Part shown: in pieces, positions 1-36,505 of the stretch | Layout: every line of letters starts with the position of its first letter | How positions within the stretch are numbered: position 1 is the stretch's first letter | Assembly: GCA_964512715.1 (NCBI GenBank) | Contig: CAZEJX010000001.1 | Span: 1 to 36,505, forward strand | Reading direction: 5' to 3' | Length of the DNA stretch: 36,505 nt | From: an uncultured Candidatus Saccharibacteria bacterium | GTDB lineage: Bacteria; Patescibacteriota; Minisyncoccia; UBA6257; 2-01-FULL-56-20 | Program-made: the position numbers and the translations under genes | The notes under the pieces: model-generated | Seen by the model: only the letters and a program-made list of their open reading frames with translations | Told to the model about the DNA's origin: nothing | The model's database searches: none

Positions 1-1078
1 CGGCCTTCATGCGACGCTGAATTTCCTTGAAAGAATCGAGCGAGATATTATCGCGCTTGATTGCCTTCAGGGTATCCATATCCATGGACTGCATCGAAAT
101 CGTCGCGCCCATGTTCAAACCGGAATCCGCGAAAATCTTCTGTACTTTATAGGAGCGCTCCGTAGCGTTTTTGGTATTCGAAACCGTGATCGCGGCGGGG
201 TAGCCGGTACGCGCTCTCATCTCGGCCCAATACTCGGCGATTTCCACATCTCGGGGCAGAATACCGAAGTTCGCATCGGTGAGAAAGATAAAACGTACGC
301 GGTGCGCGGCAAACCATTCCGCTTCCGCGTAGACATGCTCCAGCGGCCACGAGTTCACTTTGGTTGCCACGTAGGATCCCCAGTCGCAGAACGCGCATGA
401 GAACGGACAGCCGCGATTCGTTTCCCAGGTACCGATCCACTCGGTAGTCGGGTTTGCGGCGATGAGCGGTTCGAATATATCGTCGAGATAGGGCGAAGGA
501 AATTCTTCCAAATTCCGGGTACGTGACACGCGCTCGGTCTGGATAAAATTGCCCCACGCATCAATGAAGCTTACCGAAGGAATGTTCTTCCAATCCCCCG
601 TGAGCTCCTCGAGAAAAGTGGTGAATGGTTTTTCGCCTTCGCCGTGGCAGACAAGATCGATGAAGGGATACTGGCGCAGATACTCTTCTACGCGTTTCGC
701 GTCGTAATGCATCGCGGCATTACTTCCTTTGGCCACCGCCTCGCGTGCCATTTTGCGTTGAATCCGATCGGGCACGTGCGGACCACCGGCGATAATGATT
801 ACCTCCGGCTTCCGGGCTTTGAGCCGCTCCATGATCCGGAGTGAGAGCTCGTTATTCCACACATAGAGACTGAATCCCACCACATCCGCCGGCACGAGCT
901 TCTCGACTGCCGTCTCGATCGCTTCGCGCGAAAAGAGCGGCAGCATGAACTCGTACTCGTCCGGATCTTTGAGATTCTTGCGGGCGTAGGCCTCAAGGAG
1001 ACCAACGGAATAGGGCAAATAGCTGTGGCCGGAAAATCCGGCGTTAATCTGACAGAACCCCACGACAATTTTTCGCAT
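1..1078 (-). CDS. B12-binding-domain radical SAM protein (class B rSAM), paralog 1; C-terminal part runs off the left window edge
   Basis: Absent from the ORF track because there is no in-window stop. Manual minus-strand translation from ATG 1076..1078 stays open to position 1: MRKIVVGFCQINAGFSGHSYLPYSVG...GGPHVP...WETNRGCPFSCAFCDWGS...FLTDANFG...MQSMDMDTLKAIKR. The CxxxCxxC cluster is encoded at about 381..418. The protein aligns along its whole visible length with the 1267..3258 protein. Confidence 0.8.
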   Translation of the reverse strand, partial: MRKIVVGFCQINAGFSGHSYLPYSVGLLEAYARKNLKDPDEYEFMLPLFSREAIETAVEKLVPADVVGFSLYVWNNELSLRIMERLKARKPEVIIIAGGPHVPDRIQRKMAREAVAKGSNAAMHYDAKRVEEYLRQYPFIDLVCHGEGEKPFTTFLEELTGDWKNIPSVSFIDAWGNFIQTERVSRTRNLEEFPSPYLDDIFEPLIAANPTTEWIGTWETNRGCPFSCAFCDWGSYVATKVNSWPLEHVYAEAEWFAAHRVRFIFLTDANFGILPRDVEIAEYWAEMRARTGYPAAITVSNTKNATERSYKVQKIFADSGLNMGATISMQSMDMDTLKAIKRDNISLDSFKEIQRRMKA

Positions 1079-1121
1079 ACATATCCTCGCTTTCGTTTCG
1101 TTTTCAAATCTTCTGCCCTTG

Positions 1122-1150
1122 AATGTATCGTTCCCCTCTGCTCTTGTCAA
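1122..1150 (-). promoter_or_regulatory. Putative sigma70-type promoter of rSAM paralog 1 (TTGACA-17-TACATT on minus strand)
   Basis: The plus strand has tgtcaa at 1145..1150 and aatgta at 1122..1127 with a 17-nt spacer. The -35 hexamer overlaps the end of the 40-bp palindrome by 2 nt. Confidence 0.45.
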
Positions 1151-1188
1151 TATTATATACTATATTATATAATATAGTATATAATATT
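1149..1188. repeat. 40-bp perfect AT-only palindrome (aatattatatactatattat|ataatatagtatataatatt), copy 1
   Basis: The reverse complement of 1149..1168 equals 1169..1188 exactly. Positions 1148..1188 match 34830..34870 with a single mismatch. Confidence 0.95.
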
Positions 1189-1208
1189 TCACTTGCTCTG
1201 GAAATGAC

Positions 1209-1243
1209 GAAAAATAAAAGCGGCCAAGTTTAGCTTGGCCGCT
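1209..1243 (-). terminator. Rho-independent terminator after rSAM paralog 2
   Basis: Stem agcggccaag (1219..1228) pairs with cttggccgct (1234..1243) around a 5-nt loop. On the minus strand it is followed by ttttatttt. Confidence 0.8.
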
Positions 1244-1266
1244 TTCCTATGTTGTTCTATCCCTCC

Positions 1267-3258
1267 TTAGAAATGACCGGAGAGTTGTTCGAGCGAGGCA
1301 TTGCCGTAGAGATACGCGCCACGCTTGTTGCCGAACCAAACCACCTCGCGGCACCAGTCCTCGATTGAGTCCCAGCGTTCGCTCGTGCGGTCGATACTCA
1401 CCACAAACTCCCCTTCTTCCGGCAACGCTTTCTCGCCACGCATGACGCGCTTTCTGAAATCCAGCACGTTCCATGACGATTCGAGCTCGAGATCACGCTC
1501 TTCGAACGGCGCCTTGATGAGTGCGCGATTCAACCGGACTGCTTCATGGAGATATGCTCCGTAGCGCGCGTTACTCTCGCCGAATACTTCAAAGAGAAGT
1601 GTCTCTGCCTCGCGATAGAACGCATCCAGGCGTCCCGACGCCATGAGCTCGATAAACGCGAGCTCATCGGCCGGCCACCAGATGCCGAGCCAGCGCTCGG
1701 AGTGACAGTACTCTTCGCCGCCGGCTTGGATTTCCCGTGCCTTGGCTTCGAAAAACTGCAACGTATGCTGGAGCGTCTGAAAACGTCCGCTCAAGAGAGA
1801 TTCGTTCATGAATGCCTCGATCACGGCGCGATAGGTCGCGCCGGTAGACTCGTGGGTCACCATGAGCGGAATCTGCAAGAGCTTGTCGAAATGAAGAAAC
1901 GCGCTCATCCATGCAAAGACGCGGGTTTTCACCCAGTCCGCACGCGGCATCGAAGCAGTCGCGATGACGAGCTTCTGATACTCGGGCACATCGTCTGCGG
2001 ACTCTTCTCTGAATCCGTGAATGTTGATGATGCGGCTCTGCACGGTTTCCATACCGTACTTTGCCTGATATGTCGGATCGCCCATCTCCGCGTTCGGCAG
2101 AATGGCAAGGTTATTGAACTGAATGCGATTATGCTGACCGCCTTCAATCAACTCACTCACCCCGTTCGCGAACGAATCATAGGTTTCGCCGGGCAGACCC
2201 AGAATGAGATCGGTCATGGTCTCCACACCCGCCGCGTTGAAGCGGTTCTGAATCTCCTTGAACGCGGGAATTGAGATGTTGCTGCGCTTGATCGCGACGA
2301 GCGTTTCGGCATCAATCGACTGCATGGATACCACAACACCCTGATTCAGACCCGAATCCGAGAGAATCTTCTGTACTTCAAACGCGCGCTCGGTAAGCTT
2401 GGAACCTAGGCGACCGCTCTTCGTACTCTGCACGGAAAGATGCGCCGGAAATCCCTTGCGGGCTTTAACCTCCGCACAGTAACGCGCGAGTTCTTCGTCT
2501 CGCTCCATGATTCCGAAATTCGCGTCGGCAGTGAAGACATAGTGGATCTTATGATCCGCAAACCAATCTACTTCTTCACGCAGACGATCCATGCCGGCAC
2601 CGTAGACTTTTTGCGCCGTAGCGGAGCCCCAGTCACAAAACGTGCAGCTGAAGGGACAGCCCCGATTTGTTTCCCACATTGCAATCCAGCGATGCTCGGG
2701 GTGAGCCGCCATCAAGGGCTCGAAGATACCGGTGAGATACGGCGAGGGAACCCGATCCAGATCATTGATGCGTTTACCGCGCGGGTTTGTCACGATAGTT
2801 CCGTCACGACGAAAACTTGCCGCGGGAATCTCCGAGAAATCTCCGCTCGGCAGGGCTTCCAAAATCGCCGTGAATACTTCTTCGCCTTCGCCATGTACCG
2901 CAATGTCCACGAATTCATGCTCATGCAAAAATGCTTCCGCATGATCCGGCACTTGTGGGCCGCCGAATACGATAACCGTATACGGTGACATAGACTTCAA
3001 GGCACGGGCGATCGCGAGCGAGATCTGCTCATTCCAAACATAGAGCGAGAAGCCGACAAGGTCCGCGCCGCGAAGCTTTTTCGCCGCGCGCTCCACGTTT
3101 TCCCGACAGTAGATGGGGATGAGAAATTCAAATGCTTCCGGGTCTTTGAGGTTCGCGCGTGCGAATGATTCGAGCACGCCAACTGAGTACGGCAGGTAGT
3201 ACTGGCCCGAAAAGCCATTGTTTACCTGCACGAGGCCCACCACCTTTTTCTCCTTCAT
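1267..3258 (-). CDS. B12-binding-domain radical SAM protein (class B rSAM, long C-terminal helical region), paralog 2
   Basis: The ORF contains NRGCPFSCTFCDW (CxxxCxxC), an N-terminal Rossmann-like B12-domain pattern (VGFSLYVWN, VFGGPQVP) and GLPGET. The start was moved to ATG 3256..3258 (MKEKKVVGLVQ), which lies 8 nt after AGGAAG. The track's GTG at 3267 lies inside that SD. Confidence 0.85.
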   Translation of the reverse strand: MKEKKVVGLVQVNNGFSGQYYLPYSVGVLESFARANLKDPEAFEFLIPIYCRENVERAAKKLRGADLVGFSLYVWNEQISLAIARALKSMSPYTVIVFGGPQVPDHAEAFLHEHEFVDIAVHGEGEEVFTAILEALPSGDFSEIPAASFRRDGTIVTNPRGKRINDLDRVPSPYLTGIFEPLMAAHPEHRWIAMWETNRGCPFSCTFCDWGSATAQKVYGAGMDRLREEVDWFADHKIHYVFTADANFGIMERDEELARYCAEVKARKGFPAHLSVQSTKSGRLGSKLTERAFEVQKILSDSGLNQGVVVSMQSIDAETLVAIKRSNISIPAFKEIQNRFNAAGVETMTDLILGLPGETYDSFANGVSELIEGGQHNRIQFNNLAILPNAEMGDPTYQAKYGMETVQSRIINIHGFREESADDVPEYQKLVIATASMPRADWVKTRVFAWMSAFLHFDKLLQIPLMVTHESTGATYRAVIEAFMNESLLSGRFQTLQHTLQFFEAKAREIQAGGEEYCHSERWLGIWWPADELAFIELMASGRLDAFYREAETLLFEVFGESNARYGAYLHEAVRLNRALIKAPFEERDLELESSWNVLDFRKRVMRGEKALPEEGEFVVSIDRTSERWDSIEDWCREVVWFGNKRGAYLYGNASLEQLSGHF

Positions 3259-3340
3259 TAGGATCACTTCCTTTCTTTTTTCTAAGATTAAAAATCAATA
3301 AACTGGCATGACTGTATCATTTAGCTCATGTTTCGGCAAT

Positions 3341-3371
3341 AGAAAACGCCGCCGAGCTAAGCTCGGCGGCG
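3341..3371 (-). terminator. Rho-independent terminator after SDR gene
   Basis: Stem cgccgccgagc pairs with gctcggcggcg around loop taa. On the minus strand it is followed by ttttct. Confidence 0.75.
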
Positions 3372-3377
3372 ATATGT

Positions 3378-4190
3378 TTAGAAAATCGAATTCACTGCTC
3401 CCCCGTCCACGGTAATGCAGGTACCGGTCAGGAGGCGGGAGCGATCGGAAGCGAGAAACACAGCGAGGTTCGCGACATCTTCCGCAGTCACGATTTTTTT
3501 GAGAACCATCTTTGAAAGCACATTCTTCGTCATCATCTCTTCCGCTTTTTTGTGCGAAAGGTGTTCAGTTTGCGCTTTGTTCGCGACATCACGCTTCCAG
3601 GCTCCGGCTTTCACGGTGTGTGGAGCAATCGCGTTCACGCGGATTTCGTACTTTCCCCACTGGTTCGAGAGGTGCTTACTCAAGTGAATCATGGCAGCCT
3701 TCATCGCGCCGTAGTGCGGATTGAAATCTCCCGGGCGCTTGCCTGCCACGCTCGCCATATTAATGACGGAGGCGCAGTCAGATTCCCTGAGATGCGGCAA
3801 CGCCGCCTGGCAAAAATGCACCATACTCATGAGGTTTGCTTCGAAGACCTCGTACCATTCGTGTTCGGTAATATACTGAAAGAGCGTGTGCTGGCGGACA
3901 CCGCCGATGTTGTTGACGAGAATATCAATTGTCCCGAAATCAGATTTTACTGCCTCTACGAGTCTCATAACATCCTTGCCCGAAGTGGCATCTACTTGAT
4001 AGTCCTCGGCGCGCACCTCACGTTTATCAAGCATCTTGACTGTCGCGTCGAGGTTTTTGAGATCCCGTCCGCAAATCGCGATGTTTGCACCCTCGGCAGC
4101 CAGTGCCTCTGCGATTGCACGACCAATGCCATGGCCGGCACCGGTTACGAGAGCTACCCGTCCGGCAAGCTCACCTTTTTGTTTTTTCAC
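3378..4190 (-). CDS. Short-chain dehydrogenase/reductase (FabG-like classical SDR)
   Basis: It has the TGAGHGIG cofactor motif, NNIG, and YGAMK (YxxxK) after a catalytic Ser region. The start is set to GTG 4188..4190, 6 nt after GGAGG. The track's TTG start is upstream of that SD. Confidence 0.85.
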   Translation of the reverse strand: MKKQKGELAGRVALVTGAGHGIGRAIAEALAAEGANIAICGRDLKNLDATVKMLDKREVRAEDYQVDATSGKDVMRLVEAVKSDFGTIDILVNNIGGVRQHTLFQYITEHEWYEVFEANLMSMVHFCQAALPHLRESDCASVINMASVAGKRPGDFNPHYGAMKAAMIHLSKHLSNQWGKYEIRVNAIAPHTVKAGAWKRDVANKAQTEHLSHKKAEEMMTKNVLSKMVLKKIVTAEDVANLAVFLASDRSRLLTGTCITVDGGAVNSIF

Positions 4191-4221
4191 TTCACTCCTC
4201 CTCAATCAATTAACTGACAAT

Positions 4222-4250
4222 TTTATACTATTTTGAACACTCACTGTCAA
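4222..4250 (-). promoter_or_regulatory. Putative sigma70-type promoter (TTGACA-17-TATAAA) for the SDR gene
   Basis: The minus strand reads ttgacagtgagtgttcaaaatagtataaa. Plus-strand coordinates are tgtcaa 4245..4250 and tttata 4222..4227. Confidence 0.55.
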
Positions 4251-4270
4251 TTCTCGGGGATTGCTGCTCG

Positions 4271-5209
4271 TTAGATGTTCGCGTAATTATTCCGTTTCAC
4301 GATCTTATAGCCTTTGATAAGCTCTCGAATCGCGGCTTCCAGTGATACCTGGGGTTTGAAGCCGGTTTTCTCTATTTTCTCGTTTGAGACAACGTAATTG
4401 CGCTTATCCGGATCCTTGCCGATCGCGGATTCCAGGAAAACAAATTCTGGCAGCTGTTTTTGAATCTCTTGGCAGAGCTCGAGCTTGCTCAAGTTTGCAT
4501 CAGAGAGACCTACGTTATAGGCGTTGTTCTTCATGGCGTCGAAATTCGTCATGGCGTGCATGAACGCGCGCACAACATCGCGGACATGAATGTAATTGCG
4601 TTTGAAATGGGCTTCGAAAAGGACTACGAAGCGATCGTTCACCGCCCGGTACACAAAATCATTTACTAAAAGATCCAGGCGCATGCGCGGGCTTATGCCG
4701 CAGACCGTGGCAAGCCGCAGCGTTATGGCGTCCCCTGCCGCCAAGAGCTTCTCTTCTGCCTCTACTTTCAATCTGCCATAGAGCGAAATGGGCTCGAGCG
4801 GGGTTTCTTCGGTGCAAAATGTAGTCTCCCCTTGACCGAGACCATAGCCGCTATTCGTATTCGGGAAAATGATTTTCTGCCCTGCTTCGCGAAGCTTCAG
4901 AATGGATTCCACGGCCTCGAGATTGGTCGTGCGCGCCGCGATGGGATCTTGATCGCAGAGCGGCGCACCCACGAGACACGCCAAGGGAATAATAAAATCT
5001 TTGCCGGGAATATGTTTTTTAAGCAGCTCATCGCTCCTCGCATCGCCGCGCACTACCGTAAGCGTATCGAAATTGCAGACGTCCAAAAGTGACGTTTGAC
5101 CGTACATAAAATTATCGATTACGGTGACCTCGTGCCCCGCGCGCAGGAGCTCCGGAACAAGGACTGAACCGATATAACCAGCTCCGCCGGTTACTAATAC
5201 TTTTGCCAT
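4271..5209 (-). CDS. NAD-dependent epimerase/dehydratase (extended SDR, nucleotide-sugar modifying)
   Basis: It starts MAKVLVTGGAGYIGS (the GxxGxxG motif), has YGRLK (YxxxK), and is about 310 aa, typical of extended SDRs. Confidence 0.85.
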   Translation of the reverse strand: MAKVLVTGGAGYIGSVLVPELLRAGHEVTVIDNFMYGQTSLLDVCNFDTLTVVRGDARSDELLKKHIPGKDFIIPLACLVGAPLCDQDPIAARTTNLEAVESILKLREAGQKIIFPNTNSGYGLGQGETTFCTEETPLEPISLYGRLKVEAEEKLLAAGDAITLRLATVCGISPRMRLDLLVNDFVYRAVNDRFVVLFEAHFKRNYIHVRDVVRAFMHAMTNFDAMKNNAYNVGLSDANLSKLELCQEIQKQLPEFVFLESAIGKDPDKRNYVVSNEKIEKTGFKPQVSLEAAIRELIKGYKIVKRNNYANI

Positions 5210-5237
5210 ATTGGCTTAGGATACTCATTCTCTCTAG

Positions 5238-5271
5238 AAATGAAAAGCCCCCGCGGCGTCTGCCGCGGGGG
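5238..5271 (-). terminator. Rho-independent terminator after split transketolase operon
   Basis: Stem cccccgcggc (5248..5257) pairs with gccgcggggg (5262..5271). On the minus strand it is followed by cttttcattt. Confidence 0.75.
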
Positions 5272-5277
5272 TAAGGA

Positions 5278-6189
5278 CTATTTGGGAAAGAACTTTTTGA
5301 GCGTCTCAGCGATTTTCCGGCCCGAAATGCCGACGTGATCGCGCAGATAGGCCTGGCTGCCAACGACCTCCGGCCAGTCATCCTGGATGCCGAACCGGAA
5401 GAAGCGCGCGATTCCTCTCGTTTCCGCAATCACTTCCGCGACTGCACTGCCCAAGCCGCCCACAATGCTGTGCTCCTCGAGCGTGCAGATGAGTCTGCGA
5501 TTCTTCGCAAGGTCACGGACAAACTCCCGGTCGAGAGGCTTTAGCGTATGTATGTTCACCACTTCGAGCGAGAGTCCTTGCTCATGAAGGATTTCTGCGG
5601 CGATCAAGGCCTCCTCAAGAATGGTGCCGGTCGCAAGGAGCGACATATCACTGCCACTTCGCACGATCATCGCTTTCCCGAATACCGGAGTCAGTGCATG
5701 CAGATTTTTCTCCCCACGCTTATTGAGACGCAGGTATGCCGGACCGCCCTCAGCCGTAACTTGATTGAAGAGCGCGACTGCCTCTTCTGGGCCGGAGGGC
5801 GAAACAATCTTCATGCGCGGCAGCGCGCGCATCATCGCAATGTCTTCGATCGCAAGATGGGTGATGCCACACGTGCCATAGGTAAAACCGGCTCCGCCAC
5901 CGATCACCACCACATTCGCATGGTGCGAACATACATCTACTTTGATTTGTTCGATGCAACGCAGAGTAATGAAGGGAATGATAGAGTAGACGAAGACTTG
6001 CTTACCCGAGAGCGCCGCACCGGCGGCAAGACCGATGATGTTTTGCTCCGCCATGCCGGCGTTTTGATAGCGCAGCCCCAGCTCCCGAAATTCCTTCTCG
6101 CGCACGTGCTGGAAGTCCCCGGTCACAAAAAAGATGTTTTCATCCTTTCGCGCGGCTTCATAGAGCGCTTCAATGACTGCATTACGCAT
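5278..6189 (-). CDS. Transketolase, C-terminal (pyrimidine-binding plus C-terminal domain) subunit
   Basis: It shows MAEQN, FxxR and related patterns typical of the TK/DXS pyrimidine-binding domain. The start is set to ATG 6187..6189 (MRNAVIEAL), 6 nt after GGAGG. It overlaps the stop of the upstream subunit by 8 nt. Confidence 0.85.
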   Translation of the reverse strand: MRNAVIEALYEAARKDENIFFVTGDFQHVREKEFRELGLRYQNAGMAEQNIIGLAAGAALSGKQVFVYSIIPFITLRCIEQIKVDVCSHHANVVVIGGGAGFTYGTCGITHLAIEDIAMMRALPRMKIVSPSGPEEAVALFNQVTAEGGPAYLRLNKRGEKNLHALTPVFGKAMIVRSGSDMSLLATGTILEEALIAAEILHEQGLSLEVVNIHTLKPLDREFVRDLAKNRRLICTLEEHSIVGGLGSAVAEVIAETRGIARFFRFGIQDDWPEVVGSQAYLRDHVGISGRKIAETLKKFFPK

Positions 6190-6985
6190 CTTCCACCTCC
6201 CGCGTTGCGAGCACATATTGCTCCGGAGTCATGACGCCGTTATGCCAATCCTCGCCGTGGTCCTCCATAAAGGAGACGCCTTTGCCTTTCCGCGTACATG
6301 CGAAGATTACGTGCGGAGGACGGCTGGATGGGAGTCTTAGATAATCCGTCAGCTGATGAAAGTGGTGACCATTGATGCGCGAGGTAGCCCAGCCGAAAGC
6401 TTTGAACTTGTCTTCAAGTGGTTCCACCTCTACGACGTGGCGCACTTGCGTCCAGGTCTGAAATCCGTTTACATCCACGATGAGGGTGAGGTTCTTCAAA
6501 TTGCGTGAAGCAGCGAACATCGCCGCTTCCCACACTGAACCTTCCTGGAGCTCGCCATCACCCATGAGCACAAATACCCGCGAGGGCAGATTATCCGCTG
6601 CCGCGGCGAGCGCCATACCCACACCGAGTGAGAGTCCGTGACCGCCGGAGCCGCCATTCGTTTCCACGCCCGGCATGTGGCGCTCGATGTGATCAGCAAT
6701 GCGACTGCCTTCTCTTGCGAAATCAGACAATGCTTCCACCGGAAAAAATCCCCGTTCCGCGAGCACCGCGTAAAGCGCAGCGGCAGCGTGGCCCTTACTC
6801 AGAATGAACCGGTCCCGCAGCCGATCAGTGGGGTAGTCGGGATCGATATTCATCACCTCGAAATAGAGTGCCACAAGAATTTCAATTGCCGACAACGAGC
6901 AACCGATGTGAGAATCTTTGGCTTCATAAGCCATCTGGAGCACGTGCTTGCGTGCTTTTTTGGCAACCATTGCGAGATCTTTCAC
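6182..6985 (-). CDS. Transketolase, N-terminal (thiamine-diphosphate-binding) subunit
   Basis: It has SKGHAAAALYAVL, GSGGHGLSLGVGMA and GDGELQEGSVWEA (the ThDP/Mg motif region). The GTG start is preceded by AAGGAG at 8 nt. Confidence 0.85.
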   Translation of the reverse strand: MKDLAMVAKKARKHVLQMAYEAKDSHIGCSLSAIEILVALYFEVMNIDPDYPTDRLRDRFILSKGHAAAALYAVLAERGFFPVEALSDFAREGSRIADHIERHMPGVETNGGSGGHGLSLGVGMALAAAADNLPSRVFVLMGDGELQEGSVWEAAMFAASRNLKNLTLIVDVNGFQTWTQVRHVVEVEPLEDKFKAFGWATSRINGHHFHQLTDYLRLPSSRPPHVIFACTRKGKGVSFMEDHGEDWHNGVMTPEQYVLATREVEDA

Positions 6986-7111
6986 AATGTTTTCTCCTTT
7001 TTCAAATGTATTTGCTGTCCGTGAATATACCCGCTTCGCGCAAGTTTGACAATAGAGCTATTTCGATGCAGACTACATCCAGCAAAATTTGAAAAGGAAG
7101 GAAGTAACACG

Positions 7112-8068
7112 ATGCATTATCGCCTGCTCGGTACTACCGGCATTCGCGTTTCTGAAATTGGATTTGGTACCTGGGGCATCGGTGGACTGACCGAAGGCGC
7201 AACCTCCTACGGTGAGACTGATGACCAGGTTTCACTCGCAGCACTTCACCGCGCATTGGATCTTGGTATCACTTTTTTCGACACCTCGAGCACGTATGGC
7301 TACGGCCATGCGGAAGAGCTTTTAGGAAAAGCTTTCGGCGCTCGGCGAGACAAGGTAGTTATCGGCACCAAAGCAGGTTGCGTTCGCCACGGCGGACCGT
7401 ACGACGTTTCCCCTCACTATCTTCGTAGCTCGCTTGAAGAAAGTCTGCGCTGGCTCCGGATGGAGTATGTGGATCTTTATCAGATTCACAGCGTGCCCAT
7501 GGAAATTGCGCGCAGATACGCTGTCACCGAGACTCTCGAGAGTCTCAAGCGAGAAGGCAAAATTCGAGCGTTCGGATACTCGACCAAGAATCCGGAAGAT
7601 GCCATCGAGGCAATGGATGTATTCAAAGCCGAGGTGGTGCAGGTAAACTTCAATCTCATGGATCACCGCGCAATTCACGCGGGAGTGCTCCAGCGAGCGA
7701 ATGAACTCAAGGTTGGCGTTATCGCCCGTACGCCTTTTTCATTCGGTTTTTTGACGGGAAAGATTGATTCGCTCGATTTCAACGAACGAGATCATCGTTC
7801 CGCCTGGCCAAAGGAACAGTTGGAACGCTGGCAAGCCGCGGCGGACCGCTTCGCATTCCTCAATTCCAAAGGAATGTATACCAAAGCCCAACTTGCGCTG
7901 AAGTTTTGCGTGAGTTTTCCGGAGGTATCCACGGTTGTACCCGGCATGATGCGTCTCGAAGAAGTCGAAGAAAATGCGCGAACCGCGGATCTGCCGCCAC
8001 TTACCGGCAAACACCTTGCGGCGGCGATTGAGCTCAGGCGTACGTCTACGTTTTTTATCGGAAAGTGA
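7112..8068 (+). CDS. Aldo/keto reductase family oxidoreductase
   Basis: It starts MHYRLLGTTGIRVSEIGFGTWG and has FDTSSTYGYGHAEELLG and other AKR signature regions. ATG 7112 lies 7 nt after GGAAGGAAG. The track's TTG at 7046 is a -35-like TTGACA, not a start. Confidence 0.85.
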   Translation: MHYRLLGTTGIRVSEIGFGTWGIGGLTEGATSYGETDDQVSLAALHRALDLGITFFDTSSTYGYGHAEELLGKAFGARRDKVVIGTKAGCVRHGGPYDVSPHYLRSSLEESLRWLRMEYVDLYQIHSVPMEIARRYAVTETLESLKREGKIRAFGYSTKNPEDAIEAMDVFKAEVVQVNFNLMDHRAIHAGVLQRANELKVGVIARTPFSFGFLTGKIDSLDFNERDHRSAWPKEQLERWQAAADRFAFLNSKGMYTKAQLALKFCVSFPEVSTVVPGMMRLEEVEENARTADLPPLTGKHLAAAIELRRTSTFFIGK

Positions 8069-8075
8069 GCTCGCT

Positions 8076-8582
8076 ATGATCATTTCTTTGAAGACTGTTG
8101 CAGGACTGAGAACACTCTCCTCTGCTAAAAGAATTGTCTTCGTTTCCGGTTCTTTTGATCTCTTGCACGCGCGGCACATCTGTTTTCTGGAAGACTGCAA
8201 GAAACTGGGCGACCTCTTGGTTGTCGCGGTAGGCCCGGATGCGGAAATCAGAAAGAACAAAGGCGAGGGACGACCGATCCTGAACGAGCATATTCGCCTC
8301 AAGATGGTGGATTCACTGAAGCCCGTAGATTACGCGTTTCTTTCGAATCCTTCCGCTCCGGGCGAAGGACTCTTGTCTCCGCTTCAGGAGATTTTCTACC
8401 TCTTCCGGCCGGATATCTGGGCCATAAACTACGATGGCGAGGATCTGGAAGGCCGGCATAAAGTGGCGCGCGAATTCGGAATCCGTTTCGTCGTGCTTCG
8501 CTCGGAGCGAGACAAGCCGCCGGAATACGAAGGTGTCTCTACTTCCTCTATCATCGAAAAAATACGCAAACTTCCCGCGTAG
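8076..8582 (+). CDS. Cytidylyltransferase-family nucleotidyltransferase (RfaE domain II / TagD-like)
   Basis: VFVSGSFDLLHARHICFL carries the (H/T)xGH-type motif. The LVVAVGPDAEIRKNKGEGRPI pattern matches heptose-1-P adenylyltransferase and glycerol-3-P cytidylyltransferase families, and the C terminus has STSSIIEKI. The start is set to ATG 8076. Confidence 0.75.
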   Translation: MIISLKTVAGLRTLSSAKRIVFVSGSFDLLHARHICFLEDCKKLGDLLVVAVGPDAEIRKNKGEGRPILNEHIRLKMVDSLKPVDYAFLSNPSAPGEGLLSPLQEIFYLFRPDIWAINYDGEDLEGRHKVAREFGIRFVVLRSERDKPPEYEGVSTSSIIEKIRKLPA

Positions 8583-8596
8583 GAAATACCACAATG

Positions 8597-8630
8597 CCGC
8601 GCGACTTTACCGTCGCGCGGTTTTTATTTT
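8597..8630 (+). terminator. Rho-independent terminator; its stem overlaps the last codons of the convergent HD gene
   Basis: Stem ccgcgcgac (8597..8605) pairs with gtcgcgcgg (8612..8620), followed by tttttatttt. Confidence 0.75.
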
Positions 8631-9440
8631 CTCGCGGATAGAGCGATCAATATATTCAGGAAGATCTTCCGGCTCGACGAGTACGCCCAGAGCCTGGAGC
8701 ATGCTCGCAAACCGTTTTTCAATTTCGTGATTTATAGCCGCCGCCGCCTCGAAACGCGTCATCCCGTCGAAGAAAGGATGGCCCGCGTTCAATGTGATCC
8801 CCTCCTCATTCATCGTGCTGTAATCGGGGTTTGCAGCGTTCGCGATATTTCTCCGGTCGATATCATTGATTTTTTTGCCATCTATGATTTCAGCCGGTTC
8901 TGCCCAGCTGCTCCCCCGGGTGTAGTTATCAATATAATGAGCAATGAGATGCGCACAATCTTCTTCGGTGAGCTCGTGTTTATCCAAAATCTCTTTTACA
9001 AAAAACGTATCTTCCGGATCACCGGTTACATGCCCCGCGAAGGAAATCACCATTTCGGACACCCCGGCATTCCGAAGCATCGCTTCATTTTCTTTTTCGA
9101 TCGCGAGAACCGCTTGGCGCCCGCTCCCACCCTCCGCAATTTCGGATTTGGTGCGCTTGATTTCTTCCCTTTTATTAAAATCGTGGACCGCTGCAGCTCG
9201 TCCAAGGACTTCGCGGATTTCATGTGAAAGACCTAAGAGCTCAGCCAGCGTTTCGGCACGGGCCGCCTCAATGAGGCAATGCTCCGTGACATTACTCCAA
9301 TCCCTGCCACTCTCATCTTTTTCCCAAAGCTTACCGAGTGTTTCGTGAAGCTGAAGCTCATGCTCATGGGTATGAGCAAGTGCAAGAAAATAATCCTGCT
9401 CCTCTTTTGTCCGACCCTGAAATACAGGCGGCAAATTCAT
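8607..9440 (-). CDS. HD-domain phosphohydrolase-like protein
   Basis: It has an H...HD pattern (EHCLIEAA ... AAAVHDFNK). It is the last gene of the long minus-strand operon, and its ATG lies 1 nt after the upstream stop. Confidence 0.55.
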   Translation of the reverse strand: MNLPPVFQGRTKEEQDYFLALAHTHEHELQLHETLGKLWEKDESGRDWSNVTEHCLIEAARAETLAELLGLSHEIREVLGRAAAVHDFNKREEIKRTKSEIAEGGSGRQAVLAIEKENEAMLRNAGVSEMVISFAGHVTGDPEDTFFVKEILDKHELTEEDCAHLIAHYIDNYTRGSSWAEPAEIIDGKKINDIDRRNIANAANPDYSTMNEEGITLNAGHPFFDGMTRFEAAAAINHEIEKRFASMLQALGVLVEPEDLPEYIDRSIREKIKTARR

Positions 9441-9441
9441 C

Positions 9442-9957
9442 CTAATCTACATACTTACCCGCCTCATCCCGCTGAGAGAGCATCGGATTCTTGATCGGCC
9501 ACCAGATATTGTACTTCGGATCGTCGTAACGAATCGAAAACTGGCTCTGTGGGTCGTAATATTCTGATTGCTTATAGCAAAATACGATTTTATCGGAGAG
9601 GGCGAGGTGACCGTTTCCGAATTTCGGTGGTACGAGCACTTGCCAGCGATTCGCATCGGTTAGTACAAACGACTCCCATTGCTTGTACTGCGGGGAAGTC
9701 TCATCGCAGTTCACTACCACGAAATAGAAACGACCGTATCCGCACGAAATGAGCTTATAGGTTTTTTGATCGCCATGAATGCCGCGCAGCGTTCCTTGCG
9801 AAGACGAAGAGAGGTCGTCACAGACAAAATCCATCGCGATGCCGTGTTCGGCATACAATTTTTTATTAAAGGTCTCCACGTAGGCGCCCCGAAAATCCTC
9901 GTGAACATCGGGTTTTACGAGAAGCACACCATCAAGCTTTGTCTTTTGGATTTCCAT
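9442..9957 (-). CDS. dTDP-4-dehydrorhamnose 3,5-epimerase-like cupin (RmlC family)
   Basis: KLDGVLLVKPDVHEDFRGAYVETF, GTLRGIHGDQKTYKLISC and PPKFGNGHLAL correspond to the RmlC His/Asp dyad and cupin motifs. Confidence 0.85.
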   Translation of the reverse strand: MEIQKTKLDGVLLVKPDVHEDFRGAYVETFNKKLYAEHGIAMDFVCDDLSSSSQGTLRGIHGDQKTYKLISCGYGRFYFVVVNCDETSPQYKQWESFVLTDANRWQVLVPPKFGNGHLALSDKIVFCYKQSEYYDPQSQFSIRYDDPKYNIWWPIKNPMLSQRDEAGKYVD

Positions 9958-9966
9958 AGGCTCACT

Positions 9967-10908
9967 CTATACCTTTGGGGACCAAATAACAATCGAATAC
10001 TCCGTAAGCAAACTGCCTCCGAGATAGGTACGAAATGCCTTTTCTACAGTAAGCGTCCCCTGTTTTTCCCGTTCGCGCAAACTACTCATAAAGTTCGACA
10101 GGTAATTACGACGCTTAAAATATTCGATGACCAGATAATCCAAGAGATTCTCCGGATCCATGAGTTCCCAGACCGGCTCAACGTGGAAGCACCGTTCGGG
10201 TTTATTTTTCAAAAGATAATCGATGAAGGCGCCGTGTTCGCTCCCCACCTGTTCCAGAGCACCTACGGTATAGACCACGCTCCCCGGTTCCAGGGCGAAC
10301 GATTCATCGGGATGAAAGAAATCAAACTTTCTCCCAAAGGTGTCCTTTGCCAATCCTTCCTTTACCATTTCCGCGATAATGTTCTGCGATGCCTCCGCCC
10401 AATCAAGACCGTAGATTTTCGCGGTGGGGTTGAATTCGCGCAAGCGCAGGAGGTGATGGCCGGTGCCGCAGCCGAATTCATACACGGCCGGCGCTTTTGC
10501 GGCATATTTTTCAAAAAGCCAGCTGAGCATTATCGAAAGAACCTTATAATCAAAGCCTTTCTCAGTTGGCTTCACATACTCCCGGCGCCAGCGTGCCCAG
10601 CGGGTGAGTTCCCGATCTACCGAAAAATACGCGGGTAGTAAGCCTTCCTTTCCCTCTTTCTTCAGGGCCTCGAGGTTAGATGACCAACCCTTCTCCCATT
10701 TCTCGATACGATGCGCGCCAGACTTATCCATCTGCACGGGGTCGAGGAGAATCTGAATAGCGCTTCTCAAGCAATAATCCCGCTCGGCTGACGTGAGTTC
10801 CGTATAGCTTACTGCAAGATCTCTCACAATCCCCTCGACTCGTGGACTCAACGACTCGCCTACTACGCCCGCAATATCTTCCGGAGTTAGCGTTTTTGGT
10901 TCTAACAT
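9967..10908 (-). CDS. SAM-dependent methyltransferase (class I) with N-terminal extension
   Basis: It has motif I YEFGCGTGHHL, and a LDW acidic residue after beta-2. Confidence 0.65.
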   Translation of the reverse strand: MLEPKTLTPEDIAGVVGESLSPRVEGIVRDLAVSYTELTSAERDYCLRSAIQILLDPVQMDKSGAHRIEKWEKGWSSNLEALKKEGKEGLLPAYFSVDRELTRWARWRREYVKPTEKGFDYKVLSIMLSWLFEKYAAKAPAVYEFGCGTGHHLLRLREFNPTAKIYGLDWAEASQNIIAEMVKEGLAKDTFGRKFDFFHPDESFALEPGSVVYTVGALEQVGSEHGAFIDYLLKNKPERCFHVEPVWELMDPENLLDYLVIEYFKRRNYLSNFMSSLREREKQGTLTVEKAFRTYLGGSLLTEYSIVIWSPKV

Positions 10909-10941
10909 TGGCTCTTACGGTAGCAGTAATCCGAGGAACAA

Positions 10942-12075
10942 TCAATTGGCCGTAAAGTTTCCCGAGGCGTCTAAGAAATAATTTCGGCTGAAGTAATCGC
11001 GCTGATCCTTGGACTGAACGCCTCCTTTTCGTAGTCTCCTCAAGAGGAATTCCAAACCTCGCCGCCCCAAGCGCCCCACCGCACGCACGCTACAAACAAC
11101 ACGTTCGATCCAAGAAAACTCTTTGAAAAAACGCCGCGATTCAGACTTGCCTTGTTGTATGTCAGCAAAAAACTTGCGCGGACCGGTCCGGATGAAACGG
11201 ATAAAGAGCGAGGTGAGCGCTTCGGTTCCCAGAAAGAGCTTCATGCCACGATAGAAACTTGGCCACTTTGCTTTATACATGAAAGAGAACGTGGTGAGAT
11301 ACTGATAATAATGCGTAAGGACTTTTGTGAGCGATTCCTGCCCCAGGTCAAAATGGATAGTCTGGCCGCCCATCGTTTTTAAATGGCAGAGCGCGCTGCT
11401 AAATATGAAACGCTCGTGCCGACTCAGAATCTCGAGGAACATGACGGCGTCGATCCCGAACCCTTGTGTGAAAAGCGATCTGAGCTCCGGAGTAACGGCC
11501 TCGGATGTCGGATAATGGGTAAGGAAATAATTAAATGAGGCTACGGCATCTTCCTTGCGAATGAGCGCCAGCGCGCTTATATAAAGATGGGTCGGACGAT
11601 ACATCTCTTTCGCAAACCACGAGGCCGGGTAAGCCTTTGGACGGGAAAACTCTCCGAATACCTCGTTTTCTAAAATAAAGTGATCCGGCTTATCTTCGAG
11701 AAGACTTACCAGGCGCGGAATGACGCCGGCGGCATCCGGAAATTCTTCAAACGTTTCTATTCCCTTTTCGATATAATCCCTGGCAATCCAATCGTCCGCG
11801 CCGATCATCATTACAAATTTTCCGTGAGCAAGTTCGAACGATTTCCTGAGCCGCTCTGGGAATGTGCCTTCCTCGACACGCACATAGGTTATGCGCGGAT
11901 CCCGAGCCGCATATTGCTTCACGATTTCCGCGCTGCCATCCGTGCTCGCGCCATCGACTACCACCAATTCCACGTTGGCGTAGGTCTGCTGGAGGACGCT
12001 TTCGAGAACCCGGTAGATATAGCGTTCCGCCCGGAAAAAAGTTGTGCAGACGCTCACTAAAGGTTTTTCCGGCAT
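10942..12075 (-). CDS. Glycosyltransferase family 2
   Basis: It has VSVCTTFFRAERYI, VVVDGASTDGS and IGADDW (a DxD-like motif) in an N-terminal GT-A fold pattern. Confidence 0.8.
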   Translation of the reverse strand: MPEKPLVSVCTTFFRAERYIYRVLESVLQQTYANVELVVVDGASTDGSAEIVKQYAARDPRITYVRVEEGTFPERLRKSFELAHGKFVMMIGADDWIARDYIEKGIETFEEFPDAAGVIPRLVSLLEDKPDHFILENEVFGEFSRPKAYPASWFAKEMYRPTHLYISALALIRKEDAVASFNYFLTHYPTSEAVTPELRSLFTQGFGIDAVMFLEILSRHERFIFSSALCHLKTMGGQTIHFDLGQESLTKVLTHYYQYLTTFSFMYKAKWPSFYRGMKLFLGTEALTSLFIRFIRTGPRKFFADIQQGKSESRRFFKEFSWIERVVCSVRAVGRLGRRGLEFLLRRLRKGGVQSKDQRDYFSRNYFLDASGNFTAN

Positions 12076-12080
12076 GAGTT

Positions 12081-12657
12081 TTATCCCGCCGATTGCAGCT
12101 CTTGTTCTACCGCGTCGGTTAATGCATGGAGAAGCGTGTTGTGCACTTCCTGAATGCGTCCGGTGCTCGTTGAAGGCACGATGAATTCGATGTCAGCCAT
12201 ACCTTTGGTCTTGCCGCCGTCTTTACCGAGAAACACTACCGTGGCTACACCGCGTGCTTTGGCTATCTGAAGTGCTTCCAAAATATTCTTTGAATTGCCG
12301 CTTGTTGAGATCCCCAAGAAAACATCACCTTTACGCGCATGGGCTTCTACCTGCCGGGCAAAAACAAGATCGAAACTATAATCATTGCTCCAAGCAGTAA
12401 GAATGGATGTATCCACGCTCAACGCAATCGCCGAGTACGGCGGGCGCTCCAGTTTCTCATATTTACCGACAAACTCCGCGGCGAGGTGTTGAGCTTGCGC
12501 GGCAGATCCACCATTGCCCGCGATCAAAAGCCTTCCCCCGTTTTTGAAACACTCCACAAGAACGACCACGGCGCGGTCGAACGCTCCCAGAAATAGCTGG
12601 TTCGAGAGCAGTTCCTCTTGCAACGCGATTGATTCTTCAAAATGTTTTTTGAGCATA
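12081..12657 (-). CDS. gmhA: Sedoheptulose-7-phosphate isomerase (SIS domain, GmhA)
   Basis: GGRLLIAGNGGSAAQAQHLAAEF, GISTSGNSKNI, LGKDGGK and RIQEVH align motif for motif with E. coli GmhA. The start is set to ATG 12655..12657 (MLKKHF). The track start is a TTG upstream. Confidence 0.85.
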
Positions 12658-12694
12658 GCTAATACCCAAACAGTAGGGCATTCCCGCTCAATGG

Positions 12695-13423
12695 TCAACT
12701 CTTTTTCCGGGCGTGAATCAAGAGATTTTGAGTAAAGATCCCTTGCGAAGATCCGGTCTCAATAAGCAAATAGCACCTGAGCTTCAATTCAATAACGCGC
12801 CACAGAAGCGCGCGCAACCCTGATACGATGCCGTGCGCTACCGGTCGCTGTGGCCTCACGTCTATTTCATGGAAGCCCGTAACGGAAAGAACCTGATGAG
12901 CGGAGGAACTCGTAAGAGCGTTTTCATGAGTAAAATCTCCGTGCCTTAAACGTCCCCAGAGAAGATTTTCCGCATTCACGGTTTGGATGATGATGCTTCC
13001 ATCCGGTTTCAAGGCGCGCGCAAGAAGATCGAGCACGTCGAGAATCTCGTCTTTTCTGAAGTGCTCAAAAATGTCGCGCGCAAAAATGCAATCGAATTGA
13101 CCTTCGTGCTTCGGAAGGTACGCGGTGATATCTTCGCGTACGAGATTCTTCACGCCCATCGCCTCCCCCGCGGCAATTTGCTCGGCACTGATATCCACTC
13201 CTCGGGCTGACCGAAGACCTTGGGACTGCAACCAGAGCACGAAGCTCCCCTCGCCGCAGCCGATATCTAAGACAGCCGCGTCTTTCTTCTTCGGGAGCCA
13301 TTCTCCAAAATACGCCCTCCACACCGGAAACTGGCGTTCGGCTGAAGCACGGGAGCGTTCGCCATAGAGATGCGCCGTATGTTCCGACGCATAGCGGCTA
13401 TACAAGCGGTCGCGATAATCCAT
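12695..13423 (-). CDS. Class I SAM-dependent methyltransferase
   Basis: It has VLDIGCGEGSF (motif I), GVDIS, and FDCIFARDIFEH. Confidence 0.8.
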   Translation of the reverse strand: MDYRDRLYSRYASEHTAHLYGERSRASAERQFPVWRAYFGEWLPKKKDAAVLDIGCGEGSFVLWLQSQGLRSARGVDISAEQIAAGEAMGVKNLVREDITAYLPKHEGQFDCIFARDIFEHFRKDEILDVLDLLARALKPDGSIIIQTVNAENLLWGRLRHGDFTHENALTSSSAHQVLSVTGFHEIDVRPQRPVAHGIVSGLRALLWRVIELKLRCYLLIETGSSQGIFTQNLLIHARKKS

Positions 13424-13430
13424 GAAAGCA

Positions 13431-14576
13431 CTATACCTTTCTTGCGCTATTTTTTATAGCCCGGCTTATTCCCTCGATATCAGCTTCAAAGCTGTAACGC
13501 TCTACGATCGCGCGGGAGGCGCGGCCGAATTCCTCGCACTTCTTCGGCTCTTCAATGAGTCGTAAAAGAGCATCTCGAAGCTCAGAAACATTTCCCAGCC
13601 GGAACGTATAGCCATTCCTGTCTTCTTCTACAAGATCAGACGCGCTGCCTACGCGGCGAGAAAGAATAATCGGCAAACCGAAACACATTGCTTCATTTGC
13701 GACGAGGCCCCAGGTTTCTCCCTGTCCGGACGGTAAGACGAAGAAATCCGCGGCGGCGTAGTATCGGCCGATCTCTTGCATGTTCTTAAAACCGGCGAAA
13801 TGCACATCCTCAATATTTTTTTCACGTATGGTTTTTTCTAAAGCCGGGCGAAGCATTCCTTCCCCCACAAAAACAAGCGCCACATCTTCGCGACTAAGAT
13901 CGCCGAAGGCGAGGAGTAGATCCATCGGATTTTTCTTAGGAATCAATTTGCCTACAAAGAGAATAACTTTCTTTGCCGTAGGTAAACCGAGTTCTTGCCG
14001 GATGTTGTCTTTGCGCGGCAAAAACTCTTCTGCTTCTCTCAGGAGCCGATCGTTATCCACTGCATAGGGAGTAAAGAATAGTTTTTTCTCCGACACCCCC
14101 AGTTGTTTATAAAATTCCTTATTTTCTTTTCCGATGAAGAGAAAACCGGCCACCATCTTGAATGCATAGCGAAGCACTATGCGTTTCATTTGTTGCAAAA
14201 AACTTCCCTTCTCTACCTCTTGATTCCAGGGGCTTTCCGAGCGCAGGAAAAGCGGCGTGCCGGAAAAAAGCGCGGCAAGAGCAATGAGCGCTATCTCAAA
14301 AGAATTCCAGCCGAAGACCAGTATTCCATCAAAGCGCTTTTTAAAGAGCAGTCGCGGGAGCTCGAATGAGGATGAGAGAAAGGAGTGCTCATATCCTTCA
14401 AGGAGTGGCAGATCCCATTGAATCACCTTGCCGAATTCAGGATCATACGCCGGCTCCGTAGCTCCCCGGGTACGGAAATAGACCTGCGGCACTACTCGAC
14501 CGTCACGAGCCATCGCTTTGAAGAGCGGTGTCTGATACTGGATAGGATGCGAAGCGAATATGGCAAGGCGATGCAT
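13431..14576 (-). CDS. Glycosyltransferase family 4 (GT-B, RfaB-like)
   Basis: The C-terminal FVLPSGQGETWGLVANEAMCFGLP matches the EX7E region. Confidence 0.8.
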   Translation of the reverse strand: MHRLAIFASHPIQYQTPLFKAMARDGRVVPQVYFRTRGATEPAYDPEFGKVIQWDLPLLEGYEHSFLSSSFELPRLLFKKRFDGILVFGWNSFEIALIALAALFSGTPLFLRSESPWNQEVEKGSFLQQMKRIVLRYAFKMVAGFLFIGKENKEFYKQLGVSEKKLFFTPYAVDNDRLLREAEEFLPRKDNIRQELGLPTAKKVILFVGKLIPKKNPMDLLLAFGDLSREDVALVFVGEGMLRPALEKTIREKNIEDVHFAGFKNMQEIGRYYAAADFFVLPSGQGETWGLVANEAMCFGLPIILSRRVGSASDLVEEDRNGYTFRLGNVSELRDALLRLIEEPKKCEEFGRASRAIVERYSFEADIEGISRAIKNSARKV

Positions 14577-14578
14577 AG

Positions 14579-15610
14579 TTACCCGATAAGTGATTGAATC
14601 TTTTTCTCGAAAGCCTCTTTACCATAGGCCTGGAGCACTGTCTCACGCAAGAGGTTCTTATCGAGCAGTTGCTGCGGGGCTCGTTTATTAAGAATAGAGG
14701 CAATCGCAATCCTCAGCGCCTCCCGGTCTTGAGGATCGATAAGAATGCCGAGTTTACCGTCGAGTAACGCGTCCCGGGAACCGTCTTTGTTTCCGGCGAC
14801 AACGGGAACTCCGCAAGCGAGCGCCTCGACATACACAATGCCAAACCCTTCCCCTTCCGAAGGCATAACGAATACATCAGCCGCGTTATAGATGGCTACG
14901 AGCTCGGACAAAGAAGAAGCGTTATCAATAATCATGACGCGCTCACGCACGCCGAGCTCTTCTGCTTTCGCGCGGAGTCGTGGCAAATCCGTGCCGCTAC
15001 CCGTCAGAATATAAAAGAGCGATGAAAACTCCCGCAGCAACTCGGGCAATACTTCGAGTACCGCGTCATAGCCTTTGTACCGCTCGCGCGCGTCGAAGCG
15101 GGCTACAGTCAGCATAATTTTCGCGTCCGTGAGCGCGTGATGCATTCGAAACTCATTGTCATCCCGTCTCACAAAGACACTGCCGTCTACCATATTGCCC
15201 AACACAACTATGTTCTCCTTCAGACTGGGCACTTGTTCGGCTATTTTTTCCTTCGTATATCGAGAAGCCGCGGTAATACGCCGTGCTCTCTTTAGCATGA
15301 TTTTTTGAAACCAGCTCAGATTCCACACTTCAATGCCATGCGTGAAAACGACATAGGAATATCCAAACCACGAGGCACACCACCCCGCGATAGCAAAACG
15401 GATATGTCCGCACCAAATCTCCTGGGGCTTTTTTCGAGCTATGGTCCGCAAAGAGTCCCAAAGGAATTCAGAGGGGCTTTTGGCATTTTCCCGAATTACG
15501 AGCTCTATCGTTGCGCCAAACTTTTTGGCGGCCGCGATTACAGCCCCATTGAAACGCTGGATCCCGCCCTGACGCTTGGGATCAGACGCGAGAAAAACGA
15601 TGCGCATCAT
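14579..15610 (-). CDS. Glycosyltransferase family 4 (GT-B)
   Basis: FVMPSEGEGFGIVYVEALACGVPVV matches the EX7E region. The start is probably ATG 15608..15610 or 15605..15607 (MMRIVFLAS), which removes the overlap with the upstream ORF. Confidence 0.8.
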   Translation of the reverse strand: MMRIVFLASDPKRQGGIQRFNGAVIAAAKKFGATIELVIRENAKSPSEFLWDSLRTIARKKPQEIWCGHIRFAIAGWCASWFGYSYVVFTHGIEVWNLSWFQKIMLKRARRITAASRYTKEKIAEQVPSLKENIVVLGNMVDGSVFVRRDDNEFRMHHALTDAKIMLTVARFDARERYKGYDAVLEVLPELLREFSSLFYILTGSGTDLPRLRAKAEELGVRERVMIIDNASSLSELVAIYNAADVFVMPSEGEGFGIVYVEALACGVPVVAGNKDGSRDALLDGKLGILIDPQDREALRIAIASILNKRAPQQLLDKNLLRETVLQAYGKEAFEKKIQSLIG

Positions 15611-15618
15611 GAGTGGAG

Positions 15619-17646
15619 CTACTTCGCGGTACTTGTCGCGAATGCATCCGGCCAAAGTTTCAGGATTTCGGCTTTTTCCGTATCCGCCGCGGCGGTTTGT
15701 TTCGCATCTGTGTAGAGCTGATAGAGACCGAAGAGCGGCTGGGGAAGTTTTGGTCCGATTTCGTGAGCCTGATTAAATGCTGTTTCCACTGCTTTGAAAT
15801 CCTCGACGCGGTGGAAGTTTCTGAGGAGTATGTAGTGCATCTGCGCGATGACGATGAGATGACGCACATCATTTTGCCAGAGATAGGGCTCAATGTAGTT
15901 TACGAGCGCGCGGGCGACCGGTTCAGAATCAGGGCTCGCAAGGCGCGGCAAGAGGCTCGTGATGTCGCTCGAGAGATATTTCGGAAGTTCTTCGCCGCCG
16001 ATAGGAGAATAGAATTGGAGCGCGTAATTGAAGTGATTTTCGAAATCGCGTTCGTCGCTTATCGAGTTTGCGGTTGTCTCGGCGGCGATATAGCGCGAGG
16101 CCTTGACGTACGGTAGGATCGCGCCGAAGTAAATCGCGAGAAGAGCGAGAATACTCCCGATAAGTGCTGTCATATATATCGCCGAGCCGGGAAGATAGGA
16201 TCGCTTGTCATGCTGAGCTGCGCTTGCAGGCTCCGGCATGAAAAGATACAGCGCGAAAGCAAAGAGGATAAAGAGATTGATGTAGGTCGCAAGCACATCG
16301 AAAAGAATCAATCCCTGCACGAGATAGGCAACGCTTACGCCAGCTACACCGGCTTTCATAGCGGCGCTTCGCCAGGTTGAATCGCTTGCATCTGCCGGAC
16401 GCGGCGTTTTTTTGAATACGAAGAAGGCTAAGACAACGAAAATAGAGAGGAACGCCAGGAGTCCGAGCGCGCCTGCGGCCACCAAGTTATCGAAGATAAT
16501 GCTGTGAGCGCGATCAAACCATGCTCCAAAACCCTGACTCGGTACGAAGTAACGTGGATTAAAGAATCGATCGAAGACCCAAATGAAATTTTCCGCGCCA
16601 TAGCCCAAAAGCGGGTGATGCTTCCACGCATCCCAGGCAATCCCCCACATGATGGTGCGGGTAGAGAAGGTGCCTTCTGAACCGGAGCTCACTACATTTG
16701 AAAGCGAAATATCAAAGATGCGCGCACCCGGGAGATGTGATACCAACGAAGTGTGCCGGAATCCTACGAGGAGCGACGCGATAATAACGATACCGAGCGC
16801 TAAGCCGATAGCCCATTTGCGGAACCGTTTTTCGGATATGCCAAAGATAAATGCTCCCGCGGTAATGCCCGCGAGGACACCGAGAAACGCGCCACGCGTG
16901 CCGGAGAAATAGAATACTACACCAAGCGTGATAGCAATGAGGCTGTACCCAAACACTCGCTCCCGGAACCGCCAGGCAGCGGAACGGACAAAGAGCACGG
17001 CAAGGTAGAAGAGAATAAAGATAAGATAGGCGGCTACATAAGCAGGATTTCCTACCGATCCCTGGAATCGATCTCCGAAGTGCGGCCCCACAAATTTATG
17101 GAAAAGATTATAGAGCGGTCCGCCCGTGCCCTTCAGCATCTGGGACCCGGCGCTATTTACGTTTACGATATCCGCATCTATATATTTCAATCCGGCACCG
17201 ATGCCATAGGCGACCATGAGACCCGCGGCAATGACTGAACACCAGAAGAGCTTTCGCCAATCCCGTTCTTCTTTTAAGAGAGTCGCAAGAAGAACGAAGA
17301 ATATATAGAGGGTGAGCATTTGAAACCCTCCTTCGCCCCGCTCGAAGTTAGACCAGAAGGAGAATGCCGGGCGGAGGCCAGTAAACCCCGCGATGATAAA
17401 GATGAAGACGTACGCTGAAACCGCCCAGGCGAGTGGCGAACGAAAGATCTGCCGCAAACGGCTGAGGTACTCCCCCGCCTTCGGATCCATCGCGAGACCG
17501 AGCACGAAGAAAATCAGGGCGAGGTATACGCACAGGCGGAAGAACACATACTTTCCGACAATAAAGGGAAAGAGGGTGCCAACCGTGACAATAGTTACCG
17601 CAAAGACGCTGGCGAAGAGGAAAAATTTTGCGATTTTGAAGAACAT
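15619..17646 (-). CDS. O-antigen ligase/polymerase-like (Wzy_C) polytopic membrane protein with soluble helical C-terminal domain
   Basis: The first ~470 aa contain about 12 hydrophobic segments, with a SGTRGAFLGVLAG-type Wzy_C loop region. They are followed by about 200 aa of hydrophilic helical sequence. Confidence 0.7.
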   Translation of the reverse strand: MFFKIAKFFLFASVFAVTIVTVGTLFPFIVGKYVFFRLCVYLALIFFVLGLAMDPKAGEYLSRLRQIFRSPLAWAVSAYVFIFIIAGFTGLRPAFSFWSNFERGEGGFQMLTLYIFFVLLATLLKEERDWRKLFWCSVIAAGLMVAYGIGAGLKYIDADIVNVNSAGSQMLKGTGGPLYNLFHKFVGPHFGDRFQGSVGNPAYVAAYLIFILFYLAVLFVRSAAWRFRERVFGYSLIAITLGVVFYFSGTRGAFLGVLAGITAGAFIFGISEKRFRKWAIGLALGIVIIASLLVGFRHTSLVSHLPGARIFDISLSNVVSSGSEGTFSTRTIMWGIAWDAWKHHPLLGYGAENFIWVFDRFFNPRYFVPSQGFGAWFDRAHSIIFDNLVAAGALGLLAFLSIFVVLAFFVFKKTPRPADASDSTWRSAAMKAGVAGVSVAYLVQGLILFDVLATYINLFILFAFALYLFMPEPASAAQHDKRSYLPGSAIYMTALIGSILALLAIYFGAILPYVKASRYIAAETTANSISDERDFENHFNYALQFYSPIGGEELPKYLSSDITSLLPRLASPDSEPVARALVNYIEPYLWQNDVRHLIVIAQMHYILLRNFHRVEDFKAVETAFNQAHEIGPKLPQPLFGLYQLYTDAKQTAAADTEKAEILKLWPDAFATSTAK

Positions 17647-17667
17647 AGATGTACTTCAGTATAGCAT

Positions 17668-19185
17668 TTATCTCGCGTATTCCACGGCCCGCATTTCCCG
17701 AATGACATTTACTTTGATTTCGCCCGGGTATTTGAGCTCGCTCTGGATGCGATTGGCTATTTCACGAGCCATCTCAAGCGCGCGGAAATCATCTACCTTT
17801 TCGGGAATTACAAAGACTCGAAGTTCACGTCCGGCGGAAATGGCATAGGACTGTTTCACGCCCGGGAAACCATTCGCAATCTTCTCGAGATCTTGCAGGC
17901 GCTTGATGTAGTTTTCCATCGTGCCCCGGCGAGCGCCCGGCCGCGCCGCGGAAAGCACGTCGGCGGCGGTCACTATATAAGACTCCGGCGAGGCGTACGG
18001 GTAATCGTCATGGTGCGAACGCATCGCATCGATCACTTTGTCATCCACTCCGTATTTTTTAAGAAGCTTCATGCCCAAGTCAACGTGCGTACCTTCCACT
18101 TCGTGATCGATGGCTTTGCCAATGTCGTGGACCAGGGCACCCTTTTTCGCCACCATCACATTTAATCCGAGCTCCGCTGCCATCATGCTTGCTACGTGTG
18201 CCATCTCGATTGAATGCGTAAGAACATTCTGACCGAAGCTTGTGCGGAAATGCAGGCGGCCCAAGAGCTGCACAATTTCTTTGGGCAGATCATACACCCC
18301 AACTTCATTCACTGCCGCTTCGCCGATTTCCACGGTGCGCTTTACGATTTCTTCCTTGGCTTCTTCCACCGCCTCTTCGATCTTGGCCGGCTGAATGCGA
18401 CCGTCTTTCACGAGCTTCTCGAGCGCGATGCGGGCAATTTCGCGGCGATACGGATCGAACGAAGAGATTACGATCGCGCCCGGCGCTTCGTCAATCACAA
18501 ACTCCACACCCGTGGCGCGTTCGAGGGCGCGGATGTTGCGGCCCTCGCGGCCGATAATCTTACCTTTGATATCTTCATCCGGAAGATGGAACACGGTAGT
18601 CGTGAGTTCCGAAACGTGCGAGCGGGCAAAGCGCTGAAGCGCGGTCGTAACGATCGCTCCGGCGCGTTTTTCTATTTCATCACGGCGCTCCGTCTCAACC
18701 GATTGGATGCTTTTCGCGAGATCTTCCGCCTGACGCGATTTCACTTCTTCGATCAAGGTTCGCTTTGCTTCTTCAGGCGAAAGACCACTGACGCGGTGTA
18801 GCTCCTCTTCCGCTTTGTCGCGAAGCGTGACTATCTCTCCTTCTCTTTGTTTCAGGGATTCTTCTTTCTGTCTGACTCCTTTTTCTTCGTCGGCGATCGA
18901 AGCGAGCCGCTTGTCGAGCAAGCCTTCCCGTTCCAGGAGCCGGTGTTCGAGCGCGGTTACCTGCGCACGCGCTTCTTTCTCTTCATTTTTTGCTTCGAGT
19001 AAAACCTGCGCGGCTTTGTCTTTGGCCTCGACTACAATTTCTTTGGCTTTGGCTTCAGCCTCTTTAATTTTGGTGTCTGCAATCGCTTCTAGCGAACCGA
19101 GCTGTTTGGTAGCCCAGGATTTGCGGACAAGGTAACCGACAAAAGCGCCCACGACGAGCGCGGCAAGCGCGATACTGTATTGCAT
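17668..19185 (-). CDS. rny: Ribonuclease Y
   Basis: It has an N-terminal TM helix, an E/K-rich coiled coil, a KH region (GKIIGREGRNIRALE) and an HD domain (HSIEMAH...LVHDIGKA). Confidence 0.95.
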   Translation of the reverse strand: MQYSIALAALVVGAFVGYLVRKSWATKQLGSLEAIADTKIKEAEAKAKEIVVEAKDKAAQVLLEAKNEEKEARAQVTALEHRLLEREGLLDKRLASIADEEKGVRQKEESLKQREGEIVTLRDKAEEELHRVSGLSPEEAKRTLIEEVKSRQAEDLAKSIQSVETERRDEIEKRAGAIVTTALQRFARSHVSELTTTVFHLPDEDIKGKIIGREGRNIRALERATGVEFVIDEAPGAIVISSFDPYRREIARIALEKLVKDGRIQPAKIEEAVEEAKEEIVKRTVEIGEAAVNEVGVYDLPKEIVQLLGRLHFRTSFGQNVLTHSIEMAHVASMMAAELGLNVMVAKKGALVHDIGKAIDHEVEGTHVDLGMKLLKKYGVDDKVIDAMRSHHDDYPYASPESYIVTAADVLSAARPGARRGTMENYIKRLQDLEKIANGFPGVKQSYAISAGRELRVFVIPEKVDDFRALEMAREIANRIQSELKYPGEIKVNVIREMRAVEYAR

Positions 19186-19312
19186 GTGAGATGAATCATT
19201 AAGTTCATTTTAGGAAGACTTTTAGCGTACTTCTATTATGCCCTTTCGGGAGAAAAGGAGCAATACTTGACATGAAACTCTTTAATATTGAGCTATGTGC
19301 ATAACATTTCCC

Positions 19313-19340
19313 TTGACACTCTGAGCCTTAGGGATAAAAT
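19313..19340 (+). promoter_or_regulatory. Orphan sigma70-type promoter (TTGACA-16-TAAAAT) with no downstream plus-strand gene
   Basis: TTGACA is at 19313..19318 and TAAAAT at 19335..19340. Confidence 0.45.
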
Positions 19341-19346
19341 GAATGC

Positions 19347-19455
19347 AGATCCTCCCGGTTCGACCAGCTCTTTCCTCACTTTTTTAAACATCGCCCCTAA
19401 AGTAGGGCACCCTATGCAGGGCCAACGCAAGCGCGTTGGCCCTGAACCTTTTTTA
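19347..19455 (+). ncRNA. Candidate small RNA (about 100 nt) defined only by an orphan promoter and a terminator hairpin
   Basis: The promoter is at 19313..19340. A 12-bp stem spans 19417..19444 (cagggccaacgc / gcgttggccctg) and is followed by aacctttttt. I recognise no known RNA family. Confidence 0.25.
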
Positions 19456-19471
19456 CGAACTTGAATATCTA

Positions 19472-19505
19472 TATTAAAAGGCCGCTAAGTTAGACTTAGC
19501 GGCCT
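19472..19505 (-). terminator. Rho-independent terminator after the 132-aa hypothetical gene
   Basis: Stem aggccgctaag (19479..19489) pairs with cttagcggcct (19495..19505). On the minus strand it is followed by ttttaat. Confidence 0.75.
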
Positions 19506-19510
19506 TTGCA

Positions 19511-19909
19511 TTATCCTGCTTGTACGAGCTGGAGCCTGTGATAACGGACTACCTCCAAATTGAAAACGCCCTCGGTGCCATCTTTTCTGCCGTCAAGGCT
19601 TATCTTGATGTGAAGTGGCTGCCAATTCATTAATCCCACCCGTGCCATAGTGCAGATGAAATCAACATCACCGACTCCCTTACCTATACCTGCTTTGATC
19701 CGAACGGTTTTCTTTTTCCATTGAGCTCCGTGAAGGAACGTTTGAACATCATCAGGAAGAGAATCCCAGATCTTAGGGATAAAGTCCGAATCCATTTCTT
19801 CTTCCTTACCAAATCTTCGATCATGGAAAGCTGCTTCCGGCCAGATGGTTTTTGCTGCTTCTTCTGCCATCCAAAATGCCAGCCACGTTGAATCATGCAA
19901 TGATAGCAT
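19511..19909 (-). CDS. Hypothetical protein (132 aa), monocistronic
   Basis: The ATG lies 7 nt after AGGAG and the gene has its own terminator. I recognise no family motif. Confidence 0.55.
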   Translation of the reverse strand: MLSLHDSTWLAFWMAEEAAKTIWPEAAFHDRRFGKEEEMDSDFIPKIWDSLPDDVQTFLHGAQWKKKTVRIKAGIGKGVGDVDFICTMARVGLMNWQPLHIKISLDGRKDGTEGVFNLEVVRYHRLQLVQAG

Positions 19910-20050
19910 AGTGCTTCTCCTCTATTCGCCCGAGACCATTCTCGCTGCGGCCCTTGATGTCAAAGAGCAAATTACTTATACGCTTGACATGAGCGCCTTG
20001 CAAGCGTGCCCCCTAGATTCTCAATTCTATATTCTATATTCTTATCTCAT

Positions 20051-21577
20051 ATGAAACGCACCGTAGCTTTGATTGTTTTAGACGGCTGGGGAATCGGCCG
20101 GGATGATGAGTCGAATCCTATTTATGTAGTGAAACCGCCGACGCTCGCGCGGCTTGCGGAAGAATATCCGCTGACTTCCCTTCAGGCTTCCGGCATCTCC
20201 GTCGGACTGCCGTGGGGTGAAACCGGTAATTCGGAAGTGGGCCACCTTACGCTCGGTGCCGGCAAAGTTATTTATCAGTACTATCCAAAAATTACGATTG
20301 CAATCCGCGATAAATCTTTTTTTGAGAACCCGGCGCTCAAAGCCGCATGCGCGCATGTAAAAGAAAACAATGCCACGCTACATTTTGCCGGTCTTCTTTC
20401 CAAAGGCAATGTGCATGCCTCGCTGGAGCACATCGAGGCTTTGCTTCAGATGGCAAAGCAGCAAGGTGTCGCGAACGTGAAACTGCATCTTTTCGGCGAT
20501 GGCAAAGACATGCCGAAGAAAACAATGGAAACGCTCCTTAAGGCTCTGCCGCCGGAAGCGTGCGCAACCATCATCGGCCGTTACTACGCCATGGATCGCG
20601 AGGGTAACTGGAACCTCACTGAAGAAGCTTATCGCCTTATGACTGAGGATGGACCGGCGGGAGATCTTCCCCAAACCATTGCCGCGACGTATGCGAAAGG
20701 TTTGAGCGAGGAATTTTTACCGGGCGTGCGCGTACAGGCTAACAGCGCCATTCATGATAACGACGCGCTGTTCTTCTTCAATTTCCGCGAGGATTCTATC
20801 CGTCAGCTCGCGGAATCGTTTATCACTAAAGATTTCAATCAATTCCAGCGCAAAGATCTCAAAAATATTTTTGTCGGGACGATGACTCGCTACAAAGATA
20901 GCTTCGATGCCCAGGTTGCGTTTGAAGCGGATGTGGTGAAGTCGCCCCTTGGTAAAGTAATCTCTGATCAAGGCCTGGTACAGCTGCGTCTCGCGGAAAC
21001 TTATAAGTACGCCCACGTCACGTATTTCTTTAATGGCTATGTGGAGGAGAATTTCCCCGGCGAAGAGCGTGTCTTGATTCCTTCCGAATCGATCCCCCAT
21101 CCTGATGAGCATCCGCAGATGATGGCTTCAGCGATAACCGATCGTATGGTTGGCGCGCTTGAGGAACGCGCATACGATTTTATTCTTGTAAATTACGCGA
21201 ATGGCGACACCATCGCACATAGTGGAAATTACAAAGCTTCGCTCGAAGCGGTGCGCACCGTAGACCGGGAATTGGAACGTGTTGTGAAAGCCGTCGAAGC
21301 GACGAATGCGATTCTTCTTATCACCTCCGATCACGGCAATGTTGAAGAGCTTTTCAACCCCACGACCGGCACGCCAGAAACCCAGCACGATCCGAGCCCG
21401 GTGCCGCTTCATCTCATAGCGCCTGAATTCAAAGATAAAAAGTTTGGCAATTGGCCGAATATCAAAAATGAAACTGCGGGCATCCTTTCTGACGTCGCAC
21501 CGACGATTTTGGAAATCATGGGCATACAGAAGCCAGATGACATGAGCGGCGAGAGCCTGCTGCGGCAACTGCGCTAA
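20051..21577 (+). CDS. gpmI: 2,3-bisphosphoglycerate-independent phosphoglycerate mutase
   Basis: It starts MKRTVALIVLDGWG and has GNSEVGHLTLGAG, YAHVTYFFNG, ANGDTIAHSG and ITSDHGN, all iPGM signatures. The start is set to ATG 20051. The track start is an upstream GTG. Confidence 0.95.
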   Translation: MKRTVALIVLDGWGIGRDDESNPIYVVKPPTLARLAEEYPLTSLQASGISVGLPWGETGNSEVGHLTLGAGKVIYQYYPKITIAIRDKSFFENPALKAACAHVKENNATLHFAGLLSKGNVHASLEHIEALLQMAKQQGVANVKLHLFGDGKDMPKKTMETLLKALPPEACATIIGRYYAMDREGNWNLTEEAYRLMTEDGPAGDLPQTIAATYAKGLSEEFLPGVRVQANSAIHDNDALFFFNFREDSIRQLAESFITKDFNQFQRKDLKNIFVGTMTRYKDSFDAQVAFEADVVKSPLGKVISDQGLVQLRLAETYKYAHVTYFFNGYVEENFPGEERVLIPSESIPHPDEHPQMMASAITDRMVGALEERAYDFILVNYANGDTIAHSGNYKASLEAVRTVDRELERVVKAVEATNAILLITSDHGNVEELFNPTTGTPETQHDPSPVPLHLIAPEFKDKKFGNWPNIKNETAGILSDVAPTILEIMGIQKPDDMSGESLLRQLR

Positions 21578-21592
21578 AGCTTGATACCGCAC

Positions 21593-21621
21593 TTGACTTT
21601 TCCAGTTTTTAGGCGTATAAT
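21593..21621 (+). promoter_or_regulatory. Near-consensus sigma70 promoter (TTGACT-17-TATAAT)
   Basis: TTGACT is at 21593..21598 and TATAAT at 21616..21621, upstream of the secreted-protein gene. Confidence 0.6.
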
Positions 21622-21667
21622 TTAGTTAGATAAATTGACATCGGCTTTGCCGAGAAAGGGAAAAGCA

Positions 21668-22255
21668 GTGAAGAAAATCGCAGTCGCAGTTCTGACTTTC
21701 CTCGTTACAAGCGTCGCGTTAGCACAATCCAATGATCTGGCGAACTATTTCAAGGTGACGGAAAACGGCACCCAGAAAATCCCCTGGTACACTTACAACA
21801 AAGGTGCGCTATCAGTGGATGCTCGATACAATTTCGATTGGCCGAACACCACGAGCATCTTTCTCGGCCGCAATGTGACTCAAGGACAAACCACCCTGAC
21901 CTATGAATTAGGCGGCATCGTTGGTGGTGGACATGGAGGCATTTCTCGTGAACTTCTAACCTATACGGAGCATGGAAAGGTGAGTATCTTCTCACTCTAC
22001 CAAGTTGCCTTCAGCGTAAAGAATGATCCGTATTTCGTTTTTCACTACGGAGATCTGCTCTACAGCCTCAGCCCGCGCGTAAAAGCCGGGCTGGATGAAC
22101 AAATCTACTATGAGCGGGGTATGGCAGGACCCGACATCGATGTGGGACCGGTTGTAAAAGTGACCATCAAACCTGCTTACGTAAAGGCTTGGTGGTCCGT
22201 AAATCCAACTGGAAGGCTGCAGAAAACTTTCTTTGCGGTAGGCACAAACTTCTGA
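21668..22255 (+). CDS. Secreted hypothetical protein with beta-rich alternating pattern and C-terminal Phe
   Basis: The GTG start lies 6 nt after AAGGGA. It has the signal peptide KKIAVAVLTFLVTSVALAQ, then about 175 aa with alternating aromatic/polar strands, ending FAVGTNF. Confidence 0.55.
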   Translation: MKKIAVAVLTFLVTSVALAQSNDLANYFKVTENGTQKIPWYTYNKGALSVDARYNFDWPNTTSIFLGRNVTQGQTTLTYELGGIVGGGHGGISRELLTYTEHGKVSIFSLYQVAFSVKNDPYFVFHYGDLLYSLSPRVKAGLDEQIYYERGMAGPDIDVGPVVKVTIKPAYVKAWWSVNPTGRLQKTFFAVGTNF

Positions 22256-22310
22256 GTTTTGGCGTTGACGGTCTAGAAATCGATCGATGCTAAGCACAAG
22301 AAGGAGAAAT

Positions 22311-22610
22311 ATGAGAAATTCTCAAGAAGGTTTCACGATCATTGAACTGCTCATCCTCATCGTGGTACTGGCTTTCTTCACGGCACTCATCGTGGGGATC
22401 CTTACTCTCTGCATGGGCAACTTCTGGATCACTGAAGATGGCGTTCTGAGAAAGATCCAATTCAGAAATCCGCAAGCAGTCCAGATCCTGGATGTGGAAC
22501 GCAGAGTGTGGGACTACTCACTCGTGACTGTTAAGAACAAAGACGGTACCCAAACAACGTATATCGTCGATGCCAATGTCCTTTTCAACTATCGAGTGAA
22601 GCCGTTCTAG
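22311..22610 (+). CDS. Type IV pilin-like (prepilin N-terminal motif) small protein
   Basis: It starts MRNSQEG/FTIIELLILIVVLAF, a class III signal peptide with a G|FTxxE motif. The ATG lies 4 nt after AAGGAG, and a strong terminator follows. Confidence 0.65.
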   Translation: MRNSQEGFTIIELLILIVVLAFFTALIVGILTLCMGNFWITEDGVLRKIQFRNPQAVQILDVERRVWDYSLVTVKNKDGTQTTYIVDANVLFNYRVKPF

Positions 22611-22628
22611 TCACTTCGATAGATCTTC

Positions 22629-22666
22629 GCCCTCGCGACCAGCTGGTCGCGAGGGCATCGTTTTTT
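22629..22666 (+). terminator. Rho-independent terminator after pilin-like gene
   Basis: A perfect 28-nt palindrome gccctcgcgaccagctggtcgcgagggc (22629..22656) is followed by atcgtttttt. Confidence 0.8.
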
Positions 22667-22714
22667 ATATCTTCTATTCTAGATTCTCACTTCTAAATTC
22701 TGTATGCTTAGCAC

Positions 22715-23071
22715 ATGCATCTCATCGGCTCCATCCTTCTTGCTGTGCTTACAAACCTCGCCGGGCTTCTTGCAGCGTCACATTATATAGTAGGCTTCTA
22801 TCTTGCGACCACAGACTGGAAGCTCCTCTTTGAGATCGCTCTCATTTTTACAGCGCTCAATCTGATTCTCCGACCAATTCTCAAGCTATTTCTCGGTCCG
22901 CTCATTGTGATTACCCTCGGGCTGGGCATGATCATCGTGAACGCCGCCGTGCTTGCCCTGCTTGACTTTTTGACCCCTGCGCTTAGTATTTCAGGGGTTG
23001 CGCCTCTTCTTGAGGCCACTCTCCTCATCGCAGTTATTAACTTCGTTGTGGATTTATTCGTGAGAATATAG
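22715..23071 (+). CDS. DUF360 / phage-holin-4-like four-TM membrane protein
   Basis: The pattern LNLILRPILKLFLGPLIVITLGLGMIIVNAAVL is typical of the PF04020 family. It has four hydrophobic segments in 118 aa. Confidence 0.65.
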   Translation: MHLIGSILLAVLTNLAGLLAASHYIVGFYLATTDWKLLFEIALIFTALNLILRPILKLFLGPLIVITLGLGMIIVNAAVLALLDFLTPALSISGVAPLLEATLLIAVINFVVDLFVRI

Positions 23072-23080
23072 TTTGCAGAA

Positions 23081-23105
23081 GATCCCTCGACAGGCTCGGG
23101 ATGAC
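23081..23105. repeat. GTCATYCC-family repeat, single half-unit (reverse orientation)
   Basis: The reverse complement reads gtcatcccgagcctgtcgagggatc. It lies between the DUF360 gene and secG. Confidence 0.7.
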
Positions 23106-23130
23106 ACAGAGGGATGAAACATAAAGAACT

Positions 23131-23352
23131 ATGCACATTATCCCTATCATTCAAATCGTAATCGCAGTGATTCTCGTCACGCTTATTCTCCTCCAGGAGC
23201 GCTCCGCTGGCATGAGCGGCCTCTTTGGCGGTGGTGAAGGCGGCGTCTACCAAACCCGCCGCGGCTTGGAGCGGATTGTATTCTACGGAACGATTGTGCT
23301 TTCTATTGCGTTTGCCGTACTCGCAGTATTGCAACTCTTCCTCGCGAAGTAG
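23131..23352 (+). CDS. secG: Preprotein translocase subunit SecG
   Basis: It is 73 aa with two TM segments flanking the Gly-rich LLQERSAGMSGLFGGGEGG loop. Confidence 0.8.
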   Translation: MHIIPIIQIVIAVILVTLILLQERSAGMSGLFGGGEGGVYQTRRGLERIVFYGTIVLSIAFAVLAVLQLFLAK

Positions 23353-23439
23353 CACTCTTCGCGTAAAGGATTTAGAATTAAAGCTATAGGATGAGCGCGC
23401 TTATCGCTCCATCCTAAGCTCTCTCCCCAATCCTTTTTC

Positions 23440-25086
23440 ATGCATTATTTTAAAAAGTTCTATCGCGCGCTTACTCGTCGCGAACGGCAAGTATTTGCGG
23501 GGGCATCGCTCGGAGTTCTCATTGCTCTTTTTGGTCTCGGTCTCAACTTCTATATCCGTCACACCGTGAGCGTCCCCGCGGACGGCGGCACCTATCGTGA
23601 AGGTATTGTCGGCCAACCGGCAACTGTAAATCCGGTAGTCGCGAAGAGTGCTGCGGATCGCGCGCTTACTACGCTTCTTTTTGCGAACATTACCGATCTT
23701 GCGGATAGCGTCGAAACCAGCGATAACGGCAGAACGGTTAAAGTCCATCTCAAAGACAATCTGCGCTGGTCGGATGGCGAAGAGATTACTTCCGACGATG
23801 TCATCTTCACGGTGAGCATGATTCAGAATCCGGATACTGCCTCGCCGCTTCTGCCCGCCTGGCAAGGCGTTACTCCGAAGCGCAGTTCCAAACTGGAAGT
23901 GGATTTCAGCCTGCCTACAAGCTACGCGTTTTTTGATGAGAATCTCGAGAACTTGCGACCACTTCCCAAACACCTTTTCGCCTCGATTCCGCCTGCCAAC
24001 TGGAAACTTTCCGAGTACAACACCCGACCGGTTGCAAGCGGCCCCTATGTATTTGTCTCACGCTCCGTGGGCACGGATGGGTTCGTAAGCCTTTATCGCC
24101 TGCGCGCTAATACTACGTTTTCCCCAATGGCGCATATCGCTACCTTTGAAATCGCTTTCTTCAAGAACCGTGACGACCAAATCGCGAGCTTCAATAATGG
24201 CGGCATTGATGGATTCTTTGCTGCTGACGCAAGCTCCCTTGCGGCAGTTCGCCGCCCGTATGAAGGCACCGCGTTTAAGACACCGACCTATTACGCCGTA
24301 TTCTGGAATCAAAGCGCTTCAACTGCTCTCGCGCAGAAAGAAATTCGGAAAGCGCTCCTCCTTAGCGTGAGCACTACTGAACTCACTGCGGCTGTTTTAG
24401 GTGACTATGCGAGCCCCGCAACCAACCCCTTCTCCCCCACCTTTATTCCCGTGATGAGCGCGAGCGGAACTGCTTCATCGAGCGTTGATGCCGCGAAAGA
24501 TCTTCTCCAAAAAAATGATTGGACACTCGGCGATGATGGCGTGCTTACGAAAAAAATCGGCAAATCTACGATTCGCGCAGAGTTCACCCTGCTTACACCG
24601 GACGTACCGTTTCTCGTAAAAACCGCGGGGCTCTTAAGGGATGCCTGGGAACGAATTGGTGTGCGCGCCACGATCCAGAGCGTGCCACTCGACGAGCTGC
24701 TCGCGGGGCCCATCAAGAATCGTACCTACGAGGCCCTCCTTTTTGGAAATACGCTCACCAAAAACGGCGATAGTTTCTCCTTCTGGCATTCATCCGAACG
24801 ACTCTACCCGGGTTTGAATCTTGCGCTTTACCAGAACACTGCAGCCGATCATCTGATTGAGAAGATCCGCATGGAACAGGATACTGCCAAACGCACGGCA
24901 GAGATGAGCGACCTCAGCGATACTATTCTTAAAGATAACCCTGCGCTCTTCCTCTTTTCGCCCCAATCTACCTACGTTACTTCGAAAACCATCCGCGGCA
25001 TTGAGTCGCAAACCATAAGTGATGCGGCAGACCGGCTCCAAAACGTAGAAGGGTGGTACGTCACGACCAAGCGGGTTAAAAAATAG
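23440..25086 (+). CDS. Membrane-anchored extracellular solute-binding protein, family 5 (peptide/nickel type)
   Basis: It has an N-terminal TM anchor, then GGTYREGIVGQPATVNP, LRWSDGEEITSDDVIFT and the length typical of SBP_bac_5. No permease or ATPase genes are adjacent. Confidence 0.8.
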   Translation: MHYFKKFYRALTRRERQVFAGASLGVLIALFGLGLNFYIRHTVSVPADGGTYREGIVGQPATVNPVVAKSAADRALTTLLFANITDLADSVETSDNGRTVKVHLKDNLRWSDGEEITSDDVIFTVSMIQNPDTASPLLPAWQGVTPKRSSKLEVDFSLPTSYAFFDENLENLRPLPKHLFASIPPANWKLSEYNTRPVASGPYVFVSRSVGTDGFVSLYRLRANTTFSPMAHIATFEIAFFKNRDDQIASFNNGGIDGFFAADASSLAAVRRPYEGTAFKTPTYYAVFWNQSASTALAQKEIRKALLLSVSTTELTAAVLGDYASPATNPFSPTFIPVMSASGTASSSVDAAKDLLQKNDWTLGDDGVLTKKIGKSTIRAEFTLLTPDVPFLVKTAGLLRDAWERIGVRATIQSVPLDELLAGPIKNRTYEALLFGNTLTKNGDSFSFWHSSERLYPGLNLALYQNTAADHLIEKIRMEQDTAKRTAEMSDLSDTILKDNPALFLFSPQSTYVTSKTIRGIESQTISDAADRLQNVEGWYVTTKRVKK

Positions 25087-25093
25087 CTGGGCT

Positions 25094-25122
25094 TTGACGG
25101 TTTTCTCGTTATCTGCTAGACT
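25094..25122 (+). promoter_or_regulatory. Putative promoter (TTGACG-17-TAGACT) upstream of tRNA-Leu
   Basis: TTGACG is at 25094..25099 and TAGACT at 25117..25122, about 90 nt upstream of the mature tRNA 5' end. Confidence 0.45.
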
Positions 25123-25211
25123 AGAGTTAACGTTCGTTTCTCCTTTTATTTGAAATACACGGGCTTAGCGCCCCTTCTTGTTACATTGCAATCGAGCTCG
25201 CACTCCTACCT

Positions 25212-25295
25212 GGGCAAGTGGTGGAACTGGCAGACACGTAGCGTTCAGGGCGCTATGACCGCAAGGTCGTGAGGGTTCAAGTCCCTCCTTGCCCA
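25212..25295 (+). tRNA. tRNA-Leu (anticodon CAG), class II with long variable arm, no encoded CCA
   Basis: The acceptor stem gggcaag pairs with cttgccc, with discriminator A. The anticodon stem tagcg/cgcta carries loop ttCAGgg. The variable arm is tgaccgcaaggtcgt and the T arm is gaggg-ttcaagt-ccctc. Confidence 0.9.
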
Positions 25296-25361
25296 CAGCA
25301 GAACAATCAGAATTTAGTATCTAGAATTTAGGAAAAATAAATTAATAAGTTAGTCGAAAAT

Positions 25362-25418
25362 AAATAACATTGTCATTCCCGCGAAGGCGGGAATCCAGCA
25401 CTGGATCCCGGATCAAGT
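25362..25418. repeat. GTCATYCC-family repeat, full inverted-repeat unit (MITE/REP-like)
   Basis: The sequence is gtcattcccgcgaaggcgggaatcc ... ggatcccggatcaagtccgggatgac, two hairpin-containing halves in inverted orientation. It ends 21 nt before the rnj ATG. Confidence 0.8.
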
Positions 25419-25439
25419 CCGGGATGACACAAAAAATAA

Positions 25440-27308
25440 ATGCCAAATCGTATACGAACTTATATTGCCCCTGGTTCGAAGCCAGCGGGCGCTCCACGGC
25501 CCGGCTCCGGGCAGGGAGGCAGTAAAAATTCACACCGTCCGCGCAATGCGCGTTCCTTCAGTACGGATCAGCCGATTACCCACTCGAGATCGTCTCACCG
25601 CGGTACGAAGGCCGTTCCGGCGCGCACGGCGAAAATAGCTCCGCCCAAGCACGACGAATTAAAATTCGTGCCGCTTGGCGGTATGGAAGAAGTGGGACGC
25701 AACTGCTCCTACTTTGAATACAAAGATGAAATCGTCATTGTGGACGTTGGTATTCAGTTCCCGGAGGAAGAGACACCGGGCATTGATTTCATCATTCCGA
25801 ATGTCTCTTCTCTTGAACCTAAGAAGAAAAATGTACGCGGTATTCTTCTGACCCACGGTCACTATGACCATATTGCGGCAATTCACTACGTGATTGAAAA
25901 ATTGGGAAATCCAGTTATCTACACGACCGCTTTTACGAAAGCCATTGTTGAAAAACGTCACGAGGAATTTCCGAACGCCCCGAAATTGCGCTTTGAAGTC
26001 GTCACGGACGGCTCCAAAGTGAAGATCTCCGAGAACTTCTCGGCAGAATTCATGCACATCGAACACACCATTCCTGAAGCGTGCGGGTTCGTACTCGACA
26101 CGCCTGCTGGCAAGATGGTGTCCTTCGGCGATTTCCGCCTGGACATCGACCGCGATGGTAACCCTCAGAATCTCGAAGTCTTTGAGCGCCTCGGCAAGAT
26201 GGATATTCACACCGCGTTCCTCGACAGTACCCGTGCGGAAGCGCCGGGGCACTGCCCGGCGGAATCGGTGGTTATTGAAAACCTCGAGCACCTTATCAAG
26301 AACGCGCCGGGCCGGATCATCATCGCTACCTTCGCTTCTATGGTGGATCGCCTCATAGAAATCATCGGCATCGCCGATCGTGTCGGAAAGAAAGTTGCCG
26401 TGAACGGCCGCTCCATGATCGCCAACTTGGATATCGCAAAGCAACTTGGATTCCTTAAGGCAAAGAAGGACGTCATGATTACCCTCGAAGAAGTGCACAA
26501 GCACCGCGACGACAAGGTAGTCATTCTTACCACTGGCACCCAGGGTGAAGCGAACGCCGGACTTATGCGCATTGTGCGCGGCGAGCACCGGGTTATTGCC
26601 TTGAAACCTACCGATACGGTTGTCTTCTCGTCATCCGTCGTGCCGGGCAACGAGCGCAGCGTGCAAACGCTTCAGGACAATATCGCCCGCCAGGTAGATG
26701 AAGTCTACAACTCCAAACTTCTCGACATTCATGCCGGCGGTCATGCCTACAGTGAAGACTTGAAGCTCGTTATGGATATCGTAAAGCCCAAATTCGTAGT
26801 ACCGATTCATGGCTACTTCTATTTCCGCAAATTCGTAGTGAAAATCGCCAAATCACTCGGCATGAAAAAAGAGCAGGTAAAGCTTATTGATAACGGCCAG
26901 CTTTCTATTCTTCGTCCGAATGAGTTTATCGTGACCGAAGAGAAAGTGCCTACAAATTACGTTATGGTTGACGGACTTGGCGTCGGCGACGTGGAGGAAG
27001 TCGTATTGCGCGACCGCGTGAATCTTTCCCAGGAAGGCATGGTGGTCGTGATCGTCGCGATCGGCGCGCACGGCAAGCTTCATAAGAATCCGGATATTAT
27101 CTCCCGCGGTTTCATCTATATCAAAGAGCACAGCACTATCCTTGAGGATATTCGTAAGCGCATTCGCGGCATCTTTGACCGCTTACCCCATGACAAGGAG
27201 ATTGATCCTGATTACGTGAAAACGCTTCTCCGGGATCAGCTTGGCCAGTTCTTGTATACCAAGACGAAACGCCGACCGATGATTTTGCCGGTGGTTATAC
27301 GGGTCTAG
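25440..27308 (+). CDS. rnj: Ribonuclease J with a ~70-aa basic, low-complexity N-terminal extension
   Basis: It has a metallo-beta-lactamase/beta-CASP core: LKFVPLGGMEEVGRNC, LLTHGHYDHIAA, and the later HAGGH and PIHG motifs. ATG 25440 is the only in-frame ATG/GTG/TTG start upstream of the conserved LKFVPLGG region. Confidence 0.9.
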   Translation: MPNRIRTYIAPGSKPAGAPRPGSGQGGSKNSHRPRNARSFSTDQPITHSRSSHRGTKAVPARTAKIAPPKHDELKFVPLGGMEEVGRNCSYFEYKDEIVIVDVGIQFPEEETPGIDFIIPNVSSLEPKKKNVRGILLTHGHYDHIAAIHYVIEKLGNPVIYTTAFTKAIVEKRHEEFPNAPKLRFEVVTDGSKVKISENFSAEFMHIEHTIPEACGFVLDTPAGKMVSFGDFRLDIDRDGNPQNLEVFERLGKMDIHTAFLDSTRAEAPGHCPAESVVIENLEHLIKNAPGRIIIATFASMVDRLIEIIGIADRVGKKVAVNGRSMIANLDIAKQLGFLKAKKDVMITLEEVHKHRDDKVVILTTGTQGEANAGLMRIVRGEHRVIALKPTDTVVFSSSVVPGNERSVQTLQDNIARQVDEVYNSKLLDIHAGGHAYSEDLKLVMDIVKPKFVVPIHGYFYFRKFVVKIAKSLGMKKEQVKLIDNGQLSILRPNEFIVTEEKVPTNYVMVDGLGVGDVEEVVLRDRVNLSQEGMVVVIVAIGAHGKLHKNPDIISRGFIYIKEHSTILEDIRKRIRGIFDRLPHDKEIDPDYVKTLLRDQLGQFLYTKTKRRPMILPVVIRV

Positions 27309-27313
27309 CTTCT

Positions 27314-27367
27314 GTCATCCCGCCGAGTCAGACCTGCCTACCGGCAGGCAGGCTTGGCGGGTTTCAT
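27314..27367 (+). repeat. GTCATYCC-family repeat with nested hairpin; probable rnj terminator
   Basis: The unit begins gtcatcccgccgag. Outer stem cccgccgag (27319..27327) pairs with cttggcggg (27353..27361). The inner hairpin is cctgcctaccggcaggcagg (27333..27352), followed by tttcattt. Confidence 0.7.
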
Positions 27368-27402
27368 TTGAAAACCCCCGCCCTGTATGCCACAATAGAC
27401 GC

Positions 27403-28101
27403 ATGAAAACAGTAGGGATGCTATGTATTGTGGGCATCTTAGTGATAGGCGGTTATTTTATTGTCAAAAATTATCATAATGTCTCTGAGCCCGTAGAGAA
27501 CAGCATCGTAGAGAAGAGCCAGTTCCCCTGCTCCGTACAAGATGGTTGGCAATGTTTCGGCGATATCGATAAAGTGGCTGTAGATTTTTCCGGAGATGGC
27601 AATACGTCTGAAGCCACTCTTTATTCAACGAGCACGAAAACTGAACGGGGCGTAGCATACTTCTTTAATATAGCGGGTGTCACATACGATGCCCCAGTTC
27701 CGATTGGCGCAAGTCGTTGTGAAGTTAAAGCAGTAGATCTGAATAAGGACGGTAAAGAAGAATTATTGATTAGCTGCGGCCAGGATGGAACTGGTGGATA
27801 TAGCACTTTTGGATTGCTTGCGAAGATCAACGGAAAAATACGTTACTTCTATAGCGAATTCTTATTGCCCAATGATGACACTTCTCTGGTTTGGATAAAT
27901 GATATAAGCCCTAAAGGAAGCTGGAGGGATGGAGAAATCCAACAGTACAAGAAATTCTATTACGAATTTAATGGAGCCCGGATAAGATATGCTAACAAAG
28001 AAGATATTTGTTCCTACGGCGGAAAAGAGAATCTCCGCGATACATGCTCGCCGGTCAATCCACCGGAAAAACCAGCTTATATTCCAGGCGAATTTAATTA
28101 A
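27403..28101 (+). CDS. Hypothetical membrane-anchored protein with FG-GAP/VCBS-like segment; visibly more AT-rich than neighbours
   Basis: It has an N-terminal TM (MLCIVGILVIGGYFIV) and a VDLNKDGKEELLISCGQDGTGG segment. There is no SD, and a -10-like CACAAT lies 6 nt before the ATG. Confidence 0.5.
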   Translation: MKTVGMLCIVGILVIGGYFIVKNYHNVSEPVENSIVEKSQFPCSVQDGWQCFGDIDKVAVDFSGDGNTSEATLYSTSTKTERGVAYFFNIAGVTYDAPVPIGASRCEVKAVDLNKDGKEELLISCGQDGTGGYSTFGLLAKINGKIRYFYSEFLLPNDDTSLVWINDISPKGSWRDGEIQQYKKFYYEFNGARIRYANKEDICSYGGKENLRDTCSPVNPPEKPAYIPGEFN

Positions 28102-28104
28102 TAC

Positions 28105-29094
28105 ATGTCTAAACCAACGCTGCTCTCAGGTGTTCAGCCCACCGGAAAACTCCATATCGGTAACTACCTCGGTGCTCTCAAGAATTTCGTAGACCTTCAG
28201 AATTCCGGAAAGTACAAATGCTTCTACGGTATCGTAGATCTGCATTCGCTGACGGAAGATTTTGTTCCCGCGCACAAATCGCAGCAGATATTCGATCTTG
28301 CCGCTGATTTCATTGCAGCTGGTCTTGATCCGGAGAAATCCATTATCTTCCAGCAATCTCAAATTCCCGCGCACACCGAGCTCGCCTGGATTTTTAACAC
28401 CATCACTCCTATGGGCGAGCTTGAGCGCATGACACAGTATAAAGACAAAGCTGCCCGTCAGGAGCAGAATATCAATGTGGGGCTTTTTGATTACCCCGTT
28501 CTTATGGCGGTGGACATCTTGATCTACAGCCCGGAAATCGTGCCGGTCGGAGACGATCAAGTGCAGCACATTGAACTTACCCGTACGATCGCCAGAAAAT
28601 TCAATAAGCGATTCGGGGAAACGTTTAAGGAACCGAAAGTGCTTCTTACGGAAACCTCGCGGGTAATGAACCTTAAAGACCCTACGAAGAAGATGTCCAA
28701 ATCCGATCCGGCAGGATGTCTTTTCTTGGATGATTCCCCGGAAGTCATTATGGATAAAGTGAAGCGCGCCGTGACAGACTCTGGCACGAAGATCTTCTAC
28801 GATCCGGAAAATAAGCCGGCGCTTTCCAATTTGCTCCGTATGTACTCTGCTCTTAGCGGCGAGACTCTGCAGAACACTGAAGAGCGCTTCGCAGGTAAGA
28901 GCTACGCGCAGTTTAAGCTCGAATTAGCGGAAACGATTGCAAATCACTTTGCGCCGTTTCGCGATAAGAAAGCGAAACTTCTCAAGAAGCCCGCTGTACT
29001 TAAGAAAATTCTCCGCGAAGGTTCTGAAGCTGCCGCTAAAGTTGCGAATAAGAAACTTGCCGAGGCGAAAAAGAAGATCGGAATCGTTTTATAG
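28105..29094 (+). CDS. trpS: Tryptophan--tRNA ligase
   Basis: It has SGVQPTGKLHIGNYLG (HIGH-type), GDDQVQHIELTR and KMSKS, and is 329 aa. Confidence 0.95.
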   Translation: MSKPTLLSGVQPTGKLHIGNYLGALKNFVDLQNSGKYKCFYGIVDLHSLTEDFVPAHKSQQIFDLAADFIAAGLDPEKSIIFQQSQIPAHTELAWIFNTITPMGELERMTQYKDKAARQEQNINVGLFDYPVLMAVDILIYSPEIVPVGDDQVQHIELTRTIARKFNKRFGETFKEPKVLLTETSRVMNLKDPTKKMSKSDPAGCLFLDDSPEVIMDKVKRAVTDSGTKIFYDPENKPALSNLLRMYSALSGETLQNTEERFAGKSYAQFKLELAETIANHFAPFRDKKAKLLKKPAVLKKILREGSEAAAKVANKKLAEAKKKIGIVL

Positions 29095-29095
29095 A

Positions 29096-29127
29096 GTCAT
29101 CCTGCGGCCTGCCTGCCGGTAGGCAGG
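29096..29127. repeat. GTCATYCC-family repeat with the same nested hairpin as 27333..27352
   Basis: The unit begins gtcatcctgcgg, then cctgcctgccggtaggcagg (29108..29127), which is the exact reverse complement of 27333..27352. It starts 2 nt after the trpS stop. Confidence 0.75.
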
Positions 29128-29134
29128 TACGCAC

Positions 29135-29158
29135 CGCGCGATCTCATGAGATCGCGCG
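29135..29158. terminator. Perfect 24-bp GC-clamped palindrome between convergent trpS and ileS (possible bidirectional terminator or structure)
   Basis: cgcgcgatctcatgagatcgcgcg is self-complementary. A third tcgcgcgat word follows at 29165..29173. There is no clear U-tract on either strand. Confidence 0.45.
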
Positions 29159-29177
29159 ATCAAGTCGCGCGATAACG

Positions 29178-32100
29178 TTATGTGCGTTCGATGGAAATCT
29201 TCGCTCTGCTTTCGAAATCCTCTGTACCACTTCCTTTCTCTATCTTTGAAATATAGGTTTTTTTCGTATCAAACTGCGCGAAGGCTTTCTCAATTTCTGC
29301 GTCGGAAGTTTCGTAATGTAAAACTGCTTCCTCCCCCACCTTAAAACCTTGAGTTTTGCGAAGTTCCTGTACGAAGCGTTCTAAGTTGCGAGTTAACCCT
29401 TCGAGTTTCAGTTCGGGCGTGAGTTCGGTATCTATGTACATATATGCCGCGCCACGAACATCGGGAAGCGGATATCTCTTAATGGTAGTGTTCGTTTCAT
29501 CCTTATCCAGAAGGTCACTCACCATAGCTTTGATATTTAGTTCAGAAAGAAGTATTTCTGCTAATTCTAGATTTGTAAGAATGAGTTCATCTTTTTCTTT
29601 ATTGACTTGTATGCGTGCCAGCGGCTGGCGTACTGGAATACTAAGCTCTTTTCGAGCGGACAGTCCTGCACTTGCCACACCGCGTACAAGCTCCATCTGC
29701 TTTATTAAGTCTTGTTCCTCGCCGGTGAGCGCTTCTTTTTCCGGCCAAGGCGTTACGTGCACCGAGCCGTGCATGGCCGGGTCTTCGCACATGGTATGCG
29801 TAAGATTCGAGTAGATCACCTCCGCGAGGTGCGGCATGAACGGCGCAATGACTTTCGAGAGCACGATAAGCGTTTCGTAGAAAGCCGGAAAGAACCCGCT
29901 ATCTTCGCGACCGCGAGAGCGGCGTAAATACCAGGTAGAGAAATCATCTACGAATTTTTCTATGGCGCGTGCGGCTTTCACCGTATCGTACGCATCCAAT
30001 TGATCGGTTGTTTCTATTACAAGTTCCTTAGTGCGAGCCCGGATCCAACGGTCGAGGACGTGTTGTTTGTCATCCTGAGGCTTCGCCGAAGGATCTCCTG
30101 CTCTTCCAGAAGGTTCTTCGCTGTCGCTCAGAATGACAGTGGGAGCGTACGTCATGAAGTACTGATATACGTTCCATATAATGAGCGTTACCTTGCGATG
30201 GACGTTACCCAAATCTTTCTCGCTGAAGTTCAGATTCTCGGCCTGCATAATAGTTGACCCCATGAGATAGAATCGCAACGTGTCTACGCCGAATTTATCA
30301 ATCACTAGCCAGGGGTCGGGGTAATTATTCTTAGATTTCGACATCTTGCTGCCGTCTTCGGCGAGGATTGTGCCAGTGGTTAGGAGGTTCTCGACGGGCG
30401 CCTTATTAAACAAGGCGAAATTCATGACGTGCATCAATTGGAACCACGCACGGGTCTGGGCAATGTATTCCGCCACGAACTGCGCCGGGTAGCGATGCTC
30501 AAATACTTCCCTGTTCTCAAAGGGGTAATGGTATTCCGCGAATGGCATGGAGCCGGCTTCGATCCAGGAATCGAAAATCTCCGGCACGCGCCGTGCATTG
30601 CCGCCGCATTTCTCACATTTGACCACTACATTGTCTATATACGGGCGGTGGAGATCAGTGAGCGTAGCCTCTATAGCGTAAGGAATAGCATACTGCGGGT
30701 AATCAACTTCAACGTTCAACTCTTCAAAAACAACCCAGAGCGGATCGCCATGGCTTACTATGAGCACACGCTTTCCCGGATGTTGTGCAGTGATCTCATG
30801 CACTACCTGCATCATGCGGTTTCGAGTTTCCGTCCAGGTTTCTCCGCCTTCCGGTGCGACTTTCCACCACCCTTCTGGAGGGCGGGCTTTGTCAAAATCG
30901 CTATTATGTTTACCATTCCATACGCCGGTATTAAATTCCCGCAATCGCGCATCAGTCACGACCGGCGCGCCGGTTGCCTTGCTCACAATCTCGGCAGTCT
31001 CCTTGGTACGGATAAAATCCGAGGTAATGATGAGATCCAAACCTTTTTCTTTAAGGAGTTCTGCCCCTTTCTTTGCGCTCTCCTTGCCTTTTTCGGTAAG
31101 GTGGAAGGTGTCTTCTTTAGGATCAGAGTTCACGATATCCATCACGTTTTGCTCTGCCTCGGCATGACGCATGAAATACAACGTTGTCGGTTCAAGTTTC
31201 AGATCTGAAACCGATCCCATCACGTGGTTTTCGCCGCAGGATTCACACTTCCATACCGGGATGGGATTACCCCAATAGCGGTTGCGGGAGATATTCCAGT
31301 CCGGCGCGGATTCGAGCGTCTTTTGATAGCGGCCATGTTTCAGGTGCGCCGGGTACCAATTCATTTCCTTATCGTTTGAAGCAAGAAGCCCGGGTTTTAA
31401 TTTCTGCACGTTTACAAACCACGCCGGGATGGCGTTATAGAAGAGCATCGTGCCGCAGCGCCAGCAGTGCGGATAGGAGTGCAGGTGGTTAGCACGAGCG
31501 AAGAGCAAACCGCGCTCCTCAAGATCTTTTTTAATGACACGCTCGGCGTCTTTAAAGTACTCGCCACGGATGAACTCCGGCGCATCTTTATTAAATTTCC
31601 CCTTCTCATCCAAGAGCGGCACCACGGGCAGCCCGACTTCCAGACCCAGCTTGTAGTCATCTTCGCCGTAGACCACTGCAGTGTGGACGATGCCGGTGCC
31701 GTCTTCCGTCGTAACAAAATCGGCTGGGTATACCTTAAAAGCCTTCTCGGATTGGACCGCTTGGATATTGAAAAGCGGCTCATAGGAGAGCCCCGTGAGA
31801 TCTCTGCCCTTCATCTCCGCAACTATCTCGCAATCAGTTTTGAGAGCGACGAGTCTGCTTTTGGCGAGGATAAGTTCTTCTCCCTGAACTTTCACACGCA
31901 CGTAATCAATATCTTTACCCACTGCGAGCGCGACGTTTCCCGGAAGAGTCCAAGGCGTTGTCGTCCAGGCGAGCAGGTAAGCAGGAGTGGCGAGTGGCGA
32001 GTGGCGAGCTTGTTCGCTGCTAATCTTAAACTTCACGTACACGGATTCTTCCTGCACGTCCTTGTAGCTCGAATCCATCGCCACTTCGAAATTCGAAAGC

Positions 32101-32669
32101 GGTGTTTCACAGCGCGGACAATACAAGAGTACCTTGCGTCCCTCGTACACCAAACCTTTGTCGTAGATGGTTTTGAATGCCCACCATACCGACTCCATGA
32201 ACGTGCGGTCCATGGTTTTGTAGGAGTTCTCGAATTCCACCCAGCGACCCAAGCGGCGGACCATCTTCCCCCATTCATCCGCGAATCGGAGCACGGTAGC
32301 GCGACAGGTTTCGTTAAATTTTTGGATGCCGACTTCTTCGATTTGCTTCTTGCCGGAAATGCCGAGCTGGCGTTCCACGATTTCCTCAACCGGCAGGCCG
32401 TGACAATCCCAACCCCAGCGTCGGCGCACAAAATGCCCGCTCATGGTTTGGTAGCGAGGGATAAGATCTTTTATCGTAGAGGCTAAAATATGCCCATAGT
32501 GCGGCAGACCGGTAGCAAACGGCGGGCCATCGTAGAAGGTATACGGAGCGCCGCTTTTGGTCTTTTCAAGCGATTTCTCGAAGGTCTTATCGTTCTCCCA
32601 AAAATCAGCTACTCGCTCTTCGAGCTCAGGAATAGAGAGAGCATCATCAAAAGGCTTTTTATCCTGCAT
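29178..32669 (-). CDS. ileS: Isoleucine--tRNA ligase (type 2-like) carrying a nested histidine-phosphatase domain and an in-frame repeat-element insertion
   Basis: It has PHYGH (HIGH), the WTTTPWTLP editing-domain motif, KMSKS, and the zinc knuckles CPRC, CWRC, CESCG and CEKCGG. The ORF is 1163 aa and uninterrupted. Confidence 0.95.
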   Translation of the reverse strand: MQDKKPFDDALSIPELEERVADFWENDKTFEKSLEKTKSGAPYTFYDGPPFATGLPHYGHILASTIKDLIPRYQTMSGHFVRRRWGWDCHGLPVEEIVERQLGISGKKQIEEVGIQKFNETCRATVLRFADEWGKMVRRLGRWVEFENSYKTMDRTFMESVWWAFKTIYDKGLVYEGRKVLLYCPRCETPLSNFEVAMDSSYKDVQEESVYVKFKISSEQARHSPLATPAYLLAWTTTPWTLPGNVALAVGKDIDYVRVKVQGEELILAKSRLVALKTDCEIVAEMKGRDLTGLSYEPLFNIQAVQSEKAFKVYPADFVTTEDGTGIVHTAVVYGEDDYKLGLEVGLPVVPLLDEKGKFNKDAPEFIRGEYFKDAERVIKKDLEERGLLFARANHLHSYPHCWRCGTMLFYNAIPAWFVNVQKLKPGLLASNDKEMNWYPAHLKHGRYQKTLESAPDWNISRNRYWGNPIPVWKCESCGENHVMGSVSDLKLEPTTLYFMRHAEAEQNVMDIVNSDPKEDTFHLTEKGKESAKKGAELLKEKGLDLIITSDFIRTKETAEIVSKATGAPVVTDARLREFNTGVWNGKHNSDFDKARPPEGWWKVAPEGGETWTETRNRMMQVVHEITAQHPGKRVLIVSHGDPLWVVFEELNVEVDYPQYAIPYAIEATLTDLHRPYIDNVVVKCEKCGGNARRVPEIFDSWIEAGSMPFAEYHYPFENREVFEHRYPAQFVAEYIAQTRAWFQLMHVMNFALFNKAPVENLLTTGTILAEDGSKMSKSKNNYPDPWLVIDKFGVDTLRFYLMGSTIMQAENLNFSEKDLGNVHRKVTLIIWNVYQYFMTYAPTVILSDSEEPSGRAGDPSAKPQDDKQHVLDRWIRARTKELVIETTDQLDAYDTVKAARAIEKFVDDFSTWYLRRSRGREDSGFFPAFYETLIVLSKVIAPFMPHLAEVIYSNLTHTMCEDPAMHGSVHVTPWPEKEALTGEEQDLIKQMELVRGVASAGLSARKELSIPVRQPLARIQVNKEKDELILTNLELAEILLSELNIKAMVSDLLDKDETNTTIKRYPLPDVRGAAYMYIDTELTPELKLEGLTRNLERFVQELRKTQGFKVGEEAVLHYETSDAEIEKAFAQFDTKKTYISKIEKGSGTEDFESRAKISIERT
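30068..30136. repeat. 69-nt GTCATYCTGAG inverted-repeat element inserted in frame inside ileS
   Basis: The sequence is gtcatcctgaggcttcgccgaaggatc...gaaggttcttcgctgtcgctcagaatgac. The termini gtcatcctgag and ctcagaatgac are inverted repeats. It translates as VILSDSEEPSGRAGDPSAKPQDD, between the NVYQYF and DRWI motifs. Confidence 0.8.
30654..31232 (-). other. Histidine phosphatase (phosphoglycerate-mutase-like, branch 1) domain nested in IleRS
   Basis: The insert is 193 aa, between CESCG and LHRPYID. It carries LYFMRHAEAEQN, LTEKGKESA, IITSDFIRTKETAEIV, RLREFNTGVWNG, GETWTE and LIVSHGDPL, which align with GpmB/CobC-type enzymes. Confidence 0.8.
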
Positions 32670-32780
32670 ATGTCCTATAAACTATCAGAAAATAGACGAA
32701 ATTCAAAGTTAATGAGAGCTTAACTTCTTGTGCTAAAATAGAGGCTGCACTTTGGTTCAGAAAAAAGATGGAGCTTGGGG

Positions 32781-33059
32781 ATGGAAGAAAAGCGCTCGGA
32801 GCCACTCGATAATCGCATGCGAGAGTATGCGAAAGACCTCATCCGCAGAATACGGGAGGGTAAATACGCAGGATTGAATTTTTCCCATTTGAGAAACGAT
32901 CCGCGCACGATTGTCGCAGACATCATCTGCCACCACCACTTTCACGATCTTATGAATCCTGAGGAGCTTAGAACATGGATACACGACGCAGAAAACGGTG
33001 AGCCCCTGCCGAGCTCAAAAAGGGACACTCCCATCACTCCAGTGAAGATCAATAATTAA
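32781..33059 (+). CDS. Hypothetical small protein (92 aa), His-rich patch CHHHFHD
   Basis: The ATG lies 7 nt after GGAG and a terminator hairpin follows immediately. I recognise no family. Confidence 0.45.
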   Translation: MEEKRSEPLDNRMREYAKDLIRRIREGKYAGLNFSHLRNDPRTIVADIICHHHFHDLMNPEELRTWIHDAENGEPLPSSKRDTPITPVKINN

Positions 33060-33064
33060 CCCCT

Positions 33065-33096
33065 GCCGCCCTCACTCTTCAAAGGGCGGCTTTTTA
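33065..33096 (+). terminator. Rho-independent terminator; its T-tract overlaps the argS stop codon on the opposite strand
   Basis: Stem gccgccct (33065..33072) pairs with agggcggc (33083..33090), followed by ttttt. Confidence 0.65.
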
Positions 33097-34794
33097 TATA
33101 GACTCCAATGCCTCAATGCCCAAGAGGGCGAGCCCGCGCGCGAGTACGCGCGCGGCAGTCGCGGCGAGGATAAGTCGCGCGCTGCGGCGCGCGGTGTTCT
33201 CGTCCGTCAGAATCTGCTGATCCTCATAAAAGCGGTTCGCGAGATTCGCGACCTCGTAGAGATACTTCGCGAGGTTATGGGTCATCGTTTCCGCTACGCT
33301 CTTTTTTATCTCATCAGAGAATTCAAAGAGTTTGCGCATGAGGCGCAGTTCGTGCTGAGTTGTGAGCAGTGAAGCGTGATTAGCGAGTAGATCAGATTGC
33401 TCTCCGCTCTTTACTATCATTCTTCGCAATCGCGCGTAGGTATACTGGAGATACGGACCGCTCTCACCCTGGAATGCGATTGATTTTTCAATATCGAAAA
33501 TGATGTCCTTGCCGATCCCTTGCCGCAAAATTGAGTAGCGGATGGCGGCGATCGCCACGCACTCTTTAATACGCTCTGATTCCTCCGCCGTGAACTCCCG
33601 TTCCTTTATCTTGTCACCCACGGCTTTTTTGATTTCATCAATCAGCCATTCCGCAGTAATCACGTCACCGGTGCGGGAGGACATCTTGCCGGTAGGCAGG
33701 CGGAGCATGCCGTGGCCAAGATGGGTCGTTTTCTTGGCAACTTCGGGGAGCACCAAGGACATGGCTTTCAAAAGTACCTTGAAGTATTCGTTGATTTCAT
33801 TGCCGGTAACGATAATAGACGTGTCCGGCGAATAGGTATCGAATTTAATCTTATTGAGACCCAATTCTTTTGCTTCATAGGTCGGGAGTCCCAGCGCGTT
33901 AATAAATACCCGGTTATGGAGATCATGCTCCTCGCCGCGGAAAATAATCGCGCCCTCGCTTTCTACGAATATATCCGGGTGCGCTTTCACGATGCGTGTT
34001 CCTTCCGGCGCGACTTCGCTCTCGAAGAAATAGTGGACGAACTTTGTTCCCAAGCGCACATAGAGCGTCTCGAAATATTCCAGGCTCCACCGTTTTCCTT
34101 TATCGTACATGGCGACAACATCTGCGTCGCTTTTCTCGTAAATCTTCTTATTGAGAGAATCTATGTCGGTTTTTGCGGAGACATCCTCGGTATACGCTTT
34201 CGAACCGAGCGCGTAGGCGCGCCCCAAGAACTTGCTCTTATCTGCCGGCGATGCATCTTCGGAGGGAATCTCGTTCTCGAGATGCGTCATCCCCCACACG
34301 CTCTTCGCCACATGGAGACCAACATCACCTTGGTAATTTACCCGGAGAACCTCTGCCCCCGCTGCTTCGTGGAGACGCGCAAGGGATTCGCCGATAGTAT
34401 TCGTCATCACGTGTCCGATATGGAATTCCTTGAACGGATTCGGATCGGTGTATTCGATCATGACTCGCTTGCCTTTTAGAGCATCCGCATTTCCGAAATC
34501 AGCGTCTTTTACAATCCTTGTAAACTCTTTTTGCAGTGCGGACACAGTGAGCCAGATATTTATGAACCCCGGCCCGGCTACCTCGATCTTCTCAATGAGT
34601 CCTGCGGGAGCAGCTTGCTTCATTTTTTCGGCAAGATTCTCTGCAACCGCGACAGGATTTTCCCCACGCTCTTTTCCGATTTGCATGGCCACTGCCGTCG
34701 TGTAATGACCAAAACCCTCCCGCTCTTCGGGAAGAATTTCGCCACGAGAATCGCCGAGTGCCGTATGAAGGAGATGTTCTACAACGTTTCGCAT
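33094..34794 (-). CDS. argS: Arginine--tRNA ligase
   Basis: It has the N-terminal add-1 domain (GPGFINIWL), HIGH-type PFKEFHIGH, LPTGKMSSRTG (MSTR-like), and a C-terminal DALR anticodon-binding pattern. Confidence 0.95.
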   Translation of the reverse strand: MRNVVEHLLHTALGDSRGEILPEEREGFGHYTTAVAMQIGKERGENPVAVAENLAEKMKQAAPAGLIEKIEVAGPGFINIWLTVSALQKEFTRIVKDADFGNADALKGKRVMIEYTDPNPFKEFHIGHVMTNTIGESLARLHEAAGAEVLRVNYQGDVGLHVAKSVWGMTHLENEIPSEDASPADKSKFLGRAYALGSKAYTEDVSAKTDIDSLNKKIYEKSDADVVAMYDKGKRWSLEYFETLYVRLGTKFVHYFFESEVAPEGTRIVKAHPDIFVESEGAIIFRGEEHDLHNRVFINALGLPTYEAKELGLNKIKFDTYSPDTSIIVTGNEINEYFKVLLKAMSLVLPEVAKKTTHLGHGMLRLPTGKMSSRTGDVITAEWLIDEIKKAVGDKIKEREFTAEESERIKECVAIAAIRYSILRQGIGKDIIFDIEKSIAFQGESGPYLQYTYARLRRMIVKSGEQSDLLANHASLLTTQHELRLMRKLFEFSDEIKKSVAETMTHNLAKYLYEVANLANRFYEDQQILTDENTARRSARLILAATAARVLARGLALLGIEALESI

Positions 34795-34803
34795 ATACCG
34801 TAC

Positions 34804-34832
34804 AGAATACTCCGATTGCCCCTAGCCCGCAA
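34804..34832 (-). promoter_or_regulatory. Putative argS promoter (TTGCGG-17-TATTCT), in the same register to the palindrome as at 1122..1150
   Basis: The plus strand has ccgcaa at 34827..34832 and agaata at 34804..34809 with a 17-nt spacer. The -10 ends 9 nt before the argS ATG, which implies a very short or absent leader. Confidence 0.4.
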
Positions 34833-34870
34833 TATTATATACTATATTATATAATATAGTATATACTATT
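34831..34870. repeat. 40-bp AT palindrome, copy 2 (one mismatch relative to copy 1)
   Basis: Positions 34830..34870 equal 1148..1188 except 34866 c versus 1184 a. It lies in the divergent argS/smpB intergenic region. Confidence 0.95.
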
Positions 34871-34913
34871 GCTTCCTGTTTACTGTTTCGCGATTCCTCG
34901 CTACTCTGAATAC

Positions 34914-35351
34914 ATGTCATACCTTGCGGAAAACCGCCGGGCCCGCTTCGATTATGAGATTCTGGAAACTGTCGAAGCCGGCATCGAGCTCAAAGGACAC
35001 GAGGTGAAAGCCGTCAAAACCGGCCGCTTCGACTTAGCCGGAAGCTATGCGGTCATTCGGGGTGGCGAAGTCTGGCTCTTGAATGCAAAGATTGCGCCGT
35101 ATCAGGCGGGCAATACGCCTCACGATTATGACCCGCAGCGCTCCCGGCGACTCCTCGTTACGCGCGAAGAGATCAGCGCACTTCTCGGTAAACTCGGCGA
35201 GAAAGGCAAGACGCTTGTGCCGCTTGAGGCGCATCTCAGCCACGGATTTATAAAGCTCACGCTCGGCGTGGGCCGCTCCAAAAAGAAAGGTGATAAGCGC
35301 GAAACTATTAAGAAGCGTGATTTGGAACGGGAAATCGGGAGAACACTCTAA
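34914..35351 (+). CDS. smpB: SsrA-binding protein SmpB
   Basis: It starts MSYLAENRRARFDYEI and has GIELKGHEVKA, a basic C-terminal tail and RDLEREI. ATG 34914 was chosen. A possible TTTACT-17-TACTCT promoter ends 5 nt before it. Confidence 0.9.
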   Translation: MSYLAENRRARFDYEILETVEAGIELKGHEVKAVKTGRFDLAGSYAVIRGGEVWLLNAKIAPYQAGNTPHDYDPQRSRRLLVTREEISALLGKLGEKGKTLVPLEAHLSHGFIKLTLGVGRSKKKGDKRETIKKRDLEREIGRTL

Positions 35352-35374
35352 AAACCCCGCCAAGCGGGGTTTTT
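35351..35374. terminator. Bidirectional rho-independent terminator between smpB and the FMN reductase gene
   Basis: aaaaccccgc-caa-gcggggtttt is symmetric, with A/T tracts on both sides. Confidence 0.8.
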
Positions 35375-35379
35375 AGTTT

Positions 35380-36051
35380 CTATTTTCGTTCGTGGATACC
35401 TACGGTGCCGGGAGCAAGCGAGTCCATGACGCCCTCGCCTTCTTCCGGAATCGGATGTTCTTTGAGCAGTCGTGCGAAAAACACGGCGTTCCGCGCCATG
35501 GTGCGCGCCATACCCATGGTCGGCTTGGATTCCTGAAATTTCTTTTTCAATTCTTCTTTTGTTCTGGGAGCTTCGCCAGTCCAGGAAAGAGACGGTGCGG
35601 GTGGAATGGTGAATCCGTTCCAACTCATGAAATTCAAAACATTACCAATAATGTGCTGCACGCCATCTTCACCGCCCGTAATCACGAGACCGCCTACCTT
35701 ATTCGCGAATTCTGATTTGCCGGTTTCTAAAAGCTCGTCGTTCAATTCATCTATGCGTTCGATAACACGCTGAATGAGCGAGGATTGGATCCCCCACCAG
35801 ATGGGCGTGGCGAAGATGAGGATATCTGCCGCGAGAATCTTCTCAAGTATCTTCGGCCAATCATCATTGCCGATATGGGTTTTGTTCCCCGGGCGAATAT
35901 CATAATCCACGAGCCGCACTATCTCGCTTTCGGCACTGAGCTTCTTAAGCTCCTCTATTAATAACTCACATAACACTTCGGTGTGCGAATAATCCTCCGG
36001 TTTCTCCTGTTTTTTAAGTGTGCCGAGAAGAAAGATTGTTTTGGTAGTCAT
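35380..36051 (-). CDS. NAD(P)H-dependent FMN reductase / flavodoxin-like fold protein
   Basis: It has IFLLGTLKK (a phosphate-binding loop region) and ADILIFATPIWWGIQSSLIQRVIERID, typical of the FMN_red family. Confidence 0.75.
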   Translation of the reverse strand: MTTKTIFLLGTLKKQEKPEDYSHTEVLCELLIEELKKLSAESEIVRLVDYDIRPGNKTHIGNDDWPKILEKILAADILIFATPIWWGIQSSLIQRVIERIDELNDELLETGKSEFANKVGGLVITGGEDGVQHIIGNVLNFMSWNGFTIPPAPSLSWTGEAPRTKEELKKKFQESKPTMGMARTMARNAVFFARLLKEHPIPEEGEGVMDSLAPGTVGIHERK

Positions 36052-36125
36052 CTTGGCATCCTAGAAAGATACCAAGAAACATTTCATGAAGACGCCGCTA
36101 TGCTTGCCGGCGCGGAACAAGTGAG

Positions 36126-36500
36126 CTATAAAATAGAAAGCAGATCGTGTCGGAGGTACGCATGAGTCACCGAAAGCCGGCGCGACGGATATCGCGTAGA
36201 AGAAACTTGCGGAACGCGGCGCGAGTGCACCGCAATAAGTACGCCCATCTCCGCGAGACCAGGGCTCTGCCCTATGACGCTCAGAACAAACGCTTTCGTT
36301 CGTTCATTTTCGTCGGCACTGAAGGACAGATAGAACCCGAAGGGCGCATCATGATCTATCACGGACGCAGGTATAGGCTCCGTAAGCAGATCATCATCCC
36401 CGCGAGCGGATTCGCTTTCGCCGAATTTGAGCTTGTAGGTTACATCTAAAACAGCGCGCCCGAGGCGCGCTGCGGCATTGTACGGGGGGATAATTTTCAC
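36126..36500 (-). CDS. Hypothetical protein; the start is uncertain and may lie beyond the right window edge
   Basis: This is an open frame only. The GTG at 36498..36500 abuts AAGGA with no spacing, and the frame stays open to the window end. The C-terminal ~35 aa look low-complexity, and a competing plus-strand ORF exists. Confidence 0.3.
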   Translation of the reverse strand: MKIIPPYNAAARLGRAVLDVTYKLKFGESESARGDDDLLTEPIPASVIDHDAPFGFYLSFSADENERTKAFVLSVIGQSPGLAEMGVLIAVHSRRVPQVSSTRYPSRRLSVTHAYLRHDLLSIL

Positions 36501-36505
36501 TCCTT

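What the first reader, a model, noticed from the sequence alone, without database searches (positions are those of the whole stretch)
1..3258. Tandem, diverged paralogous B12-binding radical SAM enzymes heading a glycan locus in a probable reduced-genome bacterium
Two adjacent minus-strand genes (1..1078 partial, 1267..3258) encode class B radical SAM proteins. Each has a CxxxCxxC cluster plus an N-terminal cobalamin-domain pattern, and the complete paralog is about 660 aa with a long C-terminal helical region. They align throughout but are clearly diverged, and paralog 1 has an extra ~30-aa insert after GGPHVPD. Each has its own promoter and terminator.

They sit beside sugar-modifying SDRs, an RmlC-like epimerase, two conventional methyltransferases and three glycosyltransferases. 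Class B rSAM enzymes acting on sugars (GenK, GenD1 and Fom3-type chemistry) perform C-methylation or other reactions at unactivated carbons. Such enzymes in a surface-glycan locus would imply unusual C-methylated or rearranged sugars.

It would also imply cobalamin dependence in an organism that, if it is CPR, likely cannot make B12.
Basis: partly seen in the sequence, partly recalled or inferred. Interest (0 to 1): 0.65.

Follow-up and report, generated by a model that had tools for sequence, protein, structure and literature searches.

The report
Paired TokK-like B12 radical SAM methylases
Two neighbouring genes in a Patescibacteria (CPR) surface-sugar locus encode vitamin-B12-dependent radical SAM enzymes; their closest studied relatives are the carbapenem methylase TokK and the cystobactamid methylase CysS, and they belong to a large, unstudied family that nearly always sits beside sugar-nucleotide branching genes, so they probably add methyl groups to an unusual branched sugar.

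Summary
Window 1267-3258(-) encodes a complete 663-aa protein (rSAM-A). Window 2-1078(-) encodes the first 359 aa of a paralogue (rSAM-B, 49% identical, with a 24-aa insert after GGPHVPD). Both score above Pfam thresholds for B12-binding and Radical_SAM and carry CxxxCxxC.

The closest characterised relatives are TokK (E 7e-94) and CysS, not GenK, Fom3 or BchE. The AlphaFold model matches TokK over all three domains (TM 0.82-0.86). TokK's lower-axial Trp76 and active-site Trp215 are invariant, but its substrate-binding Arg280 is Ser or Thr.

The tight family has no named or characterised member and occurs in at least 583 species genomes of many phyla. In 62 loci its commonest neighbours are:
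- an aldo-keto reductase (43 within 300 bp);
- a two-subunit ThDP enzyme (E1 alpha/beta or split transketolase);
- NAD epimerases/dehydratases;
- an HddA-like kinase and an HddC-like nucleotidyltransferase.

The host is a CPR bacterium, judged from IleRS relatives.

Best reading: cobalamin-dependent C-methylation of a nucleotide-activated, probably heptose-derived, C2-branched sugar. The paralogues would act at different steps. The substrate and B12 supply are untested. This is a new member of a known enzyme kind, of moderate interest.

The parts
2..1078 (-). rSAM-B: the N-terminal 359 aa of the second TokK-like cobalamin radical SAM paralogue. The gene runs off the window edge.
   Evidence: Pfam B12-binding and Radical_SAM both above cut-off. 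It is 49% identical to rSAM-A. It keeps 67 of 67 family-invariant positions. A 24-aa insert after GGPHVPD is shared with the 679-aa orthologue in L001.
1122..1150 (-). Sigma-70-like promoter match upstream of rSAM-B.
   Evidence: TTGACA-17-TACATT, 10 of 12 matches. This is a consensus match only.
1216..1246 (-). Intrinsic-terminator-like hairpin after rSAM-A.
   Evidence: 13-bp stem followed by ATTTTT.
1267..3258 (-). rSAM-A: the complete 663-aa TokK-like cobalamin-dependent radical SAM enzyme. An alternative GTG start lies at 3267.
   Evidence: Pfam. TokK E 7e-94 and CysS E 6e-61. AlphaFold model with pLDDT 87. Foldseek TM 0.82-0.86 to TokK over about 645 columns.
3347..3371 (-). Terminator-like hairpin between the SDR gene and rSAM-A.
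   Evidence: 11-bp stem with 10 G-C pairs and a TTTTCT tail.
3378..4205 (-). Short-chain dehydrogenase/reductase (275 aa).
   Evidence: adh_short_C2, 191 bits. It holds the same position in L001, L003 and L087.
4271..5209 (-). NAD-dependent sugar epimerase/dehydratase-family protein (312 aa).
   Evidence: Pfam Epimerase, 102 bits. Best NCBIfam matches are GalE and dTDP-glucose dehydratase, both below cut-off.
5278..6985 (-). Split transketolase-like ThDP enzyme. The C-terminal subunit is 5278-6216 and the N-terminal subunit is 6182-6985.
   Evidence: Transket_pyr plus Transketolase_C, and Transketolase_N. It takes the place that E1 alpha/beta pairs hold in most other loci.
7046..8068 (+). Aldo-keto reductase.
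   Evidence: Aldo_ket_red, 190 bits. A homologue lies within 300 bp of the rSAM in 43 of 62 genome loci.
8082..8582 (+). RfaE-domain-II-like nucleotidyltransferase (166 aa).
   Evidence: TIGR02199, 85 bits, below cut-off. CTP_transf_like is present in the syntenic loci.
8607..9440 (-). Conserved 277-aa protein of unknown function.
   Evidence: No Pfam, NCBIfam or PDB match. It holds the same position in L001-L003.
9442..9957 (-). RmlC-like sugar 3,5-epimerase.
   Evidence: dTDP_sugar_isom, 163 bits. TIGR01221, 136.6 bits against a cut-off of 155.75.
9967..10908 (-). 313-aa methyltransferase-like protein.
   Evidence: Only weak Pfam methyltransferase matches, all below cut-off. Homologues occur in 18 of 62 loci.
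10942..12075 (-). GT2 glycosyltransferase.
   Evidence: Glycos_transf_2, 87 bits.
12081..12698 (-). GmhA-like sedoheptulose-7-phosphate isomerase (SIS domain).
   Evidence: TIGR00441, 198 bits against a cut-off of 209; NF010546, 199 bits.
12695..13423 (-). Class I SAM methyltransferase.
   Evidence: Methyltransf_23/11/25.
13431..15655 (-). Two GT4 glycosyltransferases (13431-14576 and 14579-15655).
   Evidence: Glycos_transf_1, 123 and 114 bits.
15619..17646 (-). Wzy_C / O-antigen-ligase-like membrane protein (675 aa).
   Evidence: PF04932, 63 bits.

Best explanation
rSAM-A and rSAM-B are two diverged copies of a TokK-type, three-domain enzyme. The domains are an N-terminal cobalamin Rossmann domain, a [4Fe-4S]/SAM barrel and a TokK-like C-terminal domain.

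By analogy with TokK and CysS (an inference), one SAM methylates cob(I)alamin. A second SAM is cleaved at the cluster to a 5'-deoxyadenosyl radical, which removes an H atom from an unactivated sp3 carbon. The resulting carbon radical then takes the methyl group from methylcobalamin.

The substrate is most likely a nucleotide-activated sugar made by the surrounding cassette. That cassette makes a heptose nucleotide (GmhA-, HddA-, GmhB- and HddC-like genes). NAD-dependent dehydratase, epimerase and reductase enzymes then process it. A two-subunit ThDP enzyme adds a C2 branch, and an aldo-keto reductase or SDR reduces it.

The methyl group or groups would go on the branch or on the deoxygenated side chain. 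The two paralogues would do different steps or act at different positions. The finished sugar would be built into a surface glycan by the GT2, GT4 and Wzy_C genes.

Shown: domain content, fold, cofactor motifs, family membership and conserved gene neighbourhood. Inferred: methyl transfer, identity of the substrate, and division of labour between the paralogues.
For: - Domains and motifs: Pfam domains are above cut-off and CxxxCxxC is present in both proteins.
- Sequence relatives: TokK E 7e-94 over residues 18-476, and CysS E 6e-61.
- Fold: the AlphaFold model (pLDDT 87, pTM 0.89) matches TokK at TM 0.82-0.86 over about 645 columns, including the C-terminal domain. It matches CysS at TM 0.71-0.77. 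The next best, TsrM and OxsB, reach only about 0.5.
- Cofactor residues: TokK Trp76 (below the cobalt) and Trp215 are conserved in all 96 family sequences that have a residue at those columns (2 have gaps) (roles from bioRxiv 10.1101/2021.07.10.451909 and PMC12846815).
- Substrate pocket: TokK's carboxylate-binding Arg280 is Ser in 94 of 98 family sequences and Thr in the B type. TokK Tyr410 is His. This points to a different substrate.
- Neighbourhood in 62 genome loci from many phyla: AKR in 46-54 loci, and within 300 bp in 43 (median gap 4 bp). A ThDP alpha/beta pair in 43-48. NAD epimerase/dehydratase in 51-57. GHMP kinase in 40-41. An NTP-transferase (often fused to a HAD domain) in 39-41. 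DegT in 30 and RmlC in 23-26.
- Heptose route: the kinase, transferase, phosphatase and SIS proteins match HddA, HddC, GmhB and GmhA best.
- Precedent for branching: E1-alpha/beta-like Pau11/Pau12 attach a C-4' acetyl branch, and the AKR Pau7 reduces it to hydroxyethyl (PMC4753412).
- Fusions: P0323 joins a homologue to a GT2 domain. P0255 and P0266 are fused double cobalamin radical SAM proteins.
- Paralogue differences: the B type has His for Gln at TokK Tyr20 and Thr for Ser at TokK Arg280, plus the 24-aa insert. The A type has a 6-aa GRLGSK insert five residues after the Arg280-equivalent position. Each difference is conserved in the orthologues.
Against: - No member of this family has been characterised, and no paper in the library links it to a glycan.
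- All three characterised relatives (TokK, ThnK, CysS) act on pantetheine-linked substrates, not on sugars.
- The NCBIfam HddA, HddC, GmhB and GmhA scores are below the equivalog cut-offs.
- In this window the AKR is 3.8 kb away and on the other strand; the SDR is the adjacent gene.
- The window has a split transketolase rather than the E1 pair seen in most loci.
- The C-terminal half of rSAM-B is not in the window.
- Cobalamin binding is inferred from sequence only.
Confidence: 0.6

Rival explanations
1. The enzymes act on the sugar but do cobalamin-dependent radical chemistry other than methyl transfer. Examples would be ring contraction or rearrangement as in OxsB, or a C-C cyclisation as in BchE, giving a rearranged or carbocyclic sugar.
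For: Class B radical SAM enzymes include non-methylases. OxsB appears among the structural matches, and BchE and the (non-cobalamin) AprD4 diol-dehydratase appear among the weak NCBIfam matches. The substrate pocket differs from TokK.
Against: OxsB and TsrM match at only TM about 0.5 and 12-16% identity, against TM 0.82-0.86 and 29-30% identity for TokK. The TokK/CysS-specific Trp residues are invariant. BchE scores 47.6 bits against a cut-off of 481.
Confidence: 0.12
2. The enzymes are methylases, but the substrate is not a sugar nucleotide. It would be a pantetheine- or carrier-linked small acid, a lipid, or a non-sugar substituent that is later attached to the glycan.
For: TokK, ThnK and CysS all use pantetheinylated substrates, and the TokK C-terminal domain that binds the pantetheine tail is structurally retained (bioRxiv 10.1101/2021.07.10.451909; PMC12846815). 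ThDP enzymes and AKRs also act on free keto acids (PMC9306805).
Against: No carrier protein, CoA ligase or acyltransferase appears in the nine Pfam-annotated loci or among the ten frequent neighbour clusters that were Pfam-annotated (seven identifiable, three without a Pfam match). The conserved partners are nucleotide-sugar enzymes. One homologue is fused to a GT2 domain.
Confidence: 0.15
3. Only one paralogue is catalytic. The other is a degenerate, non-catalytic partner or a decaying duplicate.
For: Tandem pairs are rare: 2 of 62 genome loci. Only 359 aa of rSAM-B can be seen. In the Brennerbacteria locus L087, the second copy has altered motifs (WETDRNCPFSCTFCGWG and HGAGE).
Against: rSAM-B keeps 67 of 67 family-invariant positions, including all three cluster cysteines and the cobalamin-domain motifs. 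Its 679-aa orthologue in L001 is full length and was part of the alignment that defined those invariant columns. Both paralogues are kept across syntenic relatives whose copies are 70-77% identical. Fused double enzymes exist.
Confidence: 0.05

Closest known systems
TokK / ThnK (carbapenem C6 sequential methylases; PDB 7kdx, 7kdy)
   Same: Same three-domain architecture: TM 0.82-0.86 over about 645 columns, 29-30% identity, sequence E 7e-94. Shared features are CxxxCxxC, GGPHVPD, HGEGE, the lower-axial Trp76 and the active-site Trp215.
   Different: The substrate-binding Arg280 is Ser or Thr, Tyr410 is His, and Glu19/Tyr20 are Gly/Gln (His in the B type). The gene context is nucleotide-sugar and glycan genes, not a beta-lactam cluster. 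The C-terminal domain is detected only structurally, not by phmmer beyond residue 476.
CysS (cystobactamid iterative methylase; PDB 9n1b-d)
   Same: Sequence E 6e-61 and TM 0.71-0.77. It has the same lower-axial Trp (Trp75 in CysS) (PMC12846815).
   Different: Only 22-23% identity. CysS methylates a methoxy group on a pantetheinylated aminobenzoate.
NCBIfam NF033712, the KedN5 family of methylcobalamin-dependent radical SAM C-methyltransferases
   Same: It is the best-scoring NCBIfam model for both paralogues: 260.9 and 187.3 bits.
   Different: The scores are far below the 700-bit cut-off. For rSAM-A, only profile positions 63-401 of 624 align.
GenK, GenD1 and Fom3
   Same: Same enzyme class. 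From my own knowledge, they are precedents for cobalamin-dependent radical SAM methylation of sugar carbons or nucleotide-linked substrates.
   Different: They did not appear among the PDB or NCBIfam matches, and no model or sequence for them was available here. The relationship was therefore not tested.
Pau11/Pau12 plus Pau7, and AviB1/AviB2 (ThDP C2 branching of sugars followed by AKR reduction)
   Same: The conserved neighbours of the family are an E1-alpha/beta-like (or split transketolase) pair and an AKR. This is the same enzyme pairing as in paulomycose formation (PMC4753412).
   Different: Those clusters are not reported to contain a cobalamin radical SAM enzyme. Homology of the AKR and E1 proteins here to Pau7 and Pau11/12 themselves was not tested.

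Membership tests
Class B (cobalamin-dependent) radical SAM enzymes | CxxxCxxC [4Fe-4S] motif within a Radical_SAM core | tested here: met
   C201/C205/C208 in rSAM-A and the same motif in rSAM-B. PF04055 scores 46.4 and 37.6 bits against a cut-off of 29.5.
Class B (cobalamin-dependent) radical SAM enzymes | N-terminal Rossmann-type cobalamin-binding domain | tested here: met
   PF02310 scores 42.2 and 41.1 bits against a cut-off of 32.1. The modelled domain superposes on TokK.
Class B (cobalamin-dependent) radical SAM enzymes | The protein actually binds and uses cobalamin | not testable with these tools
   Needs purified protein with UV-vis, EPR or mass spectrometry.
TokK/ThnK/CysS-type three-domain methylases | Full-length fold, including the TokK-type C-terminal domain | tested here: met
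   Foldseek TM 0.82-0.86 over 640-686 aligned columns against 7kdx and 7kdy. This rests on a predicted model with pLDDT 87.
TokK/ThnK/CysS-type three-domain methylases | Trp on the lower axial face of cobalamin (TokK Trp76, CysS Trp75) and the active-site Trp215 | tested here: met
   W75 and W210 in rSAM-A. Trp is present in all 96 family sequences that have a residue at those columns (2 of the 98 have gaps there), rSAM-B included.
TokK/ThnK/CysS-type three-domain methylases | Substrate-anchoring residues for a pantetheinylated carboxylate substrate (TokK Arg280) | tested here: not met
   Ser in 94 of 98 family sequences, and Thr in rSAM-B. The family works like TokK but on a different substrate.
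TokK/ThnK/CysS-type three-domain methylases | Sequential (iterative) methylation | not testable with these tools
   Needs an enzyme assay.
NCBIfam NF033712 (KedN5 family) | Whole-protein score at or above the curated cut-off of 700 bits | tested here: not met
   260.9 bits (rSAM-A) and 187.3 bits (rSAM-B fragment).
BchE, HpnJ, HpnR and ladderane-lipid cobalamin radical SAM families (non-sugar subfamilies named in the refutation test) | Score at or above each family's curated cut-off | tested here: not met
   BchE 47.6 against 481.35; HpnJ 73.7 against 577.6; HpnR 34.1 against 650; TIGR04072 42.6 against 360.
GDP-D-glycero-alpha-D-manno-heptose pathway (GmhA, HddA, GmhB, HddC) as the source of the substrate | All four enzymes are present and are equivalogs | tested here: inconclusive
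   GmhA-like protein in the window: 198 bits against a cut-off of 209.45. In the syntenic locus L001, the HddA-like protein scores 148 against 600, the HddC-like protein 135 against 300, and the GmhB-like protein 133 against 178. Each is the best hit but below cut-off. The last three genes lie outside the window.

The most novel reading that the evidence does not exclude
The family is a so far unrecognised branch of TokK-type iterative methylases that works on nucleotide sugars. It would extend a ThDP-installed C2 branch, or the side chain of a deoxy-heptose, by one or more carbons. This would give alkyl-branched higher sugars not yet described in surface glycans of hundreds of species from many phyla. 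In CPR bacteria the enzyme has duplicated so that two specialised copies build a longer or doubly methylated branch, making the cell-surface glycan of a reduced-genome symbiont depend on cobalamin taken from its host or community.
Probability: 0.3. Interest if true: 0.7.

Novelty: new member of a known kind. Interest (0 to 1): 0.45.

Why it matters
Cobalamin-dependent radical SAM methylases are hard to study, and only a few have known substrates. This family is very conserved (about 55% identity across phyla) and widespread (at least 583 species genomes). It occurs in cultured Reyranella soli NBRC 108950 and Enhydrobacter aerosaccus ATCC 27094. It is locked to a recognisable sugar-nucleotide cassette.

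That gives a concrete, testable entry point to two things: a possible new sugar modification, and a sugar-nucleotide substrate for the TokK-type scaffold. For CPR biology it would tie envelope glycan synthesis to an external vitamin B12 supply.

Tried and rejected
- Product identity. I considered that the cassette makes erwiniose or caryophyllose (heptose plus a radical methyl group giving an 8-deoxy-octose chain). I rejected this. The published route builds those sugars from CDP-3,6-dideoxy-4-keto-glucose and long alpha-keto acids with YerE-like enzymes, with no heptose and no radical SAM step (PMC9306805).
- Window's own contig. The look-up of rSAM-A's own contig found nothing on record, so the missing half of rSAM-B and the genes beyond it were read from the syntenic locus L001 instead.
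- Literature. Searches for heptose with cobalamin radical SAM, KedN5, O-antigen, polysaccharide, and Patescibacteria with cobalamin gave nothing relevant.
- RNA elements. The Rfam scan found no cobalamin riboswitch or any other RNA family in the window.
- Unknown neighbours. PDB sequence searches of the 277-aa unknown protein and the 313-aa methyltransferase-like protein gave no significant match.
- Family boundary. The representative search showed no sharp edge: scores fall smoothly from 782 to about 325 bits. The 'family' is therefore defined here by 50% or more full-length identity and by context.
- Tree. The neighbour-joining tree covers only the N-terminal 334 columns and has no support values. 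It shows the A and B types in one CPR-type clade, but the timing of the duplication is not firm.

Full report
**1. The observation**

The minus strand carries an ORF at 1267-3267 with an ATG at 3258, giving a 663-aa protein called rSAM-A here. A second reading frame starts at the ATG at 1078 and runs off the left edge of the window. It gives the first 359 aa of rSAM-B.

Both proteins pass Pfam gathering scores for B12-binding (42.2 and 41.1 bits, cut-off 32.1) and Radical_SAM (46.4 and 37.6 bits, cut-off 29.5). Both contain NRGCPFSC(T/A)FCDWGS, which holds the CxxxCxxC motif. They are 49% identical (E 1e-126).

**2. What the proteins are**

NCBIfam's best model for both is the KedN5 family of methylcobalamin-dependent radical SAM C-methyltransferases. 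The scores (260.9 and 187.3 bits) are far below the 700-bit cut-off. BchE, HpnJ, HpnR, PhpK and the ladderane lipid family score only 34-74 bits against cut-offs of 360-650.

Among solved structures, the hits are TokK (E 7e-94, residues 18-476) and CysS (E 6e-61). An AlphaFold model built from a 27-sequence alignment has pLDDT 87 and pTM 0.89. It superposes on TokK over about 645 columns at TM 0.82-0.86 and 29-30% identity, including the C-terminal domain that the TokK authors describe as distinct to TokK. CysS follows at TM 0.71-0.77. TsrM and OxsB reach only about 0.5.

The TokK and CysS papers give the Trp below the cobalt (TokK Trp76, CysS Trp75) and Trp215 as shared marks of this group (bioRxiv 10.1101/2021.07.10.451909; PMC12846815). 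I rebuilt TokK residues 19-472 from the printed alignment and checked the numbering. Both Trp residues are conserved in all 96 family sequences that have a residue at those columns, rSAM-A and rSAM-B included. GGPxVPD and HGEGE are also invariant. The cobalamin region is therefore not degenerate.

The residue that anchors TokK's substrate carboxylate, Arg280, is Ser in 94 of 98 family sequences and Thr in the B type. TokK Tyr410 is His. The scaffold and cofactor site are TokK-like, but the substrate pocket is not.

**3. The family**

The protein search gave more than 7,900 hits at E <= 1e-10. The top 120 are all 646-691 aa and 54-77% identical over the full length. Their names are only generic, such as 'radical SAM protein' or 'YgiQ family'.

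A scan of one genome per species found at least 583 genomes with a relative. The best 80 (51-57% identical) come from:
- Alpha- and Betaproteobacteria, including cultured Reyranella soli NBRC 108950 and Enhydrobacter aerosaccus ATCC 27094;
- Elusimicrobia, Omnitrophota and Patescibacteria;
- Planctomycetes, Cyanobacteria and Nitrospirae;
- Verrucomicrobia and Acidobacteria.

In the 50%-identity library, 1,730 clusters score E <= 1e-30. Scores fall smoothly from 782 bits to the TokK level of about 325 bits, so the wider TokK-like group is large and mostly unstudied. No paper in the library deals with this family.

**4. The neighbourhood**

In the window, the rSAM genes follow these genes on the minus strand unless marked:
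- an SDR;
- an NAD epimerase/dehydratase-family protein;
- a split transketolase;
- a divergent aldo-keto reductase and an RfaE-domain-II-like nucleotidyltransferase (both on the plus strand);
- a conserved protein of unknown function;
- an RmlC-like epimerase and a methyltransferase-like protein;
- a GT2 glycosyltransferase;
- a GmhA-like isomerase;
- a class I methyltransferase;
- two GT4 glycosyltransferases and a Wzy_C protein.

Syntenic metagenome contigs, whose rSAM-A is 77% (L001, L002) or 70% (L003) identical, show that the locus goes on beyond the window edge. In L001 the order is full-length rSAM-B (679 aa), an HddA-like GHMP kinase, an HddC-like nucleotidyltransferase, a Methyltransf_24 protein, a GmhB-like phosphatase, and then more glycosyltransferase, dehydratase and aminotransferase genes. 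The rSAM pair is therefore inside the locus, not at its head.

Distant loci from other phyla keep the same partners. I counted partners in 62 genome loci of at least 14 kb in two ways: by phmmer with window and locus proteins, and by de novo clustering with Pfam naming.

| Partner | Loci (of 62) |
|---|---|
| NAD epimerase/dehydratase | 51-57 |
| Aldo-keto reductase | 46-54 (43 within 300 bp; median gap 4 bp) |
| ThDP enzyme beta subunit (E1 beta or transketolase C) | 43-48 |
| ThDP enzyme alpha subunit | 41-45 |
| GHMP kinase | 40-41 |
| NTP-transferase, often fused to a HAD phosphatase | 39-41 |
| GMD-like 4,6-dehydratase | 40-43 |
| DegT aminotransferase or dehydratase | 30 |
| RmlC-like epimerase | 23-26 |

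No carrier protein or CoA ligase appears among the frequent partners that could be annotated. Of the ten frequent clusters sent to Pfam, seven gave an identifiable family and three gave no match.

**5. Mechanism proposed**

The kinase, phosphatase, nucleotidyltransferase and isomerase match the GDP-D-glycero-alpha-D-manno-heptose enzymes best, although below the equivalog cut-offs. The pairing of an E1-alpha/beta-like enzyme with an AKR has a worked precedent. In paulomycin biosynthesis, Pau11/Pau12 (AviB1/AviB2 homologues) attach a C-4' acetyl branch to the sugar, and the AKR Pau7 reduces it to hydroxyethyl (PMC4753412).

The simplest reading has four steps, all inferred:
1. The cassette makes a nucleotide-activated, heptose-derived keto sugar.
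2. It adds a C2 branch.
3. It reduces that branch.
4. The TokK-like enzyme puts one or more methyl groups on an unactivated carbon of the branch or of the side chain, by the methylcobalamin and 5'-deoxyadenosyl radical route shown for TokK and CysS.

Three natural fusions fit this reading. One homologue carries a C-terminal GT2 domain (P0323). Two proteins are fused double cobalamin radical SAM enzymes (P0255, P0266).

**6. The two paralogues**

Tandem pairs are rare, at 2 of 62 genome loci. They recur in the CPR-type loci: the window, L001-L005 and the Brennerbacteria locus L087. In a neighbour-joining tree of the shared N-terminal 334 columns, the A type, the B type and the extra copies of L003 and L087 form one clade apart from the other 84 sequences. 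The A-B distance (0.44) is about as large as the distance to other phyla (0.40). This points to an old duplication within this lineage, but the tree has no support values.

Each type has its own conserved marks. The A type has a 6-aa GRLGSK insert five residues after the Arg280-equivalent position. The B type has the 24-aa insert in the cobalamin domain, His for Gln at TokK Tyr20, and Thr for Ser at TokK Arg280. rSAM-B keeps 67 of 67 family-invariant positions. Two active enzymes with different specificity is the best reading. A dead copy is unlikely.

**7. The host**

A search with the window's IleRS gave relatives of 53-66% identity. Every one that carries a name is from Patescibacteria: Doudnabacteria, Liptonbacteria, Jorgensenbacteria, Pacebacteria or Minisyncoccia. 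The closest syntenic named locus is from Candidatus Brennerbacteria. The CPR assignment is supported.

Whether this organism can make or import cobalamin cannot be judged from 36.5 kb. No cobalamin riboswitch or transporter is in the window.

**8. Rivals**

Three alternatives remain possible and are scored in the report:
- non-methylating cobalamin radical chemistry;
- a substrate that is not a sugar nucleotide;
- one inactive paralogue.

I also tested my own idea that the product is erwiniose or caryophyllose. I dropped it because a published route explains those sugars without heptose or a radical SAM step (PMC9306805).

**9. Verdict**

It is a new, uncharacterised member of a known enzyme kind. 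The chemistry class is not surprising, but the family is large, tightly conserved and experimentally reachable. Interest is moderate.

Noticed in passing
window 29178-32669 (-): The 1163-aa IleRS has a histidine-phosphatase domain (Pfam His_Phos_1, 122.6 bits, aa 497-651) inserted inside the catalytic domain, before KMSKS at residue 775. The insert has RHAEAEQN and SHGD motifs. The same domain combination is present in more than 100 protein clusters, and every named one is from Patescibacteria. A few close relatives (P0134, P0196, P0208, P0228) lack it.
   Followed up: partly
homologues P0243, P0247, P0249, P0256, P0281 (not in the window): Family members of about 1000-1090 aa carry an intein (Intein_splicing, plus LAGLIDADG_3 in four of the five; P0247 has PT-HINT instead) inserted inside the CxxxCxxC motif. 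P0243 reads ...NRGCPFS|CVAGDTY...VRVAN|CTFCDWGS, so the +1 residue is the second cluster cysteine.
   Followed up: partly
homologues P0255, P0266 and P0323 (not in the window): P0255 (1283 aa) and P0266 (1271 aa) each match rSAM-A in two stretches and have two Radical_SAM stretches (two B12-binding stretches in P0266, one reported in P0255), so they look like fused double cobalamin radical SAM proteins. P0323 (876 aa) has a C-terminal GT2 domain, a weak match at 26.8 bits against a cut-off of 23.3.
   Followed up: partly
window 1150-1200: The gap between rSAM-A and rSAM-B contains an A+T-only, near-palindromic run (TATATTATATAATATAGTATATAATATT). Several overlapping promoter-like matches on both strands fall in it.
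   Followed up: no
rSAM-A residues 654-663 (window 1267-1299) and all family members: The family ends in a nearly invariant ...AGH[F/Y/W] C-terminal tail. This is the only low-confidence stretch of the model (pLDDT below 50). It may fold into the active site when substrate binds.
   Followed up: no
L087 1362-3376 and 7167-8878; L034 3724-5755 and 6677-8736: Some loci carry two ThDP-enzyme pairs beside the rSAM: two split transketolases in the Brennerbacteria locus L087, and two E1 alpha/beta pairs in Reyranella soli (L034). In many genome loci (cluster found in 41 of 62; representative from a Reyranella MAG) the nucleotidyltransferase is fused to a HAD phosphatase.
   Followed up: no
window 8607-9440(-), 19511-19909(-), 21635-22255(+), 22798-23355(-), 27403-28101(+), 36126-36500(-): These ORFs of 124-277 aa have no Pfam match. 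The 277-aa one (8607-9440) is conserved in the same position in the syntenic loci L001-L003, and it has no NCBIfam or PDB match either.
   Followed up: partly

What the first reader, a model, noticed from the sequence alone, without database searches (positions are those of the whole stretch)
30654..31232. Complete, apparently catalytically intact histidine-phosphatase domain nested inside the catalytic core of isoleucyl-tRNA synthetase
ileS (29178..32669) is one uninterrupted 1163-aa ORF with normal HIGH (PHYGH), editing (WTTTPWTLP) and KMSKS motifs. Between the zinc knuckle CESCG (31233..31247) and the conserved LHRPYID/CEKCGG (30600..30653) it carries 193 aa. From memory, canonical IleRS has only a short linker there.

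The insert reads LYFMRHAEAEQN ... LTEKGKESAKKGAELLKEKGLDLIITSDFIRTKETAEIV ... ARLREFNTGVWNG ... GETWTETRNR ... RVLIVSHGDPL. This aligns motif for motif with cofactor-dependent PGAM, GpmB and CobC histidine phosphatases. The RH nucleophile, the second Arg, the Glu acid and the C-terminal SHG His are all retained.

It is not needed for glycolysis, because gpmI is present in the same window. I do not know of a described tRNA synthetase with an embedded, probably active phosphatase. It could act on a phosphorylated nucleotide, a tRNA 3'-end species or an inhibitor, or couple aminoacylation to a metabolic signal. All of those functions are speculative.
Basis: partly seen in the sequence, partly recalled or inferred. 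Interest (0 to 1): 0.85.

Follow-up and report, generated by a model that had tools for sequence, protein, structure and literature searches.

The report
Phosphatase domain nested inside isoleucyl-tRNA synthetase
The enzyme that loads isoleucine onto tRNA carries a complete, apparently working phosphatase inserted in its middle; this is a conserved and apparently undescribed trait of the Patescibacteria (CPR) bacteria, and the phosphatase's target is unknown.

Summary
ileS (29178..32669, minus strand) is one uninterrupted 1163-aa type-2 IleRS. About 176 aa (residues 496-671) of histidine-phosphatase branch-1 domain (Pfam E 2e-35) replace a roughly 7-residue linker between the two zinc-knuckle halves of the CP3 subdomain.

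It is not an artefact. 116 of the 120 closest protein clusters share the architecture, and so do 80 inspected species genomes spanning most Patescibacteria lineages. The catalytic Arg-His, Arg and His are invariant in 116/116 and 80/80 sequences. The acid Glu is E or D throughout. The rest of the insert averages only 43% identity.

The closest sequence and fold relative is PhoE, a broad-specificity phosphatase. It is not a phosphoglycerate mutase.

New findings:
- The insert was cleanly lost at least four times.
- Some IleRS carry two tandem copies, or a second copy at a different site.
- The same phosphatase clade also occurs as a separate gene packed between argS and an insertless ileS.
- It is also fused to ArgRS, ValRS (four tandem copies) and the t6A enzyme TsaC.

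It therefore works as an autonomous module tied to tRNA-charging genes. The substrate is unknown. No description was found in the searchable literature.

The parts
29178..32669 (-). ileS, a 1163-aa type-2 isoleucyl-tRNA synthetase carrying the nested phosphatase
   Evidence: Single ORF. TIGR00392 scores 805 bits against a cut-off of 621. Best fold matches are P. megaterium IleRS2 8C8V and yeast IleRS 8WND.
32490..32501 (-). HIGH-type signature HYGH (aa 57-60)
   Evidence: P-H-Y-G are conserved in 115/116 family members.
31941..31967 (-). Editing-domain (CP1) motif WTTTPWTLP (aa 235-243)
   Evidence: Conserved in 116/116.
31236..31247 (-). First half of the CP3 zinc knuckle, CESC (aa 475-478)
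   Evidence: C475 is 120/120; C478 is 98/120, the other 22 having a gap in that column. Aligns to the T. thermophilus IleRS 461-464 region.
30657..31184 (-). The insert proper (aa 496-671, 176 aa): a PhoE-like histidine-phosphatase module
   Evidence: Boundaries set against 1ILE and insertless relatives. AF2 pLDDT is 86-97 over the insert. Insert model has pLDDT 90.6 and its best Foldseek hit is PhoE 1H2E, TM 0.75, rmsd 2.7 A.
30717..31181 (-). Pfam His_Phos_1 match (aa 497-651; profile positions 1-158 of 194)
   Evidence: E 2e-35. The C-terminal part of the profile is absent.
31164..31169 (-). R501-H502 of the RH(G/A) motif; H502 is the predicted phospho-accepting nucleophile
   Evidence: 116/116 and 80/80. 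Aligns with the RH of PhoE.
31008..31010 (-). R554, the second phosphate-pocket arginine
   Evidence: 116/116 and 80/80.
30936..30938 (-). E578, the predicted general acid/base
   Evidence: 111 E plus 5 D of 116; 77 E plus 3 D of 80.
30750..30752 (-). H640 of the SHG motif, the second catalytic histidine
   Evidence: 116/116 and 80/80.
30606..30656 (-). Second half of CP3: DLHRPYID...CEKC (aa 672-688)
   Evidence: H674, R675, P676, C685 and C688 are invariant.
30333..30347 (-). KMSKS loop (aa 775-779)
   Evidence: K, S, K, S are 116/116.
30081..30143 (-). Loop aa 843-863. It is empty here, but in P0155, P0160 and P0202 it holds a second phosphatase copy (P0194 also has a copy after KMSKS).
   Evidence: Holds the model's only stretch with pLDDT below 50, aa 853-856. 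Collinear alignments break at query aa 842 to 864-869 around the extra copy.
33094..34794 (-). argS, directly upstream of ileS. In other lineages the same phosphatase clade is encoded just after argS or fused to its C-terminus.
   Evidence: Pfam. Loci L086-L090, L095 and L096.
28105..29094 (+). trpS, convergent neighbour; part of the conserved SmpB-ArgRS-IleRS-TrpRS-RNase J synteny
20006..21577 (+). gpmI, cofactor-independent phosphoglycerate mutase. It covers the glycolytic step.
   Evidence: iPGM_N plus Metalloenzyme.

Best explanation
**Shown.** The window encodes a type-2 IleRS in which a minimal PhoE-type histidine phosphatase (aa 496-671) is nested in the CP3 connective-peptide subdomain. 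It sits between the two halves of the CP3 zinc knuckle. This is an old, largely vertically inherited trait of Patescibacteria (CPR).

**Inferred from conservation and from family chemistry (own knowledge).** The module is catalytically competent and hydrolyses a phosphomonoester by the standard two-step mechanism of the family. H502 attacks the phosphate held by R501, R554 and H640 and becomes phosphorylated. E578 protonates the leaving group and then activates water to release phosphate.

**Inferred from comparative anatomy.** The phosphatase is an autonomous module, not part of the aminoacylation or editing chemistry. The evidence is that:
- IleRS works without it, as shown by repeated clean losses.
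- It tolerates one or two copies in IleRS (four in a ValRS) and two different insertion sites.
- In other lineages the same clade is a separate gene squeezed between argS and an insertless ileS.
- It is also fused to ArgRS, ValRS or TsaC.

The fusion most likely secures co-expression and co-localisation of the phosphatase with class I tRNA-charging enzymes.

**Least certain.** My best guess for the substrate is a small phosphorylated metabolite or nucleotide-type ester rather than the tRNA body. A terminal phosphate on tRNA or a phospho-protein cannot be excluded.
For: **Domain identity**
- Pfam His_Phos_1, E 2e-35, nested in a split tRNA-synt_1. ileS equivalog above cut-off.
- Closest solved sequence is PhoE 1EBB/1H2E, E 4e-18. 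Closest fold is 1H2E, TM 0.75, rmsd 2.7 A, followed by other small-molecule phosphatases.

**Reality and breadth**
- 116 of the 120 best clusters carry PF00300, with names from Doudna-, Lipton-, Jorgensen-, Pace- and Saccharibacteria and Minisyncoccia.
- 384 GTDB species genomes matched. The 80 best loci carry the domain in one large ORF each.
- About 93 of 148 50%-identity cluster representatives are IleRS fusions.

**Selection on catalysis**
- Mean pairwise identity is 43% in the insert and 66% in the host.
- R501, H502, R554 and H640 are nevertheless 116/116 and 80/80. E578 is E or D throughout.
- The chance that all 5 catalytic positions fall among the 13 most conserved of 176 columns is about 1e-6.

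**Co-inheritance.** Host and insert identities correlate, r = 0.64.

**Autonomy**
- Four insertless proteins sit at four separate places in the host-only tree, in syntenic loci.
- Tandem and two-site variants exist.
- L095 reads ArgRS, free-standing His_Phos of 189 aa, insertless 931-aa IleRS, with 3-nt and 1-nt gaps.
- P0218 lies 1 nt after the argS 3' end.
- ArgRS fusions occur in three clusters. A ValRS with four copies is on two independent contigs. A TsaC fusion exists.

**Not a mutase**
- pgm_1 scores 31.5 bits against a cut-off of 81.7. Only profile positions 1-158 of 194 are covered.
- gpmI is present.

**Against an RNA-body substrate.** The inserts are acidic: median pI 5.7, net charge -4, and -8 in this window.
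Against: - No biochemical data exist. Invariant pocket residues could equally serve ligand sensing without turnover.
- All fusion partners found are tRNA-pathway enzymes, and the three synthetases are all class I. This hints at a more specific link to tRNA or adenylate chemistry than simple co-expression.
- The domain is minimal. The cap from E578 to E610 is only 32 residues, and the C-terminal part of the profile is missing. From my own knowledge of the family, this correlates with macromolecular substrates such as those of SixA and Sts-1.
- The N-side junction is short and has discrete lengths (15 or 19 residues from S486 to R501). Model confidence is high across the junctions. Both would fit a fixed, functional orientation.
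- The 116/120 figure is biased, because the query itself contained the insert.
- The cultured Saccharibacterium S. epibionticum has an insertless IleRS, so the module is not universally required.
Confidence: 0.62

Rival explanations
1. The phosphatase repairs tRNA ends. It removes a 2'/3'-phosphate, or the terminal phosphate of a 3'-pyrophosphate, from A76 of tRNA as the CCA end visits the enzyme. This would restore chargeability after damage by tRNA-targeting toxins or nucleases.
For: - Every fusion partner is a tRNA-pathway enzyme. The three synthetases (IleRS, ValRS, ArgRS) are all class I and act on the A76 2'-OH.
- The operon linkage to argS and ileS is tight.
- The minimal cap suggests an open active site.
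- One insertless locus has an Exo_endo_phos gene overlapping the ileS stop codon.
- Own knowledge: toxic RelA-SpoT homologues pyrophosphorylate the tRNA 3' end.
Against: - The inserts are acidic.
- The nearest relatives all act on small molecules.
- Variable copy number, two insertion sites and a free-standing form argue against a required geometry.
- TsaC does not handle the CCA end.
- The Exo_endo_phos neighbour is seen at only 1 of 4 insertless loci.
- There is no PADLOC hit.
- CP3 is mentioned only once, in the list of domains, in the yeast IleRS-tRNA paper.
- Own knowledge: branch-1 histidine phosphatases are not known to act on RNA ends.
Confidence: 0.13
2. The module is a phospho-protein phosphatase of SixA, Sts-1 or PGAM5 type. 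It reverses inhibitory phosphorylation of aminoacyl-tRNA synthetases or other translation factors.
For: - The domain is minimal with a short cap.
- It is tethered to or co-transcribed with synthetases.
- Own knowledge: HipA and HipT kinases inactivate GltX and TrpS by phosphorylating the active site.
Against: - The SixA model scores 34-39 bits against a cut-off of 74.5.
- The best structural neighbours are metabolite phosphatases.
- No kinase was seen in the conserved neighbourhood.
Confidence: 0.08
3. The domain is a non-catalytic ligand sensor or a purely structural appendage. The conserved pocket binds a phosphorylated metabolite and tunes IleRS activity allosterically, or simply stabilises CP3.
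For: - The junctions are short and have discrete lengths, and the model is confident across them.
- Pocket residues are also what ligand binding would conserve.
Against: - The full catalytic set, including the acid/base Glu, is retained in about 200 divergent sequences.
- Free-standing 189-191-aa versions of the same clade exist and cannot be allosteric appendages.
- Insertless IleRS are common.
- The domain occurs in multiple copies.
Confidence: 0.07
4. The insert is an artefact: a chimeric assembly, a frameshifted gene call, or a recent selfish insertion such as an intein or mobile element, with no host function.
For: - The data are metagenomic.
- One relative (P0283) carries a transposase-like segment in frame.
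Against: - The same architecture occurs in more than 100 protein clusters and 80 species genomes from independent projects.
- The identical protein is found on a second, independently assembled contig.
- The reading frame is uninterrupted and GC is flat.
- Pfam finds no intein or Hint domain.
- The junction residues are T496 and D672, not those an intein needs.
- Host and insert divergence are correlated.
Confidence: 0.01
5. The domain is a cofactor-dependent phosphoglycerate mutase supplying a glycolytic step.
For: It belongs to the same superfamily, and the best NCBIfam subfamily hit is named dPGM_arch.
Against: - dPGM_arch scores 86-90 bits against a cut-off of 225. pgm_1 scores 31.5 against 81.7.
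- The C-terminal tail needed for mutase activity (own knowledge) is absent, since only profile positions 1-158 of 194 are covered.
- gpmI is present in the window.
Confidence: 0.02

Closest known systems
PhoE (YhfR) of Geobacillus stearothermophilus, a broad-specificity histidine phosphatase (PDB 1EBB, 1H2E)
   Same: It is the closest solved sequence (E 4e-18) and the closest fold (TM 0.75, rmsd 2.7 A, 32% identity). The RH, R, E and H catalytic residues align. Like the insert, it is a phosphatase rather than a mutase.
   Different: PhoE is a free-standing protein of about 205 aa with a longer cap and a C-terminal extension. The insert has 176 aa, lacks the last ~35 profile positions, and is nested in another enzyme. 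Its substrates are untested.
Free-standing His_Phos genes of about 190 aa in Patescibacteria, located between argS and ileS (P0286 in L095; P0218 in L089)
   Same: They belong to the same clade. P0286 scores 191 bits against an HMM built only from IleRS inserts. They have the same short form and the same genomic slot.
   Different: They are separate polypeptides. The adjacent IleRS in L095 has 931 aa and no insert.
IleRS with a nested N-acetyltransferase domain (NCBIfam exception model NF040702, ileS_w_GNAT)
   Same: It is a precedent for a foreign catalytic domain carried inside an IleRS. One relative (P0283) has both a His_Phos and a GNAT domain.
   Different: The domain and its chemistry are different. 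The window protein scores 294 bits against a cut-off of 1999, so it is not a member.
Bifunctional RNase H / acid phosphatase (NCBIfam NF005567; Rv2228c type)
   Same: A branch-1 histidine phosphatase is fused to an enzyme of nucleic-acid metabolism. It is the second-best NCBIfam phosphatase hit (80-84 bits).
   Different: That fusion is end to end, not nested, and has a different partner. The score is far below the cut-off of 326.
Canonical type-2 IleRS (T. thermophilus 1ILE; P. megaterium IleRS2 8C8U/8C8V)
   Same: It has the same host fold, motifs, CP3 zinc knuckle and type-2 C-terminal domains.
   Different: Canonical enzymes have about 7 residues where this protein has a 176-aa phosphatase.

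Membership tests
Histidine phosphatase superfamily, branch 1 (Pfam PF00300) | Significant match to the family profile, above the curated threshold | tested here: met
   122.6 bits in the whole protein and 127.3 bits for the insert alone, against a cut-off of 21.7.
Histidine phosphatase superfamily, branch 1 (Pfam PF00300) | RHG-type motif with the nucleophilic His, a second Arg, a second His and an acidic proton donor | tested here: met
   R501-H502-A503 in the window; G at position 503 in 106 of 116. R554, H640 and E578 align with PhoE and are conserved.
Histidine phosphatase superfamily, branch 1 (Pfam PF00300) | Alpha/beta fold of the family | tested here: met
   AF2 model has pLDDT 90.6. 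Foldseek best hit is 1H2E, TM 0.75, and the listed top 50 hits all belong to the superfamily.
Histidine phosphatase superfamily, branch 1 (Pfam PF00300) | Phosphomonoesterase activity through a phospho-histidine intermediate | not testable with these tools
   Needs an enzyme assay and an H502A control.
Cofactor-dependent phosphoglycerate mutase (dPGM) | Score above the curated cut-off of the dPGM models | tested here: not met
   pgm_1 31.5 against 81.7; dPGM_arch 86-90 against 225; GpmB 67-73 against 261.
Cofactor-dependent phosphoglycerate mutase (dPGM) | C-terminal tail that closes the active site | tested here: not met
   The Pfam match ends at profile position 158 of 194. Host sequence resumes 31 residues after H640.
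Isoleucyl-tRNA synthetase (TIGR00392 equivalog), type 2 | Score above the equivalog cut-off; HIGH and KMSKS motifs; CP1 editing motif; type-2 C-terminal domain | tested here: met
   805 bits against 621. HYGH, KMSKS and WTTTPWTLP are present. DUF5915 is present. Best folds are IleRS2 and yeast IleRS.
Isoleucyl-tRNA synthetase (TIGR00392 equivalog), type 2 | Isoleucine-specific aminoacylation activity | not testable with these tools
   Needs a biochemical assay. Whether this is the only ileS in the genome could not be checked from a 36.5-kb window.
SixA phosphohistidine phosphatase | Score above the TIGR00249 cut-off | tested here: not met
   34-38.6 bits against 74.5, and only the first ~70 residues match.
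CobC alpha-ribazole phosphatase | Score above the TIGR03162 cut-off | tested here: not met
   71.5-76 bits against 162.9.
ileS_w_GNAT (NF040702) | Score above cut-off and presence of a GNAT domain | tested here: not met
   294 bits against 1999, and no acetyltransferase domain in the window protein.
Intein or other self-excising insertion | Hint/intein domain, and nucleophilic Cys, Ser or Thr at the residue after the insert | tested here: not met
   No intein family was found by Pfam. The insert folds as His_Phos. The residue after the insert is D672.
Known anti-phage defence components (PADLOC) | Match to any PADLOC model | tested here: not met
   No hits for the insert or the whole protein.

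The most novel reading that the evidence does not exclude
The phosphatase clade is a dedicated, previously unrecognised accessory of class I aminoacylation in Patescibacteria. It would act on a phosphorylated form of the tRNA 3' end, or of an adenylate-type ligand, as a built-in repair or antidote activity. Evolution would have delivered it repeatedly to tRNA-charging enzymes: nested in IleRS at two sites, fused to ArgRS and ValRS, fused to TsaC, or encoded between argS and ileS. This would be a new quality-control or damage-reversal step in translation.
Probability: 0.15. Interest if true: 0.9.

Novelty: new variant of a known kind. Interest (0 to 1): 0.68.

Why it matters
Aminoacyl-tRNA synthetases are among the best-studied enzymes. 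Their accreted domains (editing domains, tRNA-binding appendages, eukaryotic signalling domains) have repeatedly revealed new biology.

Here a whole bacterial superphylum carries a second, apparently active catalytic centre inside an essential synthetase. That superphylum is a large share of bacterial diversity and is known for minimal genomes.

Gene fusion, gene order and repeated independent insertion all tie the same phosphatase to tRNA-charging enzymes. In genomes under strong reduction, keeping 176 extra residues with invariant catalytic residues implies a real function.

- If the function is generic, this is a clear case of gene fusion serving genome streamlining.
- If it is tRNA- or adenylate-linked, it would be a new step in translation quality control or in defence against toxins.

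It also matters in practice. NCBI names many of these proteins only 'class I tRNA ligase family protein'. A large recent IleRS survey preprint does not mention the insert.

Tried and rejected
1. **Geometry of the two active sites.** The full-length AF2 model is good (pLDDT 87.4), but its coordinates are not exposed. No distances or orientations could be measured.
2. **Exo_endo_phos gene as a functional replacement.** It overlaps the ileS stop codon in the closest insertless relative (L081). It is absent from the three other insertless loci, so I treat it as an anecdote.
3. **ArgRS fusion as a remnant of a decayed ileS.** The gene orders ArgRS-IleRS-RecO and ArgRS::HisPhos-RecO suggested this. 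I rejected it because there are no IleRS flank motifs and the fused domain is closest to free-standing genes.
4. **Free-standing copies near the four close insertless relatives.** None was detected within 5-8 kb, even with sensitive HMM searches.
5. **Defence-system link.** There are no PADLOC hits.
6. **RNA leader or T-box near ileS.** There are no Rfam hits in the window.
7. **Occurrence outside Patescibacteria.** Two loci are labelled Acidobacteriaceae and Spirochaetia. By synteny, GC content and best hits they look mis-binned.
8. **Domain tree.** I tried to polarise the nested and free-standing forms. The branches are too deep, with distances of 0.5-0.7, to decide which came first.
9. **Tn-seq data from a cultured Saccharibacterium.** Its IleRS is insertless, so the data say nothing about the insert.
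10. **Insert-only word-indexed protein search.** It returned only 24 free-standing proteins and missed the fusions. The exhaustive search was needed.
11. **Prevalence.** This could not be estimated without bias, because the queries contained the insert.
Full report
**Observation.** Window 29178..32669 (minus strand) is one uninterrupted 1163-aa ORF. The quoted landmarks translate as stated: CESCG at 31233..31247, LHRPYIDNVVVKCEKCGG at 30600..30653, and the 193-aa segment between them. Pfam finds tRNA-synt_1 split into two stretches (E 7e-129), with His_Phos_1 nested at aa 497-651 (E 2e-35). It also finds Anticodon_1 and DUF5915, the C-terminal domain of type-2 IleRS. The NCBIfam ileS equivalog scores 805 bits against a cut-off of 621. 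GC content is flat across the junctions.

**Boundaries and position in the host.**
- Against T. thermophilus IleRS (1ILE), host residues 440-495 align to 426-481 and host 672-786 to 489-602. About 176 residues (496-671; window 30657..31184) therefore replace about 7.
- Close relatives without the insert join ...GS.AELG.. directly to DLHRPYID.
- The site lies between the two Cys pairs of a zinc knuckle. Published structures assign this region to the CP3 subdomain. CP3 is a peripheral connective peptide whose topology differs among IleRS, and it carries a zinc motif in the Thermus enzyme (PMC7191050).
- 'Inside the catalytic core' is therefore loosely right, because the Rossmann-fold domain is split. 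The site itself is a variable surface element.

**It is real and widespread.**
- 116 of the 120 best-scoring 90%-identity clusters have the same architecture. Source names come from many Patescibacteria lineages. This fraction is biased, because the query contained the insert.
Each of the 80 best loci has the domain inside one large ORF. They include Saccharibacteria, Gracilibacteria, Paceibacteria/Parcubacteria groups, Doudnabacteria and Minisyncoccia.
- Two loci labelled Acidobacteriaceae and Spirochaetia look mis-binned.
- In an exhaustive search of 1.84 billion cluster representatives, about 93 of the 148 representatives classified are IleRS fusions.
- The identical protein is also on a contig assembled independently from run SRR12313481.

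**It looks catalytically competent.**
- Mean pairwise identity is 43% in the insert and 66% in the host, rising to 78% in the Rossmann parts.
- R501, H502, R554 and H640 are nevertheless invariant in 116/116. E578 is 111 E plus 5 D.
- An independent, more divergent set of 80 GTDB genomes gives 80/80 for the four residues and 77 E plus 3 D for E578.
- Only 7 of the 176 insert columns are invariant, and 4 of them are catalytic. The chance that all five catalytic positions fall among the 13 most conserved columns is about 1e-6.
- The window has RHA rather than RHG, as do 10 of the 116.
- The closest solved sequence is PhoE, the broad-specificity phosphatase of G. stearothermophilus (E 4e-18). A focused AF2 model (pLDDT 90.6) matches 1H2E best (TM 0.75, rmsd 2.7 A). 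The next hits are phosphoserine phosphatase PspA and glucosyl-3-phosphoglycerate phosphatase.
- No curated subfamily model reaches its cut-off. The dPGM models score far below theirs, and the last ~35 profile positions, which include the mutase tail, are missing. With gpmI at 20006..21577, a glycolytic role is not supported.

**Evolution.**
- Host and insert divergences are correlated (r = 0.64), as expected for co-inheritance.
- In a host-only tree the four insertless proteins sit at four separate positions. Each is sister to insert-bearing sequences, and one (P0014) is the closest relative of the window protein.
- Their loci share the window's synteny: SmpB-ArgRS-IleRS-TrpRS-RNase J. The simplest reading is at least four independent, precise losses.
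- The cultured Saccharibacterium Southlakia epibionticum also has an insertless, essential IleRS of 978 aa (PMC10633639 supplements).

**Variants.**
- Ten of the IleRS-linked representatives carry two copies, of two kinds. Some have tandem copies in CP3 (P0146, P0223, P0158).
- Others have one copy in CP3 and another about 75 residues after KMSKS (P0155, P0160, P0202, P0194). Collinear alignments place that second site in the window protein's loop 843-863, which includes the model's only stretch with pLDDT below 50.
- The P0155 form occurs in six assemblies, one of them a 1.06-Mb contig.
- One relative, P0283, combines a REP-associated tyrosine-transposase-like segment inside the editing domain, a His_Phos in CP3 and a GNAT domain downstream. 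NCBIfam has a separate model for IleRS with a GNAT domain. Patescibacterial IleRS is evidently a hot spot for domain accretion.

**The module is linked to tRNA-charging genes beyond IleRS.** Apart from a low-complexity false match (P0241) and six two-domain proteins with no other partner, the non-IleRS proteins longer than 300 aa among the insert's closest relatives are:
- an ArgRS with a C-terminal His_Phos (P0222; argS equivalog 405 bits against 262);
- a ValRS N-terminal part followed by four tandem copies (P0151);
- a TsaC/Sua5 threonylcarbamoyl-AMP synthase with a C-terminal copy (P0281).

The ArgRS fusion recurs in three clusters, one only 49% identical to P0222, and in independent assemblies. 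The ValRS form is on two independent contigs. The ArgRS-fused domain is closest to free-standing proteins of about 190 aa and carries no IleRS flank remnants.

Those free-standing genes are informative. P0218 starts 1 nt after the 3' end of argS. In L095/L096 the order is SmpB, IF3, L35 (called in L096 only), L20, ArgRS, His_Phos (189 aa) and IleRS (931 aa, no insert), with gaps of 3 and 1 nt. That free-standing protein scores 191 bits against an HMM built only from IleRS inserts.

The same phosphatase clade thus appears in three states: nested in IleRS, as a separate gene between argS and ileS, or fused to ArgRS. This is the classic combination of fusion and gene-order evidence for a functional or regulatory link.

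**Mechanism.**
- Shown: the anatomy, the conservation, the autonomy and the linkage.
- Inferred from family chemistry (own knowledge): H502 is phosphorylated by a phosphomonoester held by R501, R554 and H640, and E578 acts as acid/base.
- Inferred from comparative anatomy: variable copy number, two insertion sites, a free-standing form and clean losses mean the phosphatase does not need a fixed geometry relative to the synthetic or editing site. It is not part of the aminoacylation chemistry. The fusion more likely secures co-expression and co-localisation.

**The substrate is unknown, and the clues conflict.**
- The nearest relatives act on small molecules, and the inserts are acidic (median pI 5.7). 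Both point away from the tRNA body.
- The domain is minimal and probably open, and every fusion partner is a tRNA-pathway, adenylate-forming enzyme. Both keep a tRNA-end, nucleotide or phospho-protein substrate alive.
- I put about 0.6 on an autonomous, active phosphomonoesterase with a small-molecule or nucleotide-type substrate, about 0.13 on tRNA-end repair, and less on the other options.

**Novelty.** Full-text searches found no description. They combined IleRS or aminoacyl-tRNA synthetase with histidine phosphatase, phosphoglycerate mutase, His_Phos_1, CPR or Patescibacteria. A 2026 preprint surveying 96,219 IleRS sequences mentions neither phosphatase nor Patescibacteria in its main text. 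Subscription-only literature was not searchable. Domain accretion in synthetases and fusions of histidine phosphatases are both known kinds of event, so I rate this a new variant of a known kind. It is well supported and phylogenetically broad.

**Limits.** There is no biochemistry, no access to model coordinates, no read mapping and no unbiased prevalence estimate. Whether genomes with the free-standing or ArgRS-fused form always lack the nested form rests on one fully informative gene arrangement (L095, with L096 cut inside ileS).

Noticed in passing
P0283 (JGI contig, 1066 aa, cut at the contig end); corresponds to about window aa 300 of ileS: An IleRS relative carries an in-frame IS200/REP-associated tyrosine-transposase-like segment (aa 326-472) inside the editing domain. 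It also has the CP3 phosphatase and a GNAT acetyltransferase domain further downstream. Patescibacterial IleRS seems unusually tolerant of in-frame domain insertions.
   Followed up: partly
L081 10931-11704 (locus of the insertless relative P0014, syntenic with window 28105..34794): An Exo_endo_phos family gene overlaps the ileS stop codon by 4 nt, at a position where the window has only a short spacer before trpS. It is not seen in three other insertless loci. It could be coincidence or a non-homologous substitute.
   Followed up: partly
window 30081..30143 (ileS aa 843-863): This low-confidence acidic, proline-rich loop is the exact position where some divergent Patescibacterial IleRS carry a second histidine-phosphatase copy. 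It is a second permissive site in the same enzyme.
   Followed up: yes
L014 2-464 and 410-2308: In a Taylorbacteria genome a divergent histidine-phosphatase ORF, cut by the locus start, overlaps the start of argS. It lies directly upstream of an ileS that also carries the nested copy, so two family members flank argS.
   Followed up: partly
Names: NCBI annotates many of these proteins as 'class I tRNA ligase family protein' or 'hypothetical protein' rather than isoleucine--tRNA ligase, whereas an insertless relative (P0108) is named isoleucine--tRNA ligase. The window protein nevertheless passes the ileS equivalog cut-off here.
   Followed up: no
L003 and L016 (GTDB records labelled Acidobacteriaceae and Spirochaetia): Both contigs carry a Patescibacteria-type IleRS with the insert. 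L003 also has ArgRS-IleRS synteny and 49% GC. L016 has 37% GC. They are probably mis-binned contigs in those MAGs.
   Followed up: partly
Southlakia epibionticum ML1 genes SEML1_0180, SEML1_0642 and SEML1_0709 (PMC10633639 supplements): The cultured Saccharibacterium has an insertless, essential IleRS and a non-essential dPGM. It also has a 79-aa ORF with weak structural similarity to phosphoglycerate-mutase-family proteins, possibly a decayed remnant of the module.
   Followed up: partly
window 32775..33059 (+) and 27403..28101 (+): A 94-aa ORF lies between ileS and argS, and a 232-aa ORF lies upstream of trpS. Neither has a Pfam hit. A small ORF also occupies the ileS-argS spacer on the second contig that carries this gene.
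   Followed up: no
window 25212..25296 (+): This is the only RNA gene found in the window, tRNA-Leu(CAG). No Rfam family reaches its gathering score anywhere in the 36.5 kb, so there is no recognisable leader or T-box for the three synthetase genes.
   Followed up: yes

What the first reader, a model, noticed from the sequence alone, without database searches (positions are those of the whole stretch)
30068..30136. Palindromic repeat element inserted in frame within the essential ileS coding sequence (Rickettsia-RPE-like behaviour)
A 69-nt segment (23 codons) has inverted termini gtcatcctgag / ctcagaatgac and two internal hairpin-prone halves (cttcgccgaag, and cgaaggatc versus ggttcttcg). It belongs to the same GTCATYCC word family seen in intergenic regions at 23081, 25362, 27314 and 29096.

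Here it is translated as VILSDSEEPSGRAGDPSAKPQDD, in the variable loop between NVYQYFMTYA and DRWIRA at the start of the anticodon-binding region. Its length is a multiple of 3 and the reading frame is preserved. This resembles the in-frame insertion of Rickettsia palindromic elements into protein genes, which is rarely documented outside a few lineages.
Basis: seen in the sequence. Interest (0 to 1): 0.6.

Follow-up and report, generated by a model that had tools for sequence, protein, structure and literature searches.

The report
In-frame Ssn-type hairpin repeat in ileS
The only isoleucyl-tRNA synthetase gene of this ultra-small (Patescibacteria) bacterium carries, in frame, a 69-base two-armed copy of a hairpin DNA repeat related to the repeats that flank small Ssn-type nuclease genes in many bacteria; it is read through as a floppy 23-residue loop, much as Rickettsia palindromic elements are.

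Summary
It is a 69-nt palindrome of 23 codons in the only stop-free frame, inside the genome's single ileS.

It is a gene-less "dyad" of a dispersed hairpin family, (T/C)GTCAT-stem-loop-stem-ATC. The genome has 58 strict copies, against 1 in a reversed-sequence control.

This family looks like the NTS/SRM repeats of the Ssn GIY-YIG single-strand nucleases (Chenal et al. 2025, PMC11893778). Four of the genome's five small GIY-YIG genes are bracketed by such hairpins. The joined ends of one of them (C17) match the ileS element at 54/62 positions. The ileS arms do not fit the paper's own search string.

None of 114 other IleRS loops measured carries the peptide. A same-genus orthologue has a different dispersed palindrome in the same loop. 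valS of this genome has a half-unit in the homologous loop, and uvrA, dusB, cca, prmC and nifS/iscS also carry in-frame copies.

AlphaFold models the insert mostly as low-confidence coil between two confident helices.

Mobilisation by Ssn is inferred, not shown. No empty-site allele was found, and read data could not be checked.

The parts
30069..30137 (-). 69-nt two-armed (dyad) hairpin repeat, read in frame as IleRS residues 845-867 (VILSDSEEPSGRAGDPSAKPQDD)
   Evidence: It is identical at 56 of 61 positions to the intergenic dyad C16:8286-8346. It matches the joined ends of the C17 GIY-YIG unit at 54 of 62 positions; the best of 500 shuffles gives 45. Only frame 1 of either strand is stop-free.
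30112..30137 (-). 5' arm on the coding strand: GTCATTCTGAGCGACAGCGAAGAACC. The head GTCAT is preceded by T. The stem is ATTCT/AGAA with a tandem G.A, and the closing ATC has decayed to ACC.
30069..30095 (+). 3' arm, read on the + strand as GTCATCCTGAGGCTTCGCCGAAGGATC. It is an intact half-unit in inverted orientation.
29178..32669 (-). ileS, 1163 aa, the only IleRS match in the genome. It also carries a His_Phos_1 domain at residues 497-651.
   Evidence: One search finds a single match in G000.
25372..25428 (+). Intergenic dyad 12 nt before the ORF that starts at 25440. The left arm TGTCATTCCCGCGAAGGCGGGAATCCAG matches the published Neisseria NTS consensus at 27 of 28 positions (my comparison), and both arms fit the published SRM search string.
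   Evidence: consensus quoted.
23081..23105 (-). Single half-unit GTCATCCCGAGCCTGTCGAGGGATC. It is not coding; the ORF that spans it looks spurious.
27314..27367 (+). Variant hairpin that starts with GTCATCCCGCC and holds an inner CCTGCCTACCGGCAGGCAGG hairpin. It sits just after the ORF ending at 27308. The end coordinate is approximate.
   Evidence: read directly from the sequence.
29096..29173 (+). Compound hairpin element between the convergent ends of the upstream ORF (stop at 29094) and ileS (stop at 29178). Its left arm starts with GTCATCCTGCGG. Its right arm is a decayed GTTATCGCGCGACTTGATCGCGCGATC unit.
   Evidence: read directly from the sequence.

Best explanation
The 69 nt are a gene-less, two-armed copy of an Ssn-related hairpin repeat. 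In effect they are the two terminal hairpins of a small GIY-YIG (Ssn-type) nuclease unit with the nuclease gene missing.

The element now lies in the variable linker between the last helix of the IleRS catalytic body and the first helix of the anticodon-binding domain. It survives there for three reasons. Its length is a multiple of three. It sits in the one reading frame of the dyad that has no TGA stop. It encodes a hydrophilic, probably disordered loop that the enzyme tolerates.

Shown here:
- it is a palindrome and is in frame;
- it has near-identical intergenic copies;
- the peptide is absent from orthologues;
- other repeats hit the same loop in relatives and in valS;
- hairpins of the same subfamily bracket GIY-YIG genes in this genome.

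Inferred, not shown:
- it arrived by insertion, since no empty-site allele was found;
- an Ssn-type nuclease is involved in spreading such hairpins, which the authors of the Ssn paper offer only as a hypothesis;
- the peptide is a neutral passenger;
- the two opposed hairpins make ileS single-stranded DNA a substrate for the cognate nuclease, as NTS does in Neisseria.
For: Anatomy and frame.

Family size:
- 58 strict hairpins in 830 kb against 1 in the reversed genome.
- 31 pattern matches against 0 in the control.
- The base before GTCAT is T in 41 and C in 14 of the 58, against roughly 23% T before all GTCAT words.
- Stem positions co-vary (ATCCT..AGGAT, ATTCT..AGAAT, ATCCC..GGGAT) around an invariant tandem G.A.

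Nearest copies: C16:8286-8346, 56 of 61 positions; joined ends of the C17 GIY-YIG unit, 54 of 62, shuffles at most 45.

Link to Ssn:
- Four of the five small GIY-YIG genes in this genome are bracketed as T|GTCAT-hairpin ... gene ... hairpin-ATGAC|A. Two have this subfamily of hairpin and two the canonical NTS type.
- PF01541 (GIY-YIG) is confirmed for three of them.
- By my reading, about 16 of the 30 homologues fetched from other genomes and phyla are bracketed in the same way on both sides, and a few more on one side.
- The paper describes this architecture and shows ssDNA-specific cleavage beside NTS.

Orthologues.

The same loop is hit repeatedly:
- The G001 (same genus) ileS loop holds two inverted copies of a different hairpin. 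One copy is an exact member of a family with 15 copies in G001 and 0 in the control.
- G014 has yet another palindrome there.
- valS of this genome has a half-unit in the homologous loop.

Other in-frame copies occur in uvrA, dusB, cca, prmC and nifS/iscS.

Structure: residues 850-865 are coil, and pLDDT is 49-68 across 841-870, between helices at 94-97.

The identical gene, insert included, is present in an independent Logan assembly of SRR12313481.
Against: - No empty-site allele exists in the collections searched. The closest IleRS is only 66% identical over the query region (residues 760-1000), and the 90% cluster of P0001 has one member. Insertion is therefore inferred from comparison, not seen.
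- Removing the 23 residues would leave a 6-residue loop, shorter than any of the 114 other loops measured (minimum 12). Either native loop residues were lost as well, or the true boundaries differ.
- No target-site duplication is visible.
- The ileS arms do not fit the degenerate SRM search string published for Ssn-related motifs, although the dyad at 25371-25429 does.
- Three hairpin-rich genomes (Desulfosporosinus, Lachnospiraceae AD3010, Fibrobacter) gave no homologue of this GIY-YIG at E <= 1e-6.
- One of the two same-subfamily GIY-YIG genes here (C17) looks frameshifted.
- No transposition activity has been shown for any Ssn protein.
Confidence: 0.8

Rival explanations
1. Exapted element. 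The hairpin or its peptide now has a function of its own in ileS. It could be an mRNA structure that paces translation between the catalytic and anticodon-binding domains, a loop that contacts tRNA or a partner, or a protected Ssn recognition site that limits recombination across this essential gene.
For: The hairpin is stable (-33.7 kcal/mol, z = -4.4) and sits exactly at a domain boundary. The 3' arm is intact and the 5' arm has only one decayed closing base. In Neisseria, NTS repeats modulate the integration of transforming DNA.
Against: Relatives fill the same loop with unrelated sequences and with different palindromes, so nothing is conserved at the peptide or RNA level. The modelled peptide is low-confidence coil. 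Six other genes carry similar copies at unrelated places.
Confidence: 0.1
2. REP/REPIN-type repeat mobilised by a RAYT (Y1, IS200/IS605-like) transposase rather than by anything related to Ssn.
For: The architecture resembles REP doublets that form hairpins: a short conserved 5' head, an imperfect palindrome, and inverted pairs. Y1_Tnp genes occur in 12 of 21 hairpin-rich genomes.
Against: There is no Y1_Tnp match in this genome, nor in 9 other hairpin-rich genomes, including a complete one-contig genome with 60 copies. Nine of the ten Y1-like genes inspected have no GTCAT hairpin beside them; the tenth has a pair about 900 nt downstream. The GIY-YIG genes, by contrast, are bracketed precisely.
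Confidence: 0.04
3. Not an insertion. It is a native, lineage-specific variable loop that resembles the repeat by chance or that grew a palindrome in place.
For: The loop is variable in length (12-34 residues). P0006 shares the string RAGD at about the same place. Removing the element leaves an implausibly short loop.
Against: It is 56/61 identical at the nucleotide level to an intergenic copy, and 54/62 to the ends of a GIY-YIG unit, far above shuffles. It has the precise T|GTCAT...ATGAC|A boundaries shared with all other dyads. The family is conserved across phyla.
Confidence: 0.03
4. Assembly artefact: a repeat-induced chimeric join placed the hairpin inside ileS.
For: Palindromic repeats can confuse short-read assemblers. 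The genome is a 94-contig draft. Reads could not be checked.
Against: The reading frame is preserved, and both flanks are the correct adjacent IleRS sequence. An independent Logan assembly of SRR12313481 gives the identical 3492-nt gene. Six other genes show the same kind of in-frame copy.
Confidence: 0.03

Closest known systems
NTS / Ssn-related motifs (SRM) and the Ssn family of single-domain GIY-YIG ssDNA nucleases (SsnA of Neisseria meningitidis, CDD cd10448; Chenal et al., Nat Commun 2025, PMC11893778)
   Same: - An oriented head (C/T)GTCAT directly 5' of an imperfect palindrome that closes with ATC.
- Tens to hundreds of dispersed copies in many phyla.
- Inverted copies bracketing a GIY-YIG gene of about 90-96 residues.
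- A dyad in this window (25371-25429) fits the paper's NTS consensus and its SRM search string.
- Hairpin type tracks the nuclease subtype in this genome.
   Different: - The ileS arms belong to a subfamily (CTGAG...CGAAG stem with a tandem G.A) that the published SRM search string does not capture.
- The copy is intragenic and translated. About 17-19% of hairpins in this genome are inside genes, against the 2% the paper reports for N. meningitidis.
- The CDD assignment of the local GIY-YIG proteins and any nuclease activity were not tested.
Rickettsia palindromic elements (RPE; Ogata et al. 2000 and 2002, as summarised in PMC10969869)
   Same: A palindromic repeat family found both between genes and in frame inside unrelated housekeeping genes. 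The copies are translated as extra peptide segments at places compatible with the fold.
   Different: RPEs are about 150 bp, belong to ten Rickettsia families, and each encodes a conserved peptide. This element is 69 nt and occurs in a Patescibacteria genome. Its translations match no NCBIfam model at E <= 10. The Ssn paper lists Rickettsia among the species with more than 300 SRMs, so a real relationship is possible but was not tested here.
REPINs / BIMEs with RAYT transposases (Bertels and Rainey 2011, PMC3116915)
   Same: Two inverted short palindromes with a conserved 5' head form a larger hairpin. They are dispersed and mostly extragenic, and are associated with a single small nuclease-type gene flanked by the repeats.
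   Different: The associated gene is a GIY-YIG nuclease, not a Y1 (HUH) transposase. No Y1_Tnp is present in this genome.
[quoted passage not shown]
   Same: A short, gene-less element with inverted termini. Its ends match those of a longer gene-carrying unit. One copy is nested inside another at C45:2084-2176.
   Different: No target-site duplication is seen. The gene in the longer unit is not a recognised transposase, and transposition has not been demonstrated.

Membership tests
NTS/SRM repeats (Ssn-related motifs) | Oriented head H-GTC-W-Y immediately 5' of an imperfect palindrome, with a conserved closing ...C after the stem | tested here: met
   Both arms start with T-GTCAT. The 3' arm closes with GGATC and the 5' arm closes with AACC, one decayed base. 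Across the 58 strict hairpins the preceding base is T or C in 55.
NTS/SRM repeats (Ssn-related motifs) | Fits the published degenerate search string HGTCWYN(0-2)YYVSBRHN(0-5)WNVSBRGN(0-2)RNCYNB | tested here: not met
   Neither arm of the ileS element matches, whereas both arms of the dyad at 25371-25429 do. In this genome the string gives only 8 hits against 4 in the control, so it captures the local repeats poorly.
NTS/SRM repeats (Ssn-related motifs) | Many dispersed copies, far above the shuffled or control expectation | tested here: met
   58 against 1 and 31 against 0. In 12 genomes of other lineages there are 15-364 copies against 0.
NTS/SRM repeats (Ssn-related motifs) | The same hairpin type flanks, in inverted orientation, a single-domain GIY-YIG (ssn) gene of about 90-100 aa | tested here: met
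   C10:362-727 and C17:11691-12023 are bracketed by this subfamily. C44 and C3 are bracketed by the canonical type. PF01541 is confirmed for the C10, C44 and C3 proteins. By my reading about 16 of 30 homologues elsewhere are bracketed on both sides.
NTS/SRM repeats (Ssn-related motifs) | The GIY-YIG protein belongs to CDD cd10448, and the hairpin is bound and cut as ssDNA only | not testable with these tools
   No CDD search and no biochemistry are available. NCBIfam gave no informative match.
Rickettsia palindromic elements (RPE) | Palindromic repeat present in frame inside protein-coding genes and translated | tested here: met
   The ileS frame is intact across the element. Six further genes have in-frame copies. 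Translation itself is inferred from the open frame of the genome's only ileS.
Rickettsia palindromic elements (RPE) | Sequence membership of one of the RPE families (about 100-150 bp, conserved encoded peptide) | tested here: not met
   The element is 69 nt. Ten translations of local dyads hit no NCBIfam family at E <= 10. I did not confirm that RPE domain models are in that library, and no Rickettsia genome was compared directly.
Rickettsia palindromic elements (RPE) | Insertion at a place compatible with the fold (surface loop) | tested here: met
   In the AlphaFold model, residues 850-865 are coil with pLDDT 49-68 across 841-870, between helices 817-849 and 871-892 at pLDDT 94-97. Solvent exposure was not computed.
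MITE | Terminal inverted repeats plus a target-site duplication | tested here: not met
   Inverted termini are present (10 of 11). The flanks are T|...|A with no duplicated bases in any of the 11 dyads.
MITE | Derived from an autonomous element that encodes its transposase | tested here: inconclusive
   The ends match a GIY-YIG unit at 54 of 62 positions. No GIY-YIG protein of this kind is a demonstrated transposase.
REP/REPIN with RAYT | A Y1 (HUH) RAYT gene in the genome, flanked by the repeats | tested here: not met
   There is no PF01797 match in G000. Nine of the ten Y1-like genes inspected in other genomes have no GTCAT hairpin beside them.

The most novel reading that the evidence does not exclude
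Ssn-type GIY-YIG units may be genuine, very small mobile elements. Their gene-less hairpin dyads would repeatedly colonise permissive surface loops of essential proteins across bacteria. In that case the 'protein-coding palindromes' of Patescibacteria, and perhaps at least some Rickettsia RPEs, would be one phenomenon with one candidate mobilising enzyme, and a general source of loop insertions in reduced genomes.
Probability: 0.25. Interest if true: 0.8.

Novelty: new variant of a known kind. Interest (0 to 1): 0.5.

Why it matters
In-frame palindromic repeats inside essential genes have been a curiosity of Rickettsia for 25 years, with no known mobilising enzyme.

Here the same behaviour appears in a Patescibacteria genome, for a repeat that can be tied by sequence to a described nuclease-and-hairpin system (Ssn/SRM). 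That gives a concrete enzyme to test.

It also shows that the Ssn-related repeats, reported as almost always extragenic in Neisseria, can make up a sizeable share of protein-length variation in a gene-dense, reduced genome. Certain loops are hit again and again, here the linker before the anticodon-binding domain of class Ia synthetases.

For annotation, it warns that odd peptide segments such as VILS...QDD, ...LRMT or ...RGNDK in housekeeping proteins are translated repeats, not lineage-specific functional motifs.

Tried and rejected
- **Rfam.** Nothing at gathering threshold in the window. The permissive scan of 29950-30250 gave only a chance snoRNA match.
- **RAYT/Y1 transposase as partner.** Absent from this genome, absent from 9 of 21 hairpin-rich genomes, and nine of ten Y1-like genes inspected have no hairpin beside them. 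Rejected.
- **Literature by sequence.** The 12-mers occur only as unrelated primers. No paper combines Patescibacteria or CPR with in-frame palindromes or RPE. No paper links GIY-YIG with MITEs in bacteria. COG2827/YhbQ terms gave nothing useful. The Ssn paper turned up, and no later paper extends it to coding regions.
- **Empty-site allele.** The closest IleRS in 5.8 billion proteins is 66% identical over the query region, and the 90% cluster has a single member. I therefore did not spend the metagenome scan on it.
- **RPE homology.** Translated dyads hit no NCBIfam model. Ogata 2002 is not held, and the Ssn paper's supplements are not held.
- **NCBIfam and PDB for the small GIY-YIG proteins.** Nothing informative.
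- **Spanning ORFs that are not coding.** Hairpins at C1:23081, C30:8712 and C63:2785 have spanning ORFs but on inspection are not coding: the ORFs look spurious or the hairpin is 5' of the start. Matches at C25:10829, C50:4120 and C50:5033 were not inspected and look like chance matches inside genes.
Full report
**What is there**

ileS lies on the minus strand at 29178-32669 and encodes a 1163-residue IleRS. It is the only IleRS match in this 830-kb, 94-contig genome.

On the coding strand it reads GTCATTCTGAGCGACAGCGAAGAACCTTCTGGAAGAGCAGGAGATCCTTCGGCGAAGCCTCAGGATGAC. The termini are inverted repeats matching at 10 of 11 positions.

As RNA the strand folds into one hairpin of -33.7 kcal/mol, with z = -4.4 and 0 of 200 shuffles as stable. 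The 69 nt are 23 codons, residues 845-867, VILSDSEEPSGRAGDPSAKPQDD. They sit directly before the Pfam Anticodon_1 domain at 873-1017.

Only frame 1 of either strand of the dyad is free of TGA stops, and the ileS copy is in that frame.

**The repeat family in this genome**

The unit is a half-hairpin: (T/C)GTC-AT(C/T)C(C/T)GAG...CGA(A/G)G(A/G)AT-C, often followed by TTCT.

A strict structural search asked for GTCAT, a stem closed by ATC, and at least two further inward pairs. It finds 58 copies, against 1 in the reversed genome. The simple pattern finds 31, against 0.

The base before GTCAT is T in 41 and C in 14 of the 58. Stem positions co-vary (ATCCT/AGGAT, ATTCT/AGAAT, ATCCC/GGGAT) around an invariant tandem G.A.

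Two inverted half-units make 'dyads' of 57-113 nt, bounded T|GTCAT...ATGAC|A, with no target duplication. The two arms can belong to different subfamilies. One small dyad is nested inside another at C45:2084-2176.

The copy nearest to the ileS element is intergenic, at C16:8286-8346, and is identical at 56 of its 61 positions.

**The family is pan-bacterial and looks like the published NTS/SRM repeats**

An exact-pattern scan of one genome per species found the half-unit in many lineages. These include Bacteroidota, Chloroflexia, Ignavibacteria, Nitrospirales, Bacillota, Gemmatimonadota, Acidobacteriota, Fibrobacter and Bdellovibrionota. Isolates are among them: Legionella massiliensis, Hymenobacter, Mucilaginibacter and Lachnospiraceae AD3010.

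Twelve of those genomes hold 15-364 copies each, with 0 for the reversed control. In Patescibacteria, 76 of 301 genomes have the pattern, in a patchy distribution.

While checking coding copies I found that C10:362-727 is two inverted half-units around a 92-residue GIY-YIG ORF. The genome has five such small GIY-YIG genes. Four are bracketed precisely by T|GTCAT-hairpin ... hairpin-ATGAC|A:
- C10 and C17 carry the ileS-type hairpin. The C17 copy looks frameshifted.
- C44 and C3 carry the type GTCATTCCCGCGAAGGCGGGAATCC.

Pfam confirms GIY-YIG for the three proteins tested. By my reading, about 16 of 30 homologues fetched from 18 other genomes of several phyla are bracketed the same way on both sides, and a few more on one side.

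The joined ends of the C17 unit align with the ileS element at 54 of 62 positions. The best of 500 shuffles gives 45.

This is the system described by Chenal et al. 2025 (PMC11893778):
- The NTS consensus is CGTCATTCCCGCGMAVGCGGGAATCYRG, and the wider class is called Ssn-related motifs (SRM).
- The repeats flank ssnA, a 94-residue single-domain GIY-YIG nuclease.
- The nuclease binds the hairpin as single-stranded DNA only and cuts a few bases upstream.
- The NTS-ssnA-NTS layout is noted to resemble an insertion sequence, and mobility is offered only as a hypothesis.

The window's dyad at 25371-25429 fits both the NTS consensus (27 of 28, my comparison) and the paper's SRM search string. The ileS arms do not fit that string. 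I therefore file the ileS element as a variant subfamily, on the strength of architecture and its cognate GIY-YIG genes.

Close homologues of the C44 nuclease (about 66-79% identity over roughly 95 residues) occur in Omnitrophota, Zixibacteria, Rhodocyclales, Campylobacterota and Patescibacteria. That pattern points to horizontal spread.

**Is it an insertion?**

In 29 relatives' loci and 114 other database IleRS sequences, the loop between ...TYA and LD.W is mostly 15-20 residues (range 12-34). Here it is 29. None of the others carries this peptide.

The closest sequences are only 61-66% identical over the query region. They have 15-residue loops with no repeat.

Two caveats apply. No empty-site allele exists in the collections searched. 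And taking out the 23 residues leaves only 6, so native loop residues were probably lost as well, or the history is more complex than a clean insertion.

**The loop is a repeated landing place**

- The same-genus orthologue (G001) has a 34-35-residue loop in the same place. It is built from two inverted copies of a different hairpin, CCGCCGAAGCTTTAGCGAAGGCGG. That hairpin has 15 copies in G001 at up to 3 mismatches, against 0 in the control, and the exact copy inside ileS is one of them.
- G014 has yet another palindrome in this loop.
- In this genome's valS, a half-unit (DPSLSLRMT) sits in the homologous loop, as a BLASTP alignment of the two segments shows.

**Other in-frame copies in this genome**

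uvrA and dusB each carry a 25-residue dyad. cca, prmC and nifS/iscS each carry a half-unit. The host genes were named with NCBIfam.

About 10-11 of 58 hairpins are therefore intragenic, roughly 17-19%.

**Structure**

AlphaFold was run with 66 aligned sequences and gave mean pLDDT 83.8. Helix 817-849 runs into the start of the insert. Residues 850-865 are coil, with pLDDT 49-68 across 841-870. Helix 871-892 follows at pLDDT 96.

This fits a tolerated, probably exposed loop. Exposure itself was not computed.

**Reality of the sequence**

An independent Logan assembly of run SRR12313481 contains the identical 3492-nt gene. The tool for finding sequencing runs was closed, so reads were not examined.

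**Mechanism, with status of each step**

Shown: the element is a gene-less dyad of a hairpin family whose members bracket Ssn-type nuclease genes. It is in the single open frame, in a loop that tolerates variable sequence.

Inferred: it entered by the same unknown process that disperses these hairpins, and purifying selection kept only an in-frame, stop-free outcome. The peptide is probably a neutral passenger. By analogy with Neisseria, single-stranded ileS DNA of either strand would carry one forward hairpin and could be cut by a cognate Ssn.

A Y1/RAYT partner was tested and rejected.

**Comparison and novelty**

The behaviour matches the Rickettsia palindromic elements as summarised in PMC10969869, but membership of the RPE families was not shown. 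The Ssn paper lists Rickettsia among SRM-rich species, so a real link is possible and worth testing.

I found no paper in the held library that describes Ssn-related hairpins translated inside essential genes, or in-frame palindromes in Patescibacteria. Earlier notes of this scan report similar cases in other genomes. They agree with this report but are not independent evidence.

Verdict: a real, ordinary-looking member of a phenomenon that is little described in print. It is best called a new variant of a known kind.

Noticed in passing
window 30654-31232 (IleRS residues 497-651): A complete His_Phos_1 (histidine phosphatase) domain is nested inside the IleRS catalytic body (Pfam E = 2.1e-35). 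Most relatives in the order and in the protein database carry it too. It is already the subject of another finding on this genome.
   Followed up: partly
G000 contig C10:362-727, C17:11691-12023, C44:1279-1650, C3:1704-2064: Four small GIY-YIG (Ssn-like) genes are each bracketed by inverted GTCAT hairpins. The hairpin subfamily tracks the protein subtype. The C17 copy appears frameshifted. A fifth GIY-YIG gene (C31:8007-8237) has no hairpins; a tRNA-like sequence lies just upstream (not tested).
   Followed up: yes
G000 contig C51:862-2190 (nifS/iscS): Besides the half-unit KILRFAQND, this cysteine desulfurase contains the 20-residue segment EFRSENLGFRKNPQSSILNP twice, about 60 residues apart. 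It looks like another translated repeat.
   Followed up: no
G000 contig C45:2084-2176: A 29-nt perfect hairpin GTCATCGCGCGACTTGATCGCGCGATGAC is nested, with T|...|A flanks, inside the loop of a larger dyad. This suggests successive insertions.
   Followed up: partly
window 27314-27367 and 29096-29127; also L162, L171: An inner hairpin CCTGCC(T)RCCGGYAGGCAGG recurs inside the stems of GTCAT hairpins here and in other Patescibacteria genomes, as if it were a separate module nested in them.
   Followed up: no
window 25372-25428; G000 C16:8286-8346; C63:2785-2865: Several intergenic dyads end a few bases before a gene's start codon: 12 nt before the ORF starting at 25440, and just before an MreB-like gene and a TatD-like gene (both named by eye, not tested). 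The terminal ...ATGAC itself contains an ATG. Earlier notes of this scan describe 'start-codon-seeking' copies.
   Followed up: no
G030:C4:926-3598 (relative reported as same order): The IleRS match of this relative contains 15 and 6 in-frame TGA codons in its two pieces, as if TGA were read as an amino acid there. The window's genome has none.
   Followed up: no
L100:5262-5540 (Pseudobacteriovorax MAG) and L068:4219-4384: Outside Patescibacteria the same half-unit forms tandem arrays of 4-5 copies with a 37-38-nt period. It also forms dyads almost identical in form to the ileS element.
   Followed up: partly
(homologues of the C44 GIY-YIG protein): Proteins of about 95 residues that are roughly 66-79% identical occur in Omnitrophota, Zixibacteria, Rhodocyclales, Campylobacterota and Patescibacteria.
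   Followed up: no
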